Assembly (NCBI GenBank): GCA_030390025.1
Contig: JASTWF010000034.1
Location: forward strand, 62,001-126,000
Length of the DNA: 64,000 nt
Direction of reading: 5' to 3'
Source: Squalus acanthias
Lineage: Eukaryota
This document shows positions 1 to 64,000 of the stretch, piece by piece (positions within the stretch are counted from its first letter, which is position 1; every line of letters starts with the position of its first letter). The position numbers and the translations under genes were made by a program. The notes below the pieces were generated by a model. It was not told the origin of the DNA, ran no database searches, and worked only from the letters and a program-made list of their open reading frames with translations.

Positions 1-720
1 CCAAAAGCCATGACTGTGAGTCCAGGATAGAAATTGACAAGATTCTCTCCTCCTGGTTCCTGGCCAAGGGGGCCGCGCATGCGCCCTGCTGCCCCCTGAG
101 CCTGTCAAGATGGCGGCCGTTAACCCGGGCCTGTCACCGGGAGAAAGCCCCGCAGCTGCCGCCCCGCTCGGGGCAAACGCCCGGCCCGGAGGCTCTTGTT
201 CGGGGCCTGAGGCCCACCCCGGGTGTTTGAGAAGCGGATAATGTGGAGTGTTTTAATAATGGGGCCTGGGGCCGCACTCGGGGTGTGTGCAGCCCGCGTC
301 CCCCCGGGGTTTATTAACCCGCTCCCTGAGCTCTCTCACCTGATGTGTCAGCGGCTGCTGCCAAGGTCCGCGCATGCTCAGCTCACCTTCTGTTGTTCAG
401 GTTTAAAGGTCAAGCCCCGCCCCTCACACACTGCGATTGGTTGGAGGACCCGCCGCCCGCTCGGTCCTCCAGACCCGCCCCTCTCTTCCTATTGGTCCGG
501 AGCTCCCGTCAATCACCCGGGCAGTGTGAGCTGAGCATGCGCGGACCTTGGCAGCAGCCGCTGACACATCAGGTGAGAGAGCTCAGGGAGCGGGTTAATA
601 AACCGCGGGGGGACGCGGGCTGCACACACCCCGAGTGCGGCCCCAGGCCCCATTATTAAAACACTCCACATTATCCGCCCGCCGCTTCCCGGTTTCTCCC
701 GATTCGCTCAGCAAAGGGGC
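1..720. promoter_or_regulatory. CpG-island promoter module of the ZNF cassette, probably bidirectional
   Basis: GC/CpG-rich; NRF1 palindrome GCGCATGCGC 75-84; YY1 motif AAGATGGCGG 107-116; GC boxes and reverse CCAAT (ATTGG) in 410-500; donor-like CAG|GTGAGA near 570. Bases 1-285 are the reverse complement of ~39979-40260. Confidence 0.65.
234..678. repeat. ~153-bp inverted repeat (arms 234-386 and 526-678) around a 139-bp spacer
   Basis: GCGGATAATGTGGAG...GCATGCTCAGCTCAC is the near-exact reverse complement of GTGAGCTGAGCATGC...CTCCACATTATCCGC. Confidence 0.9.
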
Positions 721-749
721 CCCGCGCCAAACTCCGGGACAGACAGGAA

Positions 750-1282
750 GTCAGGGAGCGTCTGTAAATGGAGGAGAAATGGTGAATGGTCAGGGAGCGT
801 CTGTAAATGGAGGAGAAATGGAGACTGGTCAGGGAGCGTCTGTAAATGGAGGAGAAATGGAGACTGGTCAGGGAGCGTCTGTAAATGGAGGAGAAATGGA
901 GGCTGGTCAGGGAGCGTCTGTAAATGGAGGAGAAATGGTGAATGGTCAGGGAGTGTCTGTAAATGGAGGAGAAATGGAGACTGGTCAGGGAGCGTCTGTA
1001 AATGGAGGAGAAATGGAGGCTGGTCAGGGAGCGTCTGTAAATGGAGGAGAAATGGAGGCTGGTCAGGGAGTGTCTGTAAATGGAGGAGAAATGGAGACTG
1101 GTCAGGGAGCGTCTGTAAATGGAGGAGAACTGGAGACTGGTCAGGGAGCGTCTGTAAATGGAGGAGAAATGGAGACTGGTCAGGGAGCGTCTGTAAATGG
1201 AGGAGAAATGGAGGCTGGTCAGGGAGCGTCTGTAAATGGAGGAGAAATGGTGATTGCTCAGGGAGCGTCTGTAAATGGAGGA
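750..1282 (+). repeat. 39-bp minisatellite, ~13.5 copies
   Basis: Unit GGTCAGGGAGCGTCTGTAAATGGAGGAGAAATGGAGACT; explains the GQGASVNGGEMET ORF. Confidence 0.95.
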
Positions 1283-1506
1283 TAAATTATTTATTATTTT
1301 GCGGCTTGGTTTGTGTGAAACCTACATCACAAATTTCAATTAGACTCTTTTCCTTGCCCCAGCTCCTGTAAATACTGGCTGGAAAGGGGCCGGACTCTCA
1401 GGAGGCTCCACACCGCTGGCTGATCGTGTGTCAGTGATCTCCATTCAGATTAATGTGCATCTGCTGTGTGTGTGTTTAACAAAGTGCCCGAAGCAGTTCA
1501 TAAGGT

Positions 1507-3628
1507 GGGGAACCAGTGAGTGTAGAACTGAACCCATTCAGATTCAGCACCTTCAGGGGAGGAGAGGGAGGGGAACCAGTGAGTGTAGAACTGAATCCAT
1601 TCAGAGTCAGCACCTTCAGGCGAGGAGAGGGAGGGGAACCAGTGAGTGTAGAACTGAATCCATTCAGAGTCAGCACCTTCAGGCGAGGAGAGGGAGGGGA
1701 ACCAGTGAGTGTAGAACTGAACCCATTCAGATTCAGCACCTTCAGGGGAGGAGAGAGAGGAGAACCAGTGAGTGTAGAACTGAATCCATTCAGAGTCAGC
1801 ACCTTCAGGGGAGAAGAGGGAGGGGAACCAGTGAGTGTAGAACTGAATCCATTCAGAGTCAGCACCTTCAGGCGAGGAGAGGGAGGTGAACCAGTGAGTG
1901 TAGAACTGAATCCATTCAGAGTCAGCACCTTCAGGCGAGGAGAGGGAGGGGAACCAGTGAGTGTAGAACTGAATCCATTCAGAGTCAGCACCTTCAGGGG
2001 AGGAGAGGGAGGGGAACCAGTGAGTGAACTGAACCCAGCCAGAGTCAGCACCTTCAGGGGAGGAGAGAGAGAGGAACCAGTGAGTGTCGAACTGAACCCA
2101 GCCAGAGTCAGCACCTTCAGGGGAGGAGAGAGAGGGGAACCAGTGAGTGAACTGAACCCAGCCAGCGTCAGCACCTTCAGCGGAGGAGAGAGAGGGGAAC
2201 CAGTGAGTGTAGAACTGAACCCAGCCAGAGTCAGCACCTTCAGTGGAGGAGAGAGAGGGGAACCAGTGAGTGTAGAACTGAACCCAGCCAGAGTCAGCAC
2301 CTTCAGGCGAGGAGAGGGAGGGGAACCAGTGAGTGTAGAACTGAACCCATTCAGATTCAGCACCTTCAGGGGAGGAGAGAGAGGAGAACCAGTGAGTGTA
2401 GAACTGAATCCATTCAGAGTCAGCACCTTCAGGGGAGGAGAGGGAGGGGAACCAGTGAGTGTCGAACTGAATCCATTCAGAGTCAGCACCTTCAGGCGAG
2501 GAGAGGGAGGGGAACCAGTGAGTGTAGAACTGAATCCATTCAGAGTCAGCACCTTCAGGCGAGGAGAGGGAGGGGAACCAGTGAGTGTAGAACTGAATCC
2601 ATTCAGAGTCAGCACCTTCAGGGGAGGAGAGGGAGGGGAACCAGTGAGTGAACTGAACCCAGCCAGAGTCAGCACCTTCAGGGGAGGAGAGGGAGGGGAA
2701 CCAGTGAGTGTAGAACTGAACCCATTCAGAGTCAGCACCTTCAGGGGAGGAGAGGGAGAGGAACCAGTGAGTGTAGAACTGAACCCATGCAGAGTCAGCA
2801 CCTTCAGGGGAGGAGAGAGAGGAGAACCAGTGAGTGTAGAACTGAACCCAGCCAGAGTCAGCACCTTCAGGGGAGGAGAGAGAGGGGAACCAGTGAGTGA
2901 ACTGAACCCAGCCAGCGTCAGCACCTTCAGCGGAGGAGAGAGAGGGGAACCAGTGAGTGTAGAACTGAACCCAGCCAGAGTCAGCACCTTCAGCGGAGGA
3001 GAGAGAGGGGAACCAGTGAGTGTAGAACTGAACCCAGCCAGAGTCAGCACCTTCAGCGGAGGAGAGAGAGGGGAACCAGTGAGTGTAGAACTGAACCCAG
3101 CCAGAGTCAGCACCTTCAGGGGAGGAGAGGGAGAGGAACCAGTGAGTGTAGAACTGAACCCAGCCAGAGTCAGCACCTTCAGGGGCGGAGAGGGAGGGGA
3201 TCCAGTGAGTGTAGAACTGAACCCAGCCAGAGTCAGCACCTTCAGGGGAGGAGAGGGAGGGGAACCAGTAAGTGTAGAACTGAACCCAGCCAGAGTCAGC
3301 ACCTTCAGGGAAGGAGAGTGAGGGGAACCAGTGAGTGTAGAACTGAACCCAGCCAGAGTCAGCACCTTCAGGGGAGGAGAGTGAGGGGAAACCAGTGAGT
3401 GTAGAACTGAACCCAGCCAGAGTCAGCACCTTCAGGGGAGGAGAGGGAGGGGAACCAGTGAGTGTAGAACTGAACACAGCCAGAGTCAGCACCTTCAGGG
3501 GAGGAGAGTGAGGGGAACCAGTGAGTGTAGAACTGAACCCAGCCAGAGTCAGCACCTTCAGGGGAGGAGAGGGAGGGGAACCAGTGAGCGTCGAACTGAA
3601 CCCAGCCAGAGTCAGCACCTTCAGGGGA
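1507..3628 (+). repeat. 63-bp minisatellite (some 60-bp units), ~34 copies, in the ZNF cassette intron
   Basis: Unit GGAACCAGTGAGTGTAGAACTGAACCCAGCCAGAGTCAGCACCTTCAGGGGAGGAGAGGGAGG; period seen at 1511 and 1574. Confidence 0.95.
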
Positions 3629-3815
3629 GAATAAAAATGTTGGAGATGGTGCGATGGGTTTAGATTTCAGCACAGGGAGGAGGGAGAGTGTGTGGGATGG
3701 GGATTTACAGCTTTGGGGAACAAGAGAGGAAAGAATGTCCATAGAAACTAGAATTGTCTGTTCTGAATTTCTATCCTGTACTCACAGTGATGACTTTTGT
3801 AAACTCCTTATACAG

Positions 3816-4550
3816 AGTATTAGAAGAGGGGGAGGATTTACAGCCGGGAAACTCAAACCAAACATCACTTCAAGATCTGACAGAGGCACTCAATACAGCA
3901 GGACCCGAATATCATCGGCGTTTGAATGTGGAAGGAGAAATGTTTTAACTAGTTACACAACCTGAAAGCACATTGCACCAATCACATTGGGGGAAACAGT
4001 ACGCTTGTTCTGTGTGTGGACGAGGCTTCAACTGATCGTCCAACCTGGAGATTCACAAGGACACCCGCACCACGGAGAAACCGTGGAAATGTGGGGACAG
4101 TGGGAAGGGATTCAATTACCCGTCTGAGCTGGAAATTCATCGACGCAGTCACACCGGGGAGAGGCCGTTCACCTGCTACGTGTGTGAGAAGGGATTCACT
4201 CAGTTATCCACCCTGCAGATACACCAGCGAATTCACACCGGGGAGAGGCCGTTCACCTGCCCTGTGTGTGGGAAGGGATTAACTCAGTCATCTAATCTGC
4301 TGAGACACCAGCAAGGTCACACTGGTAGAGGCCATTCACCTGCTCCATATGTGGGAAGAGATTCTCTCAATTATCTGACCTTCTGTCACACCAGCGAGTT
4401 ATTACAGGGGAGAGGCCGTTCACCTGCTCCGTGTGTGGGAAAGGATTCAGCTGTCCATCCCACCTGCTGACACACCAGCGAATTCACAAGTGACTGCAGG
4501 GGTTGGATTCGGCTGTTATTGCGACTGTTAATCACATCCAGGTCTGAACC
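3816..4550 (+). pseudogene. C2H2 zinc-finger pseudogene (class A cassette, copy 1)
   Basis: Acceptor TATACAG ends 3815; leader deletion near 3945; TGA 4033; [11 protein letters not shown] at 4072; HTGERPF linkers; frameshift near 4326; terminal TGA 4491. Confidence 0.85.
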
Positions 4551-4956
4551 ATGTTCATTCTGACAGTTGGAGTTTGTTTCTGCTGATGTTAAACTCCAGC
4601 CCAGTTATTGGGGTTATTAGCATTTTGCATATATAGCTGATTGTGATCTCGGGGCTGCAGTGTCCCTTTAAGAACCGCTGTCTGTGATCTTTCCCCTTAA
4701 TTCAGGGCCTCTCATCAGAAATTACTTAGCAATAAAATTAACTTTTACTTCAATCCTAAATTAATCTTTGGCATAAATCTACAATTCAGAATCTGAAAGG
4801 CACCTCCATTATCCACCAGAAAGAAGGGGAATGGGAATTGGTGGAGAATCGAGAGTCCCCAAATGTTGCCCCTCCCGTCTGGTACAGCAATCCCCTTGGC
4901 GTGGGAATGGAGACAAGTCCAATCCAAGTAACGGGCTGAGTTTAATCTTTCTGGGC

Positions 4957-5725
4957 CTGTGGGATTGGTTTCTATCAGACAGGAGGAGATTGGTGTCAGT
5001 GACTGTGGGGTTGGTTTATATCAGACAGGAGGAGATTGGTGTCAGTGACTGTGGGATTGGTTTATATCAGACAGGAGGAGATTGGTGTCGGTGACTGTGG
5101 GGCTGGTTTATATCAGACAGGAGGAGATTGGTGTCAGTGACTGTGGGGCTGGTTTATATCAGACAGGAGGAGATTGGTGTCAGTGACTGTGGGGTTGGTT
5201 TATATCAGACAGGAGGAGATTGGTGTCAGTGACTGTGGGGCTGGTTTATATCAGACAGGAGGAGATTGGTGTCAGTGACTGGGGTTGGTTTATATCAGAC
5301 AGGAGGAGATTGGTGTCAGTGACTGTGGGGCTGGTTTATATCAGACAGGAGGAGATTGGTGTCAGTGACTGGGGTTGGTTTATATCAGACAGGAGGAGAT
5401 TGGTGTCAGTGACTGTGGGGTTGGTTTATATCAGACAGGAGGAGATTGGTGTCAGTGACTGTGGGGTTGGTTTATATCAGACAGGAGGAGATTGGTGTCA
5501 GTGACTGTGGGGTTGGTTTATATCAGACAGGAGGAGATTGGTGTCAGTGACTGGGGTTGGTTTATATCAGACAGGAGGAGATTGGTGTCAGTGACTGGGG
5601 TTGGTTTATATCAGACAGGAGGAGATTGGTGTCAGTGACTGTGGGGTTGGTTTATATCAGACAGGAGGAGATTGGTGTCAGTGACTGTGGGGTTGGTTTA
5701 TATCAGACGGGAGGAGATTGGTGTA
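4957..5725 (+). repeat. 46-bp (44-bp variant) minisatellite, ~17 copies
   Basis: Unit GTCAGTGACTGTGGGGTTGGTTTATATCAGACAGGAGGAGATTGGT; period seen at 5041 and 5087. Confidence 0.95.
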
Positions 5726-5729
5726 ATTG

Positions 5730-8700
5730 AATCATATCAGTTTAGGGCACAGGAGACCATTCTGCCCATCGTGTCTGTGCCGGCTGAAACGAGCTCTCCA
5801 GCCTAATCCCACTTTCCAGCTCTTGGTCCGTAGCCCTGTAGGTTACGGCACTCCAAATGCATATCCAAGCACTTCTTAAATACGATGAGGGTTTCTGCCT
5901 CTACCACCCTTTCAGGCAGTGAGTTGCAGACCCACACCACCCTCTGGGTGAAAAAAATTCTCAACTCCCCTCTGATCCTGATACAAATTACTTTAAATCT
6001 GTGCCCCCTGGTTATTGACCTCCCTGCTAAGGGAAATAGGTCCTTCCTATCCACTCAATCTTGGCCCCTCATAATTTTATACACCTCAATTAAATCTCCC
6101 TTCAGCCTCCTCTCTTACAAAGGAAGTAACCCCAGCTGATCCAATCTTTCCTCATAGTTAAAATTCTCCAGACCTGGCAACATCCTCGTAAATCTCCTCT
6201 GTACCCTCTAGTGCAATCATAGAAACATAGAAGATAGGAGCAGGAGTAGGCCAAATTCAGTACCCTGTACCTGCTTTCTCCCCATATCCCTTGATACCTT
6301 TAGCTTTAAGAAATATATCTAACTCATTCTTGAATATGTTTAATGACTTGGCCTCAACTACCTTCTGTGGTAGATTCCACAGGTTCACCACTCTCTGGGT
6401 GAAGAAATTCTTCCTCATTTCTGTCCTAAATGGCTTACCCCTTATCCTTAGATTATGACCCCTGGTTCTGGACTCTCCGACCATCGGGAACATTCTTCCT
6501 GCATCTAGTTTGTCCAGACCTGTCAGAATTTTATATGTTTCGATGAGATCCCCTCTCATTCTTCTATACTCCAGCGAGTATAAGCCCAATTGACCCAATC
6601 TCTCCTCATATGTCATTCCTGCCATCCCAGGTATCAGCCTTGTGAATCTTCGCTGAACTCCTTCCATGGCAAGAACTTCCTTCCTCAGATGAGGCGACCA
6701 AAACTGCACACTGTACTCAAGGTGTGGTCTCACCAAGGCCCTGTACAACTGCAGCAGGACATCCCTGTTCCTATACTCAAACCCTTTCGCTATGAAGGCC
6801 AACATACCATTTGCCTTCTTCACCGCCTGCTGCACCTGCATGCTTACCTTCAGCGACTGGTGCACAAGGACACCCAGGTCTCGTTGCACTTCCCCTTCTC
6901 CCAATCTATTGCCATTCAGATAATAGTCTGCCTTTCTGTTTTTGACACCAAAGTGGATAACCTCGCATTTATCCACGTTATATTGCATCTGCCATGCTTC
7001 TGCCCACTCACCCAACCTGTCAAAATCATCCTGGAGTTCCTCAGTATCCTCCTCGGAGCACACACGCCCACCCAGCTTTGTGTCATCTGCAAACTTGGAG
7101 ATATTACATTTAGTTCCCTTATCCAGATCATTAATGTATATTGTGAATAGCTGGGGTCCAAGGACCGAACCCTGCGGTACCCCACTAGTCACTGCCTGCC
7201 ACTCGGAAAAAGACCCATTAATTCCTACTCTCTGCTTTCTGTCTGCCAACCAGTTCTCTATCCAAGTCAATACCTTGCCCCCAATCCCATGTGCCTTAAC
7301 TTTACATGTTAATCTCTTATGCGGGACCTTATCGAAAGCCTTTTGAAAGTCCAAATACACCACATCTACTGGTTCTCCCTTATCTATTTTCCCACTTACA
7401 TCCTCAAAAAATTCCAGTAGATTAGTCAAGCACGATTTACCTTTTGTAAATCCATGTTGACTTTGTCCGATCCTGTCACTGTTTTTCAAGTGCTCAGCTA
7501 TTACATCCTTTATAATAGACTCTAGCATTTTCCCCACTACCGATGTCAGGCTTACCGGTCTGTAATTCCCCGCTTTCTCTCTACCACCCTTTTTGAATAG
7601 CGGGGTAACATTAGCTACCCTCCAATCCATGGGTACAGTTCCAGATTCCATCAAATGTTGGAAGATGATCAGCAATGCATCTACTATTTCTAGGGCCACT
7701 TCCTTAAGTACCCTAGGATGTAGATTATCAGGCCCTGGGGATTTATCGGCCTTCAATCCCGTCAATTTCCCTAACACCATTTCCCTGCAAATACTGATTT
7801 CTTTCAGTTCCTCCCTTTCATCAGACCGTATGTTCTCCAAGATCTCTGGTAGGTTATTTGTGTCCTCCTTTGTGAAGACAGAACCAAAATATGCATTTAA
7901 TTGGTCTGCCATTTCCTTGTTCTCCATTATAACTTCCCCCGCTTCTGACTGCAAGGGACCTACACTTGATTTCACTAATCACGTTTCCTGTAATGTGGTG
8001 ACCAGAACTGTACAGTACTCTAGCTGTGGCCGAACTAGTGTTTTATACAGTTCTAGCATAACCTCCCTGCTCTTATATTCTATGCCTCGGCTAATAAAGC
8101 CAAGTATCCCGTATGCCTTCTTAACCACCTTATCTACATGTCCTGCTACCTTCAGGGATCGGTGGACATGCACGCCAAGGTCCCTCTGTTCCTCTACACT
8201 TCTCAGTGTCCTACCATTTATTGTGTATTCCCTTGCATTGTTAGCCCTCCCCAAATGTATTACCTCACACTTCTCCGAATTGAATTCCATTTGCCACTGT
8301 TCTGCCCACCTGACCAGTCCATTGATATCTTCCTGCAGTCTACAGCTTTCTTCCTCACCATCAACCATACAGCCAATTTTTGTATCATCTGCAAACTTCT
8401 TAATCATACCCCCCTACATTGAAGTCTAAATAATTGATATATACCACAAAAAGCAAGGGACCCAGTACTGAGCCCTGCAGAACCCCACTGGAAACAGCCT
8501 TCCAGTCTCAAAAACATCCATCGACCATTACCCTTTGTTTCCTGCCTCTGAGCCAATTTTGGATCCAACTTGCCACTTTCCCTTGGATCCCATGGGCTTT
8601 TACTTTTCTGACCAGTCTGCCATGTGGGTACTTGTCAAAAGCCTTGCTAAAATCCATGTAGACTACATCAAACGTGCTACCCTCATCGACCCTCCTTGTT

Positions 8701-9990
8701 ACCTCCTCAAAAATTCAATCAAGTTAGTCAGACACGACCTCCCCTTAACAAATCCATGGTGACTGTCCCTGATTAATCCTTGTCTTTCTAAATGATGATT
8801 TATCCTGTCCCTCAGAATTTTTTCCAACAATTTGCCCACCACCAAGGTTAGGCTGACTGGCCTGTAATTACTCGGTCTATCCCTTTCTTCCTTTTTAAAC
8901 AACGGTACAATGTTAGCAGTCCTCCAGCACCACACCTGTAGGCAGAGAGGATTGAAAAATGATGGTCAGAACCTCTGCTATTTCCTCCCTTGCTTCTCTT
9001 AACAGCCTGGGACACATTTCACCCGGGCCTGGCGATTTATCCACTTTCAAAGATGCTAAACCCCTTAATACTTCCTCTCTCACTATGTTTGTCTCATCTA
9101 ATATTTCACACTCCTCCTCCTCCTCAACTACAATGTCTGCATCGTCCTTCTCTATTGTGAAGACAGACACAGAGTATTCATTAAGAACCATACCCACGTC
9201 TTCCGCCTTCACACACAAGCTTCCATTTTGCTCTCTAATCGGCCCGACTCTTTAGTTATCCTCTTGCTCTTTATGTATTTATAAAACATCTTTGGGTTTT
9301 CCTTGATTTTACTTGCCAATAAGCCCTCTCTTTGCTTTCCTAATTTCCCTTTTTAATTTCACCCCTGCACGTTCTGTACTCCTCTCGGCTTTCTGCAGTA
9401 TTTAGCTCTCAGTATCTGACATAAGCTTCCCTTTTTTGCCTTATCAAACCCTGTATAGATTTGGGACTCCCACCCTTTTTCTTTGTGGGAACATATTTGC
9501 TCTGAACCCTCACTATCTCCTCCTTGAATGCCTCCCACTGCTCTGACACTGATTTACCTTCAGGTAGCTGTTTCCAGTCCACTTTTGCTGAATCACATCT
9601 CAGCTTATTAAAATTGGCCTTTCCCCAATCGAGAACTTTTACTCCTGATCTATCTTTGTCCTTTTCCATAACTACGCTAAATATAACTGAATTATGATCA
9701 CTACCACCAAAATACTCTCGCACTGATACCCCTTCCAGCTTCATTGCCTAAAACTAAGTCCAGAACCACCCCCTCCCTTGTTGAGCTTGCTACATACTGG
9801 TTAAAAAAACGTTCTCCTGAAGGCATTTTAAGTATTCTGCTCCCTCTCTCCCTTTTATACTGATTCTATCCCAGTTAATGTGAGGGTAGTTGGAATCTCC
9901 TACTATTACTGCCCTACTGTTTTTGCACGTCTCAGAAATGTGCCTAATTATTTTCTCTTCTATCTCCCTCTGTCTATTTGGGGGTCCCAG
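5730..9990 (-). mobile_element. Degraded CR1 LINE ORF2 (5730-6219 and 7977-9990), split by a younger CR1
   Basis: Broken ORFs with CR1 motifs FFTQRVV, KFADDTK, NYRPVSLT, GGSDHN and GDSNYP, with many frameshifts. Confidence 0.85.
6220..7976 (-). mobile_element. 5'-truncated CR1 (HER1-like) LINE with an open RT ORF (6257-7975, 572 aa)
   Basis: [34 protein letters not shown] and FADD motifs; CR1 tail at 6220; AATCA repeated at 6215-6219 and 7977-7981. Confidence 0.92.
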
Positions 9991-10015
9991 CAGTGTAACT
10001 GCCCCTTTACGTGAT

Positions 10016-10495
10016 GTTTGGTCTGAGCTTCCTATCTGTAAATGCTCCGGGAGGGGAGGGGAAGATGTGTTTGGTGGTGGGATCACGCTGGAGGTGGCAG
10101 AAATGGCGGAGGATGATCAGTTGAATGTGGAGGCTGGTGGGGTGAAAGGTGAGGACAAGGGGAACCCCATCGTGGTTCTGGGAGGGAGGGGAAGGGGTGA
10201 GAGTAGAAGTGCAGGAAATGTCAACCACGGTAGAGGGGAATCCTCGGTTGAGGAAAAGGAAGACATGTCGGAAGCACTAGTATGGAAGATGGCATCATCA
10301 GAACAGATGTGACAGAGACAGAGAAACTGGGAGAATGGAATAGATTCCTTACAGGAAGCGAGGTGGGAGGACGTGTAGTCTAGGTAGCTGTGGCAGTCAG
10401 TGGGCTTATGGTGGATGTTTGTCGACAGCCTATCCCCAGAAATGGAGACAGAGAAGTCGATGAAGGGAAGAGTCGAAGATGGACCATGTGAAGGT
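10016..10495 (-). mobile_element. Penelope-like element fragment (RT thumb/linker)
   Basis: Translations HKPTDCHSYLDYTSSH...SIPFSQFL and VPLVLTFHP; homologous to 34880-35350. Confidence 0.85.
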
Positions 10496-10640
10496 GAGCA
10501 TGCGCGGCGCTGAGAAAGCTCCATCGATAGTGGCGCATGCGCGTTGTCAGCGTCAACTTAGTGTGGTGGCTGGAGCGCTTTGTGGAGCGCGGGGGCTTGT
10601 GGGTATTGCAGCCGCCATTACTGTTGATCCTTTCAACCAA

Positions 10641-11360
10641 CCTTCCCGTGCAAGTGCAGGAGATGCAACACCTGCCCTTTTACCTCCTCCATTCCCACCG
10701 TCCAGGGCCCCAAACACTCATTCCAGGTGAAACAGCGATTTACTTGTACTTCTTGCAATTTAGTATACTGTATTCGCTGCTCACGATGCGGTCTCCTCTA
10801 CACTGGGGAGACCAAACACAGATTGGGTGACCGCTTTGCAGAACACCTCCGTTCAGTCCGTAAGGGTCACCCCGAGCTTCCGGTCGCCTGTCACTTTAAT
10901 TCACCGCTCCACTCCCACTCTGACTTTGGCCTCTTACACTGTTCCAATGAAGCTCAACGTAAGCTCGAGGAACAGCATCTCATCTTTCTATTTGGCACTT
11001 TACAGCCTCCTAGACTCAACATTGAGTTCAACAATTTCAGACTATAACCTCTGCCCCTATTTTTTCAGGCGGCATCTGTTGATGATTCTGCCACCCCCAT
11101 TTGCAACATTTAACCACTCCTGCCTTCCACCCTATCACAGACCGTCCCTTTTGTTCTTTCTCCCCCCCCCCCCTTCCCCTGTCTCTGTACTTGCTTAAAA
11201 TCTGTTACATATCCAACTTTTTCCAGTTCTGACGAAGGGTCACAGACCTGAAACGTTGACTCTGTTTCTCTCTCCACGGATGTTGCCTGGCCTGCTGAGT
11301 GTTTCCAGCATTTTCTGTTGTTATTTCAGATTTCCAGCAGCCACAGTATTTTGCTATTGT
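10641..11360 (+). mobile_element. Penelope-like element 3' end (GIY-YIG endonuclease and tail)
   Basis: NLVYCIRC...LYTGETKHRLGDRFAEH...LNIEF; tail has a hammerhead core at 11225-11261. Confidence 0.88.
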
Positions 11361-11664
11361 ATTATTTATATCTTTCCTGAGGTGCGTTGTGTAAAACTGA
11401 ACACAGTACCTGTTGGAAAATAAAGCGCTTCTACAGAGGTTGAGCATTAAACAATGACTGAATGGCTGACGCAGGCACAACCAAGTTAATCTGAGAGAAT
11501 ATATGCAGCTAGACGCTGATTAACTGAATACTGACCACAGAAAGCACATTCTCCAGCAAAGCCAGATGGAACAGGAAGTTAAGGCGGAAACAGAAGCAGA
11601 TGTCACTTTGCAGCAAACTCGGCTCTGACTCTGAAGGTTCTGGGTTCAAATCCCACTGCGAATT

Positions 11665-11980
11665 TCAGCCAATGAGGGAGCTCCGGGCTGTGCCCCGCCC
11701 ACTAGGTGCCGCAAGCCCCGCCCCTCACACACTCCGATTGTTGGAGTACCCGCCGCCCGCTCGGTCCTCCAGCCCCGCCCCGCTCTTCCTATTGGTCCGG
11801 AGCTCCCGTCAATCACCCGGGCAGTGTGAGCTGAGCATGCGCGGACCTTGGCAGCAGCCGCTGACACATCAGGTGAGAGAGCTCAGGGAGCGGGTTAATA
11901 AACCCCGGGGGGACGCGGGCTGCACACACCCCGAGTGCGGCCCCAGGCCCCATTATTAAAACACTCAACATTATCCGCCT
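11665..11980 (+). promoter_or_regulatory. Second copy of the promoter module (CCAAT, GC boxes, first exon/donor)
   Basis: Near-identical to 410-678; CCAAT at ~11669. Confidence 0.7.
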
Positions 11981-12051
11981 CCCCACAACTACCCGCCAGT
12001 TTAAGACACAAACTCCGGGACAACCAGGAAGTGCTGGGAAATCCCCAGCGA

Positions 12052-12534
12052 GTCAGGGAGCGTCTGTAAATGGAGGAGAAATGGAGACTGGTCAGGGAGC
12101 GTCTGTAAATGGAGGAGAAATGGAGACTGGTCAGGGAGCGTCTGTAAATGGAGGAGAAATGGAGGCTGGTCAGGGAGCGTCTGTAAATGGAGGAGAAATG
12201 GTGTCTGGTCAGGGAGCGTCTGTAAATGGAGGAGAAATGGAGACTGGTCAGGGAGCGTCTGTAAATGGAGGAGAAATGGAGACTGGTCAGGGAGCGTCTG
12301 TAAATGAATGAAGTAGAAATGGAGACTGGTCAGGGAGCGTCTGTAAATAAGGGATAAATGGTGACTCGTCAGGGAGCGTCTGTAAATGGAGGAGAAATGG
12401 TGACTGGTCAGGGAGCATCTGTAAATGGAGGAGAAATGGTGACTGGTCAGGGAGCGTCTGTAAATGGAGCAGAAATGGTGACAGGTCAGGGAGCGTCTGT
12501 AAATGAAGGAGAAATGGTGACTGGTCAGGGAGCA
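12052..12534 (+). repeat. 39-bp minisatellite, same unit as 750-1282, ~12 copies
   Basis: Unit GGTCAGGGAGCGTCTGTAAATGGAGGAGAAATGG(A/T)GACT. Confidence 0.95.
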
Positions 12535-14030
12535 ATAACATCATAAGTATTAAAATAGAAAGGGATTGTCATCTTGGATAAAATAGGAGATCTGAAATTA
12601 GCTGGCGCTCCAGGTCCAGAAGATATCCACCCAAGGGTGTTTAAAGAGCTGGGACGGTGCTCTGTGAGCCCCTTGCCCATATCTTCACCAGTTCAATAGA
12701 GTCAGGGATTGATCCCTGAGATTGGAAGGTAGTTCACGTCATTTCCATTTTCAAAACAGGGAGAAGTCAGAGCCAGAGAACTACAGGCCCATCAGTGTGG
12801 TCTCGATCAGAAGGAAGATGCTTGAAGGGATCCTGAGAGATGCTGTTTATGGTCACTGGGGCAGGGAAGGATCCATTAGAAATACTCACACGGCTTCTGG
12901 AAAAGAAGGTCGCGTCCAACAAACTTGCCTTAGTCGGACGTGGGACTTGCCTGTTTACTCTGCTTGATGGATCAATATAAGATAGGGTAGACGATAGAGA
13001 ATCTGCTCATCTTAATGTTGTTGATGCTCAACTCTTGGACCTATTAATTAAATAATAAGACAAGGCGTTAGCTGGAATCTAACACCCCACATTCTCTCTG
13101 CTCCTCTACTCCTCTTAAAGTTTTACTATTTAGATTTTTTAATTGAATTGGGATGTGGACATCGCGGGCAAGGCCAGCATTTATTGCCCATCCCCAGTTG
13201 CCATTGAGAAGTTGGTCTTGAGCTGCCTTCATGAATCGCCACAGTGCTGTTATACAGGGAGTTCCAGGATTTGGAACCAGCGACGATGAAGGAACAGCGA
13301 TATATTTACAAGGCAGGATGGTGTGTGTAACTTGCAGGGGAACTTGCAGGTGGTGGTGTTCCCATGTGCCTGCTGTCCTTGTCCTTCTAGGTGGAAGAGG
13401 TCGCGGTTTTGGGAGGTGCTGTCGAAGAAGCCTTGGTGAGTTGCTGCAGTGCATCTTGTAGATGGTACACCCTGCAGCCACGGTACGCCGGTGGTGGAGG
13501 GAGTGAATGTTTAAGGTGGTGGATGGGGAGCCGATCAAGCGGGCTGCTTTGTCCTGAATGGTGTCGAGCCTCTTGAGTGTTGTTGGAGCCGCACTCATCC
13601 AGGCAAGTGGAGAGTACTTCCATCAGACTCCTGACTTATGCCTTGTAGATGTAGAAAGGCTTTGGGGAGTCAGGAGGTGAGACACTCACCGCAGAATATC
13701 CAGCCTCTGACCTGCTCTTGTAGCCACAGTATTTATGTGGCTGGTCCAGTTAAGTTTCTGGTCAATGGTAACCCCCAGGATGTTGATGGTGGGGGATTCG
13801 GTGATGGTAATGCCGTTGAATGTCAAGGGTCTGTGGTTAGACTCTCTCTTGTTGGAGATAGTCAATGCCTGGCACTTGTGTGGCACGAATGTTACTTGCC
13901 ACTTATCAGCTCAAGCCTGAATGTCATTCATATCTTGCTGCATGCGGGCACAGACTACTTCATTAACTGAGGAGTTGTGAATGGAATTGATCACTGTGCA
14001 ATCATCAGTGAACATCCCCACTTCTGACCT

Positions 14031-15132
14031 TATAAGAACATAAGAACATAAGAAATAGGAGCAGGAGTAGGCCAATCGGCCCTTCGAGCCTGCTCCGCCA
14101 TTCAATAAGATCATGGCTGATCTGATCCTCACCTCAAATCTAAAGAACACAAGAAGTAGGAGCAGGACCCGGCCACTCAGCCCCTGGGCCCGCTACGCCA
14201 CCCACAGGGCCTCGACCGATCCGAACTCAGCCTCATGTCCAATTTCCTGCCCGCTCCCCGTAACCCCTAATTCCCTTTACTTCTAGGAAACTGTCTATTT
14301 CTGTTTTAAATTTATTTAATGATGTAGCTTCCACAGCTTCCTGGGGCAGCAAATTCCACAGACCTACTACCCTCTGAGTGAAGAAGTTTCTCCTCATCTC
14401 AGTTTTGAAAGAGCAGCCCCTTATTCTAAGATTATGCCCCCTAGTTCTAGTTTCACCCATCCTTGGGAACATCCTTACCACATCCACCCGATCAAGCCCC
14501 TTCACAATCTTATATGTTTCAATAAGATCGCCTCTCATTCTTCTGAACTCCAATGAGTAGAATCCCAATCTACTCAACCTCTCCTCGTATGTCCACCCCC
14601 TCATCCCGGGGATTAACCGAGTGAACCTTCTTTGTACTGCCTCGAGAGCAAGTATGTCTTTTCTTAAGTATGGACACCAAAACTGTATGCAGTATTCCAG
14701 ATGCGGTCTCACCAATACCTTATATAACTGCAGCAATACCTCCCTGTTTTTATAATCTATCCCCCTAGCAATAAAATCCAACATTCCGTTGGCCTTCTTG
14801 ATCACCTGCTGCACCTGCATACTAACTTTTTGATTTTCTTTCACTTGGACCCCCAGATCCCTTTGTACTGCAGTACTTTCCAGTTTCTCGCCATTAAGAT
14901 AATAACTTGCTCTCTGATTTTTCCTGCCAAAGTGCATAACCTCACATTTTCCAATATTGTATTGCATCTGCCAAATCTCTGCCCACTCACCCAGCTTGTC
15001 TATATCCCCTTGTAGGTTTTTTATGTCCTCCTCACTTTCTACTTTCCCTCCCATCTTTGTATCATCTGCAAACTTTGATATGTTACACTCGGTCCCCTCC
15101 TCCAAATCGTTAATATAGATTGTAAAGAGTTG
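14031..15132 (-). mobile_element. 5'-truncated CR1 LINE (RT C-terminal half and duplicated 3' tail)
   Basis: ORF 14233-15153 with FADDTK, LVRPHLEYC and FFTQRVV; (TTCTTATG)n tail at 14031-14055. Confidence 0.9.
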
Positions 15133-15420
15133 GGTATGGTAAGAGAAGGACATTGGTGAAACAGCTGAAGATGGTTAAGCCTAGGACACTGCCTTGAGGC
15201 ACTCCTGCAGCGATGTCCTGGGGCTGAGATGATTGACCTCCAACAATCACAACTATCTTCCTTTGTGCTAGGTATGACTCCAGCCAGTGGAGAGTTTCCC
15301 CCTGATTCCCATTGGCTTCTTTTTTACAAGGGCTCCTTGATGCCACACTCGGTCAAATGCTGTCTTGATGTCAAGGGCAGTCACTCTCACCTCACCTCTG
15401 CAATTCAGCTCTTCTGTCCA

Positions 15421-18361
15421 TGGCTGCAGGGTGACAATGCCTGGGAATTAAACATACCAGGTTATTTAACGATCAGGAAGGACAGGCAGGAAGGAAGGGG
15501 ATGTGGGGTGGCTCTGTTAATAAAGGAAGGAATCACTGTAATACAGAGTAATGATATTGGGTCAAAAAATCATGATAATGAAACAGTTTGGGTGGAGATA
15601 AGGAATAATAAGGGGAAAAAAACACTAGTGGGCGCAGTCTATAGGCCTCCGAACAGTTGCAACTCTGTTGGACGGAGTATCAATCAGGAAATAGTTGAGG
15701 CATGTAATAAGGGAACATCTATAATTATGGGGGATTTTAACTATCATATTAATTGGACAAATCAAATGGGACAGGGCTGCCTTGAGGATGAGTTCATTGA
15801 GTGTATTAGGGATGGGTTTCTTGAGCAGTATGTAACTGAACCGACCAGGGGGCAAGCAACCTTAGATCTGGTCCTGTGTAATGAGGCAGGATTAATTAAA
15901 AATGTCCTAGTAAAGGATCCCCTTGGAATGAGTGACCATAACATGGTTGAATTCCATATTCAATTAGAGGGTGAGAAGGTTGGATCTCAAACAAGCGTGC
16001 TAAGCTTGAATAAAGGAGACTATGAAGGTATGCGAGCGGAATTGAGTAGAGTGGATTGGGAAAATAGATTAAAGGGTAAGACGACACATGATCAGTGGTG
16101 TACATTCGAGGAGTTATTTTACAACTTCCAAAAACTATATATTCCACTGAAAAGAAAAGGGTGTAAAAGAAAGGACAGTCATCCGTGGCTAAGTAAAGAA
16201 ATTAAGGATAGTATTCGACTAAAAACAAGGGCATATAAGGTAGCGAAATCTAGTGGGAGGACAGAGGATTGGGAAAACTTTAAAAGGCAGCAAAAAATAA
16301 CAAAAAGATTGATTAAGAAAGGGAAGATAGATTATGAAAGTAAATTAGCAAAAAATATAAAAACAGATAGTAAGAGTTTTTATATTTATATAAAAAGAAA
16401 AAGGGTGGCTAAAGTAAATGTTGGTCCCTTAGAGGATGAGACCGGGAAATTAATGGTGGGAAATATGGAGATGGCAAAAACACTGAATGAATATTTTGTA
16501 TCAGTCTTTACAGTAGAGGACACTAAGAATATCCCAACACTGGACAAACAGGGGGCTATAGGGGGAGAGGAGCTAAACACGATCAAAATCACTAAGGAAG
16601 TGGTACTCGGTAAAATAATGGGACTCAAGGCGGATAAATCACCTGGACCTGATGGCTTACATCCTAGAGTCTTGAAGGAAGTGGCGGTAGGGATTGTAGA
16701 TGCATTGGTAATAATTTTTCAAAACTCCCTGGATTCCGCTCAGGTCCCGGCAGACTGGAAAACTGCTAATGTAACACCCTTATTTAAAAAGGGCAGTAGA
16801 CAGAAGGCTGGTAACTATAGACCGGTTAGCCTAACATCTGTGGTAGGTAAAATTTTGGAGTCCATTATTAAGGAAACAGTAACAGGACATTTGGATAATC
16901 ATAATTTAATAGGACAAAGTCAGCATGGTTTTACGAAGGGGAAGTCATGTTTGACAAATTTGCTGGAGTTCTTTGAGGAAGTAACATATAGAGTGGATAA
17001 AGGGGAACCAGTAGACGTAGTGTATTTAGACTTCCAAAAGGCATTTGACAAGGTGCCACACAAAAGATTATTGCTTAAGGTAAAAAATCACGGGATTGGG
17101 GGTAATATTCTGGCATGGATAGAGGATTGGCTATCTAACAGAAAGCAAAGAGTTGGGATAAATGGTTCATTCTCAGACTGGCAATCAGTAACTAGTGGTG
17201 TTCCACAGGGGTCAGTGCTGGGTCCCCAACTCTTTACAATCTATATTAACGATTTGGAGGAAGGGACCAAGTGTAACATATCAAAATTTGCAGATGATAC
17301 TAAGATGGGAGGGAAAGTAGTGAGTGAGGAGGACATAAAAAACCTGCAAGGGGACATAGACAGGCTAAGTAAGTGGGCAGAGATTTGGCAGATGGAATAC
17401 AACACTGGAAAGTGTGAGGTGGTGCACTTTGGCAGGAAAAATCCTAGAGCAATTTATTATCTTAATGGCAAGAAACTGGAGAGTACTGAAGTGCAAAGGG
17501 ATCTGGGGGTCCTGGTGCACGAAACTCAAAAGGTTAGTATGCAGGTGCAGCAAGTGATTAAGAAGGCAAATGGAATGTTGGCTTTCATTGCTAGGGGGAT
17601 AGAATATAAAAATAGGGAGGTATTGCTTCAGTTGTACAAGGTATTAGTGAGACCACACCTGGAATACTGCATACAGTTTTGGTGTCCTTACTTAAGGAAA
17701 GACATCCTTGCTCTCGAGGCAGTGCAAAAAAGGTTCACTCGGTTAATCCCGGGGATGAGGGGGTGGTCATATGAGGAGAGGTTGTGTAGATTGGGCCTCT
17801 ACTCATTGGAGTTCAGAAGAATGAGAGGCAATCTTATTGAAACATATAAGATTGTGAAGGGGTTGGATCGGGTGGATGCGGGGAGGATGTTCCCGATGAC
17901 GGGTGAGACTAGAACTAGGGGACATAGTCTTAGAATAAGGGGCTGCTCTTTCAAAACTGAGATGAGGAGGAACTACTTCACTCAGAGGGTGGTAGGTCCA
18001 TGGAATATGCTGCCACAAAAAGCTGTGCTACATCATTAAATAAATTTAAAACAGAAATAGACAGTTTCCTAGAAGTAAAGGGCATTAAGGGTTACGGGGA
18101 GCGGGCAGGAATTTGGACATGAGTCTAGGTTCGGATCGGTCATGGCCCTGTGGGTAGTGGAGCGGGCCCAGGGACCGTGTAGCCTGATTCTGCTCCTATT
18201 TCGTGTGTACAATTCTGTTAGATGCAGAAGATGGTTCTGTGATAGTAGATAGTAGATTGGCGGTTAGGATCAGATCAGCCATGATCTTATTGAATGGCGG
18301 AGCAGGCTCGAGGGGCCGATTGGCCTACTCCTGCTCCTATTTCTTATGTTCTTATGTTCTT
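15421..18361 (+). mobile_element. Young CR1 LINE, 5'-truncated inside the APE endonuclease; ORF2 open almost to its end
   Basis: YRPP, MGDFN and SDHN (APE) plus RT motifs; small deletion near 18027; (TTCTTATG)n tail at ~18341-18364. Confidence 0.95.
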
Positions 18362-18788
18362 ATGTTTGGATCAAGTCTGTAATGAGTTCTGGAGCCGAGT
18401 GGTCGCGGTGGAACCCAAACTGAACATCGGTGAGCAGGTTATTGGTGAGTAAGTGCCGCTTGACAGCACTGTCGACGACACCTTCCATCACTTTGCTGAT
18501 GATTGAGAGTAGAGTGATGGGGCAGTAATTGGCCGGATTGGATTTGTCCTGCTTTCTGTGGAGAGGACATACCTGGGAAATTTTCCACATTGTCTAAAGT
18601 CTCCTCCTTTGTCTCGGTGTCAGTTTTTGACTGATTCCGCTCTTGTGAAGCACCTTGGAACGTTTTACTTCGTTAAAGGCGCTGTGTAAATGTAAGTTGT
18701 TGTTGCTGTGCTACCATTGGCCTCAGCTTTTCCAGACAGAATCAGCCAGGGCCGGCGGCTGTGCTGCTCCCCATGGTCGAAATGCCGG

Positions 18789-19318
18789 CAGCACCTTCAG
18801 TATAGGCTCACAGCTCAGAATTAGCAATGTACTGGAGGGCTAACAGTGACTGGGGCCGAACCCCACCATCACACAGCACCTTCAGTATAGGCTCACAGCT
18901 CAGAATTAGCAATGTACTGGAGGGCAAACAGTGACTGGGGCCGAACCCCACCATCACACAGCACCTTCAGTATAGGCTCACAGCTCAGAATTAGCAATGT
19001 ACTGGAGGGCAAACAGTGACTGGGGCTGAACCCCACCATCACACAGCACCTTCAGTATAGGCTCACAGCTCAGAATTAGCAATGTACTGGAGGGCAAAGA
19101 GTGACTGGGGCCGAAGCCCACCATCACACAGCACCTTCAGTATAGGCTCACAGCTCAGAATTAGCAATGTACTGGAGGGCAAACAGTGACTGGGGCTGAA
19201 CCCCACCATCACACAGCACCTTCAGTATAGGCTCACAGCTCAGAATTACCAATTAGTGAGGTACTGGAGGGCAAACAGTGACTGGGGCCGAACCCCACCA
19301 TCACACAGCACCTTCAGG
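18789..19318 (+). repeat. 85-bp minisatellite, ~6 copies
   Basis: GCACCTTCAG recurs at 18791, 18876, 18961, 19046, 19131 and 19216. Confidence 0.93.
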
Positions 19319-19489
19319 AGTGAATTGGAGAAAAGTCCGAGCCTGCGATAAATGGGGATTACAAACAGCGAGGATGAGGCGATGAGAGAGTGTGTGGGAC
19401 GAGGGTTTTATAGCTCAGGAGGGGCAAGAGAGGAAAGAATGTTCCAGGGAAACGAGTACTGTCTGTTGAGAATTTCTACCCTGTACGTA

Positions 19490-19940
19490 ACTCGATGTAA
19501 AGTTATGAGGACAGGTTGCACAGACGAGGCTTGTATTCCCTTGAATATTGAAGATTAAGGGGTGATCTCATTGAGGTGTTTAAGATGATTAAAGGAGTTG
19601 ATGAGGTAGATCGAGAGAAACAATTTCCTCTGATGGGAGAGTCCACAACAAGGGGACAGAACCTTCCAATCAGAGCTCGGCCATTCAGGGGTGATTTTCA
19701 GGAAGCACATCTTCACACAAAGGGTATTGGAAATCTGGAACTCTCTTCCCCCAAAAAACTGTCGAGGCTGAGGGGCAATTGAAATTTTCAAAACTGAGTG
19801 TACCAGATTTTTGTTAGGCAAGAGTACTAAAGGTTACAGAACCGAGGCGGGTAAATGGAGTTAAGATACAGACCAGCCATGATCTAATAGAATGGTGGAA
19901 CAGGCTTGAGGGGCTGAATGGCCTACTCCTGTTCATATGT
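19490..19940 (+). mobile_element. CR1 3' fragment inserted in the ZNF cassette intron
   Basis: FKMIKGVD..DREKQFPL peptide and CR1 3' tail; the flanks rejoin as the cassette intron. Confidence 0.8.
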
Positions 19941-19980
19941 TGCTATCTACAGTGATGACATTTGTAAACTCCTTTTACAG

Positions 19981-20640
<660 letters not shown>

Positions 20641-21804
20641 AGCTTTGTTTTAAACACATTGTTGTAGATTTTCTTCTTTCCCACCTGAGTGTTTAGCATC
20701 ACCTGGCTGGAGCTCAGAAAGGACAATCTGGGGGAGGATCGTACGGCGGGAACAGAACTTCAGCCTGGACACAGTCCTTCAGGACCACACTGAGAGGGGC
20801 AAACGGCACTTTGGTCTTTCTCGTCTCTCTTCACCGACAGGAAAGTTATCGTGCGGATTAATCTCGAGGCCTGTGAGAAATGTGTCCCAGCCGCTCTCTT
20901 CCATGGTTCAGAGCTCCTAGGCACGGAACAGAAGGCTCCTTTACAACAGGAAGAACAACAGTGAATGCTGAAAACGTGCTGTCAAATCAGAGATTGGTGT
21001 CAAACTGGTGACAGTCCTGAGTCTTCCATTTTAAGGCAGGCATTACCCCATTTAAAATAAAACCATTTAAAATAAATTGGTTAAAGTCTGCATTAAAATA
21101 GCAGAGGGAGGAGTTATCAGGAGCCTGTTAACTGCTGGTACAATTATACATTTAGACATTTGATTTCCAGATAAAGAAGGACCTGCATCGTGTTTCCAGG
21201 AATTCCCTGTTTTATTGATGTGTGTGTGTGTTAGACACCAGGATAACTAAAAATACATGACCCGGAACATCCACGGGGGTGCGATCCCGACAGTTACTCT
21301 GGGATCACTCTCGCTGTGGAACTCCAGCACTGACCCTGCTGAAGGTTGTAGGCTCAGGGAGTGGGGCCTCCAGGGATGGACGGTAAGAAAGCTGGGTTTC
21401 AGTATCCTGACAAATATATGGTGAGGAACCAGAGGAATTCTTACTGAGGAACCGTGTGGGGTTTTACCGGCCAGTGTAGGTCTCTGGGTGAATGATTCCT
21501 GACTCCCCGAACTGTCCTACATTGAACCCAGTTTGGAACAACATGAAATAAAAACAGAAAATGCTGGAGATACTCAGCAGGTCAGGCAGCATCTGTGAAG
21601 AGAGAAACAGAGTTAATGTTTCAGGTCGATGACCTTTCGTCTGACAAATAGGGACAAATATCACCCACAATTGAGGGAGACAAAAGCAGCCATTAGTAAA
21701 GCTAAGAGATTTTTGGAAAAGAAGATGGTGCACAAATGTGGTAATAATAGCAAAAGCTTTTCCAGCTACGTCATCAGGCAGAAGGCACAGTTACACAGAG
21801 TTAC

Positions 21805-22140
21805 TTCAACAACAACAAAAACTTGTATTTATATAGCACATTTAACATAGTAAAGCCACCCAAGGCACTTTACACGAGAGTTATGAAACTAAATTTGACA
21901 CCGTGCCACATAAGGAGATATTAGGGCAGGTGACCAAAAGCTTGGTAGGTTTTAAGGAGCCTCTTTAGAGAGGTAGAGAGGTTTAGGGAGGGAATTCCAG
22001 AGGTTAGGGCCTTGGCAGCTGAAGGCACGGCCACCAATGGTTGAGCGATTAAAATCGGGGATGCTCAAAAGGCCTGAATTAGAGAATTGCAGATAACTCG
22101 GATGGTTGTGAGGTTGGAGGAGATGACAGAGTTAGGGAGA
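21805..22140 (-). mobile_element. L2-like LINE 3' end
   Basis: Reverse tail ...GCTATATAAATACAAG...TTGTTGTT, shared with 18600-18710 and 57277-57362. Confidence 0.55.
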
Positions 22141-23039
22141 GGCGAGGCCATTCCTGTTCAGCCTTTCCTGCTAAGTATATCCTGTCAGGTCTACGATCAT
22201 CCTTGCAAATCTTTTTTGCACCTTCTCCAGTGCCTCTACTTTTTATAATATGGAGACCAAAACTCTGCACAATATTCCCAGTGTGGTCTAACTGAGGTTC
22301 AATACAAGTTTAACATAACTTCTCAGCTTTTCAATTCTATCCCTCTGGAGAAGAACCCCAGTGCTTGGTTGGCTTATTTTATGGCCTTATTAACCTGCGT
22401 CGCTACTTTTAGTGATTTGTGTATCTGGACCCCGAGATCCCTTTGCTCCTCTACCCCATTTAGACTCAGATTTTCCAAGTAGTATGTGGCCTCCTTATTC
22501 TTCCCACCAAAATACACCACCTCACACTGATCTATATTGATATTCATTTGTCAATTACACCCCCATTCTGCAAATGTATTAATATCTTCCTGTATTTTGT
22601 CGCAGTCTTCCTCAGTAATAACTTTACCCTCCAACTTGGTGCAAACAACAAATTTTGAATTTGTACTTCTGATTCCCGAGTCCAAATCGTTTAAGTAAAC
22701 AATGGTCCCAGCACCGATCTCTGTGGAACACCACTTTCCACCTTTTGCCAGTCTGAGTAGCTACTCCTGACCCCTACTCTCTGTTTTCTGTTTTGTGACC
22801 AGCTTGCTGTCCATAACAGTATGTCAGATCTAGAAGATGACCAAGGTCAGGCCGTGTGGAGTGAAGGGCCAGGCAGCAGAATGGATGGAGCGATGGTTAC
22901 AAAACAGAAATCAGAGGGTTGGAGTTAAGGGAAGTTTGTAGCCATCTTTCTATCGTATTTGTGTGTGTCGCTGTACACTACATAGTTATTATTGTTTGTT
23001 TCATATTTGTGGTGCACTAGGGCTCTTGCCTAAACGGTT

Positions 23040-23470
23040 TTGTTCCTGTCTGGTGACAGTGGGACTACTCAGTGTCGCCCCTACCGGTGGTCAAAAAATG
23101 ATTACAGGAGCCAAGTGCGCAGGCGCAGGACGGGGCAGTGCTCTGAGCATGCGCAGTGCGAGTAGCAGAGCCGGGAGTGAAACGCAAGACACGCTCTCAG
23201 GAGGTGGTAGGAGTTTGTGGGCTCGGGGAGGAATTGGACCCGCGGCTGGGCTGGGAAGATTCATAAACACCCGGTGTCGGCCTCAGGCCCCAAACAAGAG
23301 CCCACAGGCCCCGTGTTTGCCCCGCGGTGACAGGCCCGGCCGCCCGGGTCAGCGGGGTCACTGGCCGCCATCTTGGACAGGCCGGGATCACGGCGCATGC
23401 GCGGCCATCTTGGCCAGGAACAGTGAGTGGGCGGGGCTTCAGGGTCCCAGTGACCAGGAGAGACAATCAT
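23040..23470 (+). promoter_or_regulatory. CpG-island promoter and non-coding first exon of ZNF copy 3
   Basis: NRF1-like GCGCAGGCGCA and GCGCATGCGC; YY1 GCCGCCATCTTG ~23364; donor-like CA|GTGAGT ~23423. Confidence 0.65.
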
Positions 23471-26437
23471 TGACTCATTGATTTTATTCTCACTCTGCAC
23501 ACAGCGGGTGTGGAACTGAACCCAACCAGAGTAGAGGGAGGGAGAAAACTGGGAGTGGAGGAAAGAAATGTTGGAGATAGTGCGATGGGTTTGGATTTCA
23601 GCACAGGGAGGAGGGAGAGTTTGTGGGACGGGGATTTACAGCTTTGGGGGAATAAGAGTGGGAAGGAGTTGTTGCTTTTTGCCTACACTACTTGTAGTGC
23701 TTTGTGTTACAGGTAGATATTTAATTAATCTAGATCAAGTAAGTAGTCAGGAAACGACACTGTAAACTAAGTTACCTAATTACAAATTAAATTAAATTAA
23801 ATAAATCAAGGTCATATAGGGATGGCAGTGCAGGTGGTGTGCCGCAACTGCAGCATGTGGGAGTTTGTGGAGAGCATTGTGATCCCGGACAACCACGTTT
23901 GCAGTAAGTGCCTGCATCTTGAGGAACTTCAGCTCAGAGTTTTTGAGCTGGAGTCTGAGGTGCAGACATTGCGGGGCATCATGGATGGGGAGAGTTACCT
24001 GGACACTTTGATCCAGGAGGCAGTTACACCCCTTAGGTTAGGTAGTGGTACAGGTCTGGTTAGTGGTCAGGGACAGGAGGGTGTGACTGCAACTCAGGCA
24101 GGTAAGGGGACCCCAGATGCAGTGCTGGAGGAGCCTCAGCCTTTACCTGCCTGGTGCCAGGGTTAAAGACATCTCCTCACGGCTGGAGAAGAAGTGGGAG
24201 GGGGAGGATCCAGTTGTCGTGGTCCACGTAGAAACCAACGACATAGGTAGAACTAGGAATAAGGTTCTGCTGAGGGAGTTTGAGGAGCTAGGATCCAAAT
24301 TAAAAAGCAGAACCTCAAATGTAATAATCTCTGGATTTTTACCTGAGCCACGTGCAAATTAGCGTAGGGACAAACAGATTAGAGGTTTAAATGCGTGGCT
24401 CAAAGACTGGTGTGGAAGGAAGGGGTTTCAGTTCATGGGGCACTGGCACCAGTACTGGGGAAAGAAGGAGCTGTTCCGTTGGGACGGGCTCCACTTAAAC
24501 CGGGCTGGGACCAGTGTCCTGGCGAACCAAATAACTAAGACAATAGACAGGGCTTTAATCTAATGAAGGGGGTGGTGGGAGGATTCAGGAAAGAGTAAAT
24601 TTAAAAGCAATGAGAGAAATGTAATGGCTCTAGAGCAGAGTAGAGTTTTGGGTAAAAATAAGCAGAGTGGGTCAGGAAGGGACAGAGAGCGTAACAAAGG
24701 TAATAAGACATCAGTGACTAAGGTGACATCAGGGAAAAATAGAAATAAGTCAAAGCTAAAGGCACTATATCTGAATGCGCGAAGCATTTACAACAAAATA
24801 GATGAATTAATAGCGCAGATAGAAATTAACAGGTTTGATCTAATAGCCATAACGGCGATGTGGTTGCAAAGTGGCCAAGGTTGGGAACTAAATATTCCAG
24901 GATACATAACTTTTAGAAGGGATAGGCAAAATGGAAAAGGAGGAGGGGTAGCCCTGATAATAAAGGATGGGCTAAAGACAGGAGAGAGAAAGGATCTGAG
25001 CTCTGAAAATCAGGAAGTAGAATCAGTTTGGGTGGCGCTAAGAAACAGCAAGGGGCAGAAAATATTGGTGGGAGTTGTTGATAGGCCCTCAAACAGTAGT
25101 TGTAATGTAGGGCAGAGTATAAATCAGGAAATTAGAGGCGCATGTAACAAGGGTAATACAGTGATCATGGGGGACTTTAATCTACATATAGACTGGGCAA
25201 ACCAAATTTGCAGTAATAGTGTGGAGGACGAATTCATGGAATGTATGCAAGATAGTTTTCTAGATCAATATGTTGAGGAACCAACGAGGGAACAGGCTAT
25301 TTTAGATCTAGTATTGTGCAATGAGAAAGGGTTAATTAATAACCTTGCAGTAAAGGGGCCTTTAGGGAAGAGTGACCATAATATGATAGAATTTTATATT
25401 GAGTTTGAAAGTGACTTAGTTAAATCCGAAACTAGGGTCTTAAATCTAAACAAAGCAAACTATGTAGGTATGAGGGGCGAGATGGCTAAGGTAGATTGGG
25501 GAACTACATTAAAAGGTATGACAGTGGATGAGCAATGGCTAGCGTTAAAGAATTAATACATAAGTTACAACAAATATACATTCCTTTAAGGCACAAAAAC
25601 CCCACAGGAAAGTGGTCCAACCATGGCTAACAATAGCAGTTAAAGATAGTATTAGATCAAAGGAAGAGGCTTATAATGCTGCCAAAAAGAGTTGTAAGCC
25701 TGAGGATTGGGAGGATTCTAGAATTCAGCAAAGGAGGACCAAGAAATTGATAAAGGAAGGGAAAATAGAATATGAGTGTAAACGAGCGAGAGACATAAAA
25801 ACAGACTGTAAAAGCTTCTATAGGTATGTAAAAAGAAAAAGATTAGCAAAAATGTGGGTCCCTTACAGGCTGAGACAGGAGAAATTATAATGGGGAATAA
25901 GGACATGGCAGAGAAATTAAACAAATACTTTGTGTCTGTCTTCACAGAAGAAGACGCAAAAAACTTCCCGGAAATAATGAAGTTCCAAGGGTCTAACGAG
26001 AATGAGGAACTGAAAGAAATTAGTATTAGTAAAAAAGTAGTACTGGAGAAATTAATGGGACTGAAAGCCAATAAATCCCCTGGACCTGATGGCCTACATC
26101 CTAGGGTTTTGAAAGAGGTGGCTATAGAGATAGTGGATGCATTGGTTGTCATTTTCCAAAATTCCATAGATTCTAGAACGGTTCCCACAGATTGGAAGGT
26201 AGCAAATGTAACCCCACTATTTAAGAAAGGAGGGAGAGAGAAACCGGGGAACTACAGACCAGTTAGCCTGACATCAGTAGTAGGGAAAATGCTAGAATCT
26301 ATTATTAAGAACATGGTAACAGGGCACTTAGAAAATAATAATAGGATTGGGCAGAGTCAACATGGATTTATGAAAGGGAAATTGTGTTTGACAAATCTGT
26401 TAGAATTTTTTGAGGTTGTAACTAACAGAATAGATAA

Positions 26438-26741
26438 CACGGTGGCATAGTGGTTAGCACTGTTGCCTCACAGCGCCAGGGACCCGGGTTCGAATCCGGC
26501 CTCGGGTGACTTTCTGTGTGGAGTTTGCACATTCTCCCCCGTGTCTGTGTGGGTTTCCTCCGGGTGCTCCGGTTTCCTCCCACAGTCCAAAGATGTGCGG
26601 GTTAGGTTGATTTGGCTATGATAAATTGACCCTTAGTGTTAGGGGGGATTAAATACGTGGGGTTACGGGGATAGGGTGGGATATGTGTCGGTGCAGGCTC
26701 GATGGGCCGAAATGGCCTCTATCTGCACTGTGGGGATTCGG
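26438..26741 (+). mobile_element. tRNA-derived V-SINE (HE1-like)
   Basis: A box TGGCATAGTGG, B box GGTTCGAATCC, V-domain GGGTTTCCTCCGGGTGCTCCGGTTTCCTCCCACAGTCCAAAGA; GATAA on both flanks. Confidence 0.88.
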
Positions 26742-27239
26742 TGATAAGGGGGAACCAGTGGATGTGTATTTGGATTTTCAGAAGGCTTTTGATAAAGTCC
26801 CACTCAAGAGGTTGTTAAACAAAATTAGGGCTCATGGGATTGGGGGTAATATACTAGCATGGATTGAGGATTGGTTAATGGACAGAAAACAGAGAGAAGG
26901 AATAAGCAGGTCATTTTTGGGTTGGCAGGCTGTAACTAGTGGGGTACTGCAAGGTTCAGTGCTTGGGCCTCAGCTATTCACAATCTGCATCAATGATTTG
27001 GATGAGGGGACCAAATGTAATATATCCAAGTTTGCTGATGATACAAAGCTGGGTGGAAATGTAAGTTGTGAGGAAGATGCAAAGAGGCTTCAAGGAGATA
27101 TAGACAGGCTAAGTGAGTGGGCAAGAACATGGCAAATGGAATATAATATGGAGAAATGTGAAGTTATCCACTTTGGTCAGAAAAATAGAAAAGCAGAATA
27201 TTTTTAAAATGGTGAGAGATTGGGAAATGTTGGTGTTAA

Positions 27240-27677
27240 AAACATAGAAACTAGGAGCAGGAGTAGGCCATTCGGCCCGTTGAGCCTGCTCCACCATTCA
27301 ATACGATCATGGCTGATCATCCAAATCCAGTACCCTGTCCCTGCTTTCTCACACAGAATCCCCATCGAGCCTGAACCGACACATATCCCACCCTATCCCC
27401 GTAACCCCACGTATTTAATTCCCCCTAACATATCCCATCCTATCCCCGTAACCCCACATATTTAATCCCCCCCCTAACACTAAGGGTCAATTTATCATAG
27501 CCAAATCAACCTAACCCGCACATTTTTGGACTGTGGGAGGAAACCGGAGCACCCGGCGGAAACCCACGCAGACACGGGGAGAATATGCAAACTCCACACA
27601 GACAGTCACCCGAGGCCAGATTCGAACCCGGGTCCCTGGCGCTGTGAGGCACCAGTGCTAACCACTATGCCACCGTG
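27240..27677 (-). mobile_element. V-SINE (HE1-like) with CR1-type 3' tail
   Basis: Reverse complement of the 26438 SINE family plus a CR1 tail. Confidence 0.88.
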
Positions 27678-28847
27678 TTCAGAGGGACCTGGGTGTCCTT
27701 GTACACGATTCACTGAAAGTTAACATGCAGGTACAGCAAGCAATTAGGAAAGCAAATGATATGTTGGCCTTTGTTACAAGAGGATTTGAGTATAAGAGTA
27801 AAGACGTCTTACTGCAATTATATAGGGCCCTGGTAAGACCACACCTGGAGTATTGTGTACAGTTTTGGTCTCCTTACCAAAGGAAGGTTATACTTGCCGT
27901 AGAGGGAGTGCAACGAAGGTTCACCGGACTGGTTCCTGCGATGGGGGGATTGTCCTATGAGGAGAAATTAAGTAGAATGGGCCTATATTCTCTAGAGTTT
28001 AGAAGAATGAGAAGTGATCTCATTGAAACATATAAAATTCTTACAGGGCTTGACAGGGTAGATGCAGGGAGGATGTTTCCCCTGGCTGGGGAGTCTAGAA
28101 CCAGGGGTCACAGTCTCAGAATAAGGGGTCAGCCATTTGGGACTGAGATGAGGAGAAATGTCTTCACTCAGAGGGTGGTGAATCTTTGGAATTCTCTACC
28201 CCAGGGAGCTATGGAGGCTCAGTCGTTGAATATATTCAAGATAGAGATCGATAGATTGTTGAATATTAAGGGAATCAAGGGATATGGGGATAGTGCAGGA
28301 AAGTGGAGATGAGGTAGAAGATCAGCAATGATATTGAATGGCGGAGCAGGCTCGAGGGCCCAAATGGCCCACTCCTGCTCCTATTTCTTATGTTCTTATG
28401 AAAGAAAGTTCCATAGAAACTAGAATTGTCTGTTCTGAATTTCTATCCTGTACTTACAGTGATGACTTTTGTAAACTCCTTTTACAGGGTATTAGAAGGG
28501 GAGGATTTACAGACGGGAAACTCAAACCAAATATCACCAAGATCTGACAGTCACTCGATTCATCAGGACCCGAATATCATCGGCCTTTGAATGTGGAAGG
28601 AGAAATGTTTGTCTGTTCTGTCTGTGGGAAAAAATTTCAAACATCAGTGTGACTGGAAAAGCACCGAGACACACACACCCGAGTGAGAGTGTTCCAGTGC
28701 ACTGACTGTGGAAAGAGCTTTAACCAGTTACACAGCCTGAAAAAACATCGCACCATTCACAGCGGGGAGAAACCGTACACGTGTTCTGTGTGTGGACGAG
28801 GCTTCAACTGATCGTCCAACCTGGAGAGACACAAGGACACCCGCACC

Positions 28848-29690
28848 ACGGAGAAACCCTGGAAATGTGGGGACTGTGGGAAGGGATTCAGCGCCCCGTC
28901 CCAGCTGGAAATTCATTGGCGCAGTCACACCGGGGAGAGGCCGTTCACCTGCTCCGTGTGTGGGAAGGGATTCACTTGTTCTTCCCACCTCACTGAACAC
29001 CAGCGAGTTCACACTGGAGAGAGACCATTCATCTGCTCTGTGTGTGGGAAAGGATTCATTAAATCATCTCACCATCTGAGACACCAATCTGTTCACACAG
29101 AGGAGAGGCCGTTCACCTGCTCCTTGTGCGGGAAGGGATTCTCAAATGCATCCACCCTTCTATCTCACCAGCGTTTTCACACTGAGGAGAGGCCATTCAC
29201 CTGCTCCGTGTGTGGGAAGGGATTCACTCTGTTATGCCACGTCACTGCACACCAACTTGTTCACACCAATAGGAGACCGTTTAAATGCTCTGACTGTGAG
29301 AAGCACTATAAAAGCAGAAAAGATCTGATGAAACACCAACGCACTCACACTGGGGAGAGGCCGTTCACCTGCTCCAAGTGTGGGAAGGGATTCACTCGTT
29401 CATCCCATGTGCTGAGACACCAGCGAGTTCACACTGGGGAGAGGCCGTTCACCTGCTCTGTGTGTGGGAAGGGATTCACTCGGTCATCCAGCCTGCTGAC
29501 ACACCAGCGAGTTCACACTGGAGAGAGACCGTTCACCTGCTCCGTGTGTGGGAAGGGTTTCACTTGGTCATCCACCCTGCTGAATCACCAGCGAGTTCAC
29601 ACTGGGGAGAGGCCGTTCACCTGCTCCGTGTGTGGGAAGGGATTCACTCGGTCATCCAACCTGTTGAATCACCAGCGAGTTCACGACTGA
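28848..29690 (+). CDS. C2H2 zinc-finger protein, ~10 fingers (class A, copy 3); start uncertain (ACG 28848, first in-frame ATG 29328)
   Basis: Open frame [14 protein letters not shown]...HQRVHD* with HTGERPF linkers; exon acceptor ends 28487; in-frame TGA at 28650 and 28809 upstream; AATAAA 29811. Confidence 0.7.
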
Positions 29691-29934
29691 CTGCAGGGGT
29701 TGGATTCTGCTGTTGTTGCCGCTTATAATCACATCCAGGACTGAACGATGTTCATTCTGACAATTGGGGTTTGTTTCCTCTATAACTGGGCTGGAGTTTA
29801 ATATCTGACAAATAAATCAACTTTGTTTCGAACACACAGTGTGTCGAGTCCTTGATTTCTCCCATAATAAGAGGAGACTAATTGTTGTCCTGTTACCGAC
29901 TCTTCCTTTTTTGGGTCGTTTCTCCTTTGTTAAA

Positions 29935-30320
29935 TAAAGACTTGTATTTATGCAGCACCTCACACGACCTCAGGACGTCCCAAAGTGCTTTACAGCCAAT
30001 GAAGTACAACAACATCAAAGTAAATTTGAAGAGCATTCACTGTTGCAGGAAATGCAGCAGCCAATTTGCGCACAGCAAGCTGCCGCGAACAGCAATGTGA
30101 TAATGGCCAAACAATCTGTTTTAGTGATGTTGATTGAGGGCTGATGGGGCCTCGGCTCAACAACTCATCCAAAAGATGGCACCTCTGACAGTGCCGCACT
30201 CCCTCAGTACTGCATTGGAGTGTCGGTCCAGATTTTGTGCTCAAGTCTCTGGAGGTGGGCTTGATCCCACAACCTCCTGACTCAGAGACGAGAGTGCTCC
30301 CACTGAGCCTCGACTAACAC
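29935..30320 (-). mobile_element. Deu-domain SINE (SacSINE1-like)
   Basis: Reverse complement has a tRNA-like head and the GCACTGTCAGAGGTGCCATCTTTTGGATGAG core. Confidence 0.75.
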
Positions 30321-30450
30321 CCGATCATTACCCTAGATTATTTCAGTTCTCATACCTTTGGTTACTCTCATGGACAAGTTCCAGCTCCCCATATCATCCA
30401 GGGTGCCTCTCCCAGCCTTGGTATCCAGAAAAGATATCGATAACACACCC

Positions 30451-30860
30451 CTGTACCTGCCCTGGGAGTGTTTGATGGGACAGTGTAGAGGGAGCTTTAC
30501 TCTGTATCTAACCCGTGCTGTACCTGCCCTGGGAGTGTTTGATGGGACAGTGTAGAGAGAGCTTTACTCTGTATCTAACCCGTGCTGTATTGCCCTGGGA
30601 GTGTTTGATGGGACAGTGTAGAGGGAGCTTTACTCTGTATCTAACCCGTGCTGTAACTGCCCTGGGAGTGTTTGATGGGACAGTGTAGAGGGAGCTTTAC
30701 TCTGTATATAACCTGTGCTGTACCTGCCCTGGGAGTGTTTGATGGGACAGTGTAGAGGGAGCTTTACTGTGTATCTAACCCGTGCTGTACCTACCCTGGG
30801 AGTGTTTGATGGGACAGTGTAGAGGGAGCTTTACTCTCTATCTAACCCGTGCTGTACCTG
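30451..30860 (+). repeat. 67-bp satellite, ~6 copies
   Basis: Unit CTGTACCTGCCCTGGGAGTGTTTGATGGGACAGTGTAGAGGGAGCTTTACTCTGTATCTAACCCGTG; period seen at 30451 and 30518. Confidence 0.93.
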
Positions 30861-31490
30861 ACTGGAGAGTGCTTCAGGCAGACACTCGGTGCTCAGAACA
30901 CCCCATTCCCCAGCACTGACATCCATCAGCTCTGTGAGAACATTTAACCCAAAGATAAGAGAAACCCCTCAGTTTCTCCCCGGACACAGATCCGGAGGGG
31001 CAGTGAGTGTCCTGAACATTTTTGTACGGTGTGCTCGATAGTTCATCCCTGGGTCTGAGCCTTTTGGTGATGATTTGAATTTGATGCCCTCTCGTTCCTG
31101 ACTCACCGACTGGTGGAAATAGATTTTCCTCATTTACCTGATCAAATTCTGAACACCTCGCTCAGATCTCCAATTACCCTTTGTTCTAATGAAAAGAGCC
31201 CCAGTTTCTCTAATCTCTCCTGATAACTAAAGGCTCTCTTCCCTGGTATCATCTCAGTGAATCTCTCTGCACCCTCTCCACGGCCTTGACATCCTTCCTG
31301 GTGTAAGATGCCCCAAAACTTGACCCAATATTCGAACTGCAGCCTAACCAATGATTTGTACAGGTTTACATGACCTCTGCCCTTTTGTACTCTCCACCCC
31401 TATTTATAAAACCGAGGATCCCTCGTGCTTTTTTAAACTACTTTATCAACTTGTCCTCCCACTTTTAAAGGTTTGTGTATCTGAACCGCT

Positions 31491-32269
31491 TGTAGGTTTT
31501 AGAGATATTAACATAACATGGTTAAAATACATTGTCATAAAATGTCTGATATAATGTGTATTGTGGGAAAGAGAAGTTTAGTCTGAGTTAGAAACTCAAA
31601 CAGGCGATTCACTGCAGACAGGTCGCCATGGCAACACTGATAAGACATTCCATTCACTGAATCGACTGGTTGGAATCTGTAATCAGATCAGGGGAAAGAA
31701 CAGGGTTTGTCTGTTATTAACCACAATATAAGCTTAAACCAGAGTGAGTAATAGAATAGACTAGATTATAATGTGTGATGTTTATACCTATCATTGTGAA
31801 ACTGTAAGAAATAACATAATTAACAGCAGGCAGGGTAGTTTAGGGATAATGAGAAAATTACTGAAGAAAAGTCACTGCTGGGATCCATGGAATGTGTCCT
31901 TGTAAATCACAGATTAGAGAAATTCCAGCTGTCTTTCTCACTTCCTGCCAAAACCCAGAGTCCGGTGCCAGAGATGAATCACTGCAGGGTATAAAAGTGA
32001 GGGGATCCTGATGTAAGGGGGCAGTCGGGACTGGAGACACCAGAGATCAAGCTCAGGGCGCCCGAGGTTCCATCCAGCGGGCTGACCTCGTGTAAGTTAC
32101 TGTGGACACGCGGGACTTGCATGTTTGCTGTGATAGAGGATCACTATAAGGTACGGTAGAGGGCAGATAATCTGCTCATCTTATATTTCTTAATAAGGTA
32201 TTAAAGATGCTGAGACTAGACTCTCGATCCTGCTAATTAATAAGACAAGGCGTTAGCTCGAATCTTACA
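31491..32269 (+). mobile_element. Solo LTR (~780 bp) inserted in a CR1 fragment
   Basis: TGTA...TACA ends; flanks CCGCT / CCTCT (5-bp TSD with one mismatch); TATAAAA ~31990; ATTAAA ~32200; related 3' piece at ~12935-13084. Confidence 0.7.
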
Positions 32270-32359
32270 CCTCTTTAAAGTTCTACTCTTCTACTCCTTT
32301 TAAACATTTCCCATTTAGTGTATATTTTATCTTTTTCTGACTCACAAAAGGCATCAAGA

Positions 32360-33835
32360 GGTCCCAGCGAACTGCAAATCCGCAAATGTAACGCCCCTAT
32401 TTAAGAAGGGAGGGAGACAGAAAGCAGGAAACTATAGACCAGTTAGCCTAACATCTGTCATTGGGAAAATGCTGGAGTCCATCATTAAGGAAGTGATAGC
32501 AGGACATTTAGAAAATCATAATATAGTCAAGCAGAGTCAGCATGGTGTTATGAAAGGGAAATCATGTTTGACAAATTTGCTAGACTTCTTTCAGGATGTA
32601 ACGAGCAGGGTGGACAAAGGGGAACCAGTAGATGTCGTGTATTTGGATTTGCAGAAGGCATTAGATAAGGTGCCACATAAAAGGTTACTGCACAAGATAA
32701 GAGCTCGCGGGTTGGAGGTAATATATTAGCATGGATAGGGGATTGGCTAACTAACAGAAAGCAGAGAGTTGGGATAAATGGGTAATTTTCAGGTTGGCAA
32801 ACTGTAACTAGTGGGGTGCCTCAGGGATCAGTGCTGGGGCCTCAACTATTTACAATCTATATTAATGACTTGGATGAAGGGACTGAGTGTAATGTACCAA
32901 ATTTGCTGATGATACAAAGATAGGTGGGAAAGCAATTTGTGTGGAGGACGTAAAGAATCTCCAAAGGGATATAGATAGGCTAAGTGAGTGGGCAAAAATC
33001 TGACAGATGGAGTTTAATGTGGAAATATGCGAGGTTATCCACTTTGGTAGCAAAAATAAAAAAGCAAATTATTATTTAAATGGGGAGAGATTACAAAATG
33101 CTGAGGTACAGAGGGATCTGGGGGTCCTTGTACATGAATCATAAAAAGTTAGCATGCAGGTACAGCAAGTAATTAGGAAGGCAAATGGAGTGTTGGCCTT
33201 TATTGCAAAGGGAATGGAGTATAAAAGTAGCAAAGTCCTGTTACAACTGTACAGGGTTGATGAGACCACACCTGGAGTACTGCATACAGTTTTGGTCTCC
33301 TTATTTAAGGAAGAATATACTTGCATTGGAGGCAGTTCAGAGAAAGTTCAGTAGGTTGATTCTGGAGATGAAGGGGTTGACTTATGAAGAAAGGTTGAGC
33401 AGGTTGGGCCTATACTCATTGGAGTTTAGAAGAATGAGAGGGGATCTTATTGAAACATATAAGATTCTGAAGGGGCTCGACAGGGTAGATGCAGAGAGGA
33501 TGTTTCCCCTCGTGGGGGAATCTAGAACTAGGGGGCATAGTTTCAGAATAAGGGGCCACCCATTTAAATCGGAAATGAGGAGGAATTTCTTCACTCAGAG
33601 GGTCGTGAATCGTTGGAATTCTCTGCCCCAGAGAGCTGTGGAGGCTGGGTCATTGAATATATTTAAGGTGGAGATAGAGAGATTTTTGAATGGTAAGGGA
33701 GTGAAGGGTTATGGGGAGCGGGCAGGGAAGTGGAGTTGAGGCCAAGATCAGATCAGCCATGATCTTATTGAATGACGGAGCAGGCTCGAGGGGCCGAATG
33801 ACCTACTCCTGCTACTACATCTTATGTTCTTATGT
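32360..33835 (+). mobile_element. 5'-truncated degraded CR1 LINE (RT and tail)
   Basis: Broken RT ORFs at 32469, 33154 and 33185; TTCTTATG tail. Confidence 0.9.
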
Positions 33836-33932
33836 TATTATCAACTCATTTTTCTAAGCATGAAATTTAATTTGACATCTACCCGCCCCATATACGAACC
33901 TGTGTATTCACACTGAAGTCAATTACAGTCCT

Positions 33933-36241
33933 GGAAAAACTCAGCAGGCCAGGCAGCATCCGTGGAGAGAGAAACAGAGTTAACGTTTCAGGTCGAAGAC
34001 CTTTCGTCAGAACTGGAAAAAGCAGGAAATGAAATAGATTTAAAGCAAGGATAAAGCTGGGAAAAGGGGGAGGGGATGAAAGAACAAAAGGAGAGATTAA
34101 GAGACATTGAGAGACTTTAAGAGATTATCAAGGCAAGAGGAGGTGTTAATGTGACAGGTTGAGGCTAAAAGAAGTGTGAAATGCCTGGCAGAATGAAGGA
34201 CAGCTGCCAGCTGATTTCCCCCCCACGGCCACCAACCTCATAGTTCCCCAACCCCACACAGCCCGCTTCTACCTCCTTCCCAAGATCCACAAACAGGACT
34301 GCCCCGGTAGACCCATCGTTTCAGCCTGTTCTTGCCCCACGGAACTTATCTCTTCCTATCTCGACTCTATTTTTTCTCCCGTTGTCCAGTCTCTTCCCAC
34401 CTACATTCGGGACTCTTCCGATGCCCTCCGTCACTTTAACAGTTTCCAGTTTCCTGGCCCCAACCGCCTCCTTTTCACTATGGACGTACAATCCCTCTAC
34501 ACCTCCATCCCCCACCAGGATGGCCTGAGGGCGCTCCGCTTCTTCCTTGAACAGAGGCCCAACCAGTCCCCATCCACCACCACCCTCCTCCGCCTGGCTG
34601 AACTTGTTCTCACATTGAACAACTTCTCCTTTGACGCCACCCATTTCCTCCAAATTAAAGGTGTTGCTATGGGTACCCGCATGGGTCCTAGCTATGCCTG
34701 CCTTTTCGTGGGATATGTGGAACACTCTTTGTTCCAGTCCTACTCGGGTCCCCTCCCTCACCTCTTTTTCCGGTACATTGATGACTGTATCGGTGCCGTC
34801 TCCTGCTCTCGCCCTGAACTAGAACATTTCATTCACTATGCTTCCAATTTCCACCCTTCCCTCAGCTTCACATGGTCCATCTCCGACTCTTCCCTTCCCT
34901 TCCTCGACTTCTCGTCTCCATCTCTGGGGATAGGTTATTGACTAACATTCACTGCAAGCCCACTGACTCCCACAACTACCTGGACTACACTTCCTCCCAC
35001 CCCGCCTCCTGTAAGGACTCTATTCCATTCTCCCAGTTTCTCTGTCTCCGCTGCATCTGCTCTGATGATGCCACCTTCCATACCAGTGCTTCCGACATGT
35101 CTTCCTTTTTCCTCAACCAAGGATTCCCCTCTGCTGTGGTCGACACGGCCCTCGACCGTGTCCATTCTATCTCCCGCACTTCTGCCCTCACCCCTACCCC
35201 TCCCTCCCGGAACCACGATAGAGTTCCCCTTGTCCTCACCTTTCACCCCACCAGCCTCCACATTCAACGGATCATCCTCCGCCATTTCCGCCACCTCCAG
35301 CGTGATCCCACCACCAAATGCATCTTCCCCTCACCTCCCCTTTCAAAATTCCGCAGGGACCGCTCCCTCCGCGACACCCTAGTCCACTCCTCTACCACCC
35401 CCAGCACCCCTTCCCCTTCGCCCGGCACCTTCCCGTGCAAGTGCAGGAGATGCAACACATGCCCTTATACCTCCCCTCTTCCGATTGTCCAGGGCCCCAA
35501 ACACCCCTTCCAGGTGAAACAGCGATTTACTTGTACTTCCTGCAATTTAGTATACTGTATTCGCTGCTCACGATGTGGTCTCCTCTACATTGGGGAGACC
35601 AAACGCAGATTGGGTGACCGCTTTGCGGAACACCTCCGTTCAGTCCGTAAGGGGGACCCCGAGTTCCCGGTGGCCTGTCACTTTAATTCTCCGCTCCACT
35701 CCCACTCTGACCTCACCGTCCTCGGCCTATTACACTGTTCCACGGAAGCTCAGCGTAAGCTCGAGGAACAGCACCTCATCTTTCGTTTAGGCACCCTACA
35801 GCCCTCTGGACTCAATATCGAGTTCAACAATTTTAGATCATAACCTCAGCTCCTATCACATTAATATTTTATTTTTTCATCCACCCTTTTATTTGGCCCC
35901 CCCTTTTTTTCCCTCCTAGAAGCTGGCAGCTGTCCTTCATTCTGCCAGTGCATTTCACACTTCTTTTAGCCTCAACCTGTCACATTAACACCTCCTCTTG
36001 CCTTGATCATCTCTTAATGTCTCTTAATCTCTCCTTTTGTTCTTTCATCCCCTCCCCCTTTTCCCAGCTTTATCCTTGCTTTAAATCTATTTCATTTCCT
36101 GCTTTTTCCAGTTCTGACGAAAGGTCTTCGACCTGAAACGTTAACTCTGTTTCTCTCTCCACGGATGATGCCTGGCCTGCTGAGTTTTTCCAGCGTTTTC
36201 TGTTGTTATTTCGGATTTCCAGCATCCGCAGTATTTTGCTA
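33933..36241 (+). mobile_element. Penelope-like element (Neptune-type, family 1), 5'-truncated with inverted pLTR; frameshifted RT and GIY-YIG
   Basis: MDVQSLYTSIPH, GVAMGT, RYIDD, Cys linker CKCRRCNTC, VYCIRC...YIGET; 33933-34212 is the inverse of ~35921-36193; 14-bp TSD TCAATTACAGTCCT at 33919 and 36242. Confidence 0.92.
36110..36146 (+). ncRNA. Minimal type I hammerhead ribozyme in the Penelope tail (copies: 33978-34014 -, 11225-11261 +, 56084-56120 -; degenerate at 50980 + and ~21611 -)
   Basis: AGTT-CTGACGA-A-AGGTC TTC GACCT-GAAA-CGTT-AACT: CUGANGA/GAAA core, stem II hairpin, palindromic stem III AACGTT, stem I AGTT/AACT. Confidence 0.8.
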
Positions 36242-36769
36242 TCAATTACAGTCCTCTTCACAGGTGGCCATGCTCCCTATTTCAGCCTCGTCTGGTGAAT
36301 TTGACCTTGTGCCCCATAAACCCAAGCCCAGCTCATTTAGTTATATTGAGAAGAGCAATGGTTCCAACACTGACCCTGGGTGACACCACTGTGTACATCC
36401 CTCCAGTCTGAAGAACATCCATTACCCACTACTCTCTGTTTTCTGCCCTTTACCCAACTTCCTATCCACGCTGCCCCACTCCCTTTAATACCGTGAGCCT
36501 TATTTGATCAACAAACCTCCTGTCCGGCACCTTATCAAACACCTTTTGACAATCCATCTCCACAACATCCACTGCATTTCCTTTCTCACTACACTGTGTT
36601 ATTGCCTGAAATAATCCCTGCTGTCTGTCCTGAATGAATCCATTTCACTGCCAAATGTTGCAATGTTTGCTCCACACCACAGGGTTCCATCTGTTTAAAG
36701 CCACAACAGAAAGGTCCAGTTTCCTCCTGGAGTTTGAGAGAAATCAGGTTTGAAAATGATGCAGAGTTT

Positions 36770-37099
36770 CAGCCAATGAGGGAGCTCCGGGCTGAGCCCC
36801 GCCCACTGGGTGCCGCAAGCCCCGCCCCTCACACACTCCGATTGGTTGGAGGACCCGCTGCCCGCTCGGTCCTCCAGTCCCGCCCCGCTCTTCCTATTGG
36901 TCCGAGCTCCCGTCAATCACCCGGGCAGTGTGAGCTGAGCATGCGCGGACCTTGGCAGCAGCCGCTGACACATCAGGTGAGAGCGCTCAGGGAGCGGGTT
37001 AATAAACCCCGGGGGGATGCGGGCTGCACACACCCCGAGTGCGGCCCCAGGCCCCATTATTAAAACACTCCACATTATCCGCCTCACAAACACCCGGGG
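36770..37099 (+). promoter_or_regulatory. Third copy of the promoter module
   Basis: Near-identical to 11665-11980. Confidence 0.7.
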
Positions 37100-37789
37100 G
37101 AGGACAGACAGAGGCAGAGGCTGAGGCTGCGAGATTCTCAGCTTAACTCGGTGCTGTGTGAACAGGTGAGCGCCACACCCCGGCTACTTGCGGGGAATGC
37201 CGGTGCGGAGGGCCCGGTGCAGAAGGCCCAAGGTGGAAGACCCGGAGGAGAGTGGCCTGGGCGGGGGGCCCAGCACGGAGAACCCCAGGCGGGGGGCCCA
37301 GGGCGGGGCGGCTGGTCGGCAGAGGTGGAGTCGGGAGATGTGGTTGGTGAGCATTGCTGCACTGGTTCTAAAAGTTGCAGAATGGTTTCGGGCCTGAATG
37401 AGTTCCAGCGGCCCAGCATCTGCTCTGCCTGGCGGCAGCTGTGAGGCTTTTTCTTGGACATGGGACCGGTTTATGCGTCGCCATATTGGTGAAGGAAAGA
37501 CAAACTGTTTCCATCTGTAATGGGGCGCGTGAGCGGTTACAAGATGGAAAATGTGAATGGTTAAAAGACGGAAAATAAAAGGAGAGTAAAAGACAGAGCA
37601 AAGTAATATCAGTAAGGAATGATGAGTATTCTTTGATGGTTGGGTCCTGTGAGCAATAACAGCATGCAGAAGAAGATTTGAGTGTTCGGTCATTTTACGG
37701 GATTTCAGGAAGTGGATGGCTTCTTTTTCCGTGGAAGGGCTGAAGACTGTGGACAAGGACTATGATTTTACATGGTTCGACAACATCAA

Positions 37790-39315
37790 ATGATATTCGT
37801 TAATGAATTGCCAAAAGGACTGGCGTAGAACTGGTATTTAATTGTTTTGTTGGGAAGGTTTCAGGTTTTCTGTTTGAAAGCAGTTTACTTGAAGCTCAAT
37901 TGATTTTCTGATAAGGACTGTGGGAATTTGCACATGGTGATGTATTGGTGGTTATGTAGGAATTTACTTTGAGGTTATTGTCTAGTGTTGGGTGTAGCTG
38001 AAAAGATAAAGTAAATTAACATGGGTAAATTATTGAACGAACGGACGGTCGAGTGAACGAACGGACGAACGATTCGAGTGAACGCATTCATGCATATTGG
38101 AACTTACACTCGATCGAACGAATGATTACTTGTGCAGTGATAGGACGAACGATTCGAGTGAACGCACGCAGGTGCGCACTTAGACTATGCTACGCACGCA
38201 CGCATTCAGACATACATAATGGAACTTACACTCGATCGAACGAACGACCTCTTGGGAGCTAGTGGTCGAACGAACGATTCGAGCGAACGCAAGCATGCAC
38301 ATTGGAACTTACACTCGATCGAACGAATGATCGCGTGGCGAATGATCAGACGAACGATTCGAGCGAACGCACGCAGGCACGCACTTAGACAACTGATACG
38401 CACGCACGCATTCAGACATACATAATGAAACTTACGCTCGATCGAACGAACGAACACTTGAATGAACGAACGAACAATTGAATGAATGATCGAATGATCG
38501 AACGAACAATGCCAGTAGGACTGGTGTAAAACAGGTTTTCTTGGTTTATTGGAATGGATGTTATCTGTGGCATTTGGTTGGATTGTGATGGTGCTGTGTG
38601 TTTGTACACTGGTGTTGAAATGGTTTGTTTTATGTGGATAATATTGGTAAATTATTGAACGAACGGACGCTCGAGTGAACGAACGGACGAACGATTCGAA
38701 CGAACGCATTCATGCATATTGGAACTTACACTCGATCGAACGAATGATCACTTGTGCAGTGATAGGACGAACGATTCGAGCGAACGCACGCAGGCGTGCA
38801 CTTAGGCAAATGCTACGCACGCACGCATTCAGACATATCGCAAGCATGCACATTGGAACTTACACTCGATCGAACGAATGATCACTTGTGCAGTGATAGG
38901 ACGAACGATTCGAGCGAACGCACGCAGGCACGCACTTAGACTATGCTACGCACGCACGCATTCAGACATATCGCAAGCATGCACATTGGAACTTACACTC
39001 GATCGAACGAATGATCGCGTGGTGAATGATCAGACGAACGATTCGAGCGAACGCACGCAGGCGCGCACTTAGACAACTGATACGCACGCACGCATTCAGA
39101 CATACATAATGGAACTTACGTTCGATCGAACGAACGTACGAACGCTTGAATGAACGAACGAATAATTGAATGATCGAATGAACAATGCCAGTAGGACTGG
39201 CATAAAACAGGTTTTCTTGGTTTATTGGAATAAATGTTATCTGTGGCAATTGGTTGGATTATGATGGTGCTATGTGGTTGTACACTGGTGTTGAAATGGT
39301 TTGTTTTATGTGGAG
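37790..39315. repeat. Nested CpG-rich satellite: ~620-680-bp higher-order unit with ~85-130-bp subunits and (GAAC)n/(GCAC)n microrepeats
   Basis: GGTAAATTATTGAACGAACGGACG at ~38024 and ~38646; AACAATGCCAGTAGGACTGG at ~38505 and 39181; GGAACTTACACTCGATCGAACGAA about 8 times. Confidence 0.85.
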
Positions 39316-39450
39316 TTAACTTTGAGATTTATTATAAATCTAAAAAGTTGTGTGGAATTGCTTAAGGGTATTTGTACTGTAAACATTATCGATTATATGT
39401 AAAAGTAATCATTGCATTTATATTAACTATAAGGCTGTTTTTAAGGCTTT

Positions 39451-39890
39451 ATAGAAACATAAACATAGAATCTAGGAGCAGGAGTAGGCCATTCGGCCCG
39501 TCGAGCCTGCTCCGCCATTCAATACGATCATGGCTGATCATCCAAATCCAGTACCCTGTCCCTGCTTTAATCCCCACAGTACACATATCCCACCCTACCC
39601 CCGTAACCCCACGTAACCCCACGTATTTAATTCCCCCTAACATATCCCATCCTATCCCCATAACCCCACATATTTAATCCCCCCTAACACTAAGGGTCAA
39701 TTTATCATAGCCAAATCAACCTAACCCGCACATTTTTGGACTGTGGGAGGAAACCGGAGCACCCGGAGGAAACCCACGCAGACACGGGGAGAATGTGCAA
39801 ACTCCACACAGACAGTCACCCGAGGTCAGATTCGAACCCGGGTCTCTGGCGCTGTGAGGCACCAGTGCTAACCACTATGCCACCGTGTTG
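39451..39890 (-). mobile_element. V-SINE (HE1-like)
   Basis: Same family as 27240-27677. Confidence 0.88.
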
Positions 39891-39978
39891 CCCATGTTTT
39901 ACTGTGATGGATGAATGTAATGGATTTACTATGTAATTGATGAGTTGTATAAGTATTATTGATTTGAATTAAAAGATT

Positions 39979-40320
39979 CACCCCGAGTGCGGCCCCAGGC
40001 CCCATTATTAAAACACTCAACATTATCCGCTTCACAAACACCCGGGGTGGGCCTCAGGCCCCGAACAAGAGCCTCCGGGCCGGGCGTTTGCCCCGAGCGG
40101 GGCGGCAGCTGCGGGGCTTTCCCCCGGTGACAGGCCCGGGTTAACGGCCGCCATCTTGAGAGGCTCAGGGGGCAGCAGGGCGCATGCGCGGCCCCCTTGG
40201 CCAGGAACCAGGAGAGAATCTTGGCAATTTCTATCCTGGACTCACAGTCATGGCTTTTGGAAACTCCTTTTACAGGCTGTGAGAAGGGCAGCATTTACAC
40301 ACCGCAAACTCACACCAACA
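39979..40320 (+). pseudogene. Relic ZNF cassette 5' end (first exon, short intron, acceptor, ~45 bp of finger-exon leader)
   Basis: YY1 and NRF1 motifs, then AAACTCCTTTTACAG acceptor at 40261-40275 and a degenerate leader that is then truncated. Confidence 0.6.
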
Positions 40321-41176
40321 ACAACTTACCTTTATATAGCACCTTTAAAATGTCACAGTAGTGCAGTCAGACAATAATCGACACACATACTTTGTTTGTG
40401 GTCCAGTGCACTGACACAAAGTTCCTTCACAACTGTAACAATGCTATTGCGGTTGCTGTGAAGGCTGCGCTCACTCTGCTCGGACACCTGGTCTCCAAAG
40501 GAGGCAAAACAGGACTAATGCTGCCGAGCTCAGCTCTCCATGTCTTTCCAGTGGCTGAAGGGTCTTTAACCCTGTCAGGGGCGCCCCTGCCACAGGACTC
40601 AATACCCACCCCCTCCACCACTGGTGCACTGGGACTGCAGTATGTACGGTCTACAAGATGACCACGGTCAGGCCGTGTGGAGTCAAAGGTCAGGCAGCAG
40701 AATGGATGGAAAGATCGCAACAAACTTCCCTAACTCCAACCCTCTGATTTCTGTTTTGTAGCCATCTGTCCATCCATTCTGCTGCCTGGCCCTTCACTAC
40801 ACGGCCTGACCTTGGTCATCTTGTCGATCTTACATACTGTTTATGGATAGCAAGCTGGTTAGAAAACAGAGAGTAGGTGTTAAGAGTAGCTACTCAAACT
40901 GGGAAAAGGTGGGAAGTGGTGTTCCACAGGGATTGGTGCTGGGACCACTTTTGTTCATAAACGATTTAGACTCGTGAATCAGAAAAACAATTTCAAAGTT
41001 TGTCGATAACACTAAATTGGGAGGTAGAGTTAATACTGAGGAAGACAAAATGCAAGAAGACATTAATAAATTTCAGAATGTGCGTGTAATTGGCAAATGA
41101 ATTTCACTATAGATCAGTGTGAGGTGGTGTGTTTAGGTGGGAAGAATAAGGAGGCCACTCACTACTTGGACAACAA

Positions 41177-41824
41177 GGGGGTGAAATTGGGTTGCTTTGT
41201 GCCTCCCGCGATATTCAGCGGGAGGTTAGCGGCGGCGGTAGCTGGTAGCGCCCCGCGGCACTGCACCGCCGGCAATGACATCATCGCCATGCGCAGCATC
41301 CTGGCTGCAACCTTGGGTTGTGACCCCTGACCTATCGGCGGACGATATGTCCGACAGGGTCAGGGGTCGTTCCTGCAGCCGTGGCGACGCCACTTAAAGG
41401 GCAGGTGTCGGGCGGCAACTTTTTATTTTGGCCGACTGCCAGCACCTGCCCTCTTCCCCTTTCTTCTTCGGGGTGTCGGCCGCGATCGCTCAGCCCGGCG
41501 CTCCTCTTGATCCGACACCCCGCTCCCCGGTGGTCCAGCAGGGCCCCGGTGTGAGCAGCGCTAGACCCCTCCCCTTTAATCAGGGAGGGAGGTCTGCTAT
41601 GACACGGTGCTATGTGCCGACGGGCGTGGCGCTGTTGCACGAAGCGCCGCGAAATTCACTGGTAGCGCCCCAAGAGGGAGGGGAGCGCTTCCAGTAGCAC
41701 CCCGCCTCCTGCTTGGGGCACTACCACTGAATTTAATGCGCAGGGGCGCTAACTTTTTTGGGGCGCCAAAATTAGCCCCGGCGACGTTAGCGACCCAAAG
41801 GGGGCGCCACCGAATTTTTCCCCC
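41177..41824. mobile_element. Non-autonomous TIR DNA transposon (PIF/Harbinger-like MITE)
   Basis: Left end GGGGGTGAAATTGGGT versus inverted right end GGGGGAAAAATTCGGT; flanks CAA / TAA; interrupts a CR1 fragment; GC-rich interior. Confidence 0.7.
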
Positions 41825-42591
41825 TAAGAGTCTAAATGGGCTGGAGGAGCAGAGGGATCCAGGGATACAGACACACAAATCACTAAAAGTAGCGACACAC
41901 GTTAATAAGGCCATTAAAAAAAAGCACTGAGGTACATTCCTAAAGGAGCCTTCTGTTCCGTGCCCAGGAGCTCTGAACCATGGCAGAGAGCGGCTGGGAC
42001 ACGTTTCTCACAGGCCTCGAGATTAACCTGCACGGCGACTTTGCTGTCAGTGAAGAGAGACGAGAAAGACCAAAGTGCCGTTTGCCCCTCTCAGTGTGGC
42101 CCTGAAGGACTGTGTCCAGGCTGAAGTTCTGTTCCCGCCGTACGATCCTCCCCCAGATTGTCCTTTCTGAGCTCCAGCCAGGTGATGCTAAACACTCAGG
42201 TGGGAAAGAAGAAAATCTACAACAATGTGTTTAAAACAAAGCTGGTTTATTTGACATCTATCCAAAATATTAAACTCCAGCCCAGTTACAGGAGTTAATA
42301 ACATCAGCAGAAACAAGCTCCAACTGTCAGAATGAACATGGTTCAGTCCTGGATGTGATTAACAGCAGCAGTAACAGCAGAATCCAACCCCTGCAGTCAC
42401 TTGTGAACTCGCTGGTGTCTCAGCAGGGTGGGATGAACGAATGAAACCCTTCCCACACACGGAGCAGGTGAACGGCCTCTCCCCAGTGTGAACTCGCTGG
42501 TGTCTCAGCAGGGTGGATGAACGAGTGAATCCCTTCCCACACACGGAGCAGGTGAACGGTCTCTCCCCAGTGTGAACACGTTGATGGAATG

Positions 42592-43851
42592 TCAATTCCC
42601 CGGAACTTTTATAGCACTTCCCACAGTCCAAGCATTTAAAAGGTCATCAGTGTGTGTGTGCTGATGATTCAGCAGGTGGGATGACTGAGTGAATCCCTTC
42701 CCACACTCAGAGCAGCTGAACGGCCTCTCCCCAGTGTGAACTCGCTGGTGTCTCAGCAGATGCGTTTTGGTTTTAAATCTCTTCTCACAGTCAGAACATT
42801 TAAAAGGTCTCTTATCAGTGTGAACAAGTTGGTGTTCAAGCAGGTGGGATGAACGACTGAATCCGATCCCACACTCAGAGCAGGTGAACGGCCTCTCCCC
42901 AGTGTGAGTGCGCTGGTGTGTCAGAAGGTGGGATGACTGAGTGAATTTCTTCTCACACACGGAGCAGGTGAATGGCCTCTCCCCAGTGTGAGTACGCTGG
43001 TGTTCAGTGAGGTCAGATGATCGCCTGAACCCAGTCCCACAGTGAGAGCACCTGAACGGTCTCTCGTCAGTGTGAACTCGCCGGTGTTTCAGCAGGGTGG
43101 ATGACTGAGTGAATCCCTTCCCACACACGGGGCAGGTGAATGGCCTCTCCCCAGTGTGAGTGCACTGGTGTGTCAGAAGGTTGGGTGACTGAGTGAATCG
43201 CTTCCTACACACTGAACAGGTGAACGGCCTCTCCCCAGTGTGAGTGCGCTGGTGGACAGTGAGGTCAGATGATCGCCTCAACCCAGTCCCGCAGTGAGAG
43301 CACCTGAACGGTCTCTCGTCAGTGTGAATAAGTTGATGGCATGTCAGTTCCCTGGAACTTTTAAAGCAGTTCCCACAGTTCAAGCAGTTAAAAGGTCTCT
43401 CATCAGTATGAACTCGCTGGTGATTCAGTAGGTAGGATGACTCAGTGAATCCCTTCCCACATTCAGAGCAGGTGAACGGCCTCTCCCCAGTGTGAACATG
43501 CTGGTGTCTCAGTAGGTGAGATGACTGAGAGAATCCCTTCCCACACACAGGGCAGGTGAACAGCCTCTCCCCGGTGTGAAGTCGCTGGTGAGTCAGCAGG
43601 TTGGATGACTGAGTGAATCCCTTCCCACACATGGAGCAGGTGAACGGCCTCTCCCCAGTGTGAGTGTGCTGGTGTGTCAGCAGGTCGGATGAACGAGTGA
43701 ATCCCTTCCCACACTCAGAGCAGGTGAACGGCCTCTCCCCGGTGTGACTGCGCTTGTGTCTCGATAGGCCAGATGATTGGCTGAATCCTCGTCCACACAC
43801 AGAACATGTGTACGGTTTCTCCCCGCTGTGAACAGTGCTTTTTGCTTCCAT
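42592..43851 (-). CDS. C2H2 zinc-finger protein, 14 in-frame fingers (class B); 3 more fingers lie behind frameshifts, ancestral stop at 42397
   Basis: AACATGG start at 43851, [16 protein letters not shown]...; acceptor at 43958; 4-bp deletion near 42645 and +1 insertion near 42430; reverse AATAAA near 42246. Confidence 0.8.
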
Positions 43852-44249
43852 GTTCAGAGGCCGGTGATATTCAGATCCGATGAGTCGAGTGACTGTCAGA
43901 TCTTGACGTGATGTTTGGTTTGAGCTTACCGACTGCAAATCCTCCCCTTCTAATACCCTGTAAAATTAATTTAAAACAGGGAGCGTGAGAGAGAACCCAC
44001 AAGAAAACAAAGGCAGGTTGTGAAATTGAGCTCAGTGAATCTGGTCATTTGTGGGGCCGGCACTAGAAAAAAGTCACCATGAAAGCTGCCGGATTGTCAT
44101 AAAAACCCAACTGGTTCACTGATGTCCTTCAGAGCAGGGAACCCGCCACCTGGTCTGGGCCTACACAAGACTCTGGCCTCTATGGGAGGAGAGAGAGAGA
44201 GAGAGAGAGGTGGGAGTGGGAGGGGAGGAGAGGGGGCGAAGGAAAGGAA

Positions 44250-44580
44250 CTTTATACATCTGCAACTCGACCAGAACTTTGACGGAACTCCAAAACCCGC
44301 TACCTCCACCACTTAGAAGGACAAGGGCAGCTATTGCATGGGAGCATCATCACCTCCAAGTTTCCCTCCAAGTCACACACCATCCTGACTTAGACATATT
44401 CATCGTTGCTGGGTCAAAATCCCGGAATTCCTTACCGAACAACATTGTGGGAGCACCTTCACCACACGGACTGCAGCAGTTCAAGAAGGTGACTCACCAC
44501 CCCCTTCTCAACGGGTAACTGGGGATTGGCAATATTTGCTGCTCTTGCGAGTGACGCCCACATCCCAAGAATGAATTAAA
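44250..44580 (+). mobile_element. 3' end of the second LINE family (as 13150-13450)
   Basis: Reverse-complement similarity to 13150-13430. Confidence 0.65.
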
Positions 44581-44869
44581 ACAAATCTGTATATGTAAAC
44601 TGAATTCACAGCCTCTACAGAAATACTTGTTCCTGAAACAATACTCTTTTACATTGCGGGGACAGTGTCTGCTTAGCAACCTAATCTCCCCCAGAATCCA
44701 CCTGCCTTGACAGTCTCACATTGGAAATTGTTGGGTCCTCCTGGGCTCAGAAGTACTGGGGGTTAAACCCAGCAGCTTCTCCTCCATCTCCACTCCAGCT
44801 CAAAATGAGGCAACAAAAAGACCTACACAGGCGGCCAGGGACCGACCTTCCGTCAGCCTGCAATAAAAC

Positions 44870-45150
44870 TCTTCCCCACAGCCGCTGACTAATGGCGGCC
44901 GCAGCACCCACAATTCCCCACGCCCCAGAAACCGCTCTATCCAAGGCGCTGATTTCCCCGCTGAGAGTGCGCATGCTCCCCGGGGCCGCGGGCCATTCTG
45001 GGAGCCTGGCTCCTGTCCTTTGTCCCGAGTCGGACTCGGTGGAACCGGCTGAAGAAACCGGGAAGCGGCGGCTCGGATGGGGGAGGCGCTGCACCCTGGG
45101 TTTCCTGGTGCCAGGGCCCTGGCCGCACGTCCGCCGGGCCCGGCCATTCT
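44870..45150 (-). promoter_or_regulatory. Class B CpG promoter, probably for the minus-strand ZNF
   Basis: ZNF143/SBS-like CCCACAATTCCC ~44908; YY1-like AATGGCGGC ~44891; GCGCATGC; homologous to 51352-51400. Confidence 0.55.
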
Positions 45151-46206
45151 GATTCTGATTGAGTTTTTTGATGAGGTAACAGAGAGGGTTGATAAGGGCG
45201 ATGCGGTTGACGTGGTGTACCTGGATTTCCAAAAGGCGTTCGACAAGTGCCACATAATAGGCTTGCCAGCAAAGTTGAAGCTCATGGAATAAAAGGGACA
45301 GTGGCAGCATGGATATGAAACTGGCTAAGTGACAGAAAACAGAGAATAGTGGTGAGCGGTTGTTTTTCGGACTGGAGGAAGGTACACAGTGGTGTGCCCC
45401 AGGGGTCGGTACTAGGACCACTGCTTTACTTGACATATATTAATGACTTAGACTTGAGTGTACAGGGTACAGTTTCAAAATTTGCAGATGACACAAAACT
45501 TGGAAGTATAGTGAACAGTGAGGAAGATACTGATAGACTTCAAGAGGACATAGACAGGCTGGTGGAATGGGTGGACACGTGGCAGATGAAATTTAATGCA
45601 GAAAAGTGCGAAGTAATACATTTTGGTCGGAAGAACGAGGAGAGGCAATATAAACTAAAGGGTACAATTCTAAAGTGGGTGCATGAACAGAGAGACCTGG
45701 GGGTATGTGTGCACAAATCATTGAAGGTGGCAGGGCAGGTTGAGAAAGCGGTTAAAAAAGCATACGGGATCCTGGGCTTTATAAATAGAGAGGTCGCACA
45801 ACACCAGGTTATAGTCCAACAGTTTTATTTGAAATCACAAGCTTTCGGAGCTATCGATTGCCCCTTCCTCAGGTGAAGTAAATTAGATACAGAATCGCCA
45901 AAGCATATATAGAAAGAGAACAAAGCATGTGTACCTTACAATTGTAGACCACTAAATTAAATCATCCTGACTATCTGCCGAGGTGTGATAAAGTTAATCA
46001 AGTCAGCCAGGAAGGTACCACATCAAAGACATAGCAAGATACAACTGAGACAATGAGGTGTAGTCGCAGGGGTTCTAACGTGTCAAAAGCTGCCGTCTGT
46101 ATGTAAAACGAAAAGCTTTAAAATTTTTACTTTTTTACTGGGAAAATTTTTACTTTTTTACTGGGAATCACATCTGTGAACAAGCCAACGACGACTCGAG
46201 TCCGGA

Positions 46207-48351
46207 TCACGTCATGTATCGTGACATAAACCCAAGATCCCGGTTGAGACCGTCTTCATGAGTGCGGAACTTGGCTATCAGTTTCTGCTCGATGATTTTG
46301 CGTTGTCGTGTGTTTCTAAGGTTGCCTTGGAGAACGCTTACCCGCAGATCCGAGGCTGAATGTCCTTGACTGCTGAAGTGTTCCCCGACTGGGAGGTAAC
46401 AATCCTGCCTGGCGATTGTTGCGCGGTGCTCGTTCATACGTTGTCTCAGTGTCTGCATGGTCTCGCCGATGTACCATGCCGCGGTGCATTCTTTCCTGCA
46501 ACGTATGAGGTAGACAACGTTGGCCGAGTCACATGAGTATGTACCATGTACCTGGTGGTTAGTGTCCTCACGTGTGATGGTGGTATCTGTGTTGATGATC
46601 TGGCATGTCTTGCAGAGTTTGCCTTGGCAGGGTTGTGTGGTGTCGTGGTCGCTGTTATCCTGAAAGCTGGGTAATTTGCTGCGAACGATGGTACTTCTGA
46701 GGTTAGGCGGCTGTTTGAAGGCAAGTAGTGGAGGCGTGGGGATGGCCTTAGCGAGGTGTTTGTCGTCATCGATGACATGTTGAAGGCTGCGAAGAACATG
46801 GCGTAGTTTCTCCGCTCCGGGGAAGTACTGGACGACGTAGGGTACCCTGTTGGTTGTGTCCCGTGTTTGCCTTCTGAGGAGGTCTATGCGATTTTTCGCT
46901 GTGGCCCGTCGGAACTGTCGATCGATGAGTCGAGCGTCATATCCCGTTCTTACGAGGGCGTTTTTCAGCGTCCGTAGGTGTCCATCGCGTTCCTCCTCGT
47001 CTGAGCAGATCCTGTGTATTCGCAGGGCTTGTCCATAGGGGATGGCTTCTTTAACATGGTTAGGGTGGAAGCTGGAGAAGTGGAGCATCGTGAGGTTGTC
47101 CGTGGGCTTGCGGTAGAGTGAAGTGCTGAGGTGTCCGTCTTTGATGGAGATTCGTGTGTCCAGGAATGAAACCGATTCTGAGGAGTAGTCCATGGTGAGT
47201 TTGATGGTGGGATGGAACTTGTTTATGTTATCGTGTAGTCTTTTCAGTGATCCTTCGCCATGGGTCCAAAGGAAGAAAATGTCGTCGATGTATCTGGTGT
47301 ACAGCGTTGGCTGGAGGTCCTGTGCAGCGAAGAAGTCTTGCTCGAACTTGTGCATGAAGATGTTGGCGTATTGGGGTGCGAATTTGGTCCCCATGGCTGT
47401 TCCGTGTGTTTGGGTAAAAAAATGGTTGTCGAAGGTGAAGACATTGTGGTCAAGGATGAAGCGGATGAGTTGTAGGATGGCGTCTGGAGATTGGCTGTTG
47501 TTGATGTTGAGTACTGAGGCTGTTGCAGCGATGCCGTCATCGTGGGGGATACTGGTGTAGAGTGCCGATACGTCCATCGTGGCAAGGAGTGTTCCTGGTT
47601 CAACTGGTCCGTGGGTGCTGAGTTTCTGTAAGAAGTCTGTAGTGTCGCGACAGAAGCTGGGGGTTCCCTGTACGATGGGTTTCAGAATGCCCTCGACGTA
47701 TCCAGAGAGGTTCTCACACAGGGTTCCATTGCCTGATACGATAGGACGTCCGGGTGTGTTGGCTTTGTGTATCTTTGGGAGGCAGTAGAAGTCTCCCACG
47801 CGGGGAGTACGTGGGATGAGAGCGCGTAGGATGTTTTGAAGGTCTGGATCGAAGGTCTTGATCAGTCTATTGAGTTGGCGGGTGTGTTCTTTGGTCGGAT
47901 CTGCGGGTAGCTGTCTGTAGTGTTCCTGGTTGTCCAGTTGTCGGTATGCTTCTTTACAATAGTCCGTTCTGTTCTGTATGACGATGGCTCCTCCTTTGTC
48001 CGCTGGTTTGATGACAATGTTGCGGTTGGTCTTGAGAGCGTGGATGGCGTTGCGTTGTGCTCGGGTGACATTCTGGACTGTCTTGTGAGTGCGGCTGATG
48101 AATCTGGCGTTGATGCATCTCCTGACAGCTTGAGCATACATGTCAAGCTTGGGGCAGCGACCCTCCGGAGGGGTCCAGTTTGACTCTTTTTTCTTCGGTT
48201 GCTGCACTGCGAGTCCCTCTGTCTGCTGTTCTGGATCATTGATTGTCTCATTGGGTTTGTTGCTGACATCTTGGGATTTGTGGAAGTATTCCCGGAGCCT
48301 CATTCTCCTGATGAATTCCTCCGTGTCTGCCGCGAGACCGATGGGGTCCAT
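46207..48351 (-). CDS. Penelope-type reverse transcriptase / GIY-YIG endonuclease (714 aa open, N-terminus truncated)
   Basis: KPADKGG, FYCLPKIHK, MDVSALYTSIPH, GTAMGT, RYIDD, CQGKLCKTC linker, VVYLIRC...WYIGET, HEDGLN. Confidence 0.93.
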   Translation of the reverse strand: MDPIGLAADTEEFIRRMRLREYFHKSQDVSNKPNETINDPEQQTEGLAVQQPKKKESNWTPPEGRCPKLDMYAQAVRRCINARFISRTHKTVQNVTRAQRNAIHALKTNRNIVIKPADKGGAIVIQNRTDYCKEAYRQLDNQEHYRQLPADPTKEHTRQLNRLIKTFDPDLQNILRALIPRTPRVGDFYCLPKIHKANTPGRPIVSGNGTLCENLSGYVEGILKPIVQGTPSFCRDTTDFLQKLSTHGPVEPGTLLATMDVSALYTSIPHDDGIAATASVLNINNSQSPDAILQLIRFILDHNVFTFDNHFFTQTHGTAMGTKFAPQYANIFMHKFEQDFFAAQDLQPTLYTRYIDDIFFLWTHGEGSLKRLHDNINKFHPTIKLTMDYSSESVSFLDTRISIKDGHLSTSLYRKPTDNLTMLHFSSFHPNHVKEAIPYGQALRIHRICSDEEERDGHLRTLKNALVRTGYDARLIDRQFRRATAKNRIDLLRRQTRDTTNRVPYVVQYFPGAEKLRHVLRSLQHVIDDDKHLAKAIPTPPLLAFKQPPNLRSTIVRSKLPSFQDNSDHDTTQPCQGKLCKTCQIINTDTTITREDTNHQVHGTYSCDSANVVYLIRCRKECTAAWYIGETMQTLRQRMNEHRATIARQDCYLPVGEHFSSQGHSASDLRVSVLQGNLRNTRQRKIIEQKLIAKFRTHEDGLNRDLGFMSRYMT

Positions 48352-48505
48352 TTTGGTGGTTGGGCAGAACTTGAGCCCTAGGGCGAGAACTTCGATTTCG
48401 TCTGGTTGATAGTCAGGATGATTTAATTTAGTGGTCTACAATTGTAAGGTACACATGCTTTGTTCTCTTTCTATATATGCTTTGGCGATTCTGTATCTAA
48501 TTTAC

Positions 48506-48549
48506 TTCACCTGAGGAAGGGGCAATCGATAGCTCCGAAAGCTTGTGAT
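48506..48549 (+). ncRNA. Minimal hammerhead ribozyme in the pLTR (mirror copy 45835-45877, minus)
   Basis: TCAC-CTGAGGA-A-GGGGC AATCGATA GCTCC-GAAA-GCTT-GTGA: conserved core, stem II, palindromic AAGCTT stem III, stem I TCAC/GTGA. Confidence 0.82.
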
Positions 48550-49266
48550 TTCAAATAAAACTGTTGGACTATAACCTGGTGTTGTGCGACCTCTCAATTT
48601 TGTCCACCCCAGTCCAACACCGGCATCTCCGCTTTATAAATAGAGGCATAGAGTCCAAAAGCAAGGAAGTTATGATGAACCTTTATAAAACACTGGTTCG
48701 GTCTCAACTGGAGTATTGTCTCCAATTCTGGGCACCGCACTTTATGAAGGATGTGAAGGCCTTAGAGATGGTGCAGAAAAAATTTACAAGAATGGTTCCA
48801 GGGATCAGGGACTTCAGTTATGTGGATAGACTGGAGAAGCTGGGGTTGTTCTCCTTAGAGCAGAGAAGGTTGAGAGGATATTTGATTGAGGTGTTCAAAA
48901 TCATGAGGGTTCTGGACAGAGTAGATAGAGAGAAACTGTTCCCATTGGCGGAAGGGTCGAGAATTAGAGGATTTAAGGTGATTGGCAGAAGAACCAAAGG
49001 CAACATGAGGAAATTTTTTTTTTGCAGCGAGTGGTTAGGATCTGGAATGCACTGCCTGAAAGGGTGGTGGAGGCAGATTCAATCACGGCTTTCAAAAGGG
49101 AATTGGATAAGTACCTGAAGGAAAGAAATTTGCAGGGCTGTGGGGAAAGGGCGGGGAGTGGGACTAGCTGAAGTGATCTTGCAGAGAGCCGGCACGGGCT
49201 CGACGGGCTGAATGGCCTCCTTCTGTGCTGTAACCATTCTATGATTCTGGAAAATATTAGAAAGTT

Positions 49267-49980
49267 TGTGCCACAGAAGCACGGGTTTATCTGCTTTTAT
49301 TCATGAATTTAAAAAGTCTGTATTAAAACCTGAGCCAGTGTGTTGTGAGACAAAGAGCCTTGTGTCCAATAAGGGGAATAAAGGCCCACAGCCTCCCCTG
49401 GCCCCGGGCCCTGAACAAGGGACTGGAGAAACTCGCTGCCCCGCGGATCAGACAATCAGCCGGCGCTAGTCCCGCCCCTCGGGCTCCCCGATTGGTTGGA
49501 GGACCCGCCGCCGGCTCGGTCCTCCAGCCCCGCCCCGCTCGCTCCCTATTGGTCCAGACCTCCCGTCAATCAGGCCGCGGGCCTGGGTCACGTGACCCCG
49601 AGGAGATCACGTGCTCCATCCAACTGACTCCGCTCCATCCGGGGCCTCGCGGACTCTGAGGTTTTTCTATTTCTCTTTATTCTCTCCCGATCCACCCCTC
49701 TCCCCCACCCCGCGCGATTCACCACCCAATCGGAGCGGAGAAAACTCACTTTGTGTCACCGATCGCGACTCGAAAACCGACACAAAGGCCTTTCCCCGGA
49801 ATCCCCCCGCGCCGACTCTGTCCAACAGGATCCGAATGCGCAGGCGCAGCTCCGAGTGGGGGAGGGGGGTTGGTGTCCTCTGGGCATGCGCGGTTGTTAC
49901 CCTTGGTCACCGGGAGGGGGCGCTGTGCTGGTTTGGCCCAAACCGCCGTTCCGTGTGCGCATGCGCGGACTCTCGGCTGT
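49267..49980. promoter_or_regulatory. CpG promoter; 49267-49595 is duplicated at ~57428-57755
   Basis: GC boxes, ATTGG, E-box palindrome GTCACGTGAC 49587-49596, several NRF1-like GCGCATGCGC motifs. Confidence 0.6.
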
Positions 49981-50343
49981 CATAGAAACAGAAACTTGGA
50001 GCAGGAGTCGGCCATTCGGCCCGTCGAGCCTGCTCCACCATTCAATACGATCATGGCTGATCATCCAAATCCAGTACCCTGTCCCTGCTTTCTCACACAG
50101 AATCCCCACAGTACAGATAGAGGCCATCTCGGCCCATCGAGCCTGCACCGACACATATCCCACCCTATCCCCACGTATTTAATTCCCCCTAACATATCCC
50201 ATCCTATCCCCGTAACCCCACATATTTAATTAATCCCCCCCTCACACTAAGTGTCAATTTATCATAGCCAAATCAACCTAACCCGCACATTTTTGGACTG
50301 TGGGAGGAAACCGGAGCACCCGGAGGAAACCCACGCAGACACT
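49981..50343 (-). mobile_element. 5'-truncated V-SINE (HE1-like)
   Basis: Matches 27240-27575. Confidence 0.85.
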
Positions 50344-50392
50344 GTCAATCAACCATCAGCCAGAAGAGGTCGCTGGTGAGACCAGTGAAGAA

Positions 50393-50967
50393 AGAAAGAC
50401 TTGCATTTATAGAGCGCCTTTCACCACCACCGGACGTCCCAAAGCGCTTTACAGCCAATGGAGTACTTTTTGATGTGTAGTCACTGTTGTAATGTAAGAA
50501 ACACGGCAGTCGATTAGCGCAGAGCAAGCTCCCACAAACAGCAATGTGATAATGACCAGATAATCTATCATTTTGTTATGTTAATTGAGAGATAAACATT
50601 GGCCAGGACACCGGGAATAACTCCCCTGCTCTTTCCCACATTACAACAGTGACTACACCTCAAAAGTACTTCATTGTCTGTAAAACACTTCAAGACATCT
50701 GGTGGTCATGAAAGCCCTGTATAAATACAAGTCTTTCTTTCTCGAAATAGTGTCATGGGATCTTTTATATCCACCTGAGAGAGCAGAGAGGGCCTCAGTT
50801 TAACGTCTCATCCAAAAAACGGCACCTCCGACAGTGCCGCACTCCCTCAGCACTGCACTGGAGTGTCAGCCTGGATTCCTGTGCTCAAGTCTCTGGAGTG
50901 GGATTTGAACTCACAACTTTCTGACCCAGCAGGCGAGAGTGCGACCAACTGAGCCACTGGCTGACAC
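50393..50967 (-). mobile_element. Deu-domain SINE (SacSINE1-like) with an internal inverted tail piece
   Basis: AACGTCTCATCCAAAAAACGGCACCTCCGACAGTGC core; tRNA-like head at ~50895-50965. Confidence 0.75.
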
Positions 50968-51109
50968 TAAAGAACAAGCAGTTCTGATGAAAGGTCATTG
51001 ACCTGAAATGTTAACTCTGTTTCTCTCTCCACAGATGCTGCCTGACCTGCTGAGTATTTCCAGCATTTTCTGTTTTTATTAAAGAAACGAGGGAGTGATT
51101 GCTGACAGG

Positions 51110-51425
51110 AAGAATGTTGGGTCGTCCTGCGCATGCGCACCTCCCTGGCGGCTGAGGCGAAACACCGACTCGCCCCCACCTGAGCCGCGCACGCGTACCA
51201 GATGTTGCGGCTCCGCATGCGCGCCCGATGTTCCAACCGCGGGGTTTTGTGCGCTGAGCATGTGCGTTGTGGACCGATCGGGACGGGCGATTGTGGAGCA
51301 GGAGGGAGAGCGCGGGGGCCATGAGCACATGGGCGGGACTCAGAGTCAACAGAGCGCTTTCTGGAGTGCCGGGGCTTGTGGGTATTGCAGCCGCCATTAC
51401 TGCTGATCCTTTCAACCAACCTGTG
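51110..51425 (+). promoter_or_regulatory. Class B CpG promoter / first exon
   Basis: Several GCGCATGCGC-like motifs; GCCGCCATT; homology to 10575-10641 and 44890-44940. Confidence 0.6.
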
Positions 51426-51636
51426 CAGCAGCTGGAGCCTGAAAATCAGCTTCACTGCCCCTAGGCTGGGAAAGGGGAAAATTAAACAACATTTTGTCTC
51501 TGATCCTTTTCTAAACTCATTTTACAGGGTTATAGAAGTGGAGCAGTTACAGGCGGGAAGCTCAGACCAAACATCACGTCAAGATCTGACAGAGTCGCTC
51601 GATTCATCCGGACCTCAATATCATCGGTCTTTGCAC

Positions 51637-53778
51637 ATGGAAGGAGAAAGCAGCGATCGCAGCGATGACAAACCGCACACGTGTTCGGTGTGTGGACGCG
51701 GATTCAGCCGATCGCCTGACCTGGTGAGACACGTGCACCGTCACACCGGGGAGAAACCGGGTAAAGGTGGGGACGGTGGGAAGGGATTCAGTTCCCCGTC
51801 TGCAATAGAAGTTCAACGGCGCAGTCGCACCAGGGACAGTCCGTTCACCTGCTCCGTGTGTGGAAAGGGATTTGTTTGTTCATCCCACCTGGAAACACAC
51901 CAGCTTGTTCACACTGACGAGAGGCCATTTACATGCTCTGACTGTGGGAAGAGCTTTAAAAGCCCCCAGGATCTGAAGCGACACCAGCGAGTTCACACTG
52001 ATGAGCGACCGTTTATATGTTCTGACTGTGGGAAGAGCTTTAAAAGCCCCCAGGAGCTGAAGGGACACCAGCTTGTTCACACTGATGAGCGACCATTTCA
52101 GTGTTCTGACTGTGGGAAGAGCTTTAAAAGCCCCCAGGAGCTGAAGGGACACCAGCGAGTTCACACTGACGAGAGACCATTTCAGTGTTCTGACTGTTGG
52201 AAGAGCTTTAAAAGCCCCCAGGAGCTGAAGCGACACTAGTTTGTTCACACCGATGAGAGACCATTTCAGTGTTCTGACTGTGGGAAGAGCTTTAAAAGCT
52301 CCGGGGATCTGAAGGGACACCAGCGAGTTCACACTAATGAGAGGCCGTTTACATGTTCTGACTGTGGGAAGAGCTTTAAAAGTTCCGGGGATCTGAAGGG
52401 ACACCAGCTTGTTCACACTAATGAGAGGCCATTTACGTGTCCTGACTGTGGGAAGAGCTTTAAATGCTCCGGGGATCTGAAGGAACACCAGCTTGTTCAC
52501 ACTAATGAGAGGCCGTTTACATGTCCTGACTGTGGGAAGAGCTTTAAGAGTTCTGGGGATCTGAAGGGACACCAGCGAGTTCACACTGCAGAGAGGCCAT
52601 TTACATGTTCTGACTGTGGGAAGAGCTTTAAACGCCCCAGGGATCTGAAGGGACACCAGCTTGTTCACACTGCAGAGAGGCCATTCACCTGCTCCGTGTG
52701 TGGGAAGGGATTCTTGCAGTCCTGCATACTGCTGACACACCAGCTTGTTCACACTGACGAGAGACCATTTAACTGTTCTGACTGTGGGAAGAGCTTTAAA
52801 AGCCCCGGGGAGCTGAAGGTACACCAGCGAGTTCACACTGACGAGAGACCCTTTAAATGTTCTGAGTGTGGGAAGAGCTTTAAAAGCCCCTGGGATCTCA
52901 AGCAACACCAGCGAGTTCACACTGGAGAGAGGCCGTTCACCTGCTCCGTGTGTGGGAAGGGATTCGCTCGGTCAACCAACCTGCAGAGACACCAGCGCCT
53001 CCACACTGGGGAGAGGATATTCATCTGCTCTGAATGTGGGAAGGGATTCACTGAATCATCCACCCTGCAGACACACCAGCTTGTTCACACTGACGAGAGA
53101 CCCTTTAAATGTTCTGACTGTGGGAAGAGCTTTAAAAGCTCCCGGGATCTGAAGGGACACCAACACCTACACACTGGGGAGTGGCCGTTCACCTGCTCCG
53201 TGTGTGGGAAGGGATTCGCTCGGTCCTCCAACCTGCTGACACACCAGCTTGTTCACACTGGGGAGGCGCCGTTCACCTGCTCCGTGTGTGGGAAGGGATT
53301 CACTCAGTCATCCCACCTGCTGAGACACGAGCGAGCTCACATTGGGGAGAGACCCTTTAAATGTTCTGACTGTGGGAAGAGCTTTAAAAGCCCCGGGGAT
53401 CTGAAGGGACACCAGCGAGCTCACACTGACGAGAGACCCTTTAAATGTTCTGAGTGTGGGAAGAGTTTTAAAAGTCCCTGGGATCTCAAGCAACACCAGC
53501 GAGTTCACACTGGAGAGAGACCGTTCACCTGCTTCGTGTGTGGGAAGGGATTCGCTCGGTCAACCAACCTGCAGAAACACCAGCTCCTCCACACTGGGGA
53601 GAGGCCGTTCACCTGCTCCGTGTGTGGGAAGGGATTCACTGAGTCATCCACCCTCCTGTCACACCAGCTTGTTCACACTGACGAGAGACCCTTTAAATGT
53701 TCTGACTGTGGGAAGAGCTTTAAAAGTTCTAAGAACCTTAAGGGACACCAGCGTCTTCACACTGATCATAGAATCTAA
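51637..53778 (+). CDS. C2H2 zinc-finger gene of ~25 finger units with one in-frame TAG (52237-52239); truncated gene or recent pseudogene (class B)
   Basis: Acceptor ends 51527; CACATGG start, [16 protein letters not shown]; the same frame continues past the TAG into ORF 52696-53778; final stop lies in an antisense CR1 tail. Confidence 0.75.
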
Positions 53779-56010
53779 CAGCACAGAAGGAGGTGATTCG
53801 GCCCATCGTGTCTGTGCCGGCTCTTTGAAAGAGCTGTCCAATTTAGTCCCAAACCCCAGCTTTATCCCCAGAACTCTGCAAACTAGTCCTCTTCAAGTAC
53901 ACGTCCAATCACCGTTTGAAAGTTCCTGTGGAACCTGATTCCAGCATCCTTTCAGATGGTGCGTTCCAGATCTTAACAACCCTCTGTGTGAAAACAATTC
54001 TCCTCATTCACCTCTAGTTCTTTTAGCAACTATTTTAAATCTGTGACCTTTGGTTACCGACCCACTTGCCAGAGGAAACAGTTTCTCCCTACTTGCTCAA
54101 TCAAAACCCCCTCATCATTTTGAACCCCTCTATTAGGTCTCCTCTTAACCTTCTCTGCTCTAAGGGGAACAATCCCAGCTTCTCCAATCTCTCCACATCA
54201 CTGAAGTCCCTCATCCCTGGTACCATCCTGGTCAACCTCCTCTGTACCCTCTTCAACGCCTTGACATCCTTCCTAAAGTGTGGTGCCCAGAACTGTACAC
54301 AAGACTCCAGCTGAGGCCAAAACGCTGCAGCTGTACAAAACTCTGGTTAGACCACACCTGGAGTACTGAGAGCAGTTCTGGGCATCACACCTTAGGAAGG
54401 ATATATTGGCCTTGGAGGGAGTGCAGCGCAGGTTTACCAGAATGATACCCAGACTCCAAGGGTTAAGTTACGGGGGGAGATTACACAAATTAGGGTTGTG
54501 TTCCCTGGAATTTAGAAGGTTAAGGTGTGATCTGATTGAAGTTTTCAGGATATTAAGGGGAACAGATAGGGTAGATAGAGTGAAACTATTTCCGCTGGTT
54601 GGGGATTCTAGGACTCAGGGGCATAGTCTAAAAATTAGAGCCAGACCTTTCAGGAGTGAAATTAGGAAACACTTCTACACACAAAGGGTGGTAGAAGTTT
54701 GGAACTCTCTTCCGCAAACGGCAATTGATGCTCGATCAATTGTTAATTTTAAATCTGAGATTGATAGGTTTTTGTTGCCCAAAGGTATTAAGAGATATGG
54801 GCCAAAGGCGGGTGTATGGAGTTAGGTCACAGATCAGCCATGATCTCATTGAATGGTGGAACAGGCTCGAGGGGCTGAATGGCCTCCTCCTGTCCTATGT
54901 TCCTAACTAGTGATTTGTAAAGGTTTAGTGTAACTTCCTTGTTTTTGTATTCAATGGCCCTATTTACAAAGCCAAGTATCCCATACGCTTTCTGAACCGC
55001 CTCACCAACTTGCCGTGGCACTTTCAAAGATTTGTGAATATGGACCCCCAGGTCCCTCTGCTCTTGCACCCCCTCAAAATAGTCCCATTTAGATTATACG
55101 GCCTCTCCCTGTTGTTTCTCCCAAAGTGCATCACTTCACACTTATCCTCATTTAATTTCATCTGCCTTGTGTCTGCTCATTTCACAGTCTGTCTCTGTCC
55201 TCCTGAAGTCTGCTACTACTATGCTCACTATTTACTACGTTGCCAAGTTTTGTATCTTCCGTAAACTTCAAACTTGTCCACCTATACCCAAGTCCAGGTC
55301 AGTTATATATAACAAGAAAAGCAATGGTCCTAATCCCGACCCCTGGGGGAACCCACTGCATACTTCCCTCCAGTCAGAAAAACATCCCTCAGCACTGCTC
55401 ACTGTCTCCTCTCCCTTAGCCAATTATATACCCAAATTACCATCAGCCCTTTCATTCCCTGTGCTTCTATTCCCCGAGTAAGTCTCTTATGTGGTACTTT
55501 ATCAAATGCCTTTTGACAGTCCATATAAACAACATCTGCTGCACTACCTTCATCAACCCTCTGTTACTTCATCAAAGAACTCAATCAGGTTAGTCAGACA
55601 CGATTTAACTTTAACAAATCCATACTGGCTGCCCCTTATTAACCCATGCTTCTCCAAGTGAGAATTAATTTTGTCCTTGACAATGGTCTCTAGTCGTTCA
55701 CCCACCACTGACATTAGACTGATTGGCCTGTAGTTACCAGGTTTATCCCTCTCCCCTTTTTTAAACAGGGTGTAACATTTGCAATCCTCCAGTCTTCTGG
55801 CACCACTCCCACATATCTGAGGGAGATTGAAAGATTGTGGTCGGAGCTTCTGCTATCTCCACCCTAGCTTCCCTCAGCAACCTAGGATGATCCCATCTGG
55901 ACCGGGTGACTTGTTAACTTTGAGTGGTGACAACCTATTTAGCACCTCCTTTCTATCCATTTTTATCCTATCAAATTTCTCTACTCCCCCATCTCTACTG
56001 CAACATTAAC
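53766..56010 (-). mobile_element. Antisense degraded CR1 (53766-54320 and 54906-56010) with a nested sense CR1 3' end (54325-54905)
   Basis: QRDLGVHIH...AYGILGF on minus; ALEGVQRRFT...FYTQRVV on plus. Confidence 0.85.
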
Positions 56011-56019
56011 TTCATCCTA

Positions 56020-56690
56020 AATAACAACAGAAAACGCTGGAGATACTCAGCAGGCCAGGCAGCATCCGTGGAGAGAGAAACAGAGTTAACGTTTCAGGTC
56101 GAAGACCTTTCGTCAGAACTGGAAAAAGGCAGGAAATGAAATAGATTTAAAGCAAGTTAGGGCTGGGAAAAGGGGGAGGGGATGAAAGAACAAAAGGGAA
56201 GGTCAGTGGTAGGGTAGAATGCAGGAGAGATTAAGAGACATTAAGAGATATTCAAGGCAAGAGGAGGTGGTAATGTGACAGGTTGAGGCCAGATGAAGTG
56301 TGAAATGCGCTGGCAGAATGAAGGACAGCTGCCAGCTTCAGGGAGGGAAGAAAAAAAGGCCAAACAAAAGGGTGGATGAAAAAATATATATATATGTGAT
56401 AGGGGCCAGGGTTATGATCTGAAATTGTTGCCTAAAGAGTGCCTAAACAAAAGATGAGGTGCTGTTCCTCGAGCTTACGCTGAGCTTGCATGGAACAATG
56501 CAAGAGGCCGAGGACGGTGGGAATGGAGCAGATAATTAAAGTGACAGGCCGAGGGCTCGAGGAACAGCACCTCATCTTTCGTTTAGGCACTCTACAGCCC
56601 TCTGGACTCAACATAGAGTTCAACAACTTCAGATCATAACCCCGGCCCCTATCACATACATATATATATATTTTATTTTTTCATCCCACT
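56020..56690 (-). mobile_element. Penelope family 1 tail with a short fold-back inversion
   Basis: 56020-56530 is the inverse of 35700-36215; 56555-56690 mirrors 56370-56475. Confidence 0.75.
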
Positions 56691-57080
56691 CCAGGGACTT
56701 GAACACATAAAGCTAGGCTGACACTCCAGTGCAGTGCTGAGGGAATGCTGCACTGTCGGAGGTGCCGTCTTTCTGATGAGATTTTAAACTGAGGCCCCGT
56801 CTGCTCTCAGGTGGATGTAAAAGATCCCATGGCACTATTTTGAAGAAGAGTAGGGGAGTTATCCCTGGTGTCCTGGTCAATATTTATCCCTCAACCAACA
56901 TAACAAAAACAGATCATCTGGTTATTATCACATTGCTGTTTGTGGGAGCTTGCTGACCACAAATTGGCTGCCGTGTTTCCCACATTACAACAGTGACTCC
57001 ACTCCAAAAGTACTTCATTGGCTGTAAAGAGCTTTGAGATGTCCGGTAGTTGTGAAAGGCGCTATATAAATGCAAGTCTT
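56690..57080 (+). mobile_element. Deu-domain SINE (SacSINE1-like), 5'-truncated
   Basis: GCACTGTCGGAGGTGCCGTCTTTCTGATGAG core; tail GGCGCTATATAAATGCAAGTC. Confidence 0.78.
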
Positions 57081-57427
57081 TGTTTCATATATCCTTTTTC
57101 AATTTCCCCCCACTCTCTGTATTCTCCTGGTTTTTGACTGTATTCTGTACCTGACATTTGTCATAAACCTCCTTTTTCTGTTTTATTCTAACCTCTATAT
57201 CCTTTGTCATCCAGGGAGCTCGAGCTTTGGACGCCCCATCTTTCCTCCTTATGGGAATATGCTTGGTTTGTACCCGGTGTCAAATTTTGTTTTATAACGC
57301 TCCCGTGAAGCGCGTTGGGACATTTTACTACATTAAAGACGTTATATAAATACAAATCGTTGTTATTGTCTGAAACTAACAAATTCCACAGAGGAAAAAT
57401 AACAGTATTTTCACTCCCAAATATTTT

Positions 57428-57840
57428 GTTCCACAGAAGCACGAGGTTTATCTGCTTTTATTCATGAATTTAAAAGTCTGTATTAAAATCTGAGCCAGTG
57501 TGTTGTGAGACAAAGAGCCTTGTGTCCAATAAGGGGAATAAAGGCCCACAGCCTCCCCTGGCCCCGGGCCCTGAACAAGGGACTGGAGAAACTCGCTGCC
57601 CCGCGGATCAGACAATCAGCCGGCGCTAGTCCCGCCCCTCGGGCTCCCCGATTGGTTGGAGGACCCGCCGCCGGCTCGCTCCTCCAGCCCCGCCCCGCTC
57701 GCTCCCTATTGGTCGGAAGCTCCCGTCAATCAGGCCGTGTGCCCTGGTCACGTGTCCCTCACCGACTTTACAAAGAAAGTGCCACCCGCAGCAGGGCGCA
57801 TGCGCGGCCATCTTTGTGCAGGAACTGAGTGGGCGGAAGA
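57428..57840 (+). promoter_or_regulatory. CpG promoter of ZNF copy 6
   Basis: Duplicate of 49267-49595; GCGCATGCGCGGCCATCTT (NRF1 plus YY1) ~57796. Confidence 0.62.
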
Positions 57841-58489
57841 GAAAATCATTGACTCATTGATTTTATTCTCACTCTACACAACTGGTGTAGAACTGAACCC
57901 AACCAGAGTAGAGGGAGGGAGAAAACTGGGAGTAGAGGAAAGAAATGTTGGAGATGGTACGATGGGTTTGGATTTCAGCACAGGGAGGAGGGAGAGTGTG
58001 TGGGACGGGGATTTACAGCTTTGGGGGAACAAGAGAGGAAAGAATATTCCATAGAAACTAGAATTGTCTGTTCTGAATTTTTATCCTGTGCTTACAGTGA
58101 TGACTTTTGCAAACTCCTTTTACAGGGTATTAGAAGAGGAAGATTTACAGACGGGAAACTCAAACCAAACATCACAACAAGATCTGACAGAGTCACTCCA
58201 TTCATCAGGACCTGAATATCATCGGCCTTTGAATGTGGAAGGAGAAATTTTTCTCTGTTCTGTCTGTGGGAAAAGATTTCAAACATCAGTGTGACTGGAA
58301 AAGCACCGAGACACACACACCCGAGTGAGAGTGTTCCAGTGCACTGACTGTGGAAAGAGCTTTAACCAGTTACACAGCCTGAAAAAACATCGCACCATTC
58401 ACAGTGGGGAGAAACCGTACACGTGTTCTGTGTGTGGACGAGGCTTCAACTGATCGTCCAACCTGGAGAGACACAAGGACACCCGCACC

Positions 58490-59548
58490 ACGGAGAAACC
58501 GTGGAAATGTGGGGACTGTGGGAAGGGATTCAGTTGCCCATCACACCTGGAAACTCCTCGACGCAGTCACACCGGGGAGAGGCCATTCACCTGCTCCGTG
58601 TGTGGAAAGGGATTCTCTCACTCATCCTACCTGATCAGACACCAGCGAGTTCACACTGGGGAGAGGCCGTTCTCCTGTTCCGTGTGTGGGAAGGGATTCA
58701 CTCATTCAACCACACTGCTGCAACACCAGCGAGTTCACACTGGGGAGAGACCGTTCACCTGCTCCGTGTGTGGGAAGAGATTCAACCATTCAACCACACT
58801 GCTGCAACACCAGCGAGTTCACACTGGGGAGAGACCGTTCACCTGCTCCGTGTGTGGGAAGAGATTCACTCAGTCATCCAACCTGCTGAAACACCAACTT
58901 GTTCACTCTGATAAGAGACCTTTTAAATGTTCTAAGTGTGAGCTGAGCTTTAAAAGTGCAAGTGGTCTGCTGAGACACCAACGCACTCACACCGGGGAGA
59001 GGCCATTCACCTGCTCCATGTGTGGGACGGGATTCACTAATTCATCCAACCTGCTGACACACCAGCGAGTTCACACTGACGAGAGACCTTTTAAATGCTC
59101 GGACTGCGGGAAGTGCTATAAAAGTTCTGGGGAACTGACGTGCCATCAACGTGTTCACACTGACCAGAGACCGTTCAGGTGCTCTCACTGTGGGACTGGG
59201 TTCAGGCAATCATCTGAACTCACTGTCCACCAGCGCACTCACACTGGGGAGAGGCCGTACACCTGCTCCGTGTGTGGGAAGGGATTCACTCGCTCATCCC
59301 ACCTCACTGGTCATCAACTTGTTCACACTGATGAGAGACCTTTTAAATGTTCTGACTGTGAGAAGAGCTTTAAAAACAAAAGGAAACTGATACAACACCA
59401 ACGCACTCACACTGGGGATTGGCCATTCATCTGCTCCATGTGTGGGAAGGGATTCACTCATTCATCCGCCCTGCTGACACACCAGCGAGTTCACAAGTCA
59501 CTGCAGCGGTTAGATTCTGCTGTTATTGCTGCTGTTAATCACATCTAG
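58490..59548 (+). CDS. C2H2 zinc-finger protein, ~12 finger units (class A, copy 6); start uncertain (ACG 58490, first in-frame ATG 59018)
   Basis: Acceptor ends 58125; in-frame TGA 58292 and 58451; open frame TEKPWKCGD...[18 protein letters not shown]. Confidence 0.72.
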
Positions 59549-60734
59549 GACTGAACCAGTGTGGCCTCCTTATTATTCCTACCAAAATGCACCACATATC
59601 TTAAAATTAATTTTCTAATTACCCTCCCATTCTGGAAGCTTATTAATGTCTTCTTGCATTTTTTTTTAATATTCGCTCATCGGATGTGGGCGTTGCTGGC
59701 AAGGCCAGCATTTATTGCCCATCCCTAATTGCCCTTGAGAAGGTGGTGGTGAGCTGCCTTCTTGAACCGCTGCAGTCCGTGTGGTGAAGGTGCTCCCACA
59801 CTGCTGTTAGGGAGGGAGTTTGACCATGATTTTGTCACAGTCTTCCTCAGTATTAACTCTACCTCCCAATTTGGTGTCATCGACAAATTTTGAAATTGGA
59901 CTTCCAATTCCTGACTCCAAATCGTTTATGTAAATGGTGAACAACAGTGGTCTTCTACCCCAGTTAGACTCTTATTTTTAAAATAGTATGTGGCCTTCTT
60001 ATTCTTCCTACCAAAACACACCACCTCACACTGATCTATATTGAAATTCATTTGCCAATTACACTCCCATTTTGCAAGTTTGTAAATGTGTTTTTTTTGT
60101 TAAAGTTTGCATTTTGTTGCAGTCTTCCTCAGTATTAACTCTACCTCCCAATTTGTTGTCATCGACAAAGTTTGAAATTGTACTTCTGATTCACGAGTCC
60201 AAATCGTTTCTGTAAATGGTGAACAACAGTGGTCCCAGCACCGATCCCCGTGGAACACCACTTCCCACCTATTGCCAGTCTGAGTAGCTACTCTTAACCC
60301 CTACGCTCTGTTTCCTGTTTTGTCACCAGCTTGTTATCCATAACAGTTTGTACGGTCTACAAGATGACCCAGGTCAGGCCGTGTGGAGTGAAGGGCCAGG
60401 CAGCAGAATGGATGGAAAGATGGCTACAAAACAGAAATCAGAGGGTTGGAGTTAAGGGAAGTTTATAGCAATCTTTGTGTGTGTGTCACAAATAAATGTT
60501 GTTTTATTTTGAAGAGAAATACAAAAGCTCTACTAGTCATGTAAAACTACCAGTTATTTTAATCAGGGCTGCAGCTGCTGAAAGGTTGACTGTACTGAGG
60601 TTTGTGGCCAGAGCTGGCAGACGTGTTGTTCTGAAGTCTGATGTCTCACACCTGAAGAGTCTGTTTATGTCGTGTTGTAATGACCTTTTTCTGTTGCCTG
60701 GTGTCAGAAATAGAAATCAAAGGGAGATGTAACG

Positions 60735-61191
60735 GCACAAGGGAGTATGGCAAGGCTGGATGGCATTTATTTTAATGCAAGGAGTCTTGCGAGTAAGGCA
60801 GATGAATTGAAGGTGTTGATGAACACATGGGAGTATGATATTGTTGCTATCACAGAGACATGGTTGAGGGAGGGGCAGGACTGGCAGCTCAATATTCCAG
60901 GGAAGAGAATCTTCAGGCGAGACAGAGAGGGGGTGTAAAAGAGGGGGTGTTGCAATATTAATCAAGGAGTCAATTACTACTGTAAGTAGGGATGATATCT
61001 TAGCAGGTTCCTCTAATGAGGCCATATGGGTAGAACTTAAAAACAAAAAGGGGGCAAGCACTTTGCTGGGAGTGTACTGTAGGCCCCCAAACAGTCAGGG
61101 GGAGATAGAGGAACAGATATGTAGGCAAATCTCAGAGGTGTGGAAATAATAGGGTAATAATAGTAGGGGATTTCAACTTCCTCAATATTAA
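60735..61191 (+). mobile_element. Degraded CR1 ORF2 5' (APE) fragment
   Basis: YFNARSL, IVAITETWL and GDFNF motifs. Confidence 0.82.
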
Positions 61192-64000
61192 CTGGGAATT
61201 AAACATACCAGGTTATTTAACGATCAGGAAGGACAGGCAGGAAGGAAGGGGAGGTGGGGTGGCTATGTTAATAAAGGAAGGAATCACTGTAATACAGAGT
61301 AATGATATTGGGTCAAAAAATCATGATAATGAAACAGTTTGGGTGGAGAAAAGGAATAATAAGGGGAAAAAACACTAGTGGGCGTAGTCTATAGGCCTCC
61401 GAACAGTTGCAACTCTGTTGGACGGAATATCAATCAGGAAATAGTTGAGGCATGTAATAAGGGAACATCTATAATTATGGGGGATTTTAACTATCATATT
61501 AATTGGACAAATCAAATGGGGCAGGGCTGCCTTGAGGATGAGTTCATTGAGTGTGTTAGGGATGGGTTTCTTGAGCAGTATGTAACTGAACTGACCAGAG
61601 GGCAAGCAACCTTAGATCTGGTCCTGTGTAACGAGACAGGATTAATTAAAAATGTCCTAGTAAAGGATCCCCTTGGAATGAGTGACCATAACATGGTTGA
61701 ATTCCATATTCAATTAGAGGGTGAGAAGGTTGGATCTCAAACAAGCGTGCTAAGCTTGAATAAAGGAGACTATGAAGGTATGCGAGCGGAATTGAGTAGA
61801 GTGGATTGGGAAAATAGATTAAAGGGTAAGACGACACATGATCAGTGGTGTACATTCAAGGAGTTATTTTACAACTTCCAAAAAATATATATTCCACTGA
61901 AAAGAAAAGGGTGTAAAAGAAAGGACAGTCATCCGTGGCTAATTAAAGAAATTAAGGATAGTATTCGACTAAAAACAAGGGCATATAAGGTAGCGAAATC
62001 TAGTGGGAGGACAGAGGATTGGGAAAACTTTAAAAGGCAGCAAAAAATAACAAAAAGATTGATTAAGAAAGGGAAGATAGATTATGAAAGTAAATTAGCA
62101 AAAAATATAAAAACAGATAGTAAGAGTTTTTATAGTTATATAAAAAGAAAAAGGGTGGCTAAAGTAAATGTTGGTCCCTTAGAGGATGAGACCGGGAAAT
62201 TAATGGTGGGAAATATGGAGATGGCAAAAACACTGAATGAATATTTTGTATCAGTCTTTACAGTAGAGGACACTAAGAATATCCCAACACTGGACAAACA
62301 GGGGGCTATAGGGGGAGAGGAGCTAAACACGATCAAAATCACTAAGGAAGTGGTACTCGGTAAAATAATGGGACTCAAGGCGGATAAATCACCTGGACCT
62401 GATGGCTTACATCCTAGAGTCTTGAAGGAAGTGGCGGTAGGGATTGTAGATGCATTGGTAATTTTTCAAAACTCCCTGGATTCCGCTAAGGTCCCGGCAG
62501 ACTGGAAAACTGCTAATGTAACACCCTTATTTAAAAAGGGCAGTAGACAGAAGGCTGGTAACTATAGACCGGTTAGCCTAACATCTGTGGTAGGTAAAAT
62601 TTTGGAGTCCATTATTAAGGAAACAGTAACAGGACATTTGGATAATCATAATTTAATAGGACAAAGTCAGCATGGTTTTACGAAGGGGAAGTCATGTTTG
62701 ACAAATTTGCTGGAGTTCTTTGAGGAAGTAACATATAGAGTGGATAAAGGGGAACCAGTGGACGTAGTGTATTTAGACTTCCAAAAGGCATTTGACAAGG
62801 TGCCACACAAAAGATTATTGCTTAAGGTAAAAAATCACGGGATTGGGGGTAATATTCTGGCATGGATAGAGGATTGGCTATCTAACAGAAAGCAAAGAGT
62901 TGGGATAAATGGTTCATTCTCAGACTGGCAATCAGTAACTAGTGGTGTTCCACAGGGGTCAGTGCTGGGTCCCCAACTCTTTACAATCTATATTAACGAT
63001 TTGGAGGAAGGGACCAAGTGTAACATATCAAAATTTGCAGATTATACAAAGATGGGAGGGAAAGTAGTGAGTGAGGAGGACATAAAAAACCTGCAAGGGG
63101 ACATAGACAGGCTAAGTAAGTGGGCAGAGATTTGGCAGATGGAATACAACACTGGAAAGTGTGAGGTGATGCACTTTGGCAGGAAAAATCCTAGAGCAAT
63201 TTATTATCTTAATGGCAAGAAACTGGAGAGTACTGAAGTGCAAAGGGATCTGGGGGTCCTGGTGCACGAAACTCAAAAGGTTAGTATGCAGGTGCAGCAA
63301 GTGATTAAGAAGGCAAATGGAATGTTGGCTTTCATTGCTAGGGGGATAGAATATAAAAATAGGGAGGTATTGCTTCAGTTGTACAAGGTATTGGTGAGAC
63401 CGCACCTGGAATACTGCATACAGTTTTGGTGTCCTTACTTAAGGAAAGACATCCTTGCTCTCGAGGCAGTGCAAAAAAGGTTCACTCGGTTAATCCCGGG
63501 GATGAGGGGGTGGTCATATGAGGAGAGGTTGGGTAGATTGGGACTCTACTCATTGGAGTTCAGAAGAATGAGAGGCGATCTTATTGAAACATATAAGATT
63601 GTGAAGGGGTTGGATCGGGTGGATGCGGGGAGGATGTTCCCGATGATGGGTGAGACTAGAACTAGGGGACATAGTCTTAGAATAAGGGGCTGCTCTTTCA
63701 AAACTGAGATGAGGAGGAACTACTTCACTCAGAGGGTGGTAGGTCCATGGAATATGCTGCCACAAATAGCTGTAGAAGCTACATCATTAAATAAATTTAA
63801 AACAGAAATAGACAGTTTCCTAGAAGTAAAGGGCATTAAGGGTTACGGGGAGCGGGCAGGAATTTGGACATGAGTCTAGGTTCGGATCGGTCATGGCCCT
63901 GTGGGTAGTGGAGCGGGCCCAGGGACCGTGTAGCCTGATTCTGCTCCTATTTCGTGTGTGCAATTCTGTTAGATGCAGGAGATGGTTCTGTGATAGATAG
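61192..64000 (+). mobile_element. Young CR1 LINE, near-identical to 15421-18361; ORF 61378-63873
   Basis: APE and RT motifs; catalytic FADD changed to FADY; same 3' UTR. Confidence 0.95.

Follow-up and report, generated by a model that had tools for sequence, protein, structure and literature searches.

In Squalus acanthias, an intact array of C2H2 zinc fingers is preceded, in the same reading frame, by a zinc-finger-like leader that contains two TGA stop codons at DNA-contact positions. This arrangement raises the question whether leader and array are translated as a single protein or, if not, at which codon translation of the array begins. It was addressed by computational analysis of a 64,000-nt stretch of DNA (the window) and of related copies in the genome and in sequence records of other organisms. 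The explanation that we hold to be the probable one is that the leader represents three dead fingers, inherited by ~2,000 copies, and that the array would be translated from the next codon, which is either ACG or ATG.

The gene that carries the leader (the 28k gene) and the other copies in the window comprise the following features:

23051..23500, + strand: predicted promoter in a CpG island, and exon 1 of the 28k gene; motifs GCGCATGCGC (23393) and GCCATCTT (23367, 23404), which we label NRF1/YY1
23423..28487, + strand: predicted intron of the 28k gene, based on consensus sites (GTGAGT donor, TTTTACAG acceptor)
28488..28604, + strand: 5' part of exon 2, in common with class B genes according to sequence comparison
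28591..28686, + strand: uORF1, 31 codons, out of frame, weak context, pN/pS 0.97
28605..28652, + strand: uORF2, MFVCSVCGKKFQTSV followed by a stop, 15 codons, ending at TGA1 (28650-28652), pN/pS 1.4
28605..28847, + strand: dead-finger leader of 243 bp with three degenerate C2H2 fingers, read as putative 5' UTR
28634..28733, + strand: quiet 100-nt core, defined by change rates, with TGA1 and an imperfect inverted repeat (28641-28709)
28809..28811, + strand: TGA2, helix position -1 of dead finger 3; CGA in 293 of the 1,926 copies counted
28848..28850, + strand: ACG in the context ACC-ACG-G, predicted near-cognate start; ATG in 477 of 1,733 copies
28848..29690, + strand: intact 280-codon ORF with 10 C2H2 fingers (frame reading, Pfam), ending at the stop common to the family (29688)
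29811..29816, + strand: AATAAA; predicted 3' UTR of ~130-140 nt
58118..59548, + strand: class A paralog (58k copy) with ATT for the upstream ATG, ACG at 58490 and a 352-codon ORF
19973..20487, + strand: class A paralog (20k copy) with a frameshifted leader, a collapsed and frameshifted array, and ACG at 20343
3808..4493, + strand: class A paralog (4k copy) with a 110-bp leader deletion, a frameshifted array, and ACG at 4072
51520..53772, + strand: class B paralog without leader fingers 1-2, with ATG at 51637 and CGA at the TGA2 site
42397..43979, - strand: class B paralog with ATG at 43851

The basic intron of the family measures ~300 bp and is enlarged in the 28k gene by inserted repeats. Pfam identified a zf-C2H2 array with TGEKP-type linkers and yielded no KRAB, SCAN or BTB match in any of the three ORFs scanned. 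Dead finger 3 of the leader, in addition to TGA2, lacks its second His. No ATG occurs between 28608 and the ACG at 28848, and an out-of-frame ATG is located 17 nt past the ACG. In the finger frame, the 5' part of exon 2 was not constrained as protein (pN/pS 1.2-1.3 when distinct variants are counted, 0.63 from raw counts). In the family majority, this part has an open frame of ~40 codons that continues into the leader (28488-28649), and it is translated in gene models of other sharks; it is probably a remnant of an older N-terminal region. A step in sequencing depth near 28488 in four runs cannot rank gene parts and was discarded as evidence for splicing or expression.

Several other features of the window were recorded. 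CpG islands with GCGCATGCGC and/or GCCATCTT motifs were found at 23051-23500, 57501-57850, 1-800, 39951-40250, 49351-50100 and 51101-51450; they lie near most ZNF copies of the window, some in opposite orientation, which suggests shared bidirectional promoters. A truncated family member at 40040-40320 consists of promoter, acceptor and exon 5' part without a finger array. Minisatellite arrays with units of 39, 63, 46, 85 and 67 bp occur between promoters and ZNF exons at 627-3600, 4914-5826, 11929-12627, 18704-19338 and 30451-30923. Near-identical repeat copies at 15613-18123 and 61363-63874 (97-100% in the pieces listed), to which a repeat in the intron of the 28k gene is ~72-80% alike, probably represent a recently active retroelement. 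Downstream of the array (29688-29760 and paralogs), the first 90 nt past the shared stop are 3.5-8% diverged and contain an in-frame reading of 13 residues; several copies that lack the shared stop use this tail as their C-terminus.

What the original prediction had read directly from the letters was largely borne out. TGA1 was found at 20147, 28650 and 58292 in the context GTG-TGA-CTG, and TGA2 at 4033, 20304, 28809 and 58451, with CGA at the corresponding site of a class B paralog (51709). Reading of the frame placed TGA1 at helix position +3 and TGA2 at helix position -1, and the segments 28650-28850 and 58292-58492 differed by exactly one mismatch (28763, C/T). The claim that the leader stays in frame with the array held for two of the four window copies (28k and 58k) and not for the other two: in the 20k copy, 2 bp of leader finger 2 are deleted, and in the 4k copy ~110 bp of the leader, including TGA1, are gone and a separate 1-bp deletion is present. 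In the 58k copy, whose leader remains in frame, the upstream ATG is replaced by ATT.

The number of copies proved far larger than the four paralogs initially proposed, as exact 25-28-mers of the leader occurred ~1,600-2,000 times in the genome and reversed-pattern controls gave 0 matches. Genome-wide pattern searches, whose copy counts may be inflated by uncollapsed haplotypes, yielded 2,023 exact matches around TGA1 (TGA in 1,979, changed in 44), 1,633 copies with TGA and 293 with CGA at the TGA2 site, 1,733 exact pattern matches for the codon after the leader, and 1,504 matches, a few of them probably due to chance, for a 17-base pattern of class B, which lacks leader fingers 1-2 and starts with ATG. 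The leader belongs to ~2,000 gene copies in the genome. TGA2 is not fixed, contrary to the initial description, and its proposed origin by CpG decay fits the CGA allele of class B. At the TGA2 site, class B copies carry CGA or CAA, and decay of CGA yields TGA, so that stop codons at contact positions need no special cause. These comparisons showed that both TGAs are shared by descent and are inherited scars in dead zinc fingers.

Paralogs are many and clustered, with variable contact residues and kept Cys/His ligands. The family tree is star-like with short internal branches, four-gamete violations affect 29-79% of marker pairs, and linkage decays over a few hundred bases. Frequency estimates exclude the 30 best BLAST loci and 3 duplicates; those 30 loci were used in the within-subfamily and close-pair tests. 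Two subfamilies differ in structure from the copies described above. One class B subfamily (51637-53772 and others) has a common 16-residue N-terminal start, which may be effector-like, and a degenerate second finger that is almost unchanged in about a dozen of 35 class B copies. In a long-array subfamily (16-22 fingers), the TGA2 site is occupied by a sense codon, and helix position -1 of the first array finger holds a stop.

No coding constraint was found in the leader. In 99 copies that were not chosen by leader identity, the pN/pS ratio at non-CpG sites was 1.18 (356 N, 83 S) and 51 of 59 leader indels were frameshifting. The ratio was 0.99 in copies with intact arrays, and none of the six frames was constrained (0.96-1.72). 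While the family-majority leader is in frame with the array, net frameshifts preceded intact arrays in 23 of 52 copies in a first sample, and in 10 of 47 in an overlapping second sample, for which another gap penalty was used; the count in the first sample leaves out 7 of 99 copies that lacked the shared tail. Frequent frameshifts had been named in the original prediction as evidence against a role of the leader. Recoding of the TGAs by readthrough, selenocysteine insertion or RNA editing, as a result of which leader and array would form one protein, is therefore very improbable: an in-frame majority leader and a TGA1 that is followed by C and kept in nearly all copies agree with it, but two stops would have to be passed upstream of a finger that also lacks a His, in a frame that is unconstrained and often shifted. 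The leaky stop context UGA-CUA/CUG is met by TGA1 only (TGA2 reads TGA-TCG). TGA1 is conserved to the same extent as its neighbours, and its low number of changes (44 of 2,023) was rejected as special because about a third of leader codons were likewise unchanged in a conditional sample (mean 180/4516).

A search for SECIS elements gave 0 Rfam matches at E<=1 in 28300-31500. Both TGAs were the majority letters in contigs of four other organisms, in which no other letter reached 3% at TGA1 or at the G and A of TGA2, so that no A>G signal of editing was seen at either stop; these data are contigs from sequencing runs of which the RNA origin is only guessed, and their summed depths were used solely for the majority letter. 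A protein search with the leader retrieved only generic ZNFs and one catshark model, with lengths of 198-632 residues. One Scyliorhinus gene model aligned across the leader, and no close full-length leader-plus-array protein was present among the 49 candidates of 198-632 residues. The TGAs are almost certainly not recoded, and the leader reads as a dead-finger 5' UTR.

As an alternative to recoding, the original prediction had proposed a switch based on uORFs or nonsense-mediated decay. Junction-dependent decay is unlikely, as both stops appear to lie in the last exon. A uORF does exist; only 76 of 84 copies retain its ATG, and no purifying selection on uORF peptides was detected (pN/pS 0.97-1.43), which argues against a conserved-peptide uORF.

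The codon directly behind the leader (28848-28850), missed by the original prediction, is ACG or ATG in the context ACC-NNN-G. This context is not independent evidence for initiation, since it is inherited from the TGEKP linker. Genome-wide, the site reads ACG in 1,183, ATG in 477, ACA in 54 and another codon in 19 of 1,733 copies. On an 82-copy tree built without CpG sites, from which 5 of 87 copies without the shared tail had been left out, 22 ACG/ATG changes and 1 ACG/ACA change were counted, and the nine other CpGs of the leader showed 45 and 41 changes in total (mean ~5). A second set gave 19 ACG/ATG changes on 91 tips. These results demonstrated that ATG recurs across the tree through CpG transition. 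Two related observations were not used as support. The depletion of non-CpG changes at the start codon (19/1,733, versus 109/1,972 at the neighbouring CGC codon) was rejected because of the similar third of leader codons without change, and the deficit of ACA is weak when taken alone, as 3.1% falls inside the 0-17% range of other leader CpGs.

Of the Cys/His codons, 40 of 901 were lost in the leader and 3 of 314 in the first finger next to it (p=0.002). Counted as events on the tree, 32 losses occurred in 12 leader codons versus 3 in 4 first-finger codons (p=0.03). The same held within ACG copies, in which 11 of 950 ligand codons had changed in the arrays versus 21 of 497 in their own leaders (p=0.0005). 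In 13 independent ACG-ACG pairs, differences were found at 3 of 1140 ligand sites and 15 of 2368 finger core sites, compared with 41 of 1852 silent sites and 56 of 3135 sites of non-coding exon; relative to the leader rate, ligand change in these pairs was not significantly lower (p=0.08; ligand plus core p=0.21). Together, these data showed that coding-type constraint begins at the first finger after the ACG/ATG codon. The pN/pS ratio of the finger-1 backbone versus the family majority was 0.8-1.2. A within-subfamily test (17 copies, two of them divergent), with an array pN/pS of 0.77, was too mixed for use.

Arrays were intact in 35 of 49 ATG copies versus 42 of 82 ACG copies (p=0.028), in sampled regions that were partly picked from pattern matches and in which the ATG share may be raised. 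Among the 42 intact ACG arrays, 13 contain no Met at all and only 6 contain a Met within the first 84 residues. The remaining 40 of the 82 ACG arrays were broken, finger 1 was broken in 7 of 49 ACG copies with open later fingers, and arrays were also intact in 7 of 12 ACA and 3 of 3 ACC copies. ACG was the majority codon in this genome and, at 59-89% of summed contig depth, in each of the four other organisms. With regard to C-to-U editing at ACG, the ATG share was 11-39% in contigs guessed to be RNA and 41% in a large run of unrecorded kind, values that have no matched DNA for comparison.

Database proteins start with MEKPWKC in Mustelus and Chiloscyllium, and show TTEK in Heterodontus and Pristiophorus and TVEK in Scyliorhinus and Heterodontus. 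T at the start position is consistent with ACG and is no proof of it. These five genera span both shark superorders, and the leader-array arrangement is therefore old. A downstream hairpin that could aid initiation at ACG was sought, and no strong one was found (z +1.13 for 28848-28927). Start of the ATG copies at the codon after the leader is very likely. For the ACG copies, we lean narrowly, on sequence evidence, towards ACG being a working start in a substantial share of them. A search of the literature, with most subscription papers outside its reach, returned nothing on this leader or on ACG starts in shark ZNFs.

The leader had also been described as ultra-conserved and as being under nucleotide-level constraint or homogenised. 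The former term was too strong: relative to the family majority, leaders differed at ~2% of non-CpG and 6-10% of CpG sites, and only a 100-nt core (28634-28733) was clearly quieter (1.2-1.4%). The latter proposal was partly supported, by this core and by a leader that changes more slowly than the flanking non-coding exon. In close paralog pairs, divergence was 23/2912 (0.79%) in the leader versus 56/3135 (1.8%) in the flanking non-coding exon, a ~2.3-fold difference (p=0.0006). On singletons, the leader was ~30% below the intron (56/8276 versus 74/7507, p=0.03), and the whole leader was rejected as ultra-conserved since a 3.5-fold contrast between intron and leader fell to ~1.4-fold.

Among 94 fully covered copies, the core showed 0.81 changes per site, about half the rate of its flanks and compared with 1.4-2.3 in intron, acceptor, exon 5' part, 5' half of the uORF, finger 3 and finger-1 backbone. 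A permutation of the best window, which had been picked after seeing the data, gave 0/5,000; the differences from the finger-1 backbone (p=0.15) and the acceptor (p=0.11) were not significant. The singleton rate of the core (0.43, versus 0.33-0.60 elsewhere) was not low and rates were flat across regions; what is missing from the core is therefore old variants shared between copies, and not new ones. Such a deficit is expected from gene conversion as well as from selection on amplifying lineages. A hairpin fold is predicted for the core (z -2.0 to -2.5), and folding of the whole leader is unremarkable (z 0.09). Paired and unpaired sites of the hairpin change alike, compensatory changes in its stem did not occur as a pattern (22 of 26 variant types break pairs, 4 keep them), small indels occur inside the core, and an Rfam search gave four weak matches far below the gathering score. 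Neither a reading frame nor the hairpin explains its slow change. Leaders of intact genes were 1.6-1.9% diverged versus 2.7-2.8% for broken ones, and the core was the best-kept part of one catshark model.

These observations can be combined in a model in which about two thirds of the copies are predicted to have a weak ACG start and over a quarter a normal ATG. Ribosomes would pass, or reinitiate after, the two short uORFs, and scanning ribosomes would meet the near-cognate ACG ~195 nt after TGA1 and start there inefficiently, resulting in low output. ACG copies would then be low-output genes under weaker selection, which deamination of the CpG would repeatedly turn into full-strength ATG genes that are kept more often. 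For the quiet core, preservation would act on the nucleotides themselves, through its role as a shared binding site or through gene conversion. An extended version, which we regard as rather unlikely, envisages more than 1,000 standby ZNF genes, in which ACG and the uORFs of the common dead-finger 5' UTR hold output low while fingers diversify, mutation of a hypermutable CpG, by which ACG becomes ATG, turns individual genes fully on, and the core provides family-wide control.

The main rival to ACG initiation is that ACG copies are untranslated pseudogenes, transcribed or silent, of a birth-and-death family in which only the ATG and class B genes make protein. In that case, amplification, gene conversion and the slow mutation of sharks would have kept the leader, an inherited scar, uniform. 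The star-like tree, the four-gamete violations, the breakage of about half of the ACG arrays along with intact arrays in most ACA copies, and a singleton rate of the leader that is only ~30% below the intron, and equal across regions in another set, all agree with this proposal. Moreover, as linkage is lost over a few hundred bases, ACG arrays could stay clean without being translated, through conversion from ATG or class B genes. However, in ACG-ACG pairs the rate of change at ligand and core codons is 3-8 times below that of silent sites and of the flanking non-coding exon, and a functionless CpG would have to persist across lineages for ACG to be the majority in all four other organisms. 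We consider the pseudogene proposal somewhat unlikely. Compatible with the ACG-start explanation, and in our view possible though doubtful, is a role of the core as a selected cis element through which all class A genes are co-regulated, as a putative DNA site bound by a repressor or chromatin writer, or as a putative RNA site for a protein or small RNA. Its low rate of change with the permutation result, the lower leader divergence of intact genes and its preservation in the catshark model point in this direction; its post hoc delimitation, normal singleton rate, non-significant difference from two other regions, indels and hairpin-breaking variants do not, and a conversion hot spot would give the same pattern.

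The 28k family is a tandem poly-C2H2 ZNF family and not a KRAB-ZNF, readthrough gene or selenoprotein. Lineage-specific families of this type include the tetrapod KRAB-ZNFs and the cyprinid FiNZ-ZNFs (Wells et al., 2023, PMC10547256), with which, as they are described there, the shark family shares clustering, thousands of copies, an array in the last exon, variable contacts, kept ligands and many broken copies. It differs in its shared dead-finger leader, in the lack of a KRAB, SCAN or BTB match in the three scanned ORFs and in the absence, from most copies, of an ATG at the head of the array. The main text of PMC10547256 contains no mention of "shark", "chondrichth" or "cartilag"; its supplements may hold shark ZNF counts. 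KRAB families have been reported as lost in cartilaginous fishes (PMC8455134).

Other vertebrate genes, for example DDX17 and WDR26, are known to initiate at ACG in good context (Ivanov et al., 2011, PMC3105428), and the 28k family may, by analogy, work like such genes. Its ACG resembles these non-AUG starts in being a near-cognate codon with a purine at -3 and G at +4. The cases given in PMC3105428 are mostly N-terminal extensions of single genes, whereas the shark ACG is the predicted main start of more than 1,100 paralogs, is preceded by two uORFs and is turned into ATG by CpG decay. Binding of ZNF274/KAP1/SETDB1 to the 3' ends of human ZNF genes (PMC2999557) provides a precedent for regulation of a whole ZNF family by one factor via finger-exon sequence; unlike those sites, the shark candidate site is located in dead fingers upstream of the ORF. 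In zebrafish, C2H2-ZNF mRNAs undergo Znf598-dependent no-go decay via collisions on tandem fingers, and blocked initiation stabilised a reporter (PMC11620358). This decay, demonstrated in zebrafish only, offers a possible reason for low initiation in the shark family: speculatively, it might spare ACG mRNAs collision-triggered decay. In the text available for PMC11620358, no link to uORFs or ACG starts was found.

The ACG/ATG start and the quiet core are what this analysis adds. Should the ACG start fail, the locus would be a birth-and-death ZNF cluster of the ordinary kind, its leader a relic. If ACG initiation holds, most genes of this very large shark family are absent from, or truncated in, ATG-based annotation, and the family-wide non-AUG start would be of a form not found in the literature searched. 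It would also offer a candidate answer to the question how a vertebrate without KRAB tolerates thousands of new DNA-binding proteins, namely by low default output combined with a mutational on-switch.

Follow-up and report, generated by a model that had tools for sequence, protein, structure and literature searches.

A degenerate finger linker with an ACG codon as candidate start region of zinc-finger arrays in a shark C2H2 gene family

Zinc-finger genes of the window

The analysed stretch of the Squalus acanthias genome (64,000 nucleotides of contig JASTWF010000034.1, hereafter the window) harbours a cluster of C2H2 zinc-finger genes amid LINE fragments. All follow one plan: a CpG-rich promoter, a short exon 1 and one large exon opening with a common acidic linker. 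The paralogues carry tandem C2H2 arrays with a conserved framework and variable finger tips, as is characteristic of lineage-specific poly-C2H2 clusters. Three classes are represented. In classes B and C an ATG is found at the end of the acidic linker, at about 43851 in class B. In class A this position is occupied by GTG, followed by three leader fingers (L1-L3) with two in-frame stop codons (TGA1 and TGA2) and then by an ACG codon. The features of the focal class A copy, of its three relatives and of the class B paralogue are as follows.

57790..57826, + strand: short exon 1, at the end of the CpG-island promoter
58126..58489, + strand: 5' part of exon 2, with the acidic linker and leader fingers L1-L3
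58292..58294, + strand: TGA1, in frame, in leader finger L1
58451..58453, + strand: TGA2, in frame, at helix position -1 of the dead leader finger L3
58463..58465, + strand: in-frame CUG (aacCTGg; A at -3, G at +4), 27 nt 5' of ACG, in all four class A copies
58482..58513, + strand: predicted 12-bp hairpin with ACG in its 5' arm, beginning 16 nt past CUG
58484..58500, + strand: degenerate finger linker with ACG (58490-58492), homologous to the canonical His-Thr-Gly-Glu-Lys-Pro linker
58490..59548, + strand: C2H2 array ORF of 352 codons from ACG, with all four ligands in 11 of its 12 fingers; no in-frame ATG before 59018
58507..58509, + strand: out-of-frame AUG 17 nt past ACG, in all four copies
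28848..29690, + strand: the other intact class A array, open for 280 codons from ACG, all 10 fingers being C2H2; omega 0.18
20343..20525, + strand: broken class A copy with ACG retained; 26-nt deletion inside finger 1
4072..4470, + strand: broken class A copy with ACG retained; 110-nt leader deletion, frame lost after about four fingers
42592..43956, - strand: class B paralogue, for comparison; 14 C2H2 fingers and no leader fingers; omega 0.07

An earlier note on this DNA, made from the letters alone, had described an ACG at the start of an intact array in all four class A copies. The motif CGC ACC ACG GAG AAA CC is indeed present at 4072, 20343, 28848 and 58490, and in each copy an in-frame TGA lies 39 nt 5' of ACG, as had been claimed. 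Intactness holds for two copies, those at 28848 and 58490, whose ORFs of 280 and 352 codons are open from ACG. The copy at 20343 is frameshifted at its 26-nt deletion and stops after 60 codons. That at 4072 has a Cys to Ser change in finger 1 and stops after 132 codons. Neither of these two ORFs contains an in-frame ATG. In the open arrays the first in-frame ATGs are found where the note had placed them, at 29328 (160 codons past ACG) and 59018 (176 codons past ACG). Starts at these codons would retain only 4 of 10 and 5 of 12 complete fingers, and no in-frame ATG serves the first six to seven fingers of either array. Since two and four out-of-frame AUGs precede them in the two open copies, we rejected these downstream ATGs as the normal start.

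The ACG stands where a canonical linker has its Gly codon; the class C copy carries GGG there (51748-51750). That class C gene (51529-53778) is ATG-started and interrupted by an internal TGA near 52237. Its 24 recognised fingers show little diversity, and in the second of them Gly has taken the place of both Cys. As for class A, no coding N-terminal effector exon was found, exon 1 being about 35 nt long and TGA1 and TGA2 lying between it and the array. No domain common to the region upstream of the linker was apparent among the 39 proteins matched by a linker profile search.

Within the leader, the zinc ligands of L1 and L2 are complete, and L3 has lost its last His. An out-of-frame upstream AUG at 58233 opens 31 codons. 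In the other class A copies an in-frame upstream AUG at the place of 58247 opens 15 codons and terminates at TGA1; the focal copy has ATT instead. The leader of the 28848 copy carries two 2-nt deletions. The exon-1 donor reads GTGAGT in the paralogous promoter near 23420 and has lost 2 nt in the focal copy. Altogether, four private lesions mark the focal copy: the donor deletion (57820-57830), the loss of the upstream AUG (58247-58249), a His to Pro change in finger 1 (58556-58558) and a change of the shared terminal TGA to TCA at about 59497-59499, through which the frame reads on to a TAG. As the donor, the in-frame upstream AUG, the finger-1 His and the shared stop have all been affected, the focal copy may be decaying itself. 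The stops common to class A copies are all TGA. TGA1 and TGA2 both occupy DNA-contact positions, at which an Arg codon CGA would have TGA as its decay product, and a CTG directly follows both TGA1 (58292-58297) and the shared terminal stop (29688-29693).

Two properties of the ACG had been regarded as suggestive, namely its strong Kozak context and its presence in every class A copy. The context is real (A at -3, G at +4), yet it carries no evidential weight: in the four arrays of the window, the corresponding codon is flanked by a purine at -3 and by G at +4 in 54 of 60 linkers, a consequence of ACC-xxx-GAG encoding the Thr-x-Glu of the linker. We therefore rejected it as evidence of initiation, as it was inherited with the linker and not found to be a selected context. 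The presence of ACG in all four copies was set aside likewise, as descent predicts the same. The leaders of the three best copies diverge by only 1.2-2.1%, and an average leader CpG is kept in all four copies with P 0.58-0.71, so that retention of the codon is uninformative.

Transcripts, alleles and relatives of the ACG site

Four public runs were mapped on 57700-58600, and the results given here cover 40 of the 64 difference rows and 15 of the 21 joints. Run X3 is DNA, and X6 and X17 were guessed to be RNA; X6 shares the organism label of X3, and X17 comes from another organism. A further run, X22, was uninformative, with two mapped reads. Both X6 and X17 behave as spliced RNA: their depth jumps 27-fold and 57-fold, respectively, across the acceptor at 58126, where the depth of X3 is flat, and joints between exon 1 and exon 2 (57809 to 58153 and 57824 to 58165) appear in these two runs only. 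At the level of the family, the ACG codon thus lies in a spliced transcript. Class B reads add to the variation seen in finger 1.

In the rows covered, the codon at 58490 is either ACG or ATG. T at 58491, which gives ATG, accounts for 223,577 of 644,313 in DNA run X3 (35%, 29 contigs), 4,890 of 35,282 in X6 (14%, 12 contigs) and 442 of 10,529 in X17 (4%, 3 contigs); these are summed contig depths, which are no measure of copy number and may overstate whichever allele is commoner. ACG is the majority form in both DNA and RNA, and ATG is the minority. Among the same 40 rows, the ATG is the largest CpG change between 58255 and 58530, and no ACA (the second possible outcome of deamination at this CpG), changed TGA1 or TGA2, or changed CTG was seen; with at most three, one and two further G>A rows in the three runs, ACA is bounded rather than excluded. 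The drop of ATG from DNA to RNA may reflect low expression of a subfamily rather than an effect of the codon, since two other differences fall likewise, 58224 G>A (37% in DNA versus 3-5% in RNA) and 58254 T>C (26% versus 3-6%). Such a subfamily may carry T at 58491, A at 58224 and C at 58254 together. One difference behaves in the opposite way: 58176 A>G rises from 5% in DNA to 29-38% in RNA. Because classes B and C carry G at this position, it probably marks a higher share of their transcripts and not editing. A-to-I repair of the leader TGAs was rejected, as the three runs have 12, 13 and 13 A>G differences, of which the additional one is 58176.

Relatives bearing species names were found exclusively in sharks. 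Among all proteins fetched, the site is read in frame in three: as Thr in the RefSeq models XP_067869957.1 (Heterodontus francisci) and XP_067837673.1 (Heptranchias perlo), and as an internal Met in the H. francisci model XP_067870206.1. In protein models, Thr may also stand for ACA. Other models stop just 5' of TGA1 (Pristiophorus japonicus, H. francisci and one ENA record) or end just 5' of TGA2 (Carcharodon carcharias). The models with Thr or Met in the linker, taken together with those ended by the stops, indicate that the cassette spans galeomorph and squalomorph sharks. Its retention alone is no proof of selection, because intron sequence is recognisable in these shark records too and cartilaginous fishes evolve slowly (PMC8455134).

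The earlier note had suggested that many annotated shark zinc-finger proteins begin at this codon. Such a shark protein was not present among 164 records, which come from searches poorly suited to find one. A protein search centred on the ACG yielded one candidate and a linker-only search none. When the read-through leader was searched as protein, the best 120 of 1,016 matches were dominated by generic arrays, with two matches from cartilaginous fishes and none above 53% identity. Exact look-ups of the two proteins starting at the downstream ATGs gave no match, pattern scans of metagenome and viral contigs likewise gave none, and the linker profile run on 64 stretches confirmed no locus. In the literature, subscription papers and supplements being outside the scope, no description of this shark family or of its start codon was found.

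Array constraint and the two candidate codons

Production of full arrays from these copies would require a start somewhere between TGA2 and the helix of finger 1. The arrays behind the ACG were examined for signs of use as protein. Constraint was estimated from ten framework codons per finger against the family consensus. Nonsynonymous and synonymous framework changes number 6 and 22 in the focal copy (omega 0.10) and 6 and 12 in the 28848 copy, compared with 5 and 25 in the ATG-started class B array. As the reference is the family consensus, these values include old change; moreover, the finger types are common to class B, so the arrays may have been selected elsewhere and then copied in.

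Divergence of the two intact copies is distributed unevenly. No nucleotide of 72 differs between their finger tips in L1-L3, as opposed to 30 of 72 in F1-F3, although positional orthology is uncertain for F2 and F3; in finger 1 alone, whose homology is certain, 7 of 24 differ. Frameshifts show a similar contrast, with three in 1,086 nt of leaders and none in 1,896 nt of the two arrays. In a simulation at neutral rates taken from the leaders, the probability of remaining open is 0.04 and 0.07 for the two arrays, and it falls to 0.002 and 0.016 once the decayed copy at 4072 contributes to the rates; these figures depend on three to six indels, and substitutions alone give 0.24-0.53. From all this, the arrays behind the ACG look selected as protein. 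The constraint may begin behind the ACG and ahead of the first AUG, and it would read alike whether it arose here or in ATG-started relatives, and whether ACG or CUG is the start.

A second codon has to be considered here, which the earlier note had missed. The in-frame CUG at 58463, judged by its sequence context and position, is an equally good candidate start, either as a rival of the ACG or in addition to it. ACG and CUG are both established start codons, CUG being generally the more efficient, and weak starts are aided by a good context and by a hairpin 14-18 nt downstream (PMC5666671). The predicted hairpin has an energy of -19.2 kcal/mol in the copies at 58490 and 4072 and about -13.5 kcal/mol in the intact 28848 copy and that at 20343. 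For the copies at 58490, 4072, 28848 and 20343, its z values are -3.7 and -3.9 for the two strong copies, where none of 200 shuffles matched, and -1.2 and -1.5 for the others; the folded segment was picked after the hairpin had appeared in longer folds. Folds of 141 nt or longer around the ACG and the leader were no better than shuffles (z -1.4 to +0.6). Between the two codons, ACG is slightly favoured: ATG is its natural alternative allele, and ACA, a silent change if translation began at CUG, is scarce.

Explanations and known systems

Taken together, the best reading of class A, which we judge about evenly balanced between true and false, is that translation starts weakly at a near-cognate codon (ACG, CUG or both) which follows a leader of dead fingers. 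For its parts, translation of the array from ACG is held only tentatively, and translation from CUG, alone or together with ACG, appears a distinctly fainter prospect. The anatomy, the allele shares, the splicing and transcription of the family and the selection signatures in the arrays were observed directly; ribosome initiation in this region, the codon used and the ancestral state of ACG are inferred. What survives of the non-AUG initiation or re-initiation originally put forward is supported, on indirect grounds, by the selected arrays, the divergence that sets in past the ACG, the want of a usable ATG and the ATG as alternative allele, and no longer by the Kozak argument. Against this reading, two of the four copies keep the ACG although broken, and the focal copy carries its four private lesions.

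According to weak near-cognate initiation, class A genes would be two-exon transcribed members of a large shark C2H2 family which have lost the ancestral ATG that class B still uses. Their first three fingers would have become a non-coding 5' leader with short upstream ORFs, and the finger array would be translated at a low level from a near-cognate codon just past TGA2. Ribosomes might arrive there by leaky scanning or by re-initiation past the 15- and 31-codon upstream ORFs, and those that miss both CUG and ACG would be lost to the +17 AUG, which is out of frame. As for the strong context, it would be a legacy of the Thr-x-Glu linker and would not have evolved for initiation. Copies with ATG would represent a minority allele that arose, most simply, by CpG deamination and that makes the same protein at a higher rate. 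More speculatively, and with rather low confidence, this could be extended to the whole shark family: the linker-born near-cognate codon would be the default and only start, throttling all copies, with germline CpG deamination lifting single copies to the full strength of ATG and translation-coupled decay of finger mRNA countering it, so that the start codon would act as a mutational dial of expression.

The most serious alternative, a real possibility which nevertheless falls short of an even one, is that the ACG copies are transcribed passengers. A promoter-leader cassette with ACG would have been amplified and homogenised through duplication and gene conversion, and the arrays copied or converted from working ATG copies and class B genes, which would then be the sole sources of protein; GC-biased conversion would favour C over T. 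This accords well with two copies being broken and a third bearing several lesions, with the ancestral context, with the subfamily pattern at 58224 and 58254 and with the fact that survival of an ORF under substitutions only is not rare. Furthermore, the 98-99% identity of the leaders breaks inside finger 1, which is common to class B, as at a recombination boundary. It is harder to reconcile with ACG as the majority in DNA and 86-96% in the RNA of two organisms, with Thr in both galeomorph and squalomorph models, and with frameshifts being confined to leaders in the comparison given above. A dead cassette would also require constant refreshing.

CpG deamination had been proposed in the earlier note as a switch that turns silent copies on. 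As the origin of the ATG copies it is plausible; no sign was found that ACG copies are silent and ATG copies on. The corresponding explanation, according to which ACG copies form a silent or nearly silent reservoir from which ACG to ATG changes recruit single copies, is unlikely in our opinion. It would account for the ATG reaching about 35% of DNA depth as the largest CpG change of 58255-58530 in the rows covered, and for the coexistence of Thr and Met models in H. francisci on equal-sized contigs. However, a silent reservoir should lose its ORFs and framework residues, and both are kept. ATG is also under-represented in RNA, although translation-coupled decay could cause this (PMC11620358).

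Still less credible, indeed very improbable, is a reading in which the ACG is an ordinary Thr codon and translation starts at the in-frame upstream AUG or in exon 1, with both TGAs read through or recoded. The complete zinc ligands of L1 and L2 and the CTG after TGA1 would fit it, as would the Trp at TGA1 in one ENA cluster and the Arg at TGA2 in one H. francisci model, which lacks the ACG codon. Nevertheless, two events would be needed, the focal copy has no upstream AUG, the intact 28848 copy is frameshifted in the linker, L3 has lost its last His and the leader tips are undiversified. Models of three named sharks end at the position of TGA1 or TGA2. Rfam detected no significant element in 57500-60500 (two chance-level matches), and neither a recoding signal nor protein-level selection 5' of the stops was seen. 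We consider equally far-fetched that an alternative splice or an internal transcription start supplies an in-frame AUG 3' of TGA2: other upstream exons do exist (loose end at 58123 in X17), yet none of the 15 joints covered out of 21 falls between TGA2 and finger 1, and RNA depth spans the entire leader. Finally, C-to-U editing of ACG to AUG, the RNA switch for which a comparison of RNA with DNA had been recommended, would take a single change and some T does occur in RNA, but T at 58491 is 14% in RNA run X6 against 35% in DNA run X3, which carry one organism label, and 4% in RNA of the other organism (runs from different individuals), so that editing is ruled out as an on-switch.

If initiated at a near-cognate codon, class A genes would work like known ACG- or CUG-started vertebrate genes. 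Of 42 candidates for conserved vertebrate non-AUG starts in Ivanov et al. 2011, seven are ACG and 15 CUG, with WDR26 (ACG/CUG) and the C1QL and YPEL paralogue clusters as examples (PMC3105428). Class A shares with them a near-cognate codon in good context, its evolutionary inference and its occurrence in paralogues. It differs in that those starts produce N-terminal extensions in one to four genes per family with a working AUG downstream, whereas here the candidate would be the sole start of the full array, in a high-copy family in which ACG and ATG vary. Kearse and Wilusz 2017 describe cases in which a weak codon is the sole start or is aided by a hairpin: eIF4G2/DAP5 (GUG), yeast ALA1 (ACG) and PTEN-beta (AUU, with a hairpin 18 nt downstream; PMC5666671). 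As there, a weak codon would be the main start, and the hairpin 16 nt past CUG fits the range of 14-18 nt. Those cases are single genes and experimentally shown, while class A is known from sequence and its hairpin is weak in two of four copies and contains the ACG instead of following it.

As gene families, the tetrapod KRAB-ZNFs and the cyprinid FiNZ-ZNFs are lineage-specific poly-C2H2 expansions (Wells et al. 2023, PMC10547256), in whose main text the words "shark" and "cartilaginous" are absent. Class A resembles them in its clustered two-exon genes, the array in the last exon, variable tips on a conserved framework and many broken copies, and is unlike them in having a dead-finger leader and a non-AUG codon in place of the effector exon. 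Another link is offered by zebrafish, in which mRNAs with tandem C2H2 fingers undergo Znf598-dependent no-go decay and are stabilised when initiation is blocked (Ishibashi et al. 2024, PMC11620358). By analogy, such translation-coupled decay is another possible cause of the ATG deficit in RNA, and it could make a weak start beneficial. This decay is known from zebrafish, however, and a poorly expressed subfamily accounts equally well for the ATG skew in the shark.

Should ACG or CUG be used, the majority form of a very large shark transcription-factor family is mis-modelled by annotation; the RefSeq models concerned extend 5' through unrelated sequence or stop at the leader TGAs. This would also make a non-AUG codon the main start across a high-copy family, and copies with ACG, ATG and any ACA on one cassette would constitute a natural allelic series in which selection on the strength of a start codon could be measured. 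Were the copies passengers instead, the family would contain an ordinary amplified set of transcribed pseudogenes.

Several further promoter and repeat structures were observed in the window. Copies of the promoter are found at 11712-11981 and 36816-37099, and the promoter region at 234-678 matches itself in inverted orientation (83% over 456 nt), which suggests head-to-head duplicated promoters. A promoter with an intact exon-1 donor (23260-23665) lies 5 kb 5' of the 28848 copy, with LINE fragments between them. Its exon 1 contains an ATG that splicing would bring into frame with the linker (28488), where the reading frame would end as an upstream ORF. The intron of the 4072 copy is filled by a 63-bp minisatellite (1476-3620), the unit of which matches 57885-57909; each unit contains a donor-like word GTGAGT and an acceptor-like word of pyrimidines and CAG. 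A short tandem repeat, possibly an amplified small exon, follows the promoter copies at 700-1290 and 12000-12540, and the peptide it encodes is also present just 5' of the linker in the H. francisci model P0125.
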